A stretch of 64,000 nt of DNA from Dendrobates tinctorius (lineage: Eukaryota). Numbering within the stretch: position 1 is the stretch's first letter; every line of letters starts with the position of its first letter. The DNA lies in the NCBI RefSeq assembly GCF_039654945.1, contig NW_027362117.1:1674001-1738000 (forward strand). The letters are read 5' to 3'. A program made the translations under genes and the position numbers. Positions 1 through 64,000 of the stretch are shown here, piece by piece. Below the pieces are notes generated by a model. That model saw only the letters and a list, made by a program, of their open reading frames with translations. It was not told where the DNA came from and did not search any database.

Positions 1-1800
1 CGTGCTGCCGAGACCGTGTGTGAGGAGAAGGGGGCGACGCGCTGCCGAGACCGTGTATGAGGGGAAGGGGGGCGACGCGCTGCCGAGACCGTGTGTGTGA
101 GGGGAAGGGGGGCGACGCGCTGCCGAGACCGTGTGTGAGGGGAAGGGGGCGACGCGCTGCCGAGACCGTGTGTGAGGGGAAGGGGGGCGACGCGCTGCCG
201 AGACCGTGTGTGTGAGGGGAAGGGGGGCGACGCGCTGCCGAGACCGTGTGTGTGAGGGGAAGGGGGGCGACGCGCTGCCGAGACCGTGTGTGTGAGGGGA
301 AGGGGGGCGACGCGCTGCCGAGACCGTGTGTGTGAGGGGAAGGGGGGCGACGCGCTGCCGAGACCGTGTGTGAGGGGAAGGGGGGCGACGCGCTGCCGAG
401 ACCGTGTGTGTGAGGGGAAGGGGGGCGACGCGCTGCCGAGACCGTGTGTGAGGGGAAGGGGGGCGACGCGCTGCCGAGACCGTGTGTGTGAGGGGAAGGG
501 GGGCGACGCGCTGCCGAGACCGTGTGTGTGAGGGGAAGGGGGGCGACGCGCTGCCGAGACCGTGTGTGTGAGGGGAAGGGGGGCGACGCGCTGCCGAGAC
601 CGTGTGTGTGAGGGGAAGGGGGGCGACGCGCTGCCGAGACCGTGTGTGTGAGGGGAAGGGGGGCGACGCGCTGCCGAGACCGTGTGTGTGAGGGGAAGGG
701 GGGCGACGCGCTGCCGAGACCGTGTGTGTGAGGGGAAGGGGGGCGACGCGCTGCCGAGACCGTGTGTGTGAGGGGAAGGGGGGCGACGCGCTGCCGAGAC
801 CGTGTGTGTGAGGGGAAGGGGGGCGACGCGCTGCCGAGACCGTGTGTGTGAGGGGAAGGGGGGCGACGCGCTGCCGAGACCGTGTGTGTGAGGGGAAGGG
901 GGGCGACGCGCTGCCGAGACCGTGTGTGTGAGGGGAAGGGGGGCGACGCGCTGCCGAGACCGTGTGTGTGAGGGGAAGGGGGGCGACGCGCTGCCGAGAC
1001 CGTGTGTGTGAGGGGAAGGGGGGCGACGCGCTGCCGAGACCGTGTGTGTGAGGGGAAGGGGGGCGACGCGCTGCCGAGACCGTGTGTGTGAGGGGAAGGG
1101 GGGCGACGCGCTGCCGAGACCGTGTGTGTGAGGGGAAGGGGGGCGACGCGCTGCCGAGACCGTGTGTGTGAGGGGAAGGGGGGCGACGCGCTGCCGAGAC
1201 CGTGTGTGTGAGGGGAAGGGGGGCGACGCGCTGCCGAGACCGTGTGTGTGAGGGGAAGGGGGGCGACGCGCTGCCGAGACCGTGTGTGTGAGGGGAAGGG
1301 GGGCGACGCGCTGCCGAGACCGTGTGTGTGAGGGGAAGGGGGGCGACGCGCTGCCGAGACCGTGTGTGTGAGGGGAAGGGGGGCGACGCGCTGCCGAGAC
1401 CGTGTGTGTGAGGGGAAGGGGGGCGACGCGCTGCCGAGACCGTGTGTGTGAGGGGAAGGGGGGCGACGCGCTGCCGAGACCGTGTGTGTGAGGGGAAGGG
1501 GGGCGACGCGCTGCCGAGACCGTGTGTGTGAGGGGAAGGGGGGCGACGCGCTGCCGAGACCGTGTGTGTGAGGGGAAGGGGGGCGACGCGCTGCCGAGAC
1601 CGTGTGTGTGAGGGGAAGGGGGGCGACGCGCTGCCGAGACCGTGTGTGTGAGGGGAAGGGGGGCGACGCGCTGCCGAGACCGTGTGTGTGAGGGGAAGGG
1701 GGGCGACGCGCTGCCGAGACCGTGTGTGTGAGGGGAAGGGGGGGCGACGCGCTGCCGACTCCGTGTGTGTGAGGGGAAGGGGGGGCGACGCGCTGCCGAC
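1..1800. repeat. 40-bp G-rich, CpG-rich minisatellite (gtgtgtgtgaggggaaggggggcgacgcgctgccgagacc), about 45 copies, runs off the left edge; probably intronic in BORCS6
   Basis: Direct periodicity; units are identical from about 480 to about 1740. Confidence 0.97.
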
Positions 1801-2298
1801 TGTGGGGTCGGGGTGCACTGTGAGATTGTTGCAGATAATCTCATTTCTTCTGTAGAAACCTGAAAGCCTCGGTCACTGAGTAATGTGGGAAGGTTTTGTG
1901 TCAGCCGTGTTCTGGCGACCGCTCTCAGGATGGCGACTACCTGGCTGATCAGCAGTGACACCTCCTGGTCGCCAAAGGGCTAAAAATGCCAAAAAGACTG
2001 AACACGCTGCAGTGTCAGAGCGACTCTGTGCTCGATATTCCGTCTTTTCTCACGTCTATAAACCGCACTGGATAATGTGAAACGGCAGTGACTGCTCCGT
2101 TCTTCTGGCGCCTTCACCTTGCTCAGCGGAGGACGGTTGTAGTTTTGTGAATTGGATGTAATTGTACCAGAGAAGTGGCTCTTTAATGCAGGAGGGTGGT
2201 CCCCTCTAGTGATTATTCTGGGGGGGCTCTGAGTGGGACGAGGTTTCCTGTGTGAACTTGTAACTACAATCTCCAGCACTCGTTTCCCTGTCTTTTAG

Positions 2299-2453
2299 CT
2301 GACATCAATGTCCGCCATCATGCGCTGCAGAGAAGCAGAGCCGACATCCCCCCCATCGACCTGGCGGTGTTGAAGGACCTGGAGATCCTGACTCAGGAAG
2401 TTGCACTAAAAGTCGATCAGATGATGAAAAGTTTGAGCGGCACAATCCAAAAT
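2299..2453 (+). CDS. BORCS6: BORCS6 internal exon (155 nt)
   Basis: tcttttag|CT GAC ATC ... CAA AAT|gtaaga. Confidence 0.85.
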
Positions 2454-4198
2454 GTAAGATACGTGAGCGCCATCGGTTGTAGCATGGCAGGGGGTCAGCG
2501 ATGCCACTATAAATGGCGCCTGCGTCTGATATGGAGATATACCGATATATACTGATGTACCCACCCCAGAGAGCAGCGCCCTCGTATCCCCAGAGCTGAC
2601 ATGTTTATTTGCAGATGACGGCGCTCAGCGTGGGATATATCCAGACGTACAGGGATTCTGTGGACAGTCTCGGGGAGTCAGTGGATATGAGCATCAAGGT
2701 AAGTGACAGAATGTCAAGTAGAGAAGGTTGGACCCCCCCTGTTTAATAAAATTCCAGTCCTGGAACATCTTTTGTTAAAATTCTACATTGTACTGTTCCT
2801 CCTAGAAATATATGAACAACTATTAGTTTGTCAAATGTTCTCTAAATTGTACTGATCCTGAGTTGCATCCTGTATTATACCCCAGAGCTGCACTCACTAT
2901 TCTGCTGGTGCAGTCACTGTGTACATACATTACTGATCCTGAGTTACCTCCTGTATTATACCTCAGAGCTGCACTCACTATTCTGCTGGTGCAGTCACTG
3001 TGTACATACATTACTGATCCAGAGTTACATCCTGTATTATACTCCAGAGCTGCACTCACTATTCTGCTGGTGCAGTCACTGTGTACATACATTACTGATC
3101 CTGAGTTACATCCTGTATTATATCCAAGAGCTGCACTCACTATTCTGCTGGTGCAGTCACTGTGTACTTACATTACTGGTCCTGAGTTACATCCTGTATT
3201 ATACTCCAGAGCTGCACTCACTATTCTGCTGGTGCAGTCACTGTGTACATACATTACATTACTGATCCTGAGTTACATCCTGTATTATACTCCAGAGCTG
3301 CACTCACTATTCTGCTGGTGCAGTCACTGTGTACTTACATTACATTACTGATCCTGAGTTACATCCTGTATTATACTCCAGAGCTGCACTCACTATTCTG
3401 CTGGTGCAGTCACTGTGTACATACATTACTGATCCTGAGTTACATCCTGTATTATACTCCACAGCTGCACTCACTATTCTGCTGGTGCAGTCACTGTGTA
3501 CATACATTACTGATCCAGAGTTACATCCTGTATTATACTCCAGAGCTGCACTCACTATTCTGCTGGTGCAGTCACTGTGTACATACATTACATTACTGAT
3601 CCTGAGTTACATCCTGTATTATATCCAAGAGCTGCACTCACTATTCTGCTGGTGCAGTCACTGTGTACATACATTACTGATCCTGAGTTACATCCTGTAT
3701 TATACTCCAGAGCTGCACTCACTATTCTGCTGGTGCAGTCACTGTGTACATACATTACTGATCCTGAGTTACATCCTGTATTATATCCAAGAGCTGCACT
3801 CACTATTCTGCTGGTGCAGTCACTGTGTACTTACATTACTGGTCCTGAGTTACATCCTGTATTATACTCCAGAGCTGCACTCACTATTCTGCTGGTGCAG
3901 TCACTGTGTACTTACATTACATTACTGATCCTGAGTTACATCCTGTATTATACTCCAGAGCTGCACTCACTATTCTGCTGGTGCAGTCACTGTGTAAATA
4001 CATTACTGATCCTGAGTTACCTCCTGTATTATACTCCAGAGCTGCACTCACTATTCTTCCTTCTCTCTGCAGGGGATGTACACCCTGATGGCGCGCTGTG
4101 AGGAGCTGGACCGGTCCATGCAGCCCATTCATGCTCTGGCCAAGCAGATCCGGGAGATTAAGCGCACGCTAGAAACGTTTGAGACGTTGTGTAAATAA
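2299..4198 (+). CDS. BORCS6: BLOC-1-related complex subunit 6 (lyspersin), 3' part; join(2299..2453,2615..2698,4073..4198); 5' exons lie outside the window
   Basis: Spliced translation ...ADIPPIDLAVLKDLEILTQEVALKVDQMMKSLSGTIQN/MTALSVGYIQTYRDSVDSLGESVDMSIK/GMYTLMARCEELDRSMQPIHALAKQIREIKRTLETFETLCK* matches the recalled BORCS6 C-terminal domain (TALSVGxIQTYRDxVDSLGExVDMSIKGMYTL). Canonical AG/GT sites, phases consistent. Confidence 0.88.
2615..2698 (+). CDS. BORCS6: BORCS6 penultimate exon (84 nt)
   Basis: tttgcag|ATG ACG GCG ... ATC AAG|gtaagt. Confidence 0.9.
2850..4057 (+). repeat. 81/86-bp minisatellite (actgatcctgagttacatcctgtattatactccagagctgcactcactattctgctggtgcagtcactgtgtacatacatt[acatt]), about 14.5 copies, last intron of BORCS6
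   Basis: Direct periodicity; same family as 61528-62818. Confidence 0.97.
4073..4198 (+). CDS. BORCS6: BORCS6 last coding exon (126 nt including TAA)
   Basis: ctctctgcag|GGG ATG TAC ... TGT AAA TAA. Confidence 0.9.
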   Translation, partial: GMYTLMARCEELDRSMQPIHALAKQIREIKRTLETFETLCK

Positions 4199-4225
4199 GT
4201 TATTGATACTGAGGATTCTATTTTT

Positions 4226-4231
4226 AATAAA
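4226..4231 (+). terminator. Probable BORCS6 polyadenylation signal AATAAA
   Basis: AATAAA 28 nt after the stop codon. Confidence 0.6.
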
Positions 4232-4401
4232 TGTATTATTGCACCAAAGATCAGAGCGAGTCCTGACCCGTCTGTGAGTGGAGGAGATGGGAGCGGAGCA
4301 GTGTGACCTTGGCCCCTGGGCTGATCATCCTGAGCTTCATGAATGGGATGGGGGAGCTGCGGATAGTGGGGTCACTCACTGCAGTCATGTGATTAATTCC
4401 A

Positions 4402-4407
4402 TTTATT
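4402..4407 (-). terminator. Probable BRK1 polyadenylation signal (tttatt on +)
   Basis: AATAAA on the minus strand about 210 nt past the BRK1 stop. Confidence 0.55.
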
Positions 4408-4613
4408 TTGACAGTTTAAAGTTACAGAAACATCGATACAAAAGAAAAATAATAATAAATGAGGAAAGTGATTGGCACAACGACCCGCAACCTCGCCGCC
4501 ATCCGGGAACAGCGCAGCACATGGCTTCTGTCGGCCAATAAAGTGAAGAGTAAAGCGGAGGAATGATCAGGTGACGCTGCTGTAAACGTAGTTGAAGGGT
4601 GGGGGGGCAGCGT

Positions 4614-4640
4614 CTAGGTCAGGGTCTCTCCTTTAGTGAC
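4614..4640 (-). CDS. BRK1: BRK1 exon 3 (VTKGETLT*)
   Basis: Reverse complement: ttgcag|GTC ACT AAA GGA GAG ACC CTG ACC TAG. Confidence 0.93.
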   Translation of the reverse strand, partial: VTKGETLT

Positions 4641-7600
4641 CTGCAAGAGGAAAAAAAAAAAGGAGTGATCAGATGGCGAAAAATGGCCGTAATGGACGAG
4701 TCATCAGACATGAAGCACGGGGGTCTCTGCCAGCCCACAGCACATGCAGAAGAGCGCAGCCACAGAACAGCACAGATCAGCGCGGCCACGAGCAGACACG
4801 GAAATACGCTTCACTCTGGAAATACCTGCTTGGGGCGGGGACGAGGTGGATCTACAGCTCTGTTCATCCTGAGCCTGCTGCTTCATGAATAGAATGCCAG
4901 AACTGCAGGAAAGACTGACACAGAATGGAGAGAGGGGGGGAATGAAGCTGCAGAAGGGCATGCTATTCAGAATCTCATGATACTGGGTGCGGGCCTGGAC
5001 TGCTGGGACCCCTCCCTATCAGCTCACCGGTGGTCAGGTAATGCAGTGACCCGGTATAGGCTGCTCTCCGGCTGTCAGATTATGATGGGAGTTGTAGTCT
5101 CGCTTCAGCTGGAGAGGCACAGTTTAGGATCTACCGGGTGGAAGATGCGGAGGAGTGATGGCTGTATCCAACCGAACTGTCACTATTTCCTGGCAGAAGC
5201 CTTCACCCCATTAATAATCTGCACCCGTTTTGTGTGCACAGCTCGCATGCAGACTGATGTGTTACACCCTGTGTAGTCTGAACCTGCAGTCGTGCACTGC
5301 TATCAGCCTCCTCTATGGTCTGGAGGCGAGGCACAGAAATAGATGAGCGGGTCTGTAGTGGAGCTGTGGACACTAAACAGGAGGAGGGTTGCTTTAATTT
5401 CAATTTGAGATGCTTCAAGCTTCCCCCCCCAAAAAAAAAACCCCAGAGTCCTCACCCTTCCATCACATCGCTCCCTAGAATAAAAAGCAACGAGGACAGC
5501 AACAAAGATTATAATAACTACACGCAAGTCAAAATCACTGCACCCACAGGTCCAGTCCTGCCCAGGCACAGACAGTAGATAAGCAACCTCCCGATATGTA
5601 ACCACTCAGCACGAACCCCAGGGTCTGCAATGCATCCTCATCCTGGCATCACCCGCACACAGCGAGGAGGACCCAGTATGGCCTGACCCGTAACTACATG
5701 AGGGGCCACAGCCCACGAGTACGGAGGGTGATGCTACGAGAATCATGTCCTCAGCTCTAACTATGGAAGCCGGATCTGTCAACAGCAGACACTCCACACA
5801 CGGTGTCCAGCTCTCAATGACTAACAATCTGTCAGCAGCAGCTTGCTGATGGTTTCCAAGCAGCAAATATTCGTCAAAAAAAAAAAAAAAAGTGATATGG
5901 CATTAGAGACTTGCTGGCCCGTGCATCCTTAATTACAGACCCCATAACACCGGCCCACACCCTGTCACTGATCAGGAAACTGTCGGCTTCTAATAACTAA
6001 AGAGACGGAACTACCCAATGGATAAAGCGAGAAAATATCAGAAATGTCACCAGCAGCCCACTGATGGTTTCTAGATAGCAAAGTATTGCTCTACACTGCA
6101 GCACTGATGACTTAAAGGGCCGGTACCATCTGTAGGTTTACAGTCTCCCCTTCCTGGTTGAGTAACACAGCCACTTCCTCTTCCCCAATGTCCACACGAG
6201 CTCATGTTATAGCGGATATTGGGCTTGGGCCCTTCCCGGCGCTGATCTAGCAAATTGTATGTAGAATGCAGGGGGGGGGGGGGTGTACAAAGGGTTAACA
6301 TCAGGTAAGAAAAAAAAATCCACACAACAAAATGGGACATCGAGGGCGATGAGGCCATGCGGGGGGGGGGGGGATCATGCAGCACAACAGTTATTCTGCG
6401 GTCACCACCATTCCAGAGGGCGGCAGAAAGTCAAAAGAAAAATGAAAGTGAGATTCAGAGCAAGAGGCGAAGGCGACGACGCACCGCGCAGGATCCGTCA
6501 CAGACCGGGGCCTGAACATGGAGAGGCGCGATTATTAGAATTTTCCCCTGTGATGTTGATCAAAAATCCCCAAAAAACATAATTCGGGTTTTGGCAGCAG
6601 AAACTTCATTGATCACAATAGTTCTGCGTTATCAGTGTCGCTTCCGATGCGGAGAGTGAGGCAGGACCTTGGGTGTAGTCATGTGACCGCTCAGGTCCTC
6701 TCCCCTGCGAGAGCCTGGAAGAGCTGAAGACGAGGATGTATGTGCTCTGTGTATACACCCTGTAGGTACGGGCTTGGTGTATATACCCGTGTGTGTGTAT
6801 GTATACATGTATCTGTGTGTATACACCCTGTGTGTACGGGCTTGGTGTATATACCTGTGTGTGTATACACCCTGTAGGTACGGGCTTGGTGTATATACCT
6901 GTGTGTGTGTGTGTGTGTGTATGTATACATGTATCTGTGTATACACCCTGTATGTATGGGCTTGGTGTATATACCCGTGTGTGTATACACCCTGTATGTA
7001 CGGGCTTGGTGTATATACCCGTGTGTGTGTATGTATACATGTATCTGTGTGTATACACCCTGTATGTACGGGCTTGGTGTATATACCTGTGTGTGTATAC
7101 ACGCTGTAGGTACGGGCTTGGTGTATATACCCGTGTGTGTGTGTATGTATACATGTATCTGTGTATACACCCTGTATGTACGGGCTTGGTGTATATACCC
7201 GTGGGTGTATACACCCTGTATGTACGGGCTTGGTGTATATACCCGTGTGTGTGTATGTATACATGTATCTGTGTGTATACACCCTGTAGGTACGGGCTTG
7301 GTGTATATACCCGTGTGTGTGTGTATACATGTATCTGTGTGTGTATACACCCTGTAGGTACGGGCTTGGTGTATATACCCGTGTGTGTATATATATACCC
7401 GTGTGTGTGTGTGTATACATGTATCTGTGTGTGTATACACCCTGTAGGTACGGGCTTGGTGTATATACCCGTGTGTGTGTGTGTATACATGTATCTGTGT
7501 GTATACACCCTGTAGGTATGGGCTTGGTGTATATACCCGTGTGTGTATACATGTATCTGTGTGTATACACCCTGTAGGTACGGGCTTGGTGTATATACCC

Positions 7601-10600
7601 GTGTGTGTGTGTATACATGTATCTGTGTGTGTATACACCCTGTAGGTACGGGCTTGGTGTATATACCCGTGTGTGTGTATACATGTATCTGTGTGTGTAT
7701 ACACCCTGTAGGTACGGGCTTGGTGTATATACCCGTGTGTGTGTGTATACATGTATCTGTGTGTGTATACACCCTGTAGGTACGGGCTTGGTGTATATAC
7801 CCGTGTGTGTATGTATACATGTATCTGTGTATACACCCTGTAGGTACGGGCTTGGTGTATATACCCGTGTGTGTATGTATACATGTATCTGTGTGTATAC
7901 ACCCTGTAGGTACGGGCTTGGTGTATATACCCGTGTGTGTGTGTATACATGTATCTGTGTGTGTATACACCCTGTAGGTACGGGCTTGGTGTATATACCC
8001 GTGTGTGTGTGTATACATGTATCTGTGTGTGTATACACCCTGTAGGTACGGGCTTGGTGTATATACCCGTGTGTGTGTGTATACACCCTGTAGGTACGGG
8101 CTTGGTGTATATACCCGTGTGTGTGTGTATACATGTATCTGTGTGTGTATACACCCTGTAGGTACGGGCTTGGTGTATATACCCGTGTGTGTATGTATAC
8201 ATGTATCTGTGTGTATACACCCTGTAGGTACGGGCTTGGTGTATATACCCGTGTGTGTGTATGTATACATGTATCTGTGTGTATACACCCTGTAGGTACG
8301 GGCTTGGTGTATATATACATGTATCTGTGTATACACCCTGTAGGTACGGGCTTGGTGTATATACCCGTGTGTGTATGTATACATGTATCTGTGTGTGTAT
8401 ACACCCTGTAGGTACGGGCTTGGTGTATATACCCGTGTGTGTGTGTGTATACATGTATCTGTGTGTGTATACACCCTGTAGGTACGGGCTTGGTGTATAT
8501 ACCCGTGTGTGTGTATGTATACATGTATATGTGTATACACCCTGTATGTACGGGCTTGGTGTATATACCTGTGTGTATACATTCTGTATGTACGGGCTTG
8601 GTGTATATACCCGTGTGTGTGTGTGTATGTATACATGTATCTGTGTGTATACACCCTGTAGGTACGGGCTTGGTGTATATACCCGTGTGTGTGTATACAT
8701 GTATCTGTGTGTGTATACACCCTGTAGGTACGGGCTTGGTGTATATACCCGTGTGTGTGTGTGTGTATATATACATGTATCTGTGTGTATACACCCTGTA
8801 GGTACGGGCTTGGTGTATATACCCGTGTGTGTGTGTGTGTGTGTATACATGTATCTGTGTGTATACACCCTGTAGGTACGGGCTTGGTGTATATACCCGT
8901 GTGTGTGTATGTATACATGTATCTGTGTGTATATACCCTGTAGGTACGGGCTTGGTGTATATACCCGTGTGTGTGTGTATACATGTATCTGTGTGTGTAT
9001 ACACCCTGTAGGTACGGGCTTGGTGTATATACCCGTGTGTGTGTGTGTGTGTATATATACATGTACATTGTAGAAGGATCAACTTTATTCTCATTTGCAC
9101 AAGGAAAGACTAGAAGCAATGGGATGAAACTGAATGGGAAGAGACACAGATTAGATATTAGAAAAAACTTTTTGACAGTTAGAGTGATCAATGAGTGGAA
9201 CAGGCTGCCACGAGAAGTGGTGAGTTCTCCTTCAATGGAAGTCTTCAAACAGAGGCTGGACAGACATCTGACTGGGATGATTTAGCGAATCCTGCTTTGA
9301 GCAGGGGGTTGGACCAGATGGCCCAGGAGGTCCCTTCCAACTCTATGATTCTATGATCGTATTTCTATGATCGTATCTGTGTGTATACACCCTGTAGGTA
9401 CGGGCTTGGTGTATACACCCTGTAGGTACGGGCTTGGTGTATATACCCGTGTGTGTGTGTATACATGTATCTGTGTGTGTATACACCCTGTATGTACGGG
9501 CTTGGTGTATATACCTGTGTGTGTATACATTCTGTATGTACGGGCTTGGTGTATATACCCGTGTGTGTGTGTATGTATACATGTATCTGTGTATACACCC
9601 TGTAGGTACGGGCTTGGTGTATATACCCGTGTGTGTGTGTATGTATACATGTATCTGTGTGTGTATACACCCTGTAGGTACGGGCTTGGTGTATATACCC
9701 GTGTGTGTATACATGTATCTGTGTGTGTATACACCCTGTAGGTACGGGCTTGGTGTATATACCCGTGTGTGTGTATGTATACATGTATCTGTGTATACAC
9801 CCTGTATGTACGGGCTTGGTGTATATACCTGTGTGTGTATACATCCTGTATGTACGGGCTTGGTGTATATACCCGTGTGTGTGTATGTATACATGTATCT
9901 GTGTGTATACACCCTGTAGGTACGGGCTTGGTGTATATACCTGTGTGTGTGTGTGTGTATACATGTATCTGTGTGTGTATACACCCTGTAGGTACGGGCT
10001 TGGTGTATATACCCGTGTGTGTGTATATATACACATGTATCTGTGTATACACCCTGTATGTACGGTCTTGGTGTATATACCTGTGTGTGTGTGTATACAT
10101 GTATCTGTGTGTGTAACACCCTGTAGGTACGGGCTTGGTGTATATAAGCGTGTGTGTATACATGTATCTGTGTGTGTATACACCCTGTAGGTACGAGGTT
10201 GGTGTATATACCCGTGTGTGTGTGTGTGTATACATGTATCTGTGTGTGTATACACCCTGTAGGTACGGGCTTGGTGTATATACCCGTTTGTGTGTGTATA
10301 CATGTATCTGTGTGTGTATACACCCTGTAGGTACGGGCTTGGTGTATATACATATACACATGTATCTGTGTGTGTATACACCCTGTAGGTACGGGCTTGG
10401 TGTATATACCCGTGTGTGTGTGTATACATGTATCTGTGTGTGTATACACCCTGTAGGTACGGGCTTGGTGTATATACCCGTGTGTGTGTGTATACATGTA
10501 TCTGTGTGTATACACCCTGTATGTACGGGCTTGGTGTATATACCTGTGTGTGTGTGTATACATGTATCTGTGTGTGTATACACCCTGTAGGTACGGGCTT

Positions 10601-13220
10601 GGTGTATATACCCGTGTGTGTGTGTATACATGTATCTGTGTGTGTATACACCCTGTAGGTACGGGCTTGGTGTATATACCCGTGTGTGTGTGTATACATG
10701 TATCTGTGTGTGTATACACCCTGTAGGTACGGGCTTGGTGTATATACCCGTGTGTGTGTGTATACATGTATCTGTGTGTGTATACACCCTGTATGTACGG
10801 GCTTGGTGTATATACCTGTGTGTGTGTGTATACATGTATCTGTGTGTATACACCCTGTAGGTACGGGCTTGGTGTATATACCTGTGTGTGTGTGTGTATA
10901 CATGTATCTGTGTGTATACACCCTGTAGGTACGGGCTTGGTGTATATACCCGTGTGTGTGTGTATACATGTATCTGTGTGTGTATACACCCTGTAGGTAC
11001 GGGCTTGGTGTATATACCCGTGTGTGTATACATGTATCTGTGTGTGTATACACCCTGTAGGTACGGGCTTGGTGTATATACTAGTGTGTGTGTATACATG
11101 TATCTGTGTGTGTATACACCCTGTATGTACGGGCTTGGTGTATATACCCGTGTGTGTGTGTATACATTATCTGTGTGTGTATACACCCTGTATGTACGGG
11201 CTTGGTGTATATACCCGTGTGTGTGTGTATACATGTATCTGTGTGTGTATACACCCTGTATGTACGGGCTTGGTGTATATACCCGTGTGTGTGTAGCGTC
11301 CACATTTCTACATCCCGGCTGCTCGTAGGTGTACACGTCGGTATTCGCCCTGCTCATTGGGTGATGGGATGGTTCGTTGCTGGCGGCAGCACGTCGCCGC
11401 TCTGCACGGCTGATCTCCTGATGCTGGCCGGGACAGACTGATCTATTGCTCGTTCAGTATAAAGAGGTCGGAAACCAGCGATGAGCGGCTCCAGTATTGT
11501 GAATCGCTCCTGACCTCCGCGCCTGTGACCACAGCCGAGCTGCTCCTGTGAGGAGGCGATGTGTCAGCACTCGGGGTCTCGCGTGGTCCACACCCGGCTC
11601 GCCCCTCGCTGGTGACCGTGGGCGTCTCAGGATACAGGAAGTATTCATACAATGTAACACGGGGGATACGAGGTTCTCTGCTCCGAGGCACCGGCCGCTG
11701 CGGCCACAGACACGTCATGCAGACCCCCGCGTGTCAGACATGCAGAACGGACGCCGGTGACAGCGAGATCAAAGCACGTACCCGCGCCTCGATGTACTCG
11801 ATCCGCCGCTCCAGAGCCGTCAGCTTCTCGTTCAATGTCGCCAGTCGTGATCGGCAGGACATGTCTGCAAATAAGAGAAGAGGTCAGAGCTCCGCACCGG
11901 ACCCGGGAGCACCCCAACACCCTGCACATAGGGGGCGCCCTGCACCCCAGACATAAGAGGAGAGGTCAGAGCTCCGCACCGGACACGGGAGCACCCCAAC
12001 ACCCTGCACATAGGGGACGCCCTGCACCCCAGACATAAGAGGTCAGAGCTCTGCGCCGGGCCCTGGGGCACCCCAACACCCTGCACGTAGGGGACGCCCT
12101 GCACCCCAGACATAAGAGGTCAGAGCTCCGCGCCGGACACGGGAGCACCTCAACACCCTGCACATAGGGGACGCCCTGCACCCCAGACATAAGAGGAGAG
12201 GTCAGAGCTCCGCGCCGGGCCCTGGGGCACCCCAACACCCTGCACGTAGGGGGCACCCTGCACCCCAGACATAAGAGGAGAGGTCAGAGCTCCGCACCGG
12301 ACCTGGGAGCACCTCAACACCCTGCACATAGGGGGCGCCCTGCACCCCAGACATAAGAGGAGAGGTCAGAGCTCCGCGCGCGGACCCTGGGGCACCCCAA
12401 CACCCTGCACGTAGGGGGCGCCCTGCACCCCAGACATAAGAGGAGAGGTTACAGCTCCGCACCGGACCCGGGAGCACCCCGACACCCTGCACATAGGGGG
12501 CGCCCTGTACCCCAGACATAAGAGGAGAGGTTACAGCTCCGCACCGGACCCGGGAGCACCCCGACACCCTGCACATAGGGGGCGCCCTGCACCCCAGACA
12601 TAAGAGGAGAGGTCAGAGCTCCGCGCCGGACCCTGGGGCACCCCAACACACTGCACGTAGGGGGCGCCCTGCACCCCAGACATAAGAGGAGAGGTTACAG
12701 CTCCGCACCGGACCCGGGAGCACCCCGACACCCTGCACATAGGGGGCGCCCTGCACCCCAGACATAAGAGGTGAGGTCAGAGCTCCGCACCGGACCTGGG
12801 AGCACCCCAACACACTGCACGTAGGGGGCGCCCTGCACCTCAGACATAAGAGGAGAGGTCAGAGCTCCGCACCGGACCGGGGAGCACCCCAACACCCTGC
12901 ATCCCAGACATAAGAGGAGAGGTCAGAGCTCCGCACCGGACCCCCGGGCATCACCTCACTAGATCGCAGGCGCCCACTCAGCGCATTACTCCACCCTGTA
13001 ACTAGAGGGCGCCACCATTCACAATATATTTACACAGAGACTTCCTGTCTATGCTGTCGCGACTACGAGCCCCCTTCCTCGCTCTCATGTCGCGACATTT
13101 ACCGAATGAGTTGAGGAAGTCGGCGATCTTCTTGATGCTGCTGGTGATCACCTCGATGTACTCGCGGTTGGCCCAGTCCTGGTGAATCTCCCTCTGCACC
13201 GGGTCCTCCTGGCTCGACAT
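4614..13220 (-). CDS. BRK1: BRICK1/HSPC300, SCAR/WAVE complex subunit, 75 aa; complement(join(4614..4640,11782..11864,13103..13220))
   Basis: [75 protein letters not shown] is nearly identical to recalled vertebrate BRK1. Exons of 118+83+27 nt with GT-AG sites. Confidence 0.97.
6745..11294. repeat. About 60-70-bp compound minisatellite (gtatacaccctgtaggtacgggcttggtgtatataccc(gt)n atacatgtatct(gt)n) in BRK1 intron 2, interrupted by a CR1 fragment
   Basis: Constant core with variable (GT)n lengths; each core has an 8-bp inverted repeat tatacacc/ggtgtata around a 16-nt spacer. Confidence 0.97.
9066..9372 (+). mobile_element. 5'-truncated CR1 LINE 3' end
   Basis: Encodes [46 protein letters not shown] (CR1 ORF2 C-terminus), followed by 3' UTR and an (ATTCTATG)-type tail. 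Confidence 0.92.
11782..11864 (-). CDS. BRK1: BRK1 exon 2 (83 nt)
   Basis: Reverse complement: ttgcag|AC ATG TCC TGC ... GCG CGG|gtacgt. Confidence 0.96.
11871..12945. repeat. 82-bp (some 77-bp) GC-rich minisatellite, about 13 copies, filling most of BRK1 intron 1
   Basis: Unit ataagaggagaggtcagagctccgcaccggacccgggagcaccccaacaccctgcacatagggggcgccctgcaccccagac. Confidence 0.95.
13103..13220 (-). CDS. BRK1: BRK1 exon 1, coding part (118 nt)
   Basis: Reverse complement: aagATGTCG ... TCA TTC G|gtaaat. Confidence 0.96.
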
Positions 13221-13545
13221 CTTCTGTCTATTTCTCCGCGATCTCTCGGGAGGCGCAGCGCCACCTGCTGGACTAGCCGTCACCTCACGTCACATCCGAA
13301 GCGCCGGCGGCCATCTTTATACCGGGCGGAGCTGATGTTCCCGCATCTACAGAGGCTCCGCGCCCCACAGATAACTGCCGCGGATCCCACAGATAACGGT
13401 CGCGGATCCCACAGCTGTACATGGCGGAAATAGAAGACGTCACAGCTCCACCGGGCAACACTCAGGACCGAGAGAAAGAAGCCGCTATGTACGGGAACCG
13501 AGAGGGACCAAAAGCCTCCGAACCGCGCCCGAGACGACGTCATAG
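13221..13545 (-). promoter_or_regulatory. BRK1 5' UTR and CpG-rich promoter
   Basis: CpG-dense; YY1-like GCCATCTT (about 13310) and ATGGCGG (13421), GC box gggcgg (about 13324), CRE-like acgtca (about 13287). Confidence 0.6.
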
Positions 13546-13549
13546 AAGA

Positions 13550-16500
13550 CAGGAGGAGGAGCTTAGATACACAGCTCAGCAGTCAGTATCACACAGGAGA
13601 GGATTAGATACACAGCTCAGCAGTCAGTATCACACAGGAGAGGATTAGATACACAGCTCAGCAGTCAGTATCACACAGGAGAGGATTAGATACACAGCTC
13701 AGCAGTCAGTATCACACAGGAGAGGATTAGATACACGGCTCAGCAGACAGTATCACACAGGAGAGGATTAGATACACGGCTCAGCAGACAGTATCACACA
13801 GGGGAGGATTAGATACACGGCTCAGCAGACAGTATCACACAGGATAGGATTAGATACACGGCTCAGCAGTCAGTATCACACAGGAGAGGATTAGATACAC
13901 GGCTCAGCAGTCAGTATCACACAGGAGAGGATTAGATACACGGCTCAGCAGTCAGTATCACACAGGAGAGGATTAGATACACGGCTCAGCAGACAGTATC
14001 ACACAGGATAGGATTAGATACACGGCTCAGCAGTCAGTATCACACAGGAGAGGATTAGATACACAGCTCAGCAGTCAGTATCACACAGGAGAGGATTAGA
14101 TACACAGCTCAGCAGTCAGTATCACACAGGAGAGGATTAGATACACAGCTCAGCAGTCAGTATCACACAGGAGAGGATTAGATACACGGCTCAGCAGACA
14201 GTATCACACAGGATAGGATTAGATACACGGCTCAGCAGTCAGTATCACACAGGAGAGGATTAGATACACGGCTCAGCAGTCAGTATCACACAGGATAGGA
14301 TTAGATACACGGCTCAGCAGTCAGTATCACACAGGATGGGATTAGATACACGGCTCAGCAGACAGTATCACACAGGAGAGGATTAGATACACGGCTCAGC
14401 AGTCAGTATCACACAGGAGAGGATTGGATACATGGCTCAGCAGTCAGTATCACACAGGAGAGGATTAGATACACGGCTCAGCAGTCAGTATCACACAGGA
14501 GAGGATTAGATACATGGCTCAGCAGTCAGTATCACACAGGATGGGATTAGATACACGGCTCAGCAGACAGTATCACACAGGAGAGGATTAGATACACGGC
14601 TCAGCAGTCAGTATCACACAGGAGAGGATTGGATACATGGCTCAGCAGTCAGTATCACACAGGAGAGGATTAGATACATGGCTCAGCAGTCAGTATCACA
14701 CAGGAGAGGATTAGATACACGGCTCAGCAGTCAGTATCACACAGGAGGGGATTAGATACACAGCTCAGCAGTCAGTATCACACAGGAGAGGATTAGATAC
14801 ACGGCTCAGCAGACAGTATCACACGGGAGGATTAGATACACGGCTCAGCAGACAGTATCACACAGGAGAGGATTAGATACACGGCTCAGCAGACAGTATC
14901 ACACAGGGGAGGATTAGATACACGGCTCAGCAGACAGTATCACACAGGATAGGATTAGATACACGGCTCAGCAGTCAGTATCACAGGAGAGGATTAGATA
15001 CACGGCTCAGCAGTCAGTATCACACAGGATAAGATTAGATACACGGCTCAGCAGTCAGTATCACACAGGAGAGGATTAGATACACGGCTCAGCAGACAGT
15101 ATCACACAGGAGAGGATTAGATACACGGCTCAGCAGTCAGTATCACACAGGAGAGGATTAGATACACGGCTCAGCAGTCAGTATCACAGGAGAGGATTAG
15201 ATACACGGCTCAGCAGACAGTATCACACAGGGGAGGATTAGATACACGGCTCAGCAGACAGTATCACACAGGGGAGGATTAGATACATGGCTCAGCAGTC
15301 AGTATCACACAGGATAAGATTAGATACACGGCTCAGCAGTCAGTATCACACAGGAGAGGATTAGATACACAGCTCAGCAGTCAGTATCACACAGGAGAGG
15401 ATTAGATAAACGGCTCAGCAGTCAGTATCGCACAGGAGAGGATTAGATACACGGCTCAGCAGTCAGTATCGCACAGGATAGGATGAGATACACTGCTCAG
15501 CAGTCAGTATCGCACAGGATAGGATTAGATACACGGCTCAGCAGACAGTATCACACAGGAGGATTAGATACACGGCTCAGCAGACAGTATCACACAGGAG
15601 AGGATTAGATACACGGCTCAGCAGTCAGTATCGAACAGGAGAGGATTAGATACACGGCTCAGCAGTCAGTATCGCACAGGAGAGGATTAGATACACGACT
15701 CAGCAGTCAGTATCGCACAGGAGAGGATGAGATACACGGCTCAGCAGTCAGTATCGCACAGGAGAGGATTAGATACACGGCTCAGCAGTCAGTATCGCAC
15801 AGGAGAGGATTAGATACACGGCTCAGCAGTCAGTATCGCACAGGATAGGATGAGATACACGGCTCAGCAGTCAGTATCGCACAGGATAGGATTAGATACA
15901 CGGCTCAGCAGACAGTATCACACAGGAGAGGATTAGATACACGGCTCAGCAGTCAGTATCGCACAGGAGAGGATTAGATACACAGCTCAGCAGTCAGTAT
16001 CACACAGGATATGATTAGATACACGGCTCAGCAGTCAGTATCGTACAGGAGAGGATTAGATGCACGGCTCAGCAGTCAGTATCGCACAGGAGGGGATTAG
16101 ATACACGGCTCAGCAGTCAGTATCGCACAGGAGAGGATTAGATACACGGCTCAGCAGTCAGTATCCCACACAGGATAGGATTAGATACACGGCACAGCAG
16201 TCAGTATCACACAGGAGAGGATTAGATACACGGCTCAGCAGTCAGTATCACACAGGAGAGGATTAGATGCACGGCTCAGCAGTCAGTATCGCACAGGAGA
16301 GGATTAGATACACGGCTCAGCAGTCAGTATCGCACAGGAGAGGATTAGATACACGGCTCAGCAGTCAGTATCGCACAGGAGAGGATTAGATACATGGCTC
16401 AGCAGTCAGTATCACACAGGAGAGGATTAGATACACGGCTCAGCAGTCAGAATCACACAGGATAGGATTAGATACACGGCTCAGCAGTCAGTATCACACA

Positions 16501-19500
16501 GGAGAGGATTAGATACACGGCTCAGCAGTCAGTATCACACAGGAGGGGATTAGATACACGGCTCAGCAGTCAGTATCACACAGGAGAGGATTAGATACAC
16601 GGCTCAGCAGACAGTATCACACGGGATAGGATTAGATACACGGCTCAGCAGTCAGTATCGCACAGGAGAGGATTAGATACACGGCTCAGCAGTCTGTATC
16701 ACACAGGAGAGGATTAGATACACGGCTCAGCAGTCAGTATCACACAGGATAGGATAAGATACACGGCTCAGCAGTCAGTATCGCACAGGAGAGGATTAGA
16801 TACACGGCTCAGCAGTCAGTATCGCACAGGAGAGGATTAGATACACGGCTCAGCAGTCAGTATCACACAGGATAGGATTAGATACACGGCTCAGCAGTCA
16901 GTATCACACAGGATAGGATTAGATACACGACTCAGCACTCAGTATCACACAGGAGAGGATTAGATACACGCCTCAGCAGTCAGTATCACACAGGATAGGA
17001 TTAGATACACGGCTCAGCAGACAGTATCACACAGGATAGTATTAGATACACAGCTCAGCAGACAGTATCACGCAGGATAGGATTAGATACACGGCTCAGC
17101 AGTCAGTATCACACGGGATAGGATTAGATACACGGCTCAGCAGTCAGTATCGCACAGGATAGGATTAGATACACGGCTCAGCAGTCAGTATCGCACAGGA
17201 GAGGATTAGATACACGGCTCAGCAGTCAGTATCGCACAGGAGAGGATTAGATACACGGCTCAGCAGTCAGTATCACACAGGAGAGGATTAGATACACGGC
17301 TCAGCAGTCAGTATCACACAGGATAGGATTAGATACACGGCTCAGCAGTCAGTATCACACAGGATAGGATTAGATACACGGCTCAGCAGACAGTATCACA
17401 CAGGATAGTATTAGATACACAGCTCAGCAGACAGTATCACGCAGGATAGGATTAGATACACGGCTCAGCAGTCAGTATCACACAGGATAGGATTAGACAC
17501 ACAGCTCAGCAGTCAGTATCACACAGGATAGGATTAGATACACGGCTCAGCAGTCAGTATCACACGGGATAGGATTAGATACACGGCTCAGCAGTCAGTA
17601 TCACACGGGATAGGATTAGATACACGGCTCAGCAGTCAGTATCACACAGGAGAGGATTAGATACACGGCTCAGCAGTCAGTATCACACAGGATAGGATTA
17701 GATACACGGCTCAGCAGTCAGTATCACACAGGATAGGATTAGATACACGGCTCAGCAGACAGTATCACACAGGATAGTATTAGATACACAGCTCAGCAGA
17801 CAGTATCACGCAGGATAGGATTAGATACACGGCTCAGCAGTCAGTATCACACAGGATAGGATTAGATACACGGCTCAGCAGTCAGTATCACACAGGAGAG
17901 GATTAGATACACGGCTCAGCAGTCAGAATCACACAGGATAGGATTAGATACACGGCTCAGCAGTCAGTATCACACAGGAGAGGATTAGATACACGGCTCA
18001 GCAGTCAGTATCACACAGGAGGGGATTAGATACACGGCTCAGCAGTCAGTATCACACAGGAGAGGATTAGATACACGGCTCAGCAGACAGTATCACACGG
18101 GATAGGATTAGATACACGGCTCAGCAGTCAGTATCGCACAGGAGAGGATTAGATACACGGCTCAGCAGTCTGTATCGCACAGGAGAGGATTAGATACACG
18201 GCTCAGCAGTCAGTATCACACAGGATAGGATAAGATACACGGCTCAGCAGTCAGTATCGCACAGGAGAGGATTAGATACACGGCTCAGCAGTCAGTATCG
18301 CACAGGAGAGGATTAGATACACGGCTCAGCAGTCAGTATCACACAGGATAGGATTAGATACACGGCTCAGCAGTCAGTATCACACAGGATAGGATTAGAT
18401 ACACGACTCAGCACTCAGTATCACACAGGAGAGGATTAGATACACGCCTCAGCAGTCAGTATCACACAGGATAGGATTAGATACACGGCTCAGCAGACAG
18501 TATCACACAGGATAGTATTAGATACACAGCTCAGCAGACAGTATCACGCAGGATAGGATTAGATACACGGCTCAGCAGTCAGTATCACACGGGATAGGAT
18601 TAGATACACGGCTCAGCAGTCAGTATCGCACAGGATAGGATTAGATACACGGCTCAGCAGTCAGTATCGCACAGGAGAGGATTAGATACACGGCTCAGCA
18701 GTCAGTATCGCACAGGAGAGGATTAGATACACGGCTCAGCAGTCAGTATCACACAGGAGAGGATTAGATACACGGCTCAGCAGTCAGTATCACACAGGAT
18801 AGGATTAGATACACGGCTCAGCAGTCAGTATCACACAGGATAGGATTAGATACACGGCTCAGCAGACAGTATCACACAGGATAGTATTAGATACACAGCT
18901 CAGCAGACAGTATCACGCAGGATAGGATTAGATACACGGCTCAGCAGTCAGTATCACACAGGATAGGATTAGACACACAGCTCAGCAGTCAGTATCACAC
19001 AGGATAGGATTAGATACACGGCTCAGCAGTCAGTATCACACGGGATAGGATTAGATACACGGCTCAGCAGTCAGTATCACACGGGATAGGATTAGATACA
19101 CGGCTCAGCAGTCAGTATCACACAGGAGAGGATTAGATACACGGCTCAGCAGTCAGTATCACACAGGATAGGATTAGATACACGGCTCAGCAGTCAGTAT
19201 CACACAGGATAGGATTAGATACACGGCTCAGCAGACAGTATCACACAGGATAGTATTAGATACACAGCTCAGCAGACAGTATCACGCAGGATAGGATTAG
19301 ATACACGGCTCAGCAGTCAGTATCACACAGGATAGGATTAGATACACGGCTCAGCAGTCAGTATCACACAGGATAGGATTAGATACACGGCTCAGCAGTC
19401 AGTATCACACAGGATAGGATTAGATACACGGCTCAGCAGACAGTATCACACAGGATAGTATTAGATACACAGCTCAGCAGACAGTATCACGCAGGATAGG

Positions 19501-20286
19501 ATTAGATACACGGCTCAGCAGTCAGTATCACACGGGATAGGATTAGATACACGGCTCAGCAGTCAGTATCACACAGGATAGGATTAGATACACGGCTCAG
19601 CAGTCAGTATCACACGGGATAGGATTAGACACACAGCTCAGCAGTCAGTATCACACAGGATAGGATTAGATACACGGCTCAGCAGTCAGTATCACACGGG
19701 ATAGGATTAGATACACGGCTCAGCAGTCAGTATCACACGGGAGAGGATTAGATACACGGCTCAGCAGTCAGTATCACACGGGAGAGGATTAGATACACGG
19801 CTAAGCAGTCAGTATCACACGGGGTAGGATTAGACACACAGCTCAGCAGTCAGTATCACACGGGATAGGATTAGATACACGGCTCAGCAGTCAGTATCAC
19901 ACGGGAGAGGATTAGATACACGGCTCAGCAGTCAGTATCACACGGGAGAGGATTAGATACACGGCTCAGCAGTCAGTATCACACGGGATAGGATTAGACA
20001 CACGGCTCAGCAGTCAGTATCACACAGGATAGGATTAGATACACGGCTCAGCAGTCAGTATCACACAGGATAGGATTAGACACACAGCTCAGCAGTCAGT
20101 ATCACACAGAGGATTAGATACACGGCTCAGCAGTCAGTATCACACGGGAGAGGATTAGATACACGGCTCAGCAGTCAGTATCACACGGGAGAGGATTAGA
20201 TACACGGCTCAGCAGTCAGTATCACACGGGATAGGATTAGATACACAGCTCAGCAGTTAGCATCACTTATGAAAGGATTAGATACG
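13550..20286. repeat. 41-bp satellite (ggattagatacacggctcagcagtcagtatcacacaggaga), about 164 copies, with an internal 1476-bp higher-order duplication
   Basis: 41-bp period measured directly (e.g. 13601 to 13642). Confidence 0.98.
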
Positions 20287-20989
20287 GGTCAGCCTCTTGG
20301 ATCCGCAGGGTTCAGTATCGTATTAATGAAATTTAGATGAGATTTTTCTTGACATAATTTAATGAAAACCGGATTTATAAACATTAGAGGATTTTCACGA
20401 TTCCATTGATCCCATTGTGTCGTCCGCCATGTTGGATTTGGTCGCTAATGATCCGTCAGCAGGGCGGCTCTTGACAGTCTCTAGTCGCGGCCGCTGTGCG
20501 GTTTCTGCTTCTTGCCAGCAAGTCGTCCGTCACAGGGATCAGGACTTATTATCAGGGCTTGACCCGTGCTCCTCGTAGCTTTACAATGAGCTTCAAACGG
20601 GGTGGATGGATTTTCTTCTAGATCATGCTCTACACTGCAGCACTGCTCTCTTATGGTACAAGTGTGATCAGTTGCTCCCTTGCATTAGCTGAGGGCCAGG
20701 TACTATGAAGCCAGCCCTCTCTGTACTTCACCACTTCTGTTGTTCATGGCCTTGGACAGTTTTCATTGTCTTTGCTGTTGGGATGAAGGTCCCAATAACG
20801 AGCAGGATCATTCTGTGATTGCCCCCAGAAGTGGCCGAGAACGGCGCCCCACACAGGTATAACTGCCAGCATTACGCAGGACTACAACCTCAAGAGGCGA
20901 CTGTTCTGTCCACGGTGTGCACTAGGGGGCGGCGCTGGAACAGCGAATATCAACTGATTAATGAAAAAGGAAGAAACTAATGTATTAGA

Positions 20990-22345
20990 GAAGATTCTGG
21001 TATAAATGTCTGTAAAGCTGCTATTGGCATGAAATTCTCCCCAGATGTCGGGAACGTCCGACACACAGGAAAGAAATCACCCTAGAAGGCCATAAGTTGT
21101 GTGTAATAATGAGAAATGACACAGGGAAAAAGTATTGAACGCGTTACTGACATTTAATACTTTGCATAAAAGCCTTTCCTTTGCTGGTGATGAAGCTTCC
21201 AGATGCCTCCGGTGTGGAGAAACTAGTCACAGGCATTGCTCAGGTGTGATTTTGGCCCATTCTTCCACACAACACACTCTACGCATCCTGAAGCTTCCGT
21301 GGCTCCTATGATCGCTGAGATTTTAGTTTCTTCCATACATTTTGTCTTGGACTCAGGTCTGGTGATCGGCTCAGCTATTCTGTTTTTCTGAAATCAGTAG
21401 AGAATTTTCTTGGCCGTGTGCTGGGATCAGCGTCTTGCTGAAATGTCCACCGTCGTTTCATCTTCATCATCCTGGTAGATGGCTTCAGATTATTATCCAG
21501 AATGTCTCGGTACATTTGTCTGTTCATCCTTCCTTCAGTCACATGAAGTTTGCCATTGTCATATGCTGAAAATCAGCCTCACACCATGATGTTGCCACCT
21601 CCACACTTCACTGTTGGTATGGTGTTTTTGGGCTGATCTGCAGTGCCTTTTGGCCTCCAAATCTGGTATTATGGCATCCATAGTTTAATTTTGGTCTCTT
21701 CCGACCAGACTATATTCTCCCAGTATTTCACAGACTTGGCTAAATGTTGTTCAGTAAACTAAACAGGCATGAACAAGCTTTTTGTTCAGCAATGAAGTTT
21801 TGGTGGTGATTATGCACTACTTAGTTTTCTGTGAAACAATTGTACCTGCTTATCACACATCTTTCTAGAGCTTTCCACAGTTGGTCAGTGGCTCTCAGCC
21901 AACTCTTCTGATAATTCTTTTCACTTGTCTGTCTTAAGTCTTGCGGGAAGCACCTGGTCATGGTCAGTTTATGGTGAAATGATGTCAGTTACACTTCTGT
22001 ATTATGGCCACAGCAGTGCTCACTGGAACCTCCAGTAGTTTAGAAATTCTTCTGTAGCCAATGTCCTCAGGATGTTTTGCAACAATAAGGTTGTGAAGGT
22101 CTTGAGACAGCTCACTGGTGTTTGTGTGGTTCCTTGGTAACGAGACGCCTTTTTATCGGCCATCAGTTGAACCTGCTGATATTGTTTGTCAGTAAGTGGC
22201 CGGATTGCTTCCTAATTACTGACAGATCCCAGCCGATGTCTGGACTTTCCAGGGCTTTTTGCTCTTCTCTTCTATACTTTTCCCTGTGTCATTTCTCATT
22301 ATTACACAATTTATGGTGATTTTTTTTTCCTGTGTGGATTAAATG
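20990..22345 (-). mobile_element. Old, decayed Tc1-family DNA transposon
   Basis: Inverted termini remnants (taataatgagaaatgacacagggaaaa at about 21103; ttttccctgtgtcatttctcattatta at about 22278). The minus strand reads NTIPTVKCGGGNIMV*G*FSA and WTFQQD with stops. Outer limits approximate. Confidence 0.8.
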
Positions 22346-22771
22346 TTACTGCTCTATTAGTGCATCACAGCCCTGCAACATCGTGTCTGTTCCATCTGTC
22401 ACCAGCTCTGCTTGCAGGCAGTGAATGGGATTACTCTTGGTAGCGTCTGGCAGGATTCCTCCTGGGGGTGCAGTCCGTTCTGGGGGCGCAGCACTTCCTG
22501 ACCTGTTGCTCTCAGGTTGTTACATGATTGCCGCTGTCTTTTTTGCCCTGGTCTAGAGATCACTGCTGCAGACGAAGCCCTGACCCCAAACCTTCAGACC
22601 GCACCTCCGATACATTGTAGCTGCCATGCTGCGGGGAGCGTTACAGTGTAACAGCGTGTCTCAGTGCTGACACTCTGCGATCTGCCCATGAGTTGTAATG
22701 GCAGACACCCATAATAGAATTGTGGGAGAGATGAGCAGACGCTGATGTGTAACAGTAAGAAATATAGAGAC

Positions 22772-22777
22772 TTTATT
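22772..22777 (-). terminator. Probable ALAS1 polyadenylation signal
   Basis: tttatt on + (AATAAA on -) about 113 nt after the stop. Confidence 0.65.
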
Positions 22778-22889
22778 AAAAGACATTGGCAGATACGATA
22801 CTCCGAGGACAGTGATCACCGTACTATGTAGTGTGCGACATTCAGGACTATAGACCGGCTCCGCGGCGCCCCCTGGGGTGGGGTCTGTG

Positions 22890-23050
22890 TTATGCGCTCA
22901 CAGATACGACTTTGCTTAGACCGGAGAAGTAGGATTTCTCGCGCTCGCTCATCACCTCGAAGTGCAGCGGCTGCCGGCAGAAGTTACACTCGGCGGTGGA
23001 GTGCGGCTTCAGGTCCAGACCCACCTCCTTCCAGGTGATCAGCAGCTTCT
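22890..23050 (-). CDS. ALAS1: ALAS1 last coding exon
   Basis: (E)[52 protein letters not shown]. Confidence 0.95.
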
Positions 23051-26000
23051 CTGTGGAGGGAGAGCGCGAGCGTCAGTGACCGGGAGACAGAAGGAAGAGA
23101 TCAGGGATCGAGCCCAAGAAGATCTGCGCTCGGCCGTTGTCTACGCAGCAGGTGGTCGCTACTAAACTAGGTCCTGAGACTAAGATCTGACGGCCCAGAG
23201 TAGGGGTCTGGACTGCTGGGACCCCCAGCAAGCAGAGGGGACGAGCCTCCGCTCCATTCATAGTCTATGAGCGCTTTTTGTCCAGACATCCAACTTATCT
23301 CCGGCCATCCCATAAATAATGAATGGAGGTCCAGTACGTGCATCCCCCTCCCCGCACTGGGGTCCCAGCAGTCGCTATGAGTGAGGAACACTTTTCAATT
23401 TGAGGAATATCCCTTCAATGAAAAAGGCCAAAACCCACTGTAACCTTATCCTGTTCACACAGCTGTAGGTTTGTGACAGTGTATCTGTATAAGCAACCCA
23501 CTGTGCGGCACAGATCTGCCCTGATCACTACACCGACGAGGCCATAAAGCTACAGGTTTTATAGGGTCCCCTGCCCGTTACCACCTCTTATGGCGGAACG
23601 CGGTGATACAACAACTTGTGTCTCGTGCAGATCCAACATGGAAACCAGGCAGATCTCTCTGCGCTAGGAGCGCAGGTTTCGACATGACCCACATCCGGCT
23701 CATCCCCCTCCGCCCCTCTGAATAATACTTAAGGAGCGAGCTTTTAAGACAACAGTACGTACCCAGGAAGTAGCTCATCATCTGGGGCGTGTGGTGCGGG
23801 GTGGGCGCGATCCGCAGCAGCTCCTCTCCACGTGGGACTGTGGGGTAATTAATGGCCTGGACGTAGATGTCGTATTTACTCATCAGCTGGTCGCAGATTT
23901 CTGTATTTTTGGCAGCATCTGCAACCTGGAGGGGAAAATGAAACACGATCATCTGATTCTCCAGCACCATATGATCCCATTGATGCTGGATTAAAGGACT
24001 TTAGGTAACATATCCCCAGCAGCCATCAGGCACTGGGTGCATACTAGAGCCCTGATCCCAGCAGATCGCTAATGCTCAGCTATTCTGGATTATCAGACGC
24101 CGGACTTTCCCCAATAGTCTGCAATCACCGCTCTCAATCTTGTGGTAAATTGTATCCTGTAGCTGACGAATGCCCGGAGCGGTGCCACCCCGGACACTGT
24201 GCCCAGCCTCCCACCACGGCGCCACCCCGGACACTGTGCCCAGCCTCCCACCATGGCTCCGCCCGAGACACTGTGCCCAGCCTCCCACCACGGCTCCGCC
24301 CGAGACACTGTGCCCAGCCTCCCACCACGGCTCCGCCCCAGACACTGCCCAGCCTCCCACCACAGCTCCGCCCCAGACACTGTGCCCAGCCTCCCACCAC
24401 GGCTCCGCCCCAGACACTGTGCCCAGCCTCCCACCACGGCTCCGCCCCAGACACTGTGCCCAGCCTCCCACCACGGCTCCGCCCCAGACACTGTGCCCAG
24501 CCTCCCACCACGGCTCCGCCCCAGACACTGTGCCCAGCCTCCCACCATGGCTCCGCCCCAGACACTGTGCCCAGCCTCCCACCATGGCTCCGCCCTGGAC
24601 ACGGTGCCACACCGAACACTGTGCCCAGCCTCCCACCACTGCTCCGCCCTGGACACGGTGCCCAACCTCCCACCACTGCGCCACCCCGGACATTGTGCCC
24701 AGCCTCCCACCACTGCTCCGCCCTGGACACGGTGCCACCCCGGACACTGTGCCCAGCCTCCCACCACGGCGCCACCCCAGACACTGTGCCCAGCCTCCCA
24801 CCATGGCTCCGCCCTGGACACTGTGCCACACCGGACACTGTGCCCAGCCTCCCACCACTGCTCCGCCCTGGACACGGTGCCCAACCTCCCACCACTGCTC
24901 CACCCTGGACATGGTGCCCAACCTCCCACCACTGCGCCACCCTGGACACGGTGCCACTCCGGTCATTGTGCCCAGCCTCCCACCACAGCTCCGCCCTGGA
25001 CACGGTGCCACCCCGGACATTGTGCCCAGCCTCCCACCACTGCTCCGCCCTGGACACGGTGCCACTCCGGACATTGTACCCAGCCTCCCACCACTGCTCC
25101 GCCCTGGAAACGGTGCCACCCCAGACACAGTGCCCAGCCCTGGCAGCTGGCCAGTCCTTACTCTGATGGGGATGATGTGGCTGGGGCAATGCACCACGGG
25201 GAGCCCGGCGTCCATCAGCATCTGCCGTAGGAGTTTGACGTTGCGCTGGTGCTGTCGCCTCAGGACCTGCCCTTCTTTGCTCTTCAACACCCGGACAGAC
25301 GCCATGGCTCCAGCCAGCAGCATGGGTGGTAGGGAGGTGGTGAAGATGAAGCCGGCGGCATAGGAGCGGACCGTGTCGATCAGAGCGCTGGTGCTGGCAA
25401 TGTAACCTCCTACGCAGCCAAATGCTTTGCCTAAAGAAGAGACGCCGAGCAGTGAACTACGAGGATTCACCTCAAATCTACAAGATCTCTGCTTGCTGTT
25501 AATGAATGAACCATTTACCCAGAGTGCCGGAGATCATATCCATCTTACTCATGACTCCATCACGATCGCCAATCCCCCCGCCTCGGGCGCCATATAACCC
25601 GACTGCATGCACTTCATCCACAAACGTGATTGCTCCGTACTCGTGTGCCACATCGCACAGCTCCTCCAGGGGGCAGACGGCGCCTGCAAGGGTCAATCAT
25701 TAACATCAGAATAGACATCGATACAAGGAACAAAGGATTCATAACAAGTTTTACACATTCAGAAGCCGGCAGATAATGGTGACAATTCTGCAATCTCGCC
25801 ACCAAATATTTACCCGAAACACACCCCTCCCCCGAGCGACCCGGCGCACACAGCGGCAATAGTCAATGTGCCTATTAAGTTTACCATCTTCCCTCTACCC
25901 TTTCCATCGCTGGGATCCCAAGATCCTGAGAACAGGGGTCTCAAAGTGGCATGTGTGAACCCTGCGCCATTCAGTGTATAGTGGGGGTGGGTGCGGTGCT

Positions 26001-29000
26001 CCATTTATATAATGCATGGAGGAGGGGGCATAGGTTTGGTGCGGTCTTAGCAGCCAGAACCCCCAGCAATCGGTAATGTCTATGGGACAACTCCTTTAAT
26101 AAAAAAAAAAAATAAATATAAAAGCAACTGTGTAACCCACTTTAATTTCTGACCACTGCTTGCTGTCAGTGAACGGTGAAGCTCTCTAGGGCAGGTTTTC
26201 CTGCACAGATACGATGTTACATTTGCATCCAGTTTACACAATGCAGTCAGTGACCGGCTCTGGACTGCCGGCTGATACATTGTATCTGTTAGGACGGGAG
26301 AGCTCGGAGCGGTGTCGCTTGTCTACATGGATACATTGTAACACCCTTATTTGCTCCAGATGTGTTAAGCCCGTTAGTTTCCATTCCCTGACAGCCGGCA
26401 GAGGTTCTGAAGATTGAGAAGAACTGAACAAAGTTTGTTAGAAAGTTAAAACGTTTTTATTTGACGCTGGTGAAGCCGCACGACGCTGCGCACACTCACC
26501 ATCCATGGAATGGACGGTCTCGAAGGCCACGATCTTGGGGGTGGCGGGGTCGGAGTTCTTTAGCAGCTCCCGCAGGTGAGCCACGTCGTTGTGGCGGAAG
26601 ATGTACTTGGGCACACGGCTGTTGCGGATCCCCTGGATCATGGAGGCGTGATTCCCAGAGTCTGAGTAGATCTCACAACCTAGAAGATCGGGGGTTAAAG
26701 TCGCCTTAACATTACAGTCCTATAAGCTGTTGTGAAGCCGTGCATACTGGGACTTGTAGTGCACACCAACTGCAGGCTTCGGCCATTCACCAGCAGTCGG
26801 TCAGATCCTCACTTACCGGGCAACATCTTAGCCAGGGTGAAGAGCGTGGAGTCATTCGCCACAAAACACGAGGAGAAGAGCAGCGCCGCGTCTTTACCGT
26901 GCAGGTCGGCCAACTCGTGCTCCAGATCCACATGGAATTTACTTGTGCCCGAGATGTTCCTGGTGCCGCCCGCTCCGGCCCCGTGATATTTTAGGGTCTC
27001 ACTATAGGAATATACAAGAGGTGAGGCAAGAGCAAATTCTTCTTAAAGGGGAAGTGCATAAAGCAATCTCTGTGGGGCAACATGTAATGGTTTGCACAAC
27101 TGCGATGTGTCGCCCTGCGGAAGCTTCCATGTTCTATTCCTTGTAACATGTGGCGGAAGCAATAACAATAAAAGGAGTCAATACTCTGGATACACGGTAT
27201 TGCTTAAACCGTGGCACAACAGCTGTTGTGAAACTACCACTCCCAACATGCAAACACATATGCCGATACACTGGAGGAGGAGGAGGAGAGGGGTGAGATG
27301 TCAGCCACAAGTGAGAAGGTGAACATCCAGTATAGAAACTATGATCGTGTGTATAGGAGACGGAGCGCCGTACAAAGGGCCAACTACAGATCTAATCCCC
27401 GGATCAGGGGGGGGGGGGTCACAGGAGCAGAGGTTTCCCTTACACAGAGCTCGGCGTCTATCTGGGTAACGGCAGCTCCGACGCCTGAAAATTGGGTCCA
27501 TGTGACAATGGTCCGAGGTCACAACACACCGGCTCTATTATAAAGGGACCTTACCCAGCCAGGGGAGGAACGTGGAGCGAAACATGAGAAATACAAGAGG
27601 CGACGTGACCCAGATCAGGGCCCCCGCTAAACGCAGATTCAGGTCAGGACATAATCACGTCGTTATGGCTCCTTTATCCCATGTGAATGGAGGAAATGTA
27701 ATTATGTTCTATACCATACAGCCCGGGATTAGCCCAGCACATAATGGGTGTCTGTACTTCTGTGCCCCCCAGGGGAATCGACCTACATTCTAGATTATAG
27801 ATGACATGGGGGGAGACGAGGGGCTGCAGAGACGATCACTGACACAGTGAAATCACTGTTTTTTTGGGTCACTGTTTCCACGTGTAGAATGTCTGCAGTG
27901 ATACATTGTATCCAGGCCATCAGATGGAAGGCGAGCGCTCGGCAGCCTCCTCCGCCCACACAGGTTAAACGCAGCGTCGGCCGGACACGTGCACCCAGGA
28001 TCTATTCTAACGGGACACGAGCGCCCCAATCCGACAGCCAGCGCCCCAATCCGACAGCTATTTCTGCTCTCAGCATTCAGACCCTCACTGATCTGTTTTC
28101 ACCAGTCAACCCCTTTAAGAAACTTGAAGAATCAAAACTCACACGACCGCTCCGACCACTTCTGGATGGCGGCTCATCCCCAGGTAGTCGTTGCTGCACC
28201 ACACTGAGACAGACTTCTTACTGACCAGCGAGTCAGAGTAGTCGTCGGCCATGGGAAAGACCTGAGCGCGGCGGTTGACGGTTTTGAACACGCGGTACGT
28301 GTGGTCGCTTTTTTTTTCTTCTATTTTTTTCTCAAAGAAGTGGTCGTATTGGAAAGTGCGCACGGCTGAGGACAAAAGATACATTACATGAATGCAAGGA
28401 TTACACAGGCACATGCTGCGCCAGCCGGGGTCTCAACACACCGCGATCACAGCCATGCCATGCTCGTCTTACCAGACGTACAGATGGAGTATTTATACTG
28501 AGGAGGGTTTACATATTATTTCTATATTCATTGTTTCCAATCCTCAGGATGCAGCCTGCAGTGTAAAGAATGGAGGTTTTCAATCGGCCCTTTCTACATC
28601 ACTTGTAGCAGATCTCATTTAATATAACTTGCAGGAATGTAACTATAATAGGTGAAGGTTGTAATCGGAACCAGTGCCCTGGAGCCTAGAGGGGCCCCTA
28701 TGAAAAGACTAATAAAGATCTCCAATAGTTGGGGGTCCCGTTTGAGACTTTTCCCTCGGGCCCACAAGACTCAGGTTACACCACTGATCATCTGGATAGA
28801 TTGGGAGGTTTATTACACACTGAATGGACAAGCCTAACACAGAGCCATGACTGCCCCCATTCTTTATACTGCAGGCTGCATCCCGAGAAATGATCACGTT
28901 TTATATCATTTGGGGCTTCGGTGCTGAGGGCAGCGAGGAGCGTAGGACAGTTACATTTTGGCATGTTATCCTGGAGGAGATGAGACACCAGTTCGGGCTT

Positions 29001-32000
29001 CTGGAATTGCTCCAGGACCCTCATCTTCCTCTCCGGCTTCGGATCAGATATGGCCGGCTCCACGACAGGCGACGACTTCTGGTCTGAAAACGTACAATTC
29101 AGGAATGTTTGTCACACAAGAAACTCCAACAATAATATGGCGAGAAGAATAGAAGGCGAGTCGGGAGCCGAGCCCATGGGGGGAGGGGAGTCTGGATCGT
29201 AAGCAGGGAGCGGCCGAGGAGCCAAGAGGCGAAGAAGCAGCCTTGACCCCCACACATGCTGGATTATAACGGGGGCGACTACCCCATCCTGGTTGGGGGT
29301 GTGAGGGCGGCCACAGCACATCCCGATGGGAGCAGTAATTGCAGCAGATTTGTAAGAAAAGGGGGTAATTACCAAAGATATTAAGCAGCTGTCTACAATG
29401 GCTGACCGCATGGCGGTAGGTGCAGAACGTACCTTTCCTCCGGCTCCGCACTTCGCGCACATCCTCCTGCAGAGCGAGGCTGGCCTTGCGGAACACGCTG
29501 CTGCTCTCCTGGCTCAGCTCTCCGGCCAGGAAGGGGCACTTGGATGCGCTCTGCTCGGCCGGCGCCTGGGACGCGGGGCAGGAGACAGCCGCTGCCGGAG
29601 GCTTCGTATCTGATGAGAAGAAATACAAATATTCCGGTTTACAGGAAGTTGTGCTTTGGAAACACTTTAATACATGTCCTCTCATCCGGCATCGTGAGAT
29701 CTGAGAGGTGCCGGATTACCGGACAATCAGAGGAGACTACGCCCCTCACTGCTCAGAGGATTTATCAGGTCATCGGCCGCAGGATTAAATGGAATCTTAC
29801 TGAATAAAGTCTGAAACTTAATAAAACATTTGTTACGTCACAGAATGACAAAGCAAATTAAGATCTGGCAGGACAGGGCGTTCTGCAACACAAACATGAA
29901 ATATAAACCTTGCTTCACCCCAGCACAGGAGCAGCCGAGTTCAGAGATTAGGCTGATCCGGAGCCAAGGCGAGGCCGCTCTGTGCCGCACCTCCCCGGGT
30001 CTGATCCTGTGCCAACGAGCAAACTCCGCTCACCCCGCGCAGCGCCAGGGTTATAACACGGCTGCAGAATCCTAGAACACGTGCCGGATTATCAGATGCT
30101 GGATTACAAGAATAACGGCTCAAGCAGACGTGTCCGAGCAGGGACTAGTAATGCACAGACCGACCGCGAGTCTCCGGACCGGAGTACGATGGCTTCAAGC
30201 ATTTCTATGCAGCGGTCATGCCGGGGTCAGGGGAGACGCGGCCAGTCCTGGCATCACGGTCACAGATCGGATCAAGATCCACGGACGTCCTCATGAGCCC
30301 AACACTAGCGTTAGTAATCCACCATCCAATAATCAAGAAAGTCTGATAATCTGGCATACGACTGCAGTGACTGGTAACTTGTTACAGCAGACAATTTACC
30401 CTTCACACAAATGACTGATGTGGATTCTTCTCTTGGAAATCTCAATCCAACACCCATCAGGTCACCTTGACGCCAGATTAAAGGAATTTTACAAAATGAG
30501 AAGTTTCTATTGCTGCACATCCTGTAATCCGGCATATGACCAGCAACAAGCTCAGACGTGAAATCTGCTCTGCTAGAATCCGCCCTGGATAATCACGAGA
30601 CGGAGACACGAGTGATGATCCAGAACCCATGATCCCACCGGGCGGGGAAAGGAGGGCAGAGGGTGCGGCCGCCCCAGGCCCTGCGCTCTGAGGAGCCCAC
30701 CCTATGTACATAGCGCGCCGATACAGATACCTCTGCGGCAGCAGGGAGACGATCGCTCTGCACGGCCACCATCCGCCCTGTAGGTCACTTTAGTCCAGCG
30801 GCCTGCAGAACAGCCGGTCCAGAGCGGAGCACACACCGCACGCAGCATCACCGCCTTCGTCTGCCTGAGACCTGCCGCTGTCTGCTGCTGGACTCGCGGG
30901 TGTAAGGAGAGGAGATGAGGCTTATTCTTATCTCTTAAAACTGTGTTATGGCCCTATGTGGGGGCTACAAACGAGACCACTAAATAACGTGGGCTACTGA
31001 TGAGGCCCCCATAAATAGTAGGTGCTACTAAGGGGAAGCCATGATACACAGTGTGGGCTACCACAGAGAGTGGGGGCATCATACCGTGTACAGGTCGAGA
31101 CTCGGGACATTCCATGTAAAGGGGGCATTTAATGTTATAGGAGAACTCCGGTTACTGTGACAGTAAAGGGCCACACACAGGGCAAGATTACTTACTAGGG
31201 GGCACAATGTGGGCTCTGTTTTCTTGAGCACTTGCACCTGGCATTACTATATTCTAGAGAGTTGCTTTAGAATTTAGAGGGCACATAGAATCACACAGCA
31301 GGTGCAGTAACAGGGTCACATACGGCAGCAGCGGCTCAGTATTAGGGTACCAGCAGGATAAGGAGATTGTGCAGGTTGGGAATCGTCCCATTGGGGACGA
31401 TGCTGAAAAGATGAGACATGAAATGTGTCTGTGCTGTAATATCTGCAGCCGAGTTCTAGATGGAAGAAGTCGTCATGTCGGTCTGGGCCAGATGGAAAAG
31501 ACGAGAAAAGTGAACGATTCCATCAGAAAGAACGTCAGCGGTAAGTCACCATCTATAACTGTGCTGTGATCTCTTGTATGTCCTGCAGCACTGATATCTA
31601 CACTATGTGTCACCATATGGCGGTAATATCAGTGTTAGTCTTTGTATAGAGATTATTTCCAGTAACCGAGCGGTCATCTGCTGAGGATCTCCTACATCCA
31701 CTATTAGGGGGTGCCACCATAGTGGTAATCAGGGACACCTGGTTAGGGGCCACTCAAAGGTTCCCCACCCCCCACACACAAACCCCTAGCTATGACTCTG
31801 GATCCCAGATTAAAAGAATTTTCTATTTTTTTGTGTCTTCCATCAGTCCGGCATTTATAAGACACAGATCTATTGGGATTTCAGGACTGAAACTCCGTTC
31901 TCAGATCCTTCTGAACCGTCATCAGTCTGGGCGGAATCAGGAGTCACTTCAATTTGTGTTATTTCAAATTAAAGGAATTTTTTGGATTTAAAACTTTAAT

Positions 32001-32791
32001 CCCCCCCCCCCCCTCCTCGGGTGAATATTTGCTGCTGAGGTTTCGGCTGATCCAGATCGATAAGTATAAGTAACCCTCGCCAGTCTAATGTGACAACCAG
32101 AAGTGATCGCTTGTATGCTCAGTCTGTGGCAGAGCGCCGCGCCATTGTTATATAGGGTGAAGTGCAACCGAGTCCAAGGCCCAGAGGACAAAGGGCGGAC
32201 AGCTATAAATACATAATATATCTATCCCTGTACTGAAGGTCAGGGACAATTCTGGAATCCTCAGTGGGGGAGGACCCCTAATAAAAGGGATTGGTGCCTC
32301 GCTGCCCAATAATGCACTGTGGGGGGGAGGGGATATTTGAGCACAAAGGTTTATTTTAGAGTGCAAGCTCCGAACGCAGGAATGTCATGTGACCAGCAAT
32401 GAGAGTGTTAGGAACCCTTACTGCAGGACAGGTAACAGCAATGATGGGAGCAGGACTCCTCTGCAGGCAAAGGGCGTTAGCAGTTAATGGAATATATTCG
32501 GGAATTGCCATTCATGCATTTTTTTAGAATCTAGGCCCAGCTGTATAACTACAACTCTCCGCATCCCATGCACCCAGGCGAGTGCTGGCTCTTACTCTGA
32601 CTGCTGCTCGACGTCTCCTTGGTCTCCTGGCGGTGCGCGGCGGAGGTGCTCAGCTGGGCGCCGGACAGGGGTCTGGGCGCCATCATCACAGGGCAGTTCT
32701 GGGCATAGGAGATCAGAGATTTGCCGGCTTTCTGGAGGAAGGTCTGCGAGACCCTGGAGAGGAAGGGGCAACGGCGGACGATTGCCTCCAT
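22890..32791 (-). CDS. ALAS1: 5-aminolevulinate synthase 1, non-specific mitochondrial, 615 aa; complement(join(22890..23050,23763..23925,25162..25430,25519..25683,26500..26679,26817..27001,28143..28365,28955..29083,29433..29609,32596..32791))
   Basis: N-terminus [37 protein letters not shown] is ALAS1-type with heme regulatory CP motifs. Also [33 protein letters not shown], the PLP lysine in SGTLGKAFG and a C-terminal CNFC. Ten exons sum to 1848 nt in frame, all GT-AG; divergent neighbour is POC1A. Confidence 0.98.
23763..23925 (-). CDS. ALAS1: ALAS1 coding exon 9
   Basis: [45 protein letters not shown]...; ag/gt flanks. Confidence 0.96.
24180..25138. repeat. 37-bp (and longer variant) C-rich minisatellite in an ALAS1 intron, starting about 20 nt from the donor
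   Basis: Unit agacactgtgcccagcctcccaccacggctccgcccc; variants carry an extra ctggacacggtgccaccc segment. Confidence 0.95.
25162..25430 (-). CDS. ALAS1: ALAS1 coding exon 8
   Basis: (G)[13 protein letters not shown]...[10 protein letters not shown]; ag/gt flanks. Confidence 0.96.
25519..25683 (-). CDS. ALAS1: ALAS1 coding exon 7
   Basis: (G)[31 protein letters not shown]...ISGTL; ag/gt flanks. Confidence 0.96.
26500..26679 (-). CDS. ALAS1: ALAS1 coding exon 6
   Basis: (G)[20 protein letters not shown]...[10 protein letters not shown]; ag/gt flanks. Confidence 0.96.
26817..27001 (-). CDS. ALAS1: ALAS1 coding exon 5
   Basis: [24 protein letters not shown]...FTLAKMLP; ag/gt flanks. Confidence 0.96.
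28143..28365 (-). CDS. ALAS1: ALAS1 coding exon 4
   Basis: [33 protein letters not shown]...[13 protein letters not shown]; ag/gt flanks. Confidence 0.96.
28955..29083 (-). CDS. ALAS1: ALAS1 coding exon 3
   Basis: (D)[13 protein letters not shown]...[14 protein letters not shown]; ag/gt flanks. Confidence 0.92.
29433..29609 (-). CDS. ALAS1: ALAS1 coding exon 2
   Basis: (N)[31 protein letters not shown]...[14 protein letters not shown]; ag/gt flanks. Confidence 0.92.
30930..31800. mobile_element. Probable non-autonomous DNA transposon remnant (hAT-like terminus) in an ALAS1 intron
   Basis: Ends in ccctagctatgactctg, resembling CAG..GCGTAGC-type termini; other end not resolved, boundaries approximate. 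Confidence 0.35.
32596..32791 (-). CDS. ALAS1: ALAS1 first coding exon (splice acceptor at 32806, so an upstream non-coding exon exists)
   Basis: Reverse complement: cttcttag|atccagtgatcagtATGGAGGCA ... CAG A|gtaag. Confidence 0.96.
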
Positions 32792-33119
32792 ACTGATCAC
32801 TGGATCTAAGAAGAGACAAGAGTCAAGATCAGCGGCGCAGATCACAACACGTACTAGAGCGCGACCAAGAACAGAAAAAAGAAATTACATCAAAAACTTT
32901 AAATTTGTAAAAAAAATAAATATATATTATGACTACTTGTCATCAGTGACTACATTTACTGTTTACCTTCAGATTAAGCACCTGACCTTACACTGCTCAC
33001 AGGTGAAGATCTGTAACAATTGCAGCTGTTCTGCACAATCCTTAGCGAGCCAATCACATCGCACCGATCTCCCTCCTGTCCTGATAGGATGAGAGACGCT
33101 TTGTATCAGCAGTTACAAG

Positions 33120-33352
33120 ACTTCTGCTCGTCGTCAGTGAACGGATACATCCACCTTTACATCTAGTCGTAAACTGCTCTGCCTGAATGCTCACAGCTGA
33201 GATTGTTACAATGTGTCACCGCAGCGAAAAATAAATGCATCCAGAGGATTGTGTAGAAGGTTGTAACAAACCCTCAGCTGTGAGAAGGACTCAGGCAGAG
33301 CGGTTTCTATGACTCGGGAGTAAATATCGAGGTGTCCATTGAATGGCAGCAT
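33120..33352. mobile_element. Degenerate palindromic MITE remnant
   Basis: Inverted arms ctgctctgcctgaatgctcacagctga / tcagctgtgagaaggactcaggcagagcgg; related core (tgtaacaaaccctcagct) recurs near 48180. Confidence 0.45.
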
Positions 33353-33761
33353 CTTATAAGCGATGACACAAGGCGGGGTTCACACCGTATCGGGGGGGTC
33401 TCCCGCTCCTCTTACTTCTCCGCTCCGGGTCTCCGGTGATCCGACGACGCCTCAGAAAACCCAGCGGTGACAGAGCGTGACCTGCACTGCGAATTACTAC
33501 AGCCCCCCCTCCACAAACATCACTGCACCCATCATAACAAAGGTAAATATTTACTAAGAAATGTTACAATGTTTCTCATCCAGGCAGGTGATTAACCCTC
33601 CATCGCCCAGGGCAGATAATCACCGCGGCTCCAGACGGTATCTAGGTGCGATTATAACAATCCGATATCAGACAGCGACAAGGTATCGAGAGCACGGCGC
33701 CAGGTTAGAGGCAGAGGGCCGGGGTCAGCTCAGGCGGGCGGGGATCCTCCGACAGATCCGG

Positions 33762-35358
33762 GGGCCGCAGCCTACAGGCGGGGACCGGGGGGGGGGGGGG
33801 GGCGCCGCAGCCTACAGGGGACGGGGGGCGCCCGCAGCCTACAGGGGACGGGGGGCGCCCGCAGCCTACAGGGGACGGGGGGCGCCCGCAGCCTACAGGG
33901 GACGGGGGGCGCCCGCAGCCTACAGGGGACGGGGGGCGCCCGCAGCCTACAGGGGACGGGGGGCGCCCGCAGCCTACAGGGGACGGGGGGCGCCCGCAGC
34001 CTACAGGGGACGGGGGGCGCCCGCAGCCTACAGGGGACGGGGGGCGCCCGCAGCCTACAGGGGACGGGGGGCGCCCGCAGCCTACAGGGGACGGGGGGCG
34101 CCCGCAGCCTACAGGGGACGGGGGGCGCCCGCAGCCTACAGGGGACGGGGGGCGCCCGCAGCCTACAGGGGACGGGGGGCGCCCGCAGCCTACAGGGGAC
34201 GGGGGGCGCCCGCAGCCTACAGGGGACGGGGGGCGCCCGCAGCCTACAGGGGACGGGGGGCGCCCGCAGCCTACAGGGGACGGGGGGCGCCCGCAGCCTA
34301 CAGGGGACGGGGGGCGCCCGCAGCCTACAGGGGACGGGGGGCGCCGCAGCCTACAGGGGACGGGGGGCGCCGCAGCCTACAGGGGACGGGGGGCGCCGCA
34401 GCCTACAGGGGACGGGGGGCGCCGCAGCCTACAGGGGACGGGGGGCGCCGCAGCCTACAGGGGACGGGGGGCGCCGCAGCCTACAGGGGACGGGGGGCGC
34501 CGCAGCCTACAGGGGACGGGGGGCGCCGCAGCCTACAGGGGACGGGGGGCGCCGCAGCCTACAGGGGACGGGGGGCGCCGCAGCCTACAGGGGACGGGGG
34601 GCGCCGCAGCCTACAGGGGACGGGGGGCGCCGCAGCCTACAGGGGACGGGGGGCGCCGCAGCCTACAGGGGACGGGGGGCGCCGCAGCCTACAGGGGACG
34701 GGGGGGCCCGCAGCCTACAGGGGACGGGGGGGCCCGCAGCCTACAGGGGACGGGGGGGCCCGCAGCCTACAGGGGACGGGGGGGCCCGCAGCCTACAGGG
34801 GACGGGGGGGCCCGCAGCCTACAGGGGACGGGGGGGCCCGCAGCCTACAGGGGACGGGGGGGCCCGCAGCCTACAGGGGACGGGGGGGCCCGCAGCCTAC
34901 AGGGGACGGGGGGCGCCGCAGCCTACAGGGGACGGGAGGGCCCGCAGCCTACAGGGGACGGGAGGGCCCGCAGCCTACAGGGGACGGGGGGGCCCGCAGC
35001 CTACAGGGGACGGGGGGGCCCGCAGCCTACAGGGGACGGGGGGGCCCGCAGCCTACAGGGGACGGGGGGCCCGCAGCCTACAGGGGACGGGGGGCCCACA
35101 GCCTACAGGGGACGGGAGGGCCCGCAGCCTACAGGGGACGGGGGGCCCGCAGCCTACAGGGGACGGGGGGCCCGCAGCCTACAGGGGACGGGGGGCGCCG
35201 CAGCCTACAGGGGACGGGAGGGCCCGCAGCCTACAGGGGACGGGAGGGCCCGCAGCCTACAGGGGACGGGGGGGCCCGCAGCCTACAGGGGACGGGAGGG
35301 CCCGCAGCCTACAGGGGACGGGAGGGCCCGCAGCCTACAGGGGGGGGGCAGCCTACAG
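33762..35358. repeat. 26/27-bp very GC-rich minisatellite (gcagcctacaggggacggggggcgccc), about 59 copies, ALAS1 intron 1
   Basis: Direct periodicity; variant units are arranged in blocks. Confidence 0.97.
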
Positions 35359-35592
35359 GCGCGCCCTCAATAAACCAGAGGAGTGAAAGCACAAAAATCA
35401 CATCACAGGGAATAATAAATTATAGAATAATAATAATGTAACAAAAAAAAGTAAAGAAAGTGAAGACAGACAGAAACATAATAAAGTATGAATGGACAGA
35501 CTGTAGAAGCCGCGAGGAGCAGCCACCAGTGGAACTACAAGTCCCAGGAGAGCGGCTACGGCCGGAGGTGTGTGGAGGCAGCGGCCACTCAC

Positions 35593-35700
35593 GGTGCTCG
35601 GTGCGGGCTCAGGTCTCCGGTCGGTGCTCGGTGCGGGCTCACTGCTCAGGTCTCTGGCGGAACCGCAATGTCACCTGGTAATGTAAGGTCTTCCGGCTGA
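35593..35700 (-). other. ALAS1: Probable ALAS1 non-coding exon 1
   Basis: Minus-strand donor cc|gtgagt at 35592 inside a CpG-rich tract immediately downstream of CCAAT boxes; 5' limit is a guess. Confidence 0.5.
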
Positions 35701-35890
35701 TCGCTCCCCGCGCCCTGCGCTGTGTGATTGGTGCACGCTAACGCCCGCCTCCCGGCACTAACCAATCCAGTTACAGTATAGCGATAGTCTGCTGACGTCA
35801 AAAAATTGTTCTCGCTGTGACCCCGCCCACTTTTTAAAGGGCCACACACGTGTTTCGGACCCTGCTCCGGTACCCGGGGGCCGAGGTTCA
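35701..35890 (-). promoter_or_regulatory. ALAS1 proximal promoter
   Basis: ATTGG 35727, CCAAT 35762, full CRE TGACGTCA 35793-35800, GC box CCCCGCCC 35821, E-box CACGTG 35847-35852; ACTACAAGTCCCAG (ZNF143/THAP11-type) at 35534. Confidence 0.7.
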
Positions 35891-36077
35891 TACGGTGATA
35901 AATGTAAATATTTTTGTCTAAAAATCATTTTTGCAATTGGGTTTCATTACACATTTTGCAGTGTTGTTGTCTACAGCCGCCGGGCTGCTCCGTGCATTGT
36001 GGACCGCGTTCACACATGAAGCGTTTACACAGCGATTCCACAGAGAAATCTGGACTGAATCCATGGTCACTTGTGAT

Positions 36078-37229
36078 GGAGACGGAGGAGACGGGACGTG
36101 GTGCTGCGGGGAGCGGAGGAGACGGGACGTGGTGCTGCGGGGAGCGGAGGAGACGGGACGTGGCGCTGCCGGGACCGGAGGAGACGGGACGTGCCGCTGC
36201 CGGGAGCGGAGGAGATGGGACGTAGCGCTGCCGGGAGCAGAGGAGACGGGACGTGGCGCTGCCGGGAGCAGAGGAGACGGGACGTGCCGCTGCCGGGACC
36301 GTAGGAGACGGGACGTGACTCTGCCGGGAGCGGAGGAGACGTGACGTGGCGCTGCCGGGACCGGAGGAGACGGGACGTGGCGCTGCCAGGAGCGGAGGAG
36401 ACGTGACGTGGCGCTGCCGGGACCAGAGGAGACGGGACGTGGCGCTGCTGGGACCGTAGGAGACGGGACGTGGCGCTGCCAAGAGCGGAGGAGACGTGAC
36501 GTGGCGCTGCCAGGAGCAGAGGAGACGGGACGTGGCGCTGCTGGGACCGTAGGAGACGGGACGTGACTCTGCCGGGAGCGGAGGAGACGTGACGTGGCGC
36601 TGCCGGGACCGGAGGAGACGGGACGTGGCGCTGCCAGGAGCGGAGGAGACGTGACGTGCTGCTGCCGGGAGCGGAGGAGACGGGACGTGCCGCTGCCGAG
36701 AGCGGAGGAGACAGGACGTAGCGCTGCCGGGAGCAGAGGAGACGGGACGTGCTGCTGCCGGGAGCGGAGGAGTAGGGACGTGCCGCTGCCGAGAGCGGAG
36801 GAGACGGGACGTAGCGCTGCCGGGAGCGGAGGAGATGGGACGTGGCGCTGCCGGGAGCGGAGGAGACGGGACGTGGCTCTGCCGGGAGCGGAGGAGAAGG
36901 GACGTGCCGCTGCCAGGAGAGGAGGAGACGGGACGTGGCTCTGCCGGGAGCGGAGGAGACGGGACGTGCCGCTGCCAGGAGCGGAGGAGACGGGACGTGG
37001 CGCTGCCGGGAGCGGAGGAGACGGGACGTGGCGCTGCCGGGAGCGGAGGAGACGGGACGTGGCTCTGCCGGGAGCGGAGGAGATGGGATGTGCCGCTGCA
37101 GGGAGCGGAGGAGACGGGACGTGCCGCTGACGGGAGCGGAGGAAACGGGACGTGCCGCTGCCGGGAGCGGAGGAGACGGGACGTGCAGCTGCCGGGAGCG
37201 GAGGAGATGGGATGTCGCGCTGCCAGGAG
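36078..37229. repeat. 31-bp G-rich, CpG-rich minisatellite (ggagcggaggagacgggacgtggcgctgccg), about 37 copies
   Basis: Direct periodicity. Confidence 0.96.
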
Positions 37230-37248
37230 TGGAGGTCTCTCACAGACA

Positions 37249-38494
37249 TGTGGCGCCCCTGAGGGTTCAGTCACCACAGAGGTACTGCATCTCCTCCTGA
37301 GGTGTGGTACCCCACCATTCAGGTAAGGTGGAGACTCCTGACCACGCTCCAACACCTGCACCCCACACCACAAAGTAGTGTAGCAAAGCACCTTCGGCGG
37401 CTCCCTGCTTGGAACACGAAACGTGCTGGGAGGTGGGTGGAGTTAGATGACATTTCTAGGAGCGGGAAGAGTTTAAGTCAGTGAATCAGTAGTTGGTTGG
37501 AGAGAGAAGAAGATCCCTAGAGAGAGGGATAGATGGATGGAAGTGTTGCAGCAGATCCCAGTGACCTGGGTCTGCTGGCACAGGAAAGGGAGAAAGAGAG
37601 CAACATAGACTGAAAGCCTGATTCTCCATAGAAAGAAAGGATTAGTACGGAACATGAGGAGTAAAAGGGAACAGAGGACGTGGGTGAGAAGAGAACCCTT
37701 ACTAGAAGTTCTAGGTGCAAGGCCGGGGTCCGGTCCCCGAGGTTGTATGGATACTAATGGTCCTGCAGCAGACACCGGAGGAATAGAAGTTGTTACCACT
37801 TTATTCCCACACAAAACTTGGGGGCACAACAGCAACGGGATAGTGAGCCGGGACTTGGTAGCAAGGAGTCCCCGAAGCAGGCTACAGCTGTCTGCCGTAT
37901 AAGTAGAGTTCATAGGAACATCTGACAGGAGGAACTACAGTGTAACTCAGTACTAGGAGTACTTAATCTAAAGGCGCTATAAGGGGAGACATTCAGAAAG
38001 GTACATGTTGGCGGAGTGTTGGAAAGGAGTATTCCATTTGGCCTGGAGGTTGACTGAGTCCCAGACCCGGAGGACACGGCACGGAGGCAGGCACCTGTTT
38101 GTACACAGACTGTGAGTAAAGCTTTGGAACTACATGCCCTGGTGTCCTCCACTTATTCCTGCGTCAACCTGCCCGGCACTGCTCCATCCCCTGCGCCTGA
38201 CACTACACCATCTACGTGTCACTTCATTTACTCTGCCCTGGGACTACAGCCCTGCCTGTGGAGGGCTATACCATCACCGCTGCACCCCACCATCTGTCCC
38301 AGAGGATCTATCTGCAGTGTCGGCCTAACATCTACATTGCCGAACACCACAGGTGGCGTCACGACGTATTCATTCACACTGAACATTTACAATGGACGCC
38401 CAGGGCCACGGGCCGGGCCACAGCTACCGTGACAACTCCCATTGAGATCCTCCGATGCCGAGTACCCCACAGCCCTGGGTGTGAGGGCGTCCCA
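37249..38494. mobile_element. Probable solo LTR (Gypsy-type), 1246 bp
   Basis: Begins TGTGGCGCCC and ends GGGCGTCCCA (TG..CA, imperfect inverted termini). Flanked by a GACA duplication at 37245-37248 and 38495-38498; no credible ORF. Confidence 0.7.
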
Positions 38495-39208
38495 GACACT
38501 TTTTCTCTTTGTCATTTCCAGGAACCTCAGACTCTGATTCATCATTTGCATTTTTTAAGTCCCTTTTCTTTTTTCATCTTGCTGTATTTGTTGACATTTT
38601 TGTGCCAGTTCTTCGCCTTTAGTGCAGTTGTTTTTGAATTTTGTGCAAATTTTTAAAAAAAATGTTATTTATTTTTACCTCTAACTTTTTATTGTGAATT
38701 TTTAAGGCTAAAACTTTCATCTTTCATGTTCTGGTTGCAATATTTCTGTCAAAAATTATTGACAAACATAAAATCACTCTGGGGAGGATGGAGAACATTT
38801 GCTCCAAAATGTTGTGACTGTTTAAAAAGTCACAATTGAATCAGCTAAAAACCATCTGGGTTACAAAACCGCCCCCACATCAGCGAAGATGGAAAACATA
38901 AACTTGCAATAAAGAATCGTTTTGCGCGCACCATTGACTTGTATGGGTGTGTGACGTCCGATATACGCTGCCAATTGCTGCATGCAGTTAGTCGGCTCTG
39001 CTACATCGTATAGCATTGGAGGAAGCACTATCTAATGAAAAGGCCGTCGTTCTGTTTGTCTCCCCACATTCCTCAGCTTCCCTGCTTACCATTGTCCATG
39101 TCCTGAAGTAAGGGATAAAGGACTTTTTATCTTTTTCATCGATTTGGTGAGAGACGCTTTTCTTTCATACTCTTGCCGGACTGTCCAATGAAACATCAGG
39201 AATCGGAG

Positions 39209-39431
39209 GAGACACAGATTAGATAAAACTTTTTGACAGAGTGATCAATGAGTGGAACAGGCTGCCACGAGAAGTGGTGAGTTCTCCTTCAATGGAAGTC
39301 TTCAAACAGAGGCTGGACAGACATCTGACTGGGATGATTTAGCGAATCCTGCTTTGAGCAGGGGGTTGGACCAGATGGCCCAGGAGGTCCCTTCCAAATC
39401 TACGATTCTATGATTCTATGATTCTATGATC
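39209..39431 (+). mobile_element. 5'-truncated CR1 3' end, same subfamily as 9066-9372
   Basis: Essentially identical to the first copy from agagtgatcaatgagtgg through cccttccaa; (attctatg)n tail. Confidence 0.92.
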
Positions 39432-41235
39432 ACAGAGCGCTCGTCCGAGTTATACGCTGACTATTCGCCAGTGTGAGCAAACCCTAAAAGTGACCCAGGG
39501 ATGGAAGCCATGAGATGTACCCAGCGGGGTGGAGACGGCGGTCCTGACATCGCTCCTCCAGCCGGGGTCTCGTTACCCTCCTATGAGCGCAGAGTGCTGG
39601 GATTTGTTGGTCGGCACCAGGTCTCCAGGTCGTTCATCAGTTTTTCTTCTTCAGGGTCCAATTTTTTGTTGCCACAATACAGACTACTTGCAGCACCAGA
39701 GCCGCCTCTGTCTCCGGAGCGTTCGCCCTAGCAGACGCCATAGTAGCAGCAGAAAGGCCCCTACACATTAGATTAATGTCAGCTGGACACCCATCAATAT
39801 AAACGGGATCGGCTGACAGTCAAAGCCCGATTTCACACAGCCAATCACATAGTCTCCCAGGGATAAGCCGCCGGCAGAGATGTCTGTTGATGGCTTTATC
39901 ACAAAGAACCAAGGTGCGCTCAGCCGAACAAGATCTCCAGTGTACGAGAGTCAGCCGAGGTGTGTATGGCGCCCAGAGCAGCTCCGCGGTGTAGACAGCA
40001 GTGTCACCCATCCGATCTTAGGGCCACTGCGCTGTTCAGTAGGATCTCAGTGATCTCTGAGGACGGGTCCATCGCTCTGCCCAATGCACTCGCCATCTCC
40101 CTGTGTCACTGGCCGGCTGACCCTCTATCTCATCTGCGTCACTGATGTCTCCATCTGCGCTGGGCTGCAGTCTCTCACGTCAGTGGCTGTCTCACCTGTC
40201 TGAACTACTCTCATTTGGGCTGTCAGACTGTCGCCGCCGGTCTCTCCATCTCAGGCTGTCTCCTGCTTGGGAACATAAACGTAGGTGGAAATGGGGTACA
40301 GGGCACCAGCTGAACCTCCCTCCTAGCACCAACCCTGGGGTGTCCATGTCGCCCTTCAGAGCATCGGGGTGCAAAGTTTAGCCCCAGCCGGCTCTCCCCT
40401 TGCTGACCTGGCACCCTGTCCCATCTAGTGCAATCAATCACTCCCACCTGTCCCCTCCCCTGTATGGCCGGTGCACGGGTCCTATAACCGGCCTCACCAT
40501 TAGTGACCAGATCCTTACAGGCGCAGATCTACTACTTTAGTGTTTGCAGCCAAAAGTGGATCCAGAGGGATTTGGAGAGAATATGGAACATAATAAATAT
40601 GCTGAGAGGCAACAATGGCGATTTCAGTCACGTACCAGGCAATGCTGATACCCTCGGGTCGCCCCTCGTAATCCATCTCTCTTTGAATTTCTTGGGAACA
40701 TTTTATGAGTCAAGTTGGTTCTTTTCACTTCTCGTTCTCAGGTCAAATTTAACCATGTAACAAGATGTAATGTGAGCAAAATCTGCAGGAGAGATCTGAT
40801 CCGTGAGAGCCGAGGAGAGAAGAACAAAAAGGAGGATAAAGCCTGAATGGTGGAGGCCACGTCTTACACAAAGGGCTGCGAGCACCTGGCGGCTCACACA
40901 CCGGAGCGGATACATAACTCGCAGGATCACGTGTCTGCAACTCTATAGATCGCAATCAGATTTACACAAAGAGCTTGAGGCAGAAACTGGTCAGAAATCT
41001 GGACGAGGTCAGTGTCGGCAGAGACGGACTGGACCAATGGAACGCAGTGGACGTGGTGTACATGGACTTTTCAAAAGCTTTTGATACGGTGCCACACAAA
41101 AGGTTGATACATAAAATGAGAACAATGGGGATAGGAGAAAATATGTGTAGGTTGGATAAGAGCTGGCTCAGGGATAGGAAACAAAGGGTGGTTATTAATG
41201 GAGCACACTCGGACTGGGTCAGGGTTAGCAGTGGG

Positions 41236-41631
41236 GAACCACAGGGGTCAGTATTGGGAACCACAGGGGTCAGTATTGGGAACCACAGGGGTCAGTATTG
41301 GGAACCACAGGGGTCAGTATTGGGTACCACAGGGGTCAGTATTGGGAACCACAGGGGTCAGTATTGGGTACCACAGGGGTCAGTATTGGGAACCACAGGG
41401 GTCAGTATTGGGTACCGCAGGGGTCAGTATTGGGTACCGCAGGGGTCAGTATTGAGTACCGCAGGGGTCAGTATTGGGTACCACAGGGGTCAGTATTGGG
41501 AACCACAGGGGTCAGTATTGAGTACCGCAGGGGTCAGTATTGGGAACCACAGGGGTCAGTATTGGGTACCACAGGGGTCAGTATTGAGTACCACAGGGGT
41601 CAGTATTGGGTACCACAGGGGTCAGTATTGG
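41236..41631 (+). repeat. 22-bp tandem repeat x18 (g[a/t]accacaggggtcagtattgg) derived from the CR1 RT PQGSVLG motif
   Basis: Period 22 (41236 to 41258); 18 x 22 = 396 bp. Confidence 0.95.
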
Positions 41632-42102
41632 GCCTGCTTTTTAACATATTTATTAATGACCTTGTAGAGGGCATAGAGAGTAGAATTTCAATATTTTCAG
41701 ATGACACTAAACTCTGCAGGGTAATCAATACAGAGGAGGACAATTTTATATTACAGGAGGATTTATGGAAACTAGAAGCTTTTGCTGATAAATGGCAAAT
41801 GAGCTTTAATGGGGATAAATGTAAGGTCATGCACTTGGGTAGAACGAACAAGATGTATAATTATGTGCTTAATTGTAAAACACTGGGCAAAACAGTCACT
41901 GAAAAAGACCTGGGTGTATGGGTGGACAACAAACTCACATTTAGTGGCCAGTGTCAGGCGGCTGCTGCAAAGGCAAATAAATAATGGGATGCATTAAAAG
42001 AGGCATAGATGCTCATGAGGAGAACATAATTTTATCTCTATATAAGTCACTAGTGCGACCACACTTAGAATACTGCGTACAGTTTTGGTTTCCGGTGTAT
42101 AA

Positions 42103-42482
42103 GGCTAGGTTCACATTGCGTTAGTGCATCCGTTTAATGGATCCATTAAACAGATGCGCTAACGCTGATGTCATTTTTGACATCTTTGGTGACCTAGCGC
42201 TAATGGTATGCATTAACGCTAGGTAGCGCTCAGGTACCATGCGCTACCTAGCGTTAGCCCATACAGTTCTATGCACAGCGAACGGGTCTGTTCGCGGTGT
42301 GTTACTGCCAACGCACCCAAAAACGCTGCAAGCAGCGTTTGAGGGTGTGTCATGAATTAACGCATACTTGCTAATGCATGCCGATTTTGGCATGCGTTAG
42401 GATGGGTTAGTATCATTGCGGGCAATGGCGGCGTTAACGGATCCATCAGCGCATTGCCCCCTAACGCAATGTGAACCCAGCT
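42103..42482. mobile_element. PIF/Harbinger-type MITE, 380 bp
   Basis: TIRs ggctaggttcacattgcgttag / ctaacgcaatgtgaacccagct; TAA/TTA 3-bp flanks. Removing it restores the CR1 frame. Confidence 0.85.
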
Positions 42483-42495
42483 TTAGAAAGACATA

Positions 42496-44127
<1,632 letters not shown>

Positions 44128-46440
44128 TAGCTGAACTGGAGCGGGTACAGAGAAGAGCGACCAAGGTTATTAGGGAACTCGGGGGTCTGCAATTCCAAGA
44201 CAGGTTATTACACTTGGGGTTATTTAGTTTGGAGAGTCGAAGGCTTAGGGGTGATCTTATTACAATGTATAAATACATGCGGGGACAGTACAAAGACCTT
44301 TCTAATGATCTTTTTACTCTTAGACCTGTGACGGGGACAAGGGGGCATCCTCTACGTCTGGAGGAAAGAAGGTTTAAGCATACTCACAGACGCAGATTCT
44401 TTACTGTAAGAGCAGTGAGACTATGGAACTCTCTGCCATATGATGTTGTAATGAGTGATTCCCTACTAACATTTAATAAGGGACTGGATGCCTCTCTTGA
44501 AAAGTATAATATTACAGGGTATATACACTAGTGTCCTTGATATTGCATTGATCCAGGGAGCTAGTCTGATTGCCGTATGTGGAGTCGGGAAGGAATTTTT
44601 TTCCCCAATGTGAAGCTTACTGTTTGCCACATGGGTTTTTTTTTGCCTTCCTCTGGATCAACATGTTAGGGCAAGTTAGGACAGGATATGGGTGAACTAG
44701 ATGGACTTAAAGTCTTCCTTCAACCTTAATAACTATGTTACTATTTACATTATCCCATCTACAGAATTCAGTATTTATTCAATAGTCTGTTTACACCCTG
44801 AACCATCCACAACAGATCATTCCATGCACATTATTCTCAGCAGCACAAAGTGTTTACACGGGACGATGTGCTGCAGAGAACGATGATGGTTTGTCCGTCA
44901 ATAGAGGTGTAGCCCCTCCACTAAGCTGTAACAATTGTACGCTCTCCAACAATCCAAGGCACCGGGTATCTTCCTTCCACAAAAATGATTTTTCCAGTGT
45001 AAACTCAGGAAAATTAACCGCGATGATGTTTTGTACAGCACAAAAAAGATCATTTTAGCCAGTGGATCAGCATTTTGCTCGTTCATCGGGCGATCGGCAG
45101 CCTGAAACCTGCGTTAATAGGAACCACTGATGAAAAGAGTTCCGTATAATTGAACCTTAAAGTTGACCCCTTTCAGATATTTGACCTTGGCTGCACTCTG
45201 TACCCATGGTCCCCAGGGCCACTGCTGAGTCTCCGCAGCTGCTCCGAGGGTCTGGCATTGGCTGCGGTGCTGATGTCACATGTGGCAGCCAATCAGTGAG
45301 CTCTGCCAGTGGAGATGGACCACCCCCGCGGAGCTGCTAAGCCCTCTGATTGGTGATCTCAGCGCTGCAGCCAGTGCCATCCACCATAGCAGACTCTGAG
45401 CAAGCAGCGATGACTGGGAGATTTCAGCTCTGAAGCTGCAGACATTCCAGCTGCTCTGGGATCATTGCTGATATATAACCGCGCTCCTCACATCCCGCTC
45501 CCTCCTCCAGTCTCAGGTGCTGCGCTGTCAGGGTTCTCGGGTGTTTTCTATCCTCTATGCCTTGCGGCAGATCTTATAAAGTACACAGTGACTGACAAGG
45601 AGAAATACAGTAATCATCATCATGGATGTCAGTGTCTCATGATGGCTTCACAGTCACAGGTGTATTGACATTTCCCACTAGATTTACATGTAAAGTGGCA
45701 CTCAGGAAAGATAAAGGTTCCCCTGGGAATGAAGTCTGAGATACTAGCAGTCATTTTGTAAATTAATTATTTTTTTACATATATGGAAACTGTCAGCAAG
45801 TTGCTGTTAATCTACAATCAATTACAATATTTGGTCATTCTAAACTAATTATATGTTAATGAGTATCAGGAATTTGTTAATATACCACACCTGGAATGAA
45901 AATGAAGCTATAATGGGATCTGTCAACAGCACTCAGCCTACTTGTTTATGGTTTCCAGATAGAGTCTTTTCTTTTCAGAAATTAAACAAATGTGACGGTA
46001 TTGTGACGGTATGCCACGTTACATTTTCTGACAGTTTCACCAATATTAATGACAGAGGCAGTATCACTTCAGCCTAATATATGCCGTGCAGTGGTGGTCT
46101 TGGCTGCTGGGAGTTGTAGTTTGCAACCACTCCAGAGTCACAGGTGTCACCAACGCTGGCACCATGGGCAGAATGTGGGCGCTGTTTATGGTGATCTGTA
46201 GTATCAAACGCCTCACAACAACCACAAAGAGCCGCTGCTATAAATTGTGCCCTTTTCTGCTGGCACTACCGGCCGGGCAATAGAGGGAGATCACATACCC
46301 CTGCACCCCATGAAGCAGTGCTCAGGGTAATGTGACCCCCAGCTTGGTGACATCACAGAGACGTGTTAGTCTTTCCATTGATCGGTCAGTCAGATGGAAC
46401 TTTGGGGCCCCCAAGGGCTCTAAGGGGTTTTGAGCTGGAG

Positions 46441-47612
46441 ATAATAATAAATTTTATTTCTATAGCGCCGACATATTCCGCAGCACTTTACATTTCAGAG
46501 GGGATTTGTACAGACGATAGACATTACAGCATAACAATAATCACATAGATCATAGCAGATACCAAGAGGAGTGAGGGCCCTGCTCGCAAGCTTACAGTCT
46601 ATGAGGGAAAAAGGGGAGACACGAAAGGTGGGTGGGTTGTTCAGACCAGCCATAGTGTAAGAATCGGGTGTTGCTGCATGAACCAGTTAACAGTCTAAAT
46701 ATGTAACAGTACAGACACAGAGGGCTATTAATGCATAAAGCATGTGAGAACATGATGCGATGACCCTGGTTATGGCAAATAATTCTGAATGAGCCACACA
46801 GGGATAGATTAGGTTAATATGCTGAGGCGATAGGCCAGTCTGAATAAATGCGTTTTCAGGGCACGCTTAAAATTGTGGGGATTGGGGACTAATCGTATTG
46901 ACCTGGGAAGTGCATTCCAAAGAATTGGCGCAGCACGTGTATAGTCTTGGAGATGGGAGTGGGAGTTTCTTATTATTGAGGATGCTAACCTCAGGTCATC
47001 AGCAGAACGGAGGGCACGGGTAGGGTGGTATACTGAAACAAGGGAGGAGATGTAGGGTGGTGCTGAGCCATGGAGAGCTTTGTGGGTGAGGGTAATAAGT
47101 TTGTACTGGATTCTGGAGTGGATGGGTAGCCAGTGTAATGACTGGCACAAGGTAGAGGCATCGGTGTAACGATTGGCGAGGAATATGATCCTGGTTGCAG
47201 CATTCAAGACAGATTGGAGAGGGGAGAGTTTGGTAAGAGGGAGACCGATTAGAAGAGAGTTACAATAGTCGAGACGAGAATGAATAAGAGAAACAGTAAG
47301 AGTTTTTGCAGAGTCAAAAGTAAGAAAAGGTCGAATTCTAGAAATGTTTTTGAGGTGCAGATAACAAGAGCGAGCCAGTGATCGAATGTGGGGGGCAAAG
47401 GAAAGCTTGGAGTCAAGTATGACCCCAAGACAGCGGGCATGTTGCTGGGGAGTAATAGTGGAACCACACACGGAAATGGCAATGTCGGGTATAGGTACAT
47501 TAGTAGCGGGAGGAAACACCAGGAGTTCAGTCTTTGACAGGTTCAGTTTCATATATAGGGAGGACATGATGTTAGACACAGCGTTTAGACAATCGCCGGT
47601 GTTTTCCACAGA
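46441..47612 (-). mobile_element. L2-clade LINE, 5'-truncated 3' portion
   Basis: ORF 46809..47609: LKLN-like MKLNLSKTELLVFP, RCLGVILDSKLSF, HSRLDYCNSLLIGLP, LHWLPIHSRIQYK, WNALP, FKRALKTHLFR. 3' UTR ends in ggcgctatagaaataaa(tta)n. Confidence 0.92.
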
Positions 47613-48267
47613 ATTGAAGGGTTAACACTGGAGTCCTGGCTCCTTACTGCTCAGATGTTTCCACAGTGTAACACATCCACATTGCTCAAAATCTGTCCCA
47701 ATGGCCGTCATCCAGAAGTGGTTTCCCTCTTTCTCAACTGCTATCATGCTGTAAACATTCCTGGTTTTGCAATTTGGTTCGTTATATGAGTTCTTCCTAA
47801 AAAATAACTGAACTCCCCACAAGTAAAAATTGACAATAGTCGGGGCTGCAGAGGCCGCAGGTCACTCGGGGACGTGGATCTGCGTGCTCATGGGCAGCGG
47901 GAGACACAGATCATTGGGGTCACCATGGACTCAGTGGGTTTTCATTTTTGCCATTCCCAATACTATCTTCTATGTTCTGTCTGCGTGAAATAATGAAATA
48001 TCCCTTTTACCGCACCAGTGATGATGACCTTGTCCTGCTCACACAGCCGAGTGTTTGTTACAGTTGTATCCAGCATAGACAATGGTCTGCAAAGAAAACA
48101 ACCTGGACTCCGGACTGATACATTGTTGCAAACTATTGTAACTGCAGAGATTTGTGGCTGTCTGCACTGGATACAACTGTAACAAACCCTCAGCTTTGTG
48201 ACCAAATCTAGGACCAGGTTTTTAAACCTCTGGATGTTGACGAGGAAGATTTCTAACCAAAGACATC

Positions 48268-48370
48268 GTGATAGGGAATTTAGACTGTGAGCCCCATTGG
48301 GGACAGCGATGATGATGTGTGCAAACTGTAAAGCGCTGCGGAATGTGTTAGCGCTATATAAAGAAAATAT
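48268..48370 (+). mobile_element. SINE 3' tail fragment (L2-derived), same family as the tail at 53140-53240
   Basis: gatagggaatttagactgtgagccccattggggacag...tgtaaagcgctgcggaat..gcgctatataaa. Confidence 0.8.
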
Positions 48371-48829
48371 ATAATATATATAAAGAAATATAAATATACA
48401 GAAAAAATAAAGATCCCTGAAAGAAGCAGAAATCTTGAAATAGACAAAAAAAACGAGAACATAGAAAGTGGTAAAACTTTTCATTATTTATAATTCAGCT
48501 TTATTTACAGAACACTTGACACCCTGTCATGTGGGGCCTGTAGGGTGAGGCTGGGGGCCACACACAGGGTCCTTTATAAGGGCCACACACACTCTGGATT
48601 GCATTTTCCACATTCTTTGATCTTCTGTTCTTATCTGTTCTTCCAAGGTAATTATACAGCTCTGACAATTAGTGATGTGGAAAGGAGCCCCTCCAAAGGG
48701 TAATGACTGACCTCCCCAAGGATGATGCAATCCCAAGAATCTGGCAGGCGTTTATCAATAGGGAACATTGCGATCTCCCTTGACCCAGTACTGTGCAGGC
48801 GCCGCGCTGCCAAGGATGATCGGCGCCAT

Positions 48830-48960
48830 TATATTAATCATTTATTATTATTATTTCTATAGCGCCATTAATTCCATGGTGCTGTACATGAGATGGGGGG
48901 TTACATACAAAGTTATAGATAACAGAGGGGAGGGGACCCTGTCCTTGCGGACTTACATTA
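48830..48960 (-). mobile_element. Short L2-type 3' end fragment
   Basis: (tta)n tttctatagcgcc... matches the terminus of the L2 at 46441. Confidence 0.55.
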
Positions 48961-49996
48961 CAGACATGCTGCGGTCTAAAAAGTCGCACCGCATGTCCGG
49001 TTTAGCGGGTGTGTCACCCACGTATTCAGACGCATAGTGGAGACGGGATTTCATAAAATCCCCTCCACTATGCTGTAACATCTGGACACAGCGTTCATCC
49101 CGCTGCTAATCCAGATGTAATCCGGCAAGTGGAAACTCACCCTAAGTGTCAGTCTTCACAGCATTTCTGAGATTCTATTCCAGGATAAAGGTGACTAAAA
49201 AAAAACAGATGATACCAGGAAATAATACAATATATCAATGTGTATAAATACACTCAATATTGAAAAGATGCATAATTCTGCAAATCACAGGATGGACAGA
49301 CATGATAATGATCTGCAAATGAGGGGAAGAAAGGAAACAAAACTTTCCAGATATCTCAATTTATTCGGTGTGGAGTCTGAGTCACGTGCAGAAATCCCGG
49401 AGCTGACAGCCGTACACATCAGATGGATAATAAAGGCTGCTTCTATTTTCCATCTCCATCCTGTGATTTCCATCATCCACTACTTTATCGCTGTGCTGTT
49501 GCAATTTCAAGATTGATGAGTATATATATATATATGTGTGTAGTGAGGGGTATGAAGGTCTTGAGGCCACTTCATCCCGACATCAGATCATTGTAATCAG
49601 TGTTAACCTAATCCCCTTGTATCCGGCGTCACACGCTCCTTGTCACCCTGAGGCTCTATTAATATTTCAGGCTTCTGTTTCCTGCGGTCTATAATAATGA
49701 CGTTTTGGTAGATTTTCATTTTTGATGAACAGATACATGTACAATCATTAGGTATCACCCTGGGGCAATGTACGGACCTTTTCTTCCTCCTCACTGGCAC
49801 CAAATCACTCAAAAATAAGATATACGGTATTCAGTCCCATTCCCTATAGGGGAAGATAAACGATGAGCAGATAAGTCATATACAGCGCCCCCTAGAGCAA
49901 ACCAGGCGTTACATACAGCTATGTAGTGCCACTGATACAGCCTTGTAGTATTTATATAGTGACATTTGGCAGCACAGTGGTTAGCACTGTACTATA

Positions 49997-51388
49997 CGTA
50001 GAGGGCACAGAAAGTTTTTAAACCCCTTTATATTTTTCACCCTTTGTTTTCATTGCAGCCATTTGGTAAATTTAAAAAAGTTCATTTTTTCCTCATTAAT
50101 GTACACTCTGCACCCCATCTTCACTGAAAAAAACAGAAATGTAGAAATTTTTGCAAATTTATTAAAAAAGAAAAACTGAAATATCCCATGGTCATAAGTA
50201 TTCAGACCCTTTGCTCAGACACTCATATTTAAGTCACACGCTGTCCATTTCCTTGTGATCCTCCGTGAGATGGTTCTACTCCTTCATTGGCGTCCAAATG
50301 TGTGTAATTAAACTGATAGGTGTGCGCCTTCACAAATCAAGTCCTGTCTATATAAGACCTCACAGCTCACAGTGCATGTCAGACCAAATGAGAATCATGA
50401 GGCCAAAGGAACTGGCCAAGGAGCTCAGAGACAGAATTGTGGAAGGCACAGATCTGGCCAAGGTTACAAAAGAATTTCTGCAGTACTCAAGGTTCCTAAG
50501 AGCACAGTGGCCTCATTAATCCTTACATGGAAGAAGTTTGGGATCACCAGAAGTCTTCCTAGACCTGGCCGTCCAGCCAAACTGAGCAATCGTGTGAGAA
50601 GAGCCTTGGTGAGCGAGGTAAAGAACCCCAAGATCACTGTGGCTGAGCTCCACAGATGCAGTAGGAAGGTGGGAGAAAGTTCCACAAAGTCAACTATCAC
50701 TGCAGCCCTCCACCAGTCGGGCCTTTATGGCAGAGTGGCCCGACGGAAGCCTCTCCTCAGTGCCAGATATATGAAAGCTTGCATAGAGTTTGCTAAAAAC
50801 ACATGAAGGACTCCCAGACTATGAGAAATAAGATTCTCTGGTCTGATGAGACGAAGATAGAACTTCTTGGTGATAATTCTAAGCGGTATGTGTGGAGAAA
50901 ACCAGGCACTGCTCATCACCTGCCCAACACAATCCCAACAGTGAAACATGGTGGTGGCAGCATCATGCTATGGGGGTGTTTTTCAGCTGTAGGGACAGGA
51001 CGACTGGTTGCAATTGAAGGAAATATGAATGCGGCCAAGTACAGAGATATCCTGGGTGAAAACCTCTTCCAGAGTGCTCTGGACCTCAGACTTGGCCGAA
51101 GGTTCACCTTCTAACAAGACAATGACCCTAAGCACACAGCTAAAATAACAAAGGCGTGGCTTCAGAACAACTCTGAGCAAAGGGGCTGAATACTTATGAC
51201 CATGTGATATTTCAGTTTTTCTTTTTTAATAAATTTGCAAAAATTTCTACATTTGTTTTTTTTCAGTCCAGATGGGGTGCAGAGTGCACATTAATGAGAA
51301 GAAAAAGGAACTTTTTGAATTTACCAAATGGCTGCAATGAAACAGAGTGAAAAATGTAAAGGGGTCTGAATACTTTCCCTACCCACTG
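49997..51388 (+). mobile_element. Tc1 transposon with long TIRs and an internally deleted, frameshifted transposase (ATG 50397)
   Basis: TIR arms ttcattgcagccatttggtaaatt / aatttaccaaatggctgcaatgaa; right end tactttccctacccactg. Reads [40 protein letters not shown], then jumps to the TIR, so the third catalytic residue is lost. Left end degenerate. Confidence 0.9.
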
Positions 51389-51389
51389 C

Positions 51390-52974
51390 ATATAGGGCAG
51401 GACTGTGGCTCAGTGGTTAGCACTGTACTATATATAGGGGAGCACTGTGGCTCAGTGGTTAGCACTGTACTATATATAGGGGAGCACTGTGGCTCAGTGG
51501 TTAGCACTGTACTATATAAAGGGCAGGGTGGCTCAGTCATTAGCACTGTACTATATATAGGGGAGCACTGTGGCTCAGTGGTTAGCACTGTACTATATAA
51601 AGGGCAGGGTGGCTCAGTCATTAGCACTGTACTATATATAGGGCAGCACTGTGGCTCAGTGGTTAGAACTGTACTATATATAAGGCAGCACGGTGGCTCA
51701 GTGGTTAGCACTGTACTACATATAGGGGAGCACTGTGGCTCAGTGGTTAGCACTGTGCTATATATATAGGGCAGGACTGTGCCTCAGTGGTGGTTAGCAC
51801 TGTACTATATATAAGGCAGCATGGTGGCTCAGTGGTTAGCATTGTACTATATATAGGGGAGCACTGTGGCTCAGTGGTTAGCACTGTACTATATAAAGGG
51901 CAGGGTGGCTCAGTCATTAGCACTGTACTATATATAGGGGAGCACTGTGGCTCAGTGGTTAGCACTATACTATATATAGGGCAGGGTGTCTCAGTCATTA
52001 GCACTGTACTATATCTAGGGCAGCATGGTGGCTCAGTGTTTAGCACTGTACTATATATATAGGGCAGGCCTGTGTCTCAGTGGTTAGCACTGTACCATAT
52101 AGGGCAGTACAGTGGCTAAGTGGTTAGCACTGTACTACATATAGGGCAGCATGGTGGCTCAGTGGTTAGAACTGTACTATATATAAGGCAGCATGGTGGC
52201 TCAGTGGTTAGCATTGTACTATATATTGGGCAGGGTGGCTCAGTCATTAGCACTGCACTATATATAGGGCAGCATGGTGGCTCAGTGGTTAGCACTGTTC
52301 TATATATATATAGGGCAGGCCTGTCTCAGTGGTTAGCACTGTACCATATAGGGCAGTACAGTGGCTAAGTGGTTAGCACTGTACTATATATAGGGCAGCA
52401 CTGAGACTCAGTGGTTAGAACTGTACTATATATAAGGCAGCATGGTGGCTCAGTGGTTAGCACTGTACTATATATAGGGAAGCACTGTGGCTCAGTGGTT
52501 AGAACTGTACTATATATAAGGCAGCATGGTGGCTCAGTGGTTAGCATTGTACTATATATAGGGCAGGGTGGCTCAGTCATTAGCACTGCACTATATATAG
52601 GGCAGCATGGTGGCTCAGTGGTTAGCACTGTTCTATATATATATAGGGCAGGCCTGTCTCAGTGGTTAGCACTGTACCATATAGGGCAGTACAGTGGCTA
52701 AGTGGTTAGCACTGTACTATATATAGGGCAGCACTGAGACTCAGTGGTTAGAACTGTACTATATATAAAGCAGCACGGTGGCTCAGTGGTTAGCACTGTA
52801 CTATATATAGGGCAGGACTGTGCCTCAGTGGTTAGCACTGTACTATATATAAGGCAGCATGGTGGCTCAGTGTTTAGCATTGTACTATATATAGGGGAGC
52901 ACTGTGGCTCAATGGTTAGCACTGTACTATATAAAGGGAAGGGTGGCTCAGTCATTAGCACTGTACTATATATA
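51390..52974 (+). repeat. 39/42-bp tandem array, about 38 copies of TATATATA plus the 5' head (A-box) of the adjacent SINE
   Basis: Unit tatatatagggcagcatggtggctcagtggttagcactgtac; internal 333-bp duplication (52298 vs 52631). Confidence 0.95.
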
Positions 52975-53240
52975 GGGCAGCATGTTGGCTCAGTGGTTAG
53001 CACTGCAGCCTTGCAGCGCTGGAGTCCTGTGTTCAAATCCCACCAAGGACAATACCTGCAAGGAGTTTGTATGTTCTCCCCGTGTTTGCGTGGGTTTCCT
53101 CCGGGTTCTCCAGTTTCCTCCCACATTCCAAAGACACACTGATAGGGAATTTAGATTGTGAGCCCCATTGGGGACAGTGATGATAATGTCTGTAAAGTGC
53201 TGTGGAATTAATGGCGCTATATAAATGAATAAAATAAGAA
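52975..53240 (+). mobile_element. Full-length tRNA-derived SINE with V-SINE-type core and L2-type tail
   Basis: A-box TGGCTCAGTGGT 52986-52997, B-box GTTCAAATCC 53031-53040, core ggagtttgtatgttctccccgtgtttgcgtgggtttcctccggg, A-rich end. Confidence 0.88.
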
Positions 53241-54420
53241 AATACACACAGCCTTATACTGCCATACCTTGCTAGATCCTGTGCTGACATAGAGCAATAT
53301 ATCACTACGTATAATGCCCTATAGTTCCTATAGGTGATAGCCTCTTGCCATCACTGTGCCCCTAGCTCTGCTACAGGGATGTGGTGCTGCCCCTGCTGGC
53401 CACCGCGAATCTCCTAATGTCTCATCCACTCGCTACATAATATTATACTAAAACTGACAGTTGTGACCCTAAAGTGCAGGACCCCCTCTGCCCGCGGCCT
53501 CGGCCCCCACTAGTCTGCTCGCCTCCTCCTTTGGCGACCACCTATCAGCTGCATCGTGAAGTTTCTTGAGTCCTTCTCCCATGTACAGTCATGGCCGTAG
53601 TCAGAGGCCGCCGCAGAAAGACCGGAGAGGAACACAGGCAGCGCGGGAGCGGCGGGGGTCTGGCAGCCGATCCTAATGTGGTGGGCAGCCATTGGTACTC
53701 CTTCGTTCTCCCTCTTCTTCTCACAGTCAGGACAGGTTTACGTTTGCGTCTCCTCGGTCGTCCCAGGACTTTCTTTCTCGGGATGAGTTCTAGTTTTAAA
53801 CGACATTATTCATTTTACTGTAAAATGAAAAAAAATATTAAGTGTCTCATTATCCGGCGTTCCCTGTCCTGGTGACGCGAATCTCCGGGTCGGTGCGATT
53901 ACAGCGAAAAAAAACTCTAAGGATTTTTAAAATATTTTACAGCTTTAACAAAACCCAGAACTTTGGAAAAAATGTTTTGCTTTGTCGCTGATTTCAGAGC
54001 CGCGGTCACGGTTGTATCGTTCCGCCGCGGTCACGGTTGTATCGTTCCACCGCGGTCACGGTTGTATCGTTCCGCCGTGGAGTTTTCTGCACAGTCGGCA
54101 GCAGATCTTACCAGTCCCAGATGTGCAACTTGTGAGTCGCTTTTTATTGCAATTTTTGAGGGAGGAAAATAACAAATAATAATTTGGCCGTTTTGATTCT
54201 TGTTTTAAATATTTTTCACATTTTAATAGATTTCTTTCTATTTTGCACAACAATAAAAAAATTTATGTTTTCCTGCGAATCCAGAGCCGCTGGGCGCTGT
54301 GTGACGAATACAAGGGGCACAGGTGCATCAGGAAGGTGGGGACCCCAAACACAGCGTATACTGAGCGCCCTGCGTACAAGACCCCATTACTGGGACACAA
54401 GTACACTTTACAGGAAGATC

Positions 54421-57190
54421 CCCTAACAGGACACGAGCCCCCACTTACAGGACACGAGCCCCCCACTTACAGGACACGAGCCCCCCACTTACAGGACACG
54501 AGCCCCCCACTTACAGGACACGAGCCCCCCCCCTTACAGGACACGAGACCCCACCCTTACAGGACACGAGACCCCCACTTACAGGACACGAGACCCCCAC
54601 TTACAGGACACGAGACCCCACTTACAGGACACGAGACCCCCTCTTACAGGACACGAGACGCCCTAACAGGACACGAGCCCCCACTTACAGGAAACGAGAC
54701 CACACTTAACAGGACAAGAGCCCCCACTTACAGGACACGAGACCCCCACTTACAGGACGCGAGACCCCCCCTTACAGGACGCGAGACCCCCCCTTACAGG
54801 ACAAGAGCCCCCACTTACAGGACGCGAGACCCCCCCCTTACAGGACGCGAGACCCCCCCTTACAGGACGCGAGACCCCCCCTTACAGGACGCGAGACCCC
54901 CCCTTACAGGACGCGAGACCCCCCTTACAGGACGCGAGACCCCACTTACAGGACGCGAGACCCCACTTACAGGACGCGAAACCCCCCCTTACAGAACACG
55001 AAACCCCCCCTTACAGGACACGAGACCCCCCCTTACAGGACACGAGACCCCCCCTTACAGGACACGAGACCCCCACTTACAGGACACGAGACCCCCCCTT
55101 ACAGGACACGAGACCCCCCTTACAGGACACGAGACCCCCACTTACAGGACGCGAGACCCCCTTACAGGACACGAGACCCCACTTCCAGGACGCGAGACCC
55201 CCCCTTACAGGATGCGAGACCCCCACTTACAGGACACGAGACCCCCACTTACAGGACACGAGACCCCAATTACAGGACGCGAGACCCCAATTACAGGACG
55301 CGAGACCCCCCCTTACAGGACGCGAGACCCCCACTTACAGGACGCGAGACCCCCAATTACAGGACGCGAGACCCCCCTTACAGGACACGAGACCCCCCCT
55401 TACAGGACACGAGACCCCCCTTACAGGACACGAGACCCCCACTTACAGGACGCGAGACCCCCTTACAGGACACGAGACCCCACTTCCAGGACGCGAGACC
55501 CCCCCTTACAGGATGCGAGACCCCCCCTTACAGGACACGAGACCCCCACTTACAGGACACGAGACCCCCCTTACAGGACACGAGACCCCAATTACAGGAC
55601 GCGAGACCCCCCCTTACAGGACGCGAGACCCCCACTTACAGGACGCGAGACCCCCAATTACAGGACGCGAGACCCCAATTACAGGACGCGAGACCCCCCC
55701 TTACAGGACACGAGACCCCCCCTTACAGGACACGAGACCCCCCCTTACAGGACACGAGACGCCTTAACAGGACACGAGACCCCACTTACAGAACACGAGA
55801 CCCCCCTTACAGGACACGAGACCCCAATTACAGGACGCGAGACCCCCCCTTACAGGACACGAGACCCCACTTACAGGACACGAGACCCCCCTTACAGGAC
55901 ACGAGACCCCACTTACAGGACACCGAGACCCCCCTTACAGGACACGAGACCCCCACTTACAGAACACGAGACCCCCCTTACAGGACACGAGACCCCCCTT
56001 ACAGGACACGAGACCCCCACTTACAGAACACGAGACCCCCACTTACAGGACGCGAGACCCCCCCTTACAGGACACGAGACCCCCACTTACAGAACACGAG
56101 ACCCCCCTTACAGGACACGAGACCCCCCCTTACAGGACGCGAGACCCCCACTTACAGGACACGAGACCCCCACTTACAGAACACGAGACCCCCCTTACAG
56201 GACACGAGACCCCCACTTACAGAACACGAGACCCCCCTTACAGGACACGAGACCCCCCTTACAGGACACGAGACCCCCACTTACAGGACACGAGACCCCC
56301 ACTTACAGAACACGAGACCCCCCCTTACAGAACACGAGACCCCCACTTACAGGACACGAGACCCCCACTTACAGAACACGAGACCCCCCTTACAGGACAC
56401 GAGACCCCCCTTACAGGACACGAGACCCCCACTTACAGTACGCGAGACCCCCACTTACAGGACACGAGACCCCCACTTACAGAACACGAGACCCCCCCTT
56501 ACAGAACACGAGACCCCCACTTACAGGACACGAGACCCCCACTTACAGAACACGAGACCCCCCCTTACAGGACACGAGACCCCCCCTTACAGAACACGAG
56601 ACCCCCACTTACAGGACACGAGACCCCCCCTTACAGGACACGAGACCCCCCTTACAGGACACGAGACCCCCACTTACAGGACACGAGACCCCCACTTACA
56701 GGACACGAGACCCCCCCTTACAGGACACGAGACCCCCCTTACAGGACACGAGACCCCCACTTACAGGACACGAGACCCCACTTACAGGACACGAGACCCC
56801 ACTTACAGGACACGAGACCCCCACTTACAGGACACGAGACCCCACTTACAGAACACGAGACCCCACTTACAGGACACGAGACCCCCACTTACAGGACACG
56901 AGACCACACTTACAGGACACGAGACCCCCCCTTACAGAACACGAGACCCCCCCTTACAGGACACGAGACCCCCCTTACAGGACACGAGACCCCCACTTAC
57001 AGGACACGAGACCCCCCTTACAGGACACGAGACCCCCACTTACAGAACACGAGACCCCCCCTTACAGGACACGAGACCCCCCTTACAGGACACGAGACCC
57101 CCCTTACAGGACACGAGACCCCACTTACAGGACACGAGACCCCCCCTTACAGGACACGAGACCCCCCTTACAGGACACGAGACCCCCTTA
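54421..57190. repeat. 21-23-bp minisatellite (ttacaggacacgagacccc[c/a]c), about 125 copies, just upstream of the POC1A promoter
   Basis: Direct periodicity with variable C-run length. Confidence 0.97.
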
Positions 57191-57369
57191 TTCCCGGGGG
57201 ACAGTCACTGATCCTGATCTTCCTAATCATTCTTGGACACATGATCCCCACTCGCCCTAAGAAGGAGAGGAAGTAAATTGACCAATTTTCCATTTGTAGA
57301 AAGCCTCAGTCCGGCAGCTGTGGCCGAGATCACAGGAACGGAGGTCTCCTCATAGAAATGCACCACCTG

Positions 57370-57796
57370 ATGATAGAACTACAAATCCCAGCATGATAGC
57401 GCCGCAGCTATAGAGCATGCGCAGTAACCAGCCGCTGGGATTGAAACGTCACACCTCCCGCCTTACTCTCCCCCCCCCGCGGCGCGGTGCATTCTGGGAT
57501 TTTCAGCTCTATAGGCAGTGACGTAAGTACATTCTCTGCCAGCATAGTGACTTCCGCTGTATCCCGTAACCTAGCAACGCGTCGTCCGTTAGCCACGCCT
57601 GCATGCTTTTAAGCCAGTCAGTTTGGAGGCGGCTCGCGCGGCGCTCTCACTCCTTAACCCCTCGGTGTCTGCACTGCAGGAGCCGCCATTGCCGATCAGT
57701 GAAGAGAGCGGCGGGGGCGGCGCATGAAGGGTTAACAGGCGCGGAGCGGCAGATTCATAGTGTGATCAGAGCGGAGGGGAGACGGCGGCCGGAGCC
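57370..57796 (+). promoter_or_regulatory. POC1A CpG-rich promoter and 5' UTR
   Basis: ACTACAAATCCCAGC 57378, NRF1-like GCATGCGCA about 57415, TGCATTCTGGGA about 57488, ETS ACTTCCG 57550, RFX X-box GTAACCTAGCAAC 57566-57578. Confidence 0.72.
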
Positions 57797-57808
57797 ATGG
57801 AGCAGCCG
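57797..57808 (+). CDS. POC1A: POC1A exon 1, coding part (MEQP)
   Basis: Kozak gccATGG followed by CCG|gtgagt; phase 0 fits exon 2. Confidence 0.8.
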
Positions 57809-60800
57809 GTGAGTGCGCACTGGAGGGGCCACAGCAGGAGCGAACGGGCTGAGACTTGTAGTTCCCCTGTGATGTCTTCTTCTGTCAGAGACGCAATATC
57901 TGTGCGACCCCCGGGGGTCCGAGCAAGTGTCCCCCGCACCCTCTTGGGCTGTGTGCACACACTGCGGAATCACCTGCGGGTAAAGTGACCTGCGGTTTCA
58001 CACTTCTACCATGTTAAGGCTGTGTGCACACGTTGCGGATTCTGCTGCGTTTCCGCAGCGGTTTTGGCCCTGCGGAAACGCAGCAGTTCCGCTGACCATG
58101 TACAGTACAATGAAAGCCTATGGGGTTTCAAAACCGCTGTGCTCACAGTGCAGTTTTTTCTGCGCGGTTTTGCTGCGGTTTACAAACCACAGCGTGTCAG
58201 TTGTTTGTGCGGTTTCCGCAGCGGTTTCCCACCTTTACCATAGTAGAGGTGTGAAACCGCAGGAAAACCGCAGACCAAACCGCAGGTCACTTTACCTGCA
58301 TTTCCGCCCGGAAAAATCTGCAGCGGAATCCGCAACGTGTGCACATAGCCTTAGGCTGCGGTTTTTGTTGCGGAGCTGCAGCAGTTCTGCAGACAGGGTA
58401 CAGTACCATGTAACCCTATGGGATTCACAATCCGCTGTGCCCACGCTGCTGTTTTTTCCGCGGTTTATAAACCGCAGCATGTCAGTTGTTTCTGCGGATT
58501 CCGCTGCGGTTTCACACCTCTACTATGTTAAGGCTATGTGCACACGCTGCGGATTTTTAACTGTGGAAAAGCTGCGGTTTGCCACCTATTCCATTGTCCA
58601 GGCGTCAAACTGCAGGCCAATCCGCAGTGTGTGCACACAGCCTTATTGCTCCACAGCCCGGAGCGTCCGCTGCACGTATAGCGGATCACAAGGCGCAGAA
58701 CAAGGAGCGAGCCACAGACCTCACCTCATAGAGTGCCACCGAGTACCTGACAGAGCGCCTCAAAGAGTGCCACCGAGCGCCTCAGAGCGAGCCACAGACC
58801 TCACCTCATAGAGTGCCACCGAGTACCTGACAGAGCGCCTCAGAGTGCCACCAAGCGCCTGACGGAGCGCCTCATAGACTGCCACAGAGCGCCTCAGAGC
58901 GAGCCACAGACCTCACCTCATAGAGTGCCACCGAGTACCTGACAGAGCGCCTCAAAGAGTGCCACCGAGCGCCTCAGAGCGAGCCACAGACCTCACCTCA
59001 TAGAGTGCCACCGAGTACCTGACAGAGCGCCTCAAAGAGTGCCACCGAGCGCCTCAGAGCGAGCCACAGACCTCACCTCATAGAGTGCCACCAAGCGCCT
59101 GACGGAGCGCCTCATAGACTTCCACCGAGCGCCTCAGAGCGAGCCACAGACCTCACCTCATAGGGAACCACCGAGCGCCTGACAGCGCCTCAAAGAGTGC
59201 CACCGAGCGCCTGACAGAGCGCCTCAAAGAGTGCCACAGAGCGCCTCATAGACTGCCACCAAGCGCCTCAGAGCGAGCCACAGACCTCACCTCATAGGGA
59301 ACCACAGAGCGCCTCATAGAGCACAACCGAGCGCCTGACAGAGCGCCTCATAGACTGCCACCGAGCGCCTCAGAGCGTGCCACAGACCTCACCTCATAGG
59401 GAACCACCGAGCGCCTGACAGAGCGCCTCATAGACTGCCACTGAGTTCCTGACAGAGAGCTTCATAGAGCGCCACCGAGTGCACGACCGAGCACCTCATA
59501 GAGAACCACAGAGCGCCTCAGAGCGTGCCACAGACCTCACAACAGACCTTACCTCATAGGGAACCACCGAGAACCTGATAGCATGCCACTGACCACATCA
59601 CCAAGTGCCTCAGAGTGCTCCACAGACTGCACGAGCAAGCACCTTAGAGAGCGCCTCAGAGCACACGAGCGACTGCCACATACCGCACGACTTAGCGCCT
59701 CAGACCATGCCGCATAGCGTGCCACAGACCTCACAAGTGAGCCCCTCAGATCGTGCCTCAGACCGCGTCACCGAGCGCCTCATAGCGAACCACCGACAGC
59801 GCCTCAATAATACCCGTCCTGTGCCGTGTCACTGCCGATAAGTGTCCCACGTCCGGCCGCTGTCACCGGCTCTGACAAACCTCTGACCTCTCTCCTCAGG
59901 AGGATCCATCCCTGGAGCGGAGCTTCAAAGGTCACCGAGACACCGTCACCAGCGCCGACTTCAACCCCAACATGAAGCAGATCGGTGAGTGACCGACACA
60001 GGCAAGAGAGCACCGCACCGCAGCAAGAGCGCAGAAGAGTGAATGCCAGCAGTGTCTGGTGACCGCCCGTCACCTCCATCATCAGTGTCTGGTGACCGCC
60101 CGTCACCTCCATCATCAGTGTCTGGTGACCGCCCGTCACCTCCATCATCATTGTCTGGTGACCGCCCGTCACCTCCATCATCAGTGTCTGGTGACCGCCC
60201 GTCACCTCCATCATCAGTGTCTGGTGACCGCCCGTCACCTCCATCATCAGTGTCTGGTGACCGCCCGTCACCTCCATCATCAGTGTCTGGGGACCGCCCG
60301 TCACCTCCATCATCAGTATCTGGTGACCGCCCGTCACCTCCATCATCAGTATCTGGCGACCGCCCGTCACCTCCATCATCAGTGTCTGGCGACCGCCTGT
60401 CACTAGAGATGGGCAGACCCCTTGATGTTCGGGTTTAAACATGACAGCGCGGCAAACACTGGATCTGATTGGCGGTAAAATCATTACTGCCAGTCAGAGA
60501 GCCTCAATTTTCACACTGTCAAATGGAACAACGTGGGAATCGGAAATAAAAAGCTGGGGGCTGGAATTCACAGGCTGGTAAGGGGCCATGGATATTGCCC
60601 CCCAGCCAAAAAATAACAGCCCGCAGCCTCCCAGAAAAGGCACATTAGATGCACCAATTCTGGCGCTTTGTCCGACTCTTCCCACTTTTCCTGTATCGGT
60701 GGCAAGTGAGGTTCATATTTGTGGGGTTGATGTCACCTTTGTATTGTCCGGTGACATCAAGCCCATGGCTTAGGAATGGAGAAGCGTCTATAAGACACCC

Positions 60801-63605
60801 ATCCATTACTAATCCTATAGTTGTATGGTAAATAAAGACACAGCCAGAATAAAGTCCTTTATTAGAAATAAGACAAAACACGTTTACTTATTATTTAAAA
60901 ATAACAAACAGTTATACTCACCTAACGCCTAATTCCACCGAAGCCCTCATCTCCTGTAATAAAAAAAAATAAAAAAACGTCACTCACCTGTCTGCCCCTC
61001 TGTCCCACGCCGTAATCCATGTCTGAGGGATAAAGTTTTCAACCTGGATGGTGCCAAGATGCGACCGTCCAGCTGAGAACCACTGGTGAATGAGATGTCT
61101 CGACTGCAGCATCAGTGACCAGTGGTGACGTCATCAAGGGTACCACCGGTCAGTGAGGCTGCGTTCCCAGCAGGGCTGAACTGAGGTGACCTCGGTGAGA
61201 GCAGCGCTGCACCATGAGACTTTTTTCTCACTGTGCTATCAGTTATCTCACCGATGTTTCTGCAGTTTAGGGGCCCGGCTAGGAACGCAGCCTCACTGAC
61301 CGGTGGTACCCTCAATAATGAGGATCTGCAGATCAGTGACGGAGGTGGAAGGTCTGGGACTTTAATTCTGCTAATGGAGTTGTGTGTTTGGTCAGGATTA
61401 ATGGTATCCACAATGCTGAGAAATCCCGTAAGAGACTGACCCATCATGTAATATCAAGAGGCGACTTGTTCCAAATTTATTACATAGTCGTTTCCTCCCC
61501 ACTTTACAAATATCATCACTATCTCCATTGGTGCAGTCACTGTGTAGACACTGATACATTACTGATCCTGAGTTACATCCTGTATTATACCCCAGAGCTG
61601 CACTCACTATTCTGCTGGTGCAGTCACTGTGTACATACATTATATTCCTGATCCTAAGTTACATCCTGTATTATACCCCAGAGCTGCACTCACTATTCTG
61701 CTGGTGCAGTCACTGTGTACATACATTATATTCCTGATCCTAAGTTACATCCTGTATTATACTCCAGAGCTGCACTCACTATTCTGCTGGTGCAGTCACT
61801 ATGCACATACATTACATTACTGATCCTGAGTTACCTCCTGTATTATACTCCAGAGCTGCACTCACTATTCTGCTGGTGCAGTCACTATGCACATACATTA
61901 CATTACTGATCCTGAGTTACCTCCTGTATTATACTCCAGAGCTGCACTCACTATTCTGCTGGTGCAGTCACTGTGTACATAAATTACATTACTGATCCTG
62001 AGTTACATCCTGTATTATACTCCAGAGCTGCACTCACTATTCTGCTGGTGCAGTCACTGTGTACATAAATTACATTACTGATCCTGAGTTACATCCTGTA
62101 TTATACTCCAGAGCTGCACTCACTATTCTGCTGGTGCAGTCACTGTGAACATACATTACTGATCCTGAGTTACCTCCTGTATTATACTCCAGAGCTGCGC
62201 TCACTATTCTGCTGGTGCAGTCACTGTGTACATACATTACATTACTGATCCTGAGTTACATCCTGTATTATACTCCAGAGCTGCACTCACTATTCTGCTG
62301 GTGCAGTCACTGTGTACATACATTACATTACTGATCCTGAGTTACATCCTGTATTATACCCCAGAGCTGCACTCACTATTCTGCTGGTGCAGTCACTGTG
62401 TACATACATTACATTACTGATCCTGAGTTATATCCTGTATTATACTCCAGAGCTGCACTCACTATTCTCCTGGTGCAGTCACTGTGTACATACATTACAT
62501 TACTGATCCTGAGTTACATCCTGTATTATACCCCAGAGCTGCACTCACTATTCTGCTGGTGCAGTCACTGTGTACATACATTACATTACTGATCCTGAGT
62601 TACATCCTGTATTATACTCCAGAGCTGCACTCACTATTCTGCTGGTGCAGTCACTGTGTACATACATTACATTACTGATCCTGAGTTACATCCTGTATTA
62701 TACTCCAGAGCTGCACTCACTATTCTGCTGGTGCAGTCACTGTGTACATACATTACATTACTGATCCTGAGTTACCTCCAGTATTATACCCCAGAGCTGC
62801 ACTCACTATTCTGCTGGTAATGGTGATGATTTCCTTGCAGCCAGTGGATCTATGGACTCATGTGTGATGGTTTGGAACATGAAGCCTCAGATGAGGGCTT
62901 ACCGCTTTGTGGGCCATAAGGATGCAGTGATGTCTGTGGAGTTCTCTCCCTCCGGTCATCTCCTCGCTTCGGCCTCCAGGGATAAGACCGTCCGCCTGTG
63001 GGTCCCCAGTGTGTGAGTATCGGGGTCTTGTTCTCGTACCTCCGCTTGCTGTCAGTGGTGGGATACACATTTCTGAACACTTCTCCTGATTGTGGAGCTC
63101 TTTCTCCCCCTGGTGGTGGATTTAGGTACTGCCCATGACCTGCATTCATCCTCACATGACCCGGGCTGTGATTTCTCTCTGCTCCTGCACACACGGTTTC
63201 TGGTCCCCGTTCTTCTCGTGGGGCAGATGGGGCCGTGTTCCGGAAATAAATCTTATAGTCTTACTATAGAGAATCTGGCAGGAGATGCTGGACGTGGCTA
63301 CATACAAGCCGGAGAGGAGACCGGCAGAGCCGGGTGGAGCGGTCAGTCCTGTGGGGGCCGCACAGAGATGCCAATCCCCCGTGTTCAGACCACCAGACGT
63401 TTTCACTTGTGACTTTATTTTCTAGGAAGGGAGAATCGACCGTGTTTAAAGCCCACACGGGCACGGTGCGGAGCGTCAGCTTCTCCAGCGATGGGCAGTC
63501 CCTGGTCACCGCGTCCGACGACAAGACGGTGAAAGTGTGGACGGTGCACAGGCAGAAGTTCCTGTTCTCCCTGAATCAGCACATAAACTGGGTGCGCTGC
63601 GCCAG
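57797..63605 (+). CDS. POC1A: POC1 centriolar protein A (WD40), 5' part; join(57797..57808,59900..59984,62841..63012,63426..63605); continues beyond the window
   Basis: [121 protein letters not shown] is A-type rather than B-type; head-to-head with ALAS1. Confidence 0.95.
57947..58643. mobile_element. Nest of related Harbinger-type MITEs in POC1A intron 1
   Basis: Left termini ggct(g/a)tgtgcacac at 57947, 58018 and 58532; right termini gtgtgcaca(t/c)agcc at 58350 and 58642; TAA/TTA flanks. Confidence 0.8.
58700..59790. repeat. Complex tandem repeat built from gagcgcctca / gagtgccacc / gagccacagacctcacctcata modules, decaying rightwards; POC1A intron 1
   Basis: Recurring modules with an approximately 82-bp higher period at the left end. 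Confidence 0.88.
59900..59984 (+). CDS. POC1A: POC1A exon 2 (85 nt)
   Basis: ctcctcag|GAG GAT CCA ... ATC G|gtgagt. Confidence 0.95.
60050..60403. repeat. 33-bp minisatellite, about 10.5 copies (cagtgtctggtgaccgcccgtcacctccatcat)
   Basis: Direct periodicity; each unit has a 6-bp hairpin ggtgac-cgccc-gtcacc. Confidence 0.96.
61528..62818 (+). repeat. 86/81-bp minisatellite, about 15 copies, POC1A intron 2; same family as 2850-4057
   Basis: Consensus unit identical to the BORCS6 intronic array. Confidence 0.97.
62841..63012 (+). CDS. POC1A: POC1A exon 3 (172 nt)
   Basis: ccttgcag|CC AGT GGA ... AGT GT|gtgagt. Confidence 0.95.
63426..63605 (+). CDS. POC1A: POC1A exon 4 (180 nt)
   Basis: ttttctag|G AAG GGA ... 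GCC AG|gtaagg. Confidence 0.95.
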
Positions 63606-63900
63606 GTAAGGGCTCTGCAGCGGCGTCACCGCCTTCCACAGCACCGAGAGTCCTACGACATGGCCCGCCCAACACGTCACGCGTATAATACCCACCGCCT
63701 TCTCGGGTCCCCGCGGGCACTGGTCTGTGGCCAGCGGGTGAGTCCATGACCACATGTGGCTACCACAGTCCTGCACCTTCTGTGCCACATGGATCAGTAC
63801 AAGACAGTGAGGTCCGAGCACCCACGAGGCCCTAAGTAACTGGTGCTTCTTTTCATGCAGGTCCAGTGAAATGTTTGGCTGGGTGAACGTTCATCCTCTG

Positions 63901-64000
63901 CAGCACTCTTCTCCTCCTCTTGCAGCATTACTCTTCTCCTCCTCCTCTTGCAGCATTACTCTCCTCTTGCAACATTACTCTTCTCCTCCTCCTCTTGCAG
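63901..64000 (+). repeat. Imperfect 20-28-bp pyrimidine-rich tandem repeat ending in TTGCAG, runs off the right edge
   Basis: cattactcttctcctcctcctcttgcag and shorter variants. Confidence 0.8.

What the first reader, a model, noticed from the sequence alone, without database searches (positions are those of the whole stretch)
2850..4072. Same 81/86-bp minisatellite docks onto a 3' splice site in two genes, in the same orientation and phase (BORCS6 copy)
Seen: every unit contains CTCAC-TATTCTGCTGGTGCAG, a branch-point-like motif followed by CAG, i.e. an acceptor mimic. The array ends at ...CTCACTATTCT and runs straight into TCCTTCTCTCTGCAG|exon, so the probable branch A (4050, -23) is repeat-derived. 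The copy in POC1A intron 2, 58 kb away, breaks at the same place in the unit. Inference: a dispersed mobile tandem repeat either targets or is retained at acceptors because its end substitutes for the branch point. This is the best candidate here for an undescribed system.
Basis: partly seen in the sequence, partly recalled or inferred. Interest (0 to 1): 0.7.

Follow-up and report, generated by a model that had tools for sequence, protein, structure and literature searches.

The report
Abundant frog satellite abutting two acceptors
Two introns in this poison-frog window each hold a 1.2-1.3 kb array of one very abundant, ancient frog repeat that stops 15 and 22 bases before the next exon; in BORCS6 the repeat must now supply the intron's branch point, but nothing yet shows that the repeat seeks out or is kept at splice sites.

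Summary
Array A1 (2850-4057, 14.7 units of 81/86 bp) and array A2 (61529-62818, 15.0 units) are the same repeat on the gene strand. They end 15 nt and 22 nt before the acceptors of the last BORCS6 intron and of POC1A intron 2. The break points are near but not equal: they lie 6 nt apart in the unit, and the start phases differ.

The unit is not a local oddity. About 10^4 assembled contigs per run carry it in three organisms, and the same unit turns up in predicted proteins of Ranitomeya imitator and Eleutherodactylus coqui. The window is 41.5% tandem arrays.

In BORCS6 the 15 native bases contain no A except that of the AG. The branch point must therefore be repeat-derived, most likely CTCAC with A4050 at -23. 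The same junction is present in two other organisms. In POC1A native adenosines at -21 and -15 remain available.

It needs a genome-wide map, which these tools could not give.

Verdict: this is a new member of a known kind, a dispersed frog satellite or minisatellite with passive branch-point takeover.

The parts
2299..2453 (+). BORCS6 coding exon (third from last seen in the window)
   Evidence: Pfam PF10157 positions 2-35. AG acceptor at 2297-2298 and GT donor at 2454-2455.
2615..2698 (+). BORCS6 penultimate coding exon
   Evidence: Pfam PF10157 positions 37-64, E 1e-5. Donor AAG|GTAAGT at 2699.
2699..4072 (+). Last BORCS6 intron: 1374 nt, of which 166 nt are not array
   Evidence: GT at 2699-2700 and AG at 4071-4072. 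The Pfam profile runs on without a gap across the junction.
2850..4057 (+). Array A1: 14.7 units of 81/86 bp, with a repeated three-unit block (period 248)
   Evidence: TRF, unit table. The flanks are not unit-like.
4046..4053 (+). Repeat-derived branch-point candidates: A4050 in CTCAC at -23, plus A4046 (-27) and A4053 (-20)
   Evidence: A4050 is the only full yUnAy match in the AG-free zone upstream of the acceptor. This is inferred, not mapped.
4058..4072 (+). Native 15-nt pyrimidine tract plus AG, with no A except that of the AG
   Evidence: T>C changes at 4064 and 4068 in organisms B/C keep it pyrimidine.
4073..4198 (+). Last BORCS6 coding exon segment, up to the stop codon
   Evidence: Pfam PF10157 positions 66-101, E 3.8e-14.
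59900..59984 (+). WD40-gene (POC1A-like) exon 2
   Evidence: WD40 match. Splice sites read.
59985..62840 (+). POC1A-like intron 2: 2856 nt, of which 1566 nt are not A2
61529..62818 (+). Array A2: 15.0 units, mostly 86 bp, with TGGT at both ends. Weak in-phase likeness of the flank from about 61516.
   Evidence: TRF, units, anchored flank test P about 0.04, flanking 16-nt imperfect inverted repeat I6.
62819..62840 (+). Native 22-nt spacer with possible branch adenosines at -21, -15 and -12
62841..63012 (+). POC1A-like exon 3
   Evidence: WD40 E 5e-15. Sequence.

Best explanation
A1 and A2 are two independent intronic arrays of one ancient, extremely abundant 81/86-bp repeat family of hyloid frogs. 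They lie in a recombination-prone, minisatellite-saturated region.

Each array was seeded by one or a few units. How the seed arrived is unresolved: it may have been a solo transposon-like copy or a reintegrated satellite circle. Each array then grew in place by unequal exchange or slippage.

Their position next to acceptors is most likely chance plus tolerance. On the gene strand the unit carries a good branch-point motif (CTCAC), followed by an AG-free, moderately pyrimidine-rich stretch and only weak acceptor look-alikes. A sense copy that ends there can therefore sit inside the normally forbidden branch-point-to-AG zone without destroying splicing.

In BORCS6 the last, truncated unit has taken over the branch point, and the native 15-nt pyrimidine tract and AG still define the acceptor. 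In POC1A the takeover is optional.

What is shown: the arrays, the junctions, the abundance of the family, the shared junction in relatives, and the lack of a native A. What is inferred: the branch-point use, the in-place growth, and the chance placement.
For: Family abundance. On the 108 repeat bases of the laid stretch, 9,397, 9,973 and 34,371 contigs from organisms A, B and C align. Summed depth is 10^5-10^6 times that of the adjoining unique exon.

Age and spread. Predicted proteins made of the same unit occur in Eleutherodactylus coqui (73% identity) and Ranitomeya imitator (96% over one unit).

In-place growth. A2 has adjacent identical variant units in an AABBCC pattern. A1 has a repeated three-unit block (period 248). 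Units are equally alike within and between arrays: 96.5, 96.3 and 96.2%.

Independent insertions. The boundaries are sharp, and the flanks are unlike the unit and unlike each other.

Branch point. Positions 4058-4072 have no A but that of the AG. CTCAC with A4050 at -23 is the only full yUnAy match in the AG-free zone.

Junction in relatives. Contigs from organisms B and C cover 4032-4260 (2 differences) and 4027-4252 (8 differences plus 1 gap), so both carry the same array/exon junction.

Context. The window is 41.5% tandem arrays. Frog extended subtelomeres are known to be rich in transposon-fragment minisatellites that expand by unequal crossing over (PMC10794172).
Against: Position alone gives a nominal chance of about 0.002 for both arrays ending within 22 nt of an acceptor. 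Both lie in the zone where insertions are normally selected against (PMC3088655). Both break within one 17-nt segment of the unit. No RNA evidence was obtained: the RNA run that was laid had no contig on the BORCS6 exon. Branch-point use and the silence of the 28 look-alike sites are therefore untested.
Confidence: 0.62

Rival explanations
1. There is a real acceptor bias. Arrays of this family are preferentially integrated at intron 3' ends, or preferentially survive there. One route is that the CTCAC-TATTCT-GCTGGT segment of the unit resembles native branch-point and pyrimidine-tract sequence and guides microhomology-mediated joining. Another is that spacer deletions are tolerated only when a sense copy replaces the branch point.
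For: Both arrays are sense and lie 15 and 22 nt from acceptors, with a nominal position probability of 0.002. Both ends fall within the same 17-nt segment. The A2 left flank keeps a weak in-phase look-alike of that segment (TCACTAT...TGGT, P about 0.04). TTCT at the A1 junction can be read either as unit or as tract. A possible third case exists at MED21 (unchecked). Satellites that spread through microhomology-mediated repair are documented in Drosophila (PMC7403614).
Against: There are only two loci and the selection was post hoc. The end phases differ by 6 nt and the start phases differ. Contigs running past 4057 mostly continue as a normal unit, so there is no family-wide terminus. The family is so abundant that some acceptor-adjacent copies are expected. 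First-stage readers notice arrays next to exons and not those elsewhere. Other, unrelated minisatellites of this genome also abut acceptors. That points to a general property of the region, or of the reading, and not to a family-specific system.
Confidence: 0.2
2. The arrays were born locally from each intron's own acceptor region, as are other acceptor-copy minisatellites noted in this genome. They only look alike.
For: Earlier scan notes describe locally born acceptor-copy arrays in GLYR1, GPT2, BOP1 and FBXO3. Both real acceptors end in TGCAG, as the unit's look-alike does.
Against: The units of the two arrays are 96% identical. The same unit fills about 10^4 contigs per run in three organisms and occurs in other frog genera. 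The native spacers do not match the unit.
Confidence: 0.02
3. The arrays ride on a transposon: a MITE-borne tandem repeat like Xstir/Xmix or miDNA4, or Helitron-type tandem copies. The shared end phase would then be the fixed end of the parent element.
For: Old, conserved, very abundant units fit a transposon origin. Some long contigs align to only about one unit and then run into heterogeneous sequence, which suggests solo copies (loose ends). A 16-nt imperfect inverted repeat brackets A2 (I6).
Against: No terminal sequence is shared by the two arrays on either side. No target-site duplication was seen. The unit does not fold better than shuffled sequence (z -0.86) and has no internal inverted repeat. 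The ends are not TC...CTRR. The right ends differ by 6 nt and abut native intron directly.
Confidence: 0.12
4. Assembly artefact: a collapsed or misplaced satellite inserted by the assembler.
For: Long tandem arrays are error-prone in assemblies.
Against: Independent short-read contigs of three runs and organisms cross the array/exon junction at 4057/4058 with 26-31 nt of repeat. Both introns keep canonical splice sites and continuous protein profiles.
Confidence: 0.03

Closest known systems
Euchromatic dispersed satellite arrays (Drosophila Rsp-like/1.688; Tribolium Cast satellites)
   Same: Short arrays of an abundant satellite lie scattered in gene-rich DNA. They have sharp junctions and grow locally by unequal exchange. 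A2 shows the pattern predicted for reintegration of a circle: truncated first and last units that together make one monomer, here with a 4-nt overlap (PMC7403614).
   Different: No extrachromosomal-circle data exist for this frog. A1 does not show the integer-unit pattern. Here the arrays sit inside the branch-point-to-acceptor zone of introns.
Transposon-fragment minisatellites of frog extended subtelomeres (Bredeson et al. 2024)
   Same: The window is 41.5% tandem arrays from many families. Such arrays derive from dispersed elements and expand in recombinogenic regions (PMC10794172).
   Different: A parent element for this unit was not identified. The chromosomal position of the window is unknown.
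MITE-borne tandem repeats in Xenopus (Xstir on Xmix; miDNA4)
   Same: A roughly 80-bp unit forms a dispersed family of arrays in a frog genome (PMC9659126).
   Different: No terminal inverted repeats or carrier sequence flank either array. No sequence comparison with Xstir was possible, because no Xstir sequence was at hand.
Repeat-supplied splicing signals
   Same: An inserted repeat lying within about 20 nt of an acceptor replaces the native branch point, while the old acceptor is kept.
   Different: Here the same family does this, or nearly does this, at two genes 58 kb apart. Use of the branch point is inferred and not mapped.
Introner elements (transposons that carry splice signals and create introns)
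   Same: A mobile repeat with splice-signal-like sequence on one strand. This comparison rests on my own knowledge and was not tested here.
   Different: These arrays sit inside pre-existing introns that have their own donor, 150 nt of native 5' sequence, and native pyrimidine tract and AG. They did not create the introns.

Membership tests
Dispersed satellite / minisatellite family | Head-to-tail tandem units at more than one locus | tested here: met
   Two arrays of 14.7 and 15.0 units. Units are 96% alike between arrays.
Dispersed satellite / minisatellite family | High copy number genome-wide and presence in related species | tested here: met
   9,397 to 34,371 contigs per run in three organisms, with depth 10^5-10^6 times that of the unique flank. 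Unit-built proteins occur in Ranitomeya and Eleutherodactylus.
Dispersed satellite / minisatellite family | Local expansion or homogenisation within arrays | tested here: met
   Adjacent identical variants in A2 and a repeated three-unit block in A1.
Circle-mediated satellite reintegration | First and last truncated units sum to one monomer, with microhomology at the junctions | tested here: inconclusive
   A2: 15.0 units with TGGT at both ends. A1: 14.7 units with no such pattern. No circle data.
MITE-borne tandem repeat (Xstir/Xmix type) | Array flanked by conserved terminal inverted repeats and a target-site duplication | tested here: not met
   The flanks are unlike each other and unlike the unit. 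Only one imperfect 16-nt inverted pair, at A2. The unit fold has z -0.86.
Helitron-type tandem copies | 5' TC and 3' CTRR ends, a 3' hairpin, and insertion between A and T | tested here: not met
   The array ends lie at ...TATTCT and ...GCTGGT, not at CTRR. Only a 6-bp stem is present.
Locally born acceptor-copy minisatellite | Unit derived from, and confined to, the host intron's own 3' end | tested here: not met
   The same unit is at two genes and in about 10^4 contigs per run.
The metagenome and viral scans were empty.
   The ends differ by 6 nt and the starts differ. Position 4057 is not a family-wide terminus.
Repeat-supplied branch point | No usable native branch adenosine between the insert and the acceptor | tested here: met
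   BORCS6: positions 4058-4072 have no A but that of the AG. POC1A: not met, because native A at -21, -15 and -12 remain.
Repeat-supplied branch point | Branch point mapped to the repeat by lariat reads or mutation | not tested
   The single read-laying run found no RNA contig on the exon.

The most novel reading that the evidence does not exclude
This ancient hyloid-frog satellite has a true bias for the 3' ends of introns. Its CTCAC-pyrimidine segment pairs with native branch-point and pyrimidine-tract sequence during break repair, or only sense copies that replace the branch point survive. Arrays would then accumulate at acceptors and repeatedly take over branch points. Such a repeat family would shape intron 3' ends and intron growth in large amphibian genomes.
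Probability: 0.18. Interest if true: 0.65.

Novelty: new member of a known kind. Interest (0 to 1): 0.36.

Why it matters
As it stands, this is a clean natural example of a satellite array inside the normally forbidden branch-point-to-acceptor zone. The branch point of a conserved gene has been handed over to the repeat. Upstream lie 14 look-alike branch-point/AG modules that the spliceosome must ignore, which makes a ready substrate for testing how the correct acceptor is chosen. If the acceptor bias proved real genome-wide, it would tie satellite spread to splice-signal mimicry. It would also bear on how introns in giant amphibian genomes grow without breaking splicing.

Tried and rejected
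- Array ORFs as bait. I used open reading frames through the array to find other genomic copies. The 64-aa query gave one ENA hit. The 199-aa query gave three hits, including E. coqui and R. imitator.
- DNA around those hits.
- Exact-pattern scans. Two scans of metagenome contigs and one of viral contigs gave 0 matches.
- Rfam on 2600-4300: no match.
- Further copies in the window: none beyond chance.
- Degenerate units or shared transposon sequence in the flanks: not significant.
- MITE-like foldback or inverted repeats in the unit: none.
- Helitron-type ends: not present.
- Literature. No paper holds the unit's core words. No dendrobatid satellite paper was found. The D. tinctorius genome paper does not treat satellites.
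- RNA evidence. The RNA run that was laid had no contig on the BORCS6 exon. Only 3950-4260 was laid, to keep the long repeat out of the query, so the 5' junction and the exon-exon joint were not examined.
- Spliced protein models. They were searched exon by exon, by reference. The joined model was left out.

Full report
WHAT IS THERE

Tandem Repeats Finder reports array A1 at 2850-4057 (period 81, 14.7 copies, 94% matches; also period 248). It reports array A2 at 61529-62818 (period 86, 15.0 copies, 96% matches). Both are on the + strand. Splitting the arrays into units shows that the 86-bp form is the 81-bp form plus an extra ACATT.

The 27-nt core that holds CTCAC...TGGTGCAG occurs 14 times exactly in A1. 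In A2 it occurs 12 times exactly, twice with one mismatch, and once truncated at the array's end. Shuffled sequence gives none.

Units are as alike between the arrays (96.2%) as within them (96.5% and 96.3%). Each array also has private variants in neighbouring units: an AABBCC pattern in A2 and a repeated three-unit block in A1. These show growth in place. No further copy lies in the window.

THE GENES

Three successive + strand exons (2299-2453, 2615-2698, 4073-4198) match the BORCS6 C-terminal profile PF10157 at positions 2-35, 37-64 and 66-101. The last intron is therefore 2699-4072, 1374 nt, with GTAAGT...GCAG. Only 166 nt of it are not array. The neighbouring intron is about 160 nt.

Exons at 59900-59984 and 62841-63012 are WD40 exons. 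An ALAS gene lies on the minus strand at about 23.5-29.7 kb. That fits POC1A by synteny and by my recollection of its N-terminus; the name was not otherwise tested. That intron is 59985-62840, 2856 nt, of which 1566 nt are not A2.

Spliced models were searched exon by exon, by reference. The joined model was left out.

THE JUNCTIONS

A1 ends at ...CTCACTATTCT (4057) and is followed by 15 native nt and the exon. A2 ends at ...CTATTCTGCTGGT (62818) and is followed by 22 native nt and the exon.

The two breaks lie 6 nt apart in the unit, so they are close but not 'the same place'. The arrays also start at different phases, TACTGATCC versus TGGTGCAG.

Flanks on all four sides show no significant likeness to the unit. 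The one exception is a weak in-phase resemblance left of A2 (TCACTAT...TGGT, P about 0.04). The two left flanks are not significantly alike.

A2 is an integer number of units with TGGT at both ends. It is bracketed by an imperfect 16-nt inverted repeat. An array whose truncated first and last units sum to one monomer is what Sproul et al. predict for reintegration of a satellite circle (PMC7403614). A1 does not show this pattern.

WHAT THE FAMILY IS

I laid Logan contigs of four runs on 3950-4260, which covers about one unit plus the exon. The repeat part drew 9,397 contigs from organism A, 9,973 from B, 34,371 from C, and 1,671 from an RNA library. Summed depth there was 10^5-10^6 times that of the adjoining unique exon. 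The tool warns that this is not a copy number, so I use it only as an order-of-magnitude sign of a very abundant family.

Contigs that run past 4057 mostly continue as the normal unit, so 4057 is not a family-wide end.

Translating the array and searching the protein word index gave predicted 'proteins' built of the same unit. One is from Eleutherodactylus coqui (73% identity). One is from Ranitomeya imitator (96% over one unit, at the tail of a gene model). Two are from ENA contigs, and their array starts are at yet other phases.

The family is therefore old and widespread in hyloid frogs.

I found no paper that holds the unit's core words. Rfam has no match. The unit does not fold better than shuffled sequence (z -0.86) and has no inverted repeats. 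Nothing marks it as a MITE or a Helitron.

The window itself is 41.5% tandem arrays from at least 14 families. That fits the satellite-rich, recombinogenic extended subtelomeres described for frogs, where transposon fragments expand into minisatellites by unequal crossing over (PMC10794172). According to earlier notes of this scan, the genome is that of the dyeing poison frog.

BRANCH POINT

In BORCS6 the native spacer 4058-4072 has no adenosine apart from the AG. Upstream, the AG-free zone reaches back to 4040. The only full yUnAy match in that zone is CTCAC with A4050 at -23; A4046 and A4053 are weaker.

Everything for 1.2 kb upstream is array. The branch point of this intron is therefore repeat-derived with high probability. 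This is an inference from sequence and has not been mapped.

The same junction is present in organism B (contig covering 4032-4260, 2 differences) and organism C (4027-4252, 8 differences and 1 gap). With 26 and 31 repeat bases on the array side, only the C contig meets the tool's 31-letter bridging rule. The two changes in the native tract are T>C, so it stays pyrimidine.

In POC1A, native adenosines at -21, -15 and -12 remain. The repeat's CTCAC lies at -36, so takeover is optional there.

Each full unit carries CTCAC followed 17 nt later by CAG. Its pyrimidine tract is interrupted by G's: 11 of 16 pyrimidines, against 15 of 16 at the real BORCS6 site and 10 of 16 at the real POC1A site.

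Whether these 28 look-alikes are ever used could not be tested.

IS THE ACCEPTOR POSITION MORE THAN CHANCE?

With uniform placement in the residual introns, both ends falling within 22 nt of the acceptor has probability about 0.002. Adding strand and phase gives about 8e-5.

This figure is post hoc. The family is enormous. Strand and phase are not independent of position, because only a sense copy that offers a branch point could survive so close to an acceptor. In mammals this is a zone depleted of transposable elements (PMC3088655). First-stage readers also notice arrays next to exons and not the others.

On the other side, an unchecked note of this scan reports an 86-bp satellite 12 nt before MED21 exon 2 in the same genome (s1-369600). 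That may be the same family.

I therefore give a real acceptor bias about 0.2. It needs a genome-wide map, which the tools here could not provide.

VERDICT

The branch-point takeover in BORCS6 is well supported. The 'docking system' is untested.

The closest known things are dispersed euchromatic satellites, frog subtelomeric minisatellites, and repeats that supply splicing signals. I class this as a new member of a known kind.

Noticed in passing
window 1-64000: 41.5% of the window is tandem arrays from at least 14 unrelated families. Examples: a 40-bp unit at 4-1799, a 68-bp unit at 6813-11294, a 41-bp unit x164 at 13549-20285, a 26-bp unit at 33797-35343, and a 22-bp unit x128 at 54426-57187. 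It looks like a frog extended-subtelomere type region.
   Followed up: partly
window 2886-2918 and every unit (unit columns 5-37): Within the 28 units, the segment AGCTGCAC...GTGCAGTCACT has only 2 variant events, against about 20 in the other 50 columns (rough binomial P about 0.002). The same segment is the best-conserved part in the E. coqui copies. A conserved core inside a satellite monomer may mark a binding or recombination site.
   Followed up: partly
window 61137-61176 and 61273-61312: A 40-nt inverted repeat, 95% complementary, with 96 nt between the arms, lies in POC1A intron 2 about 200 nt upstream of A2. It is a foldback or MITE-like element of unknown family.
   Followed up: no
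window 60050-60403: A 33-bp minisatellite (10.7 copies, 97% matches) begins 65 nt downstream of the POC1A exon 2 donor. The same intron thus carries two unrelated arrays.
   Followed up: no
window 63907-64000: A 28-bp array whose unit contains CTCTTGCAG, an acceptor-like word. It is cut by the end of the window, in the next POC1A intron.
   Followed up: no
window 23581-29715 (-): ALAS-type gene on the minus strand (Preseq_ALAS and aminotransferase exon matches). A 37-bp array at 24188-25139 lies inside it.
   Followed up: partly
window 42714-43801 (-), 50312-51111 (+), 46812-47621 (-): Tc1/Sleeping-Beauty-type transposase remnants (DDE_3, HTH_SB, HTH_Tnp_Tc3_2), plus a 270-aa reverse-transcriptase-looking ORF with no Pfam hit.
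   Followed up: partly
P0004 (Ranitomeya imitator gene model): An annotated 188-aa protein ends in about 1.3 units of this repeat read in the sense frame. Either a unit is exonized there or the gene model runs into an array.
   Followed up: no
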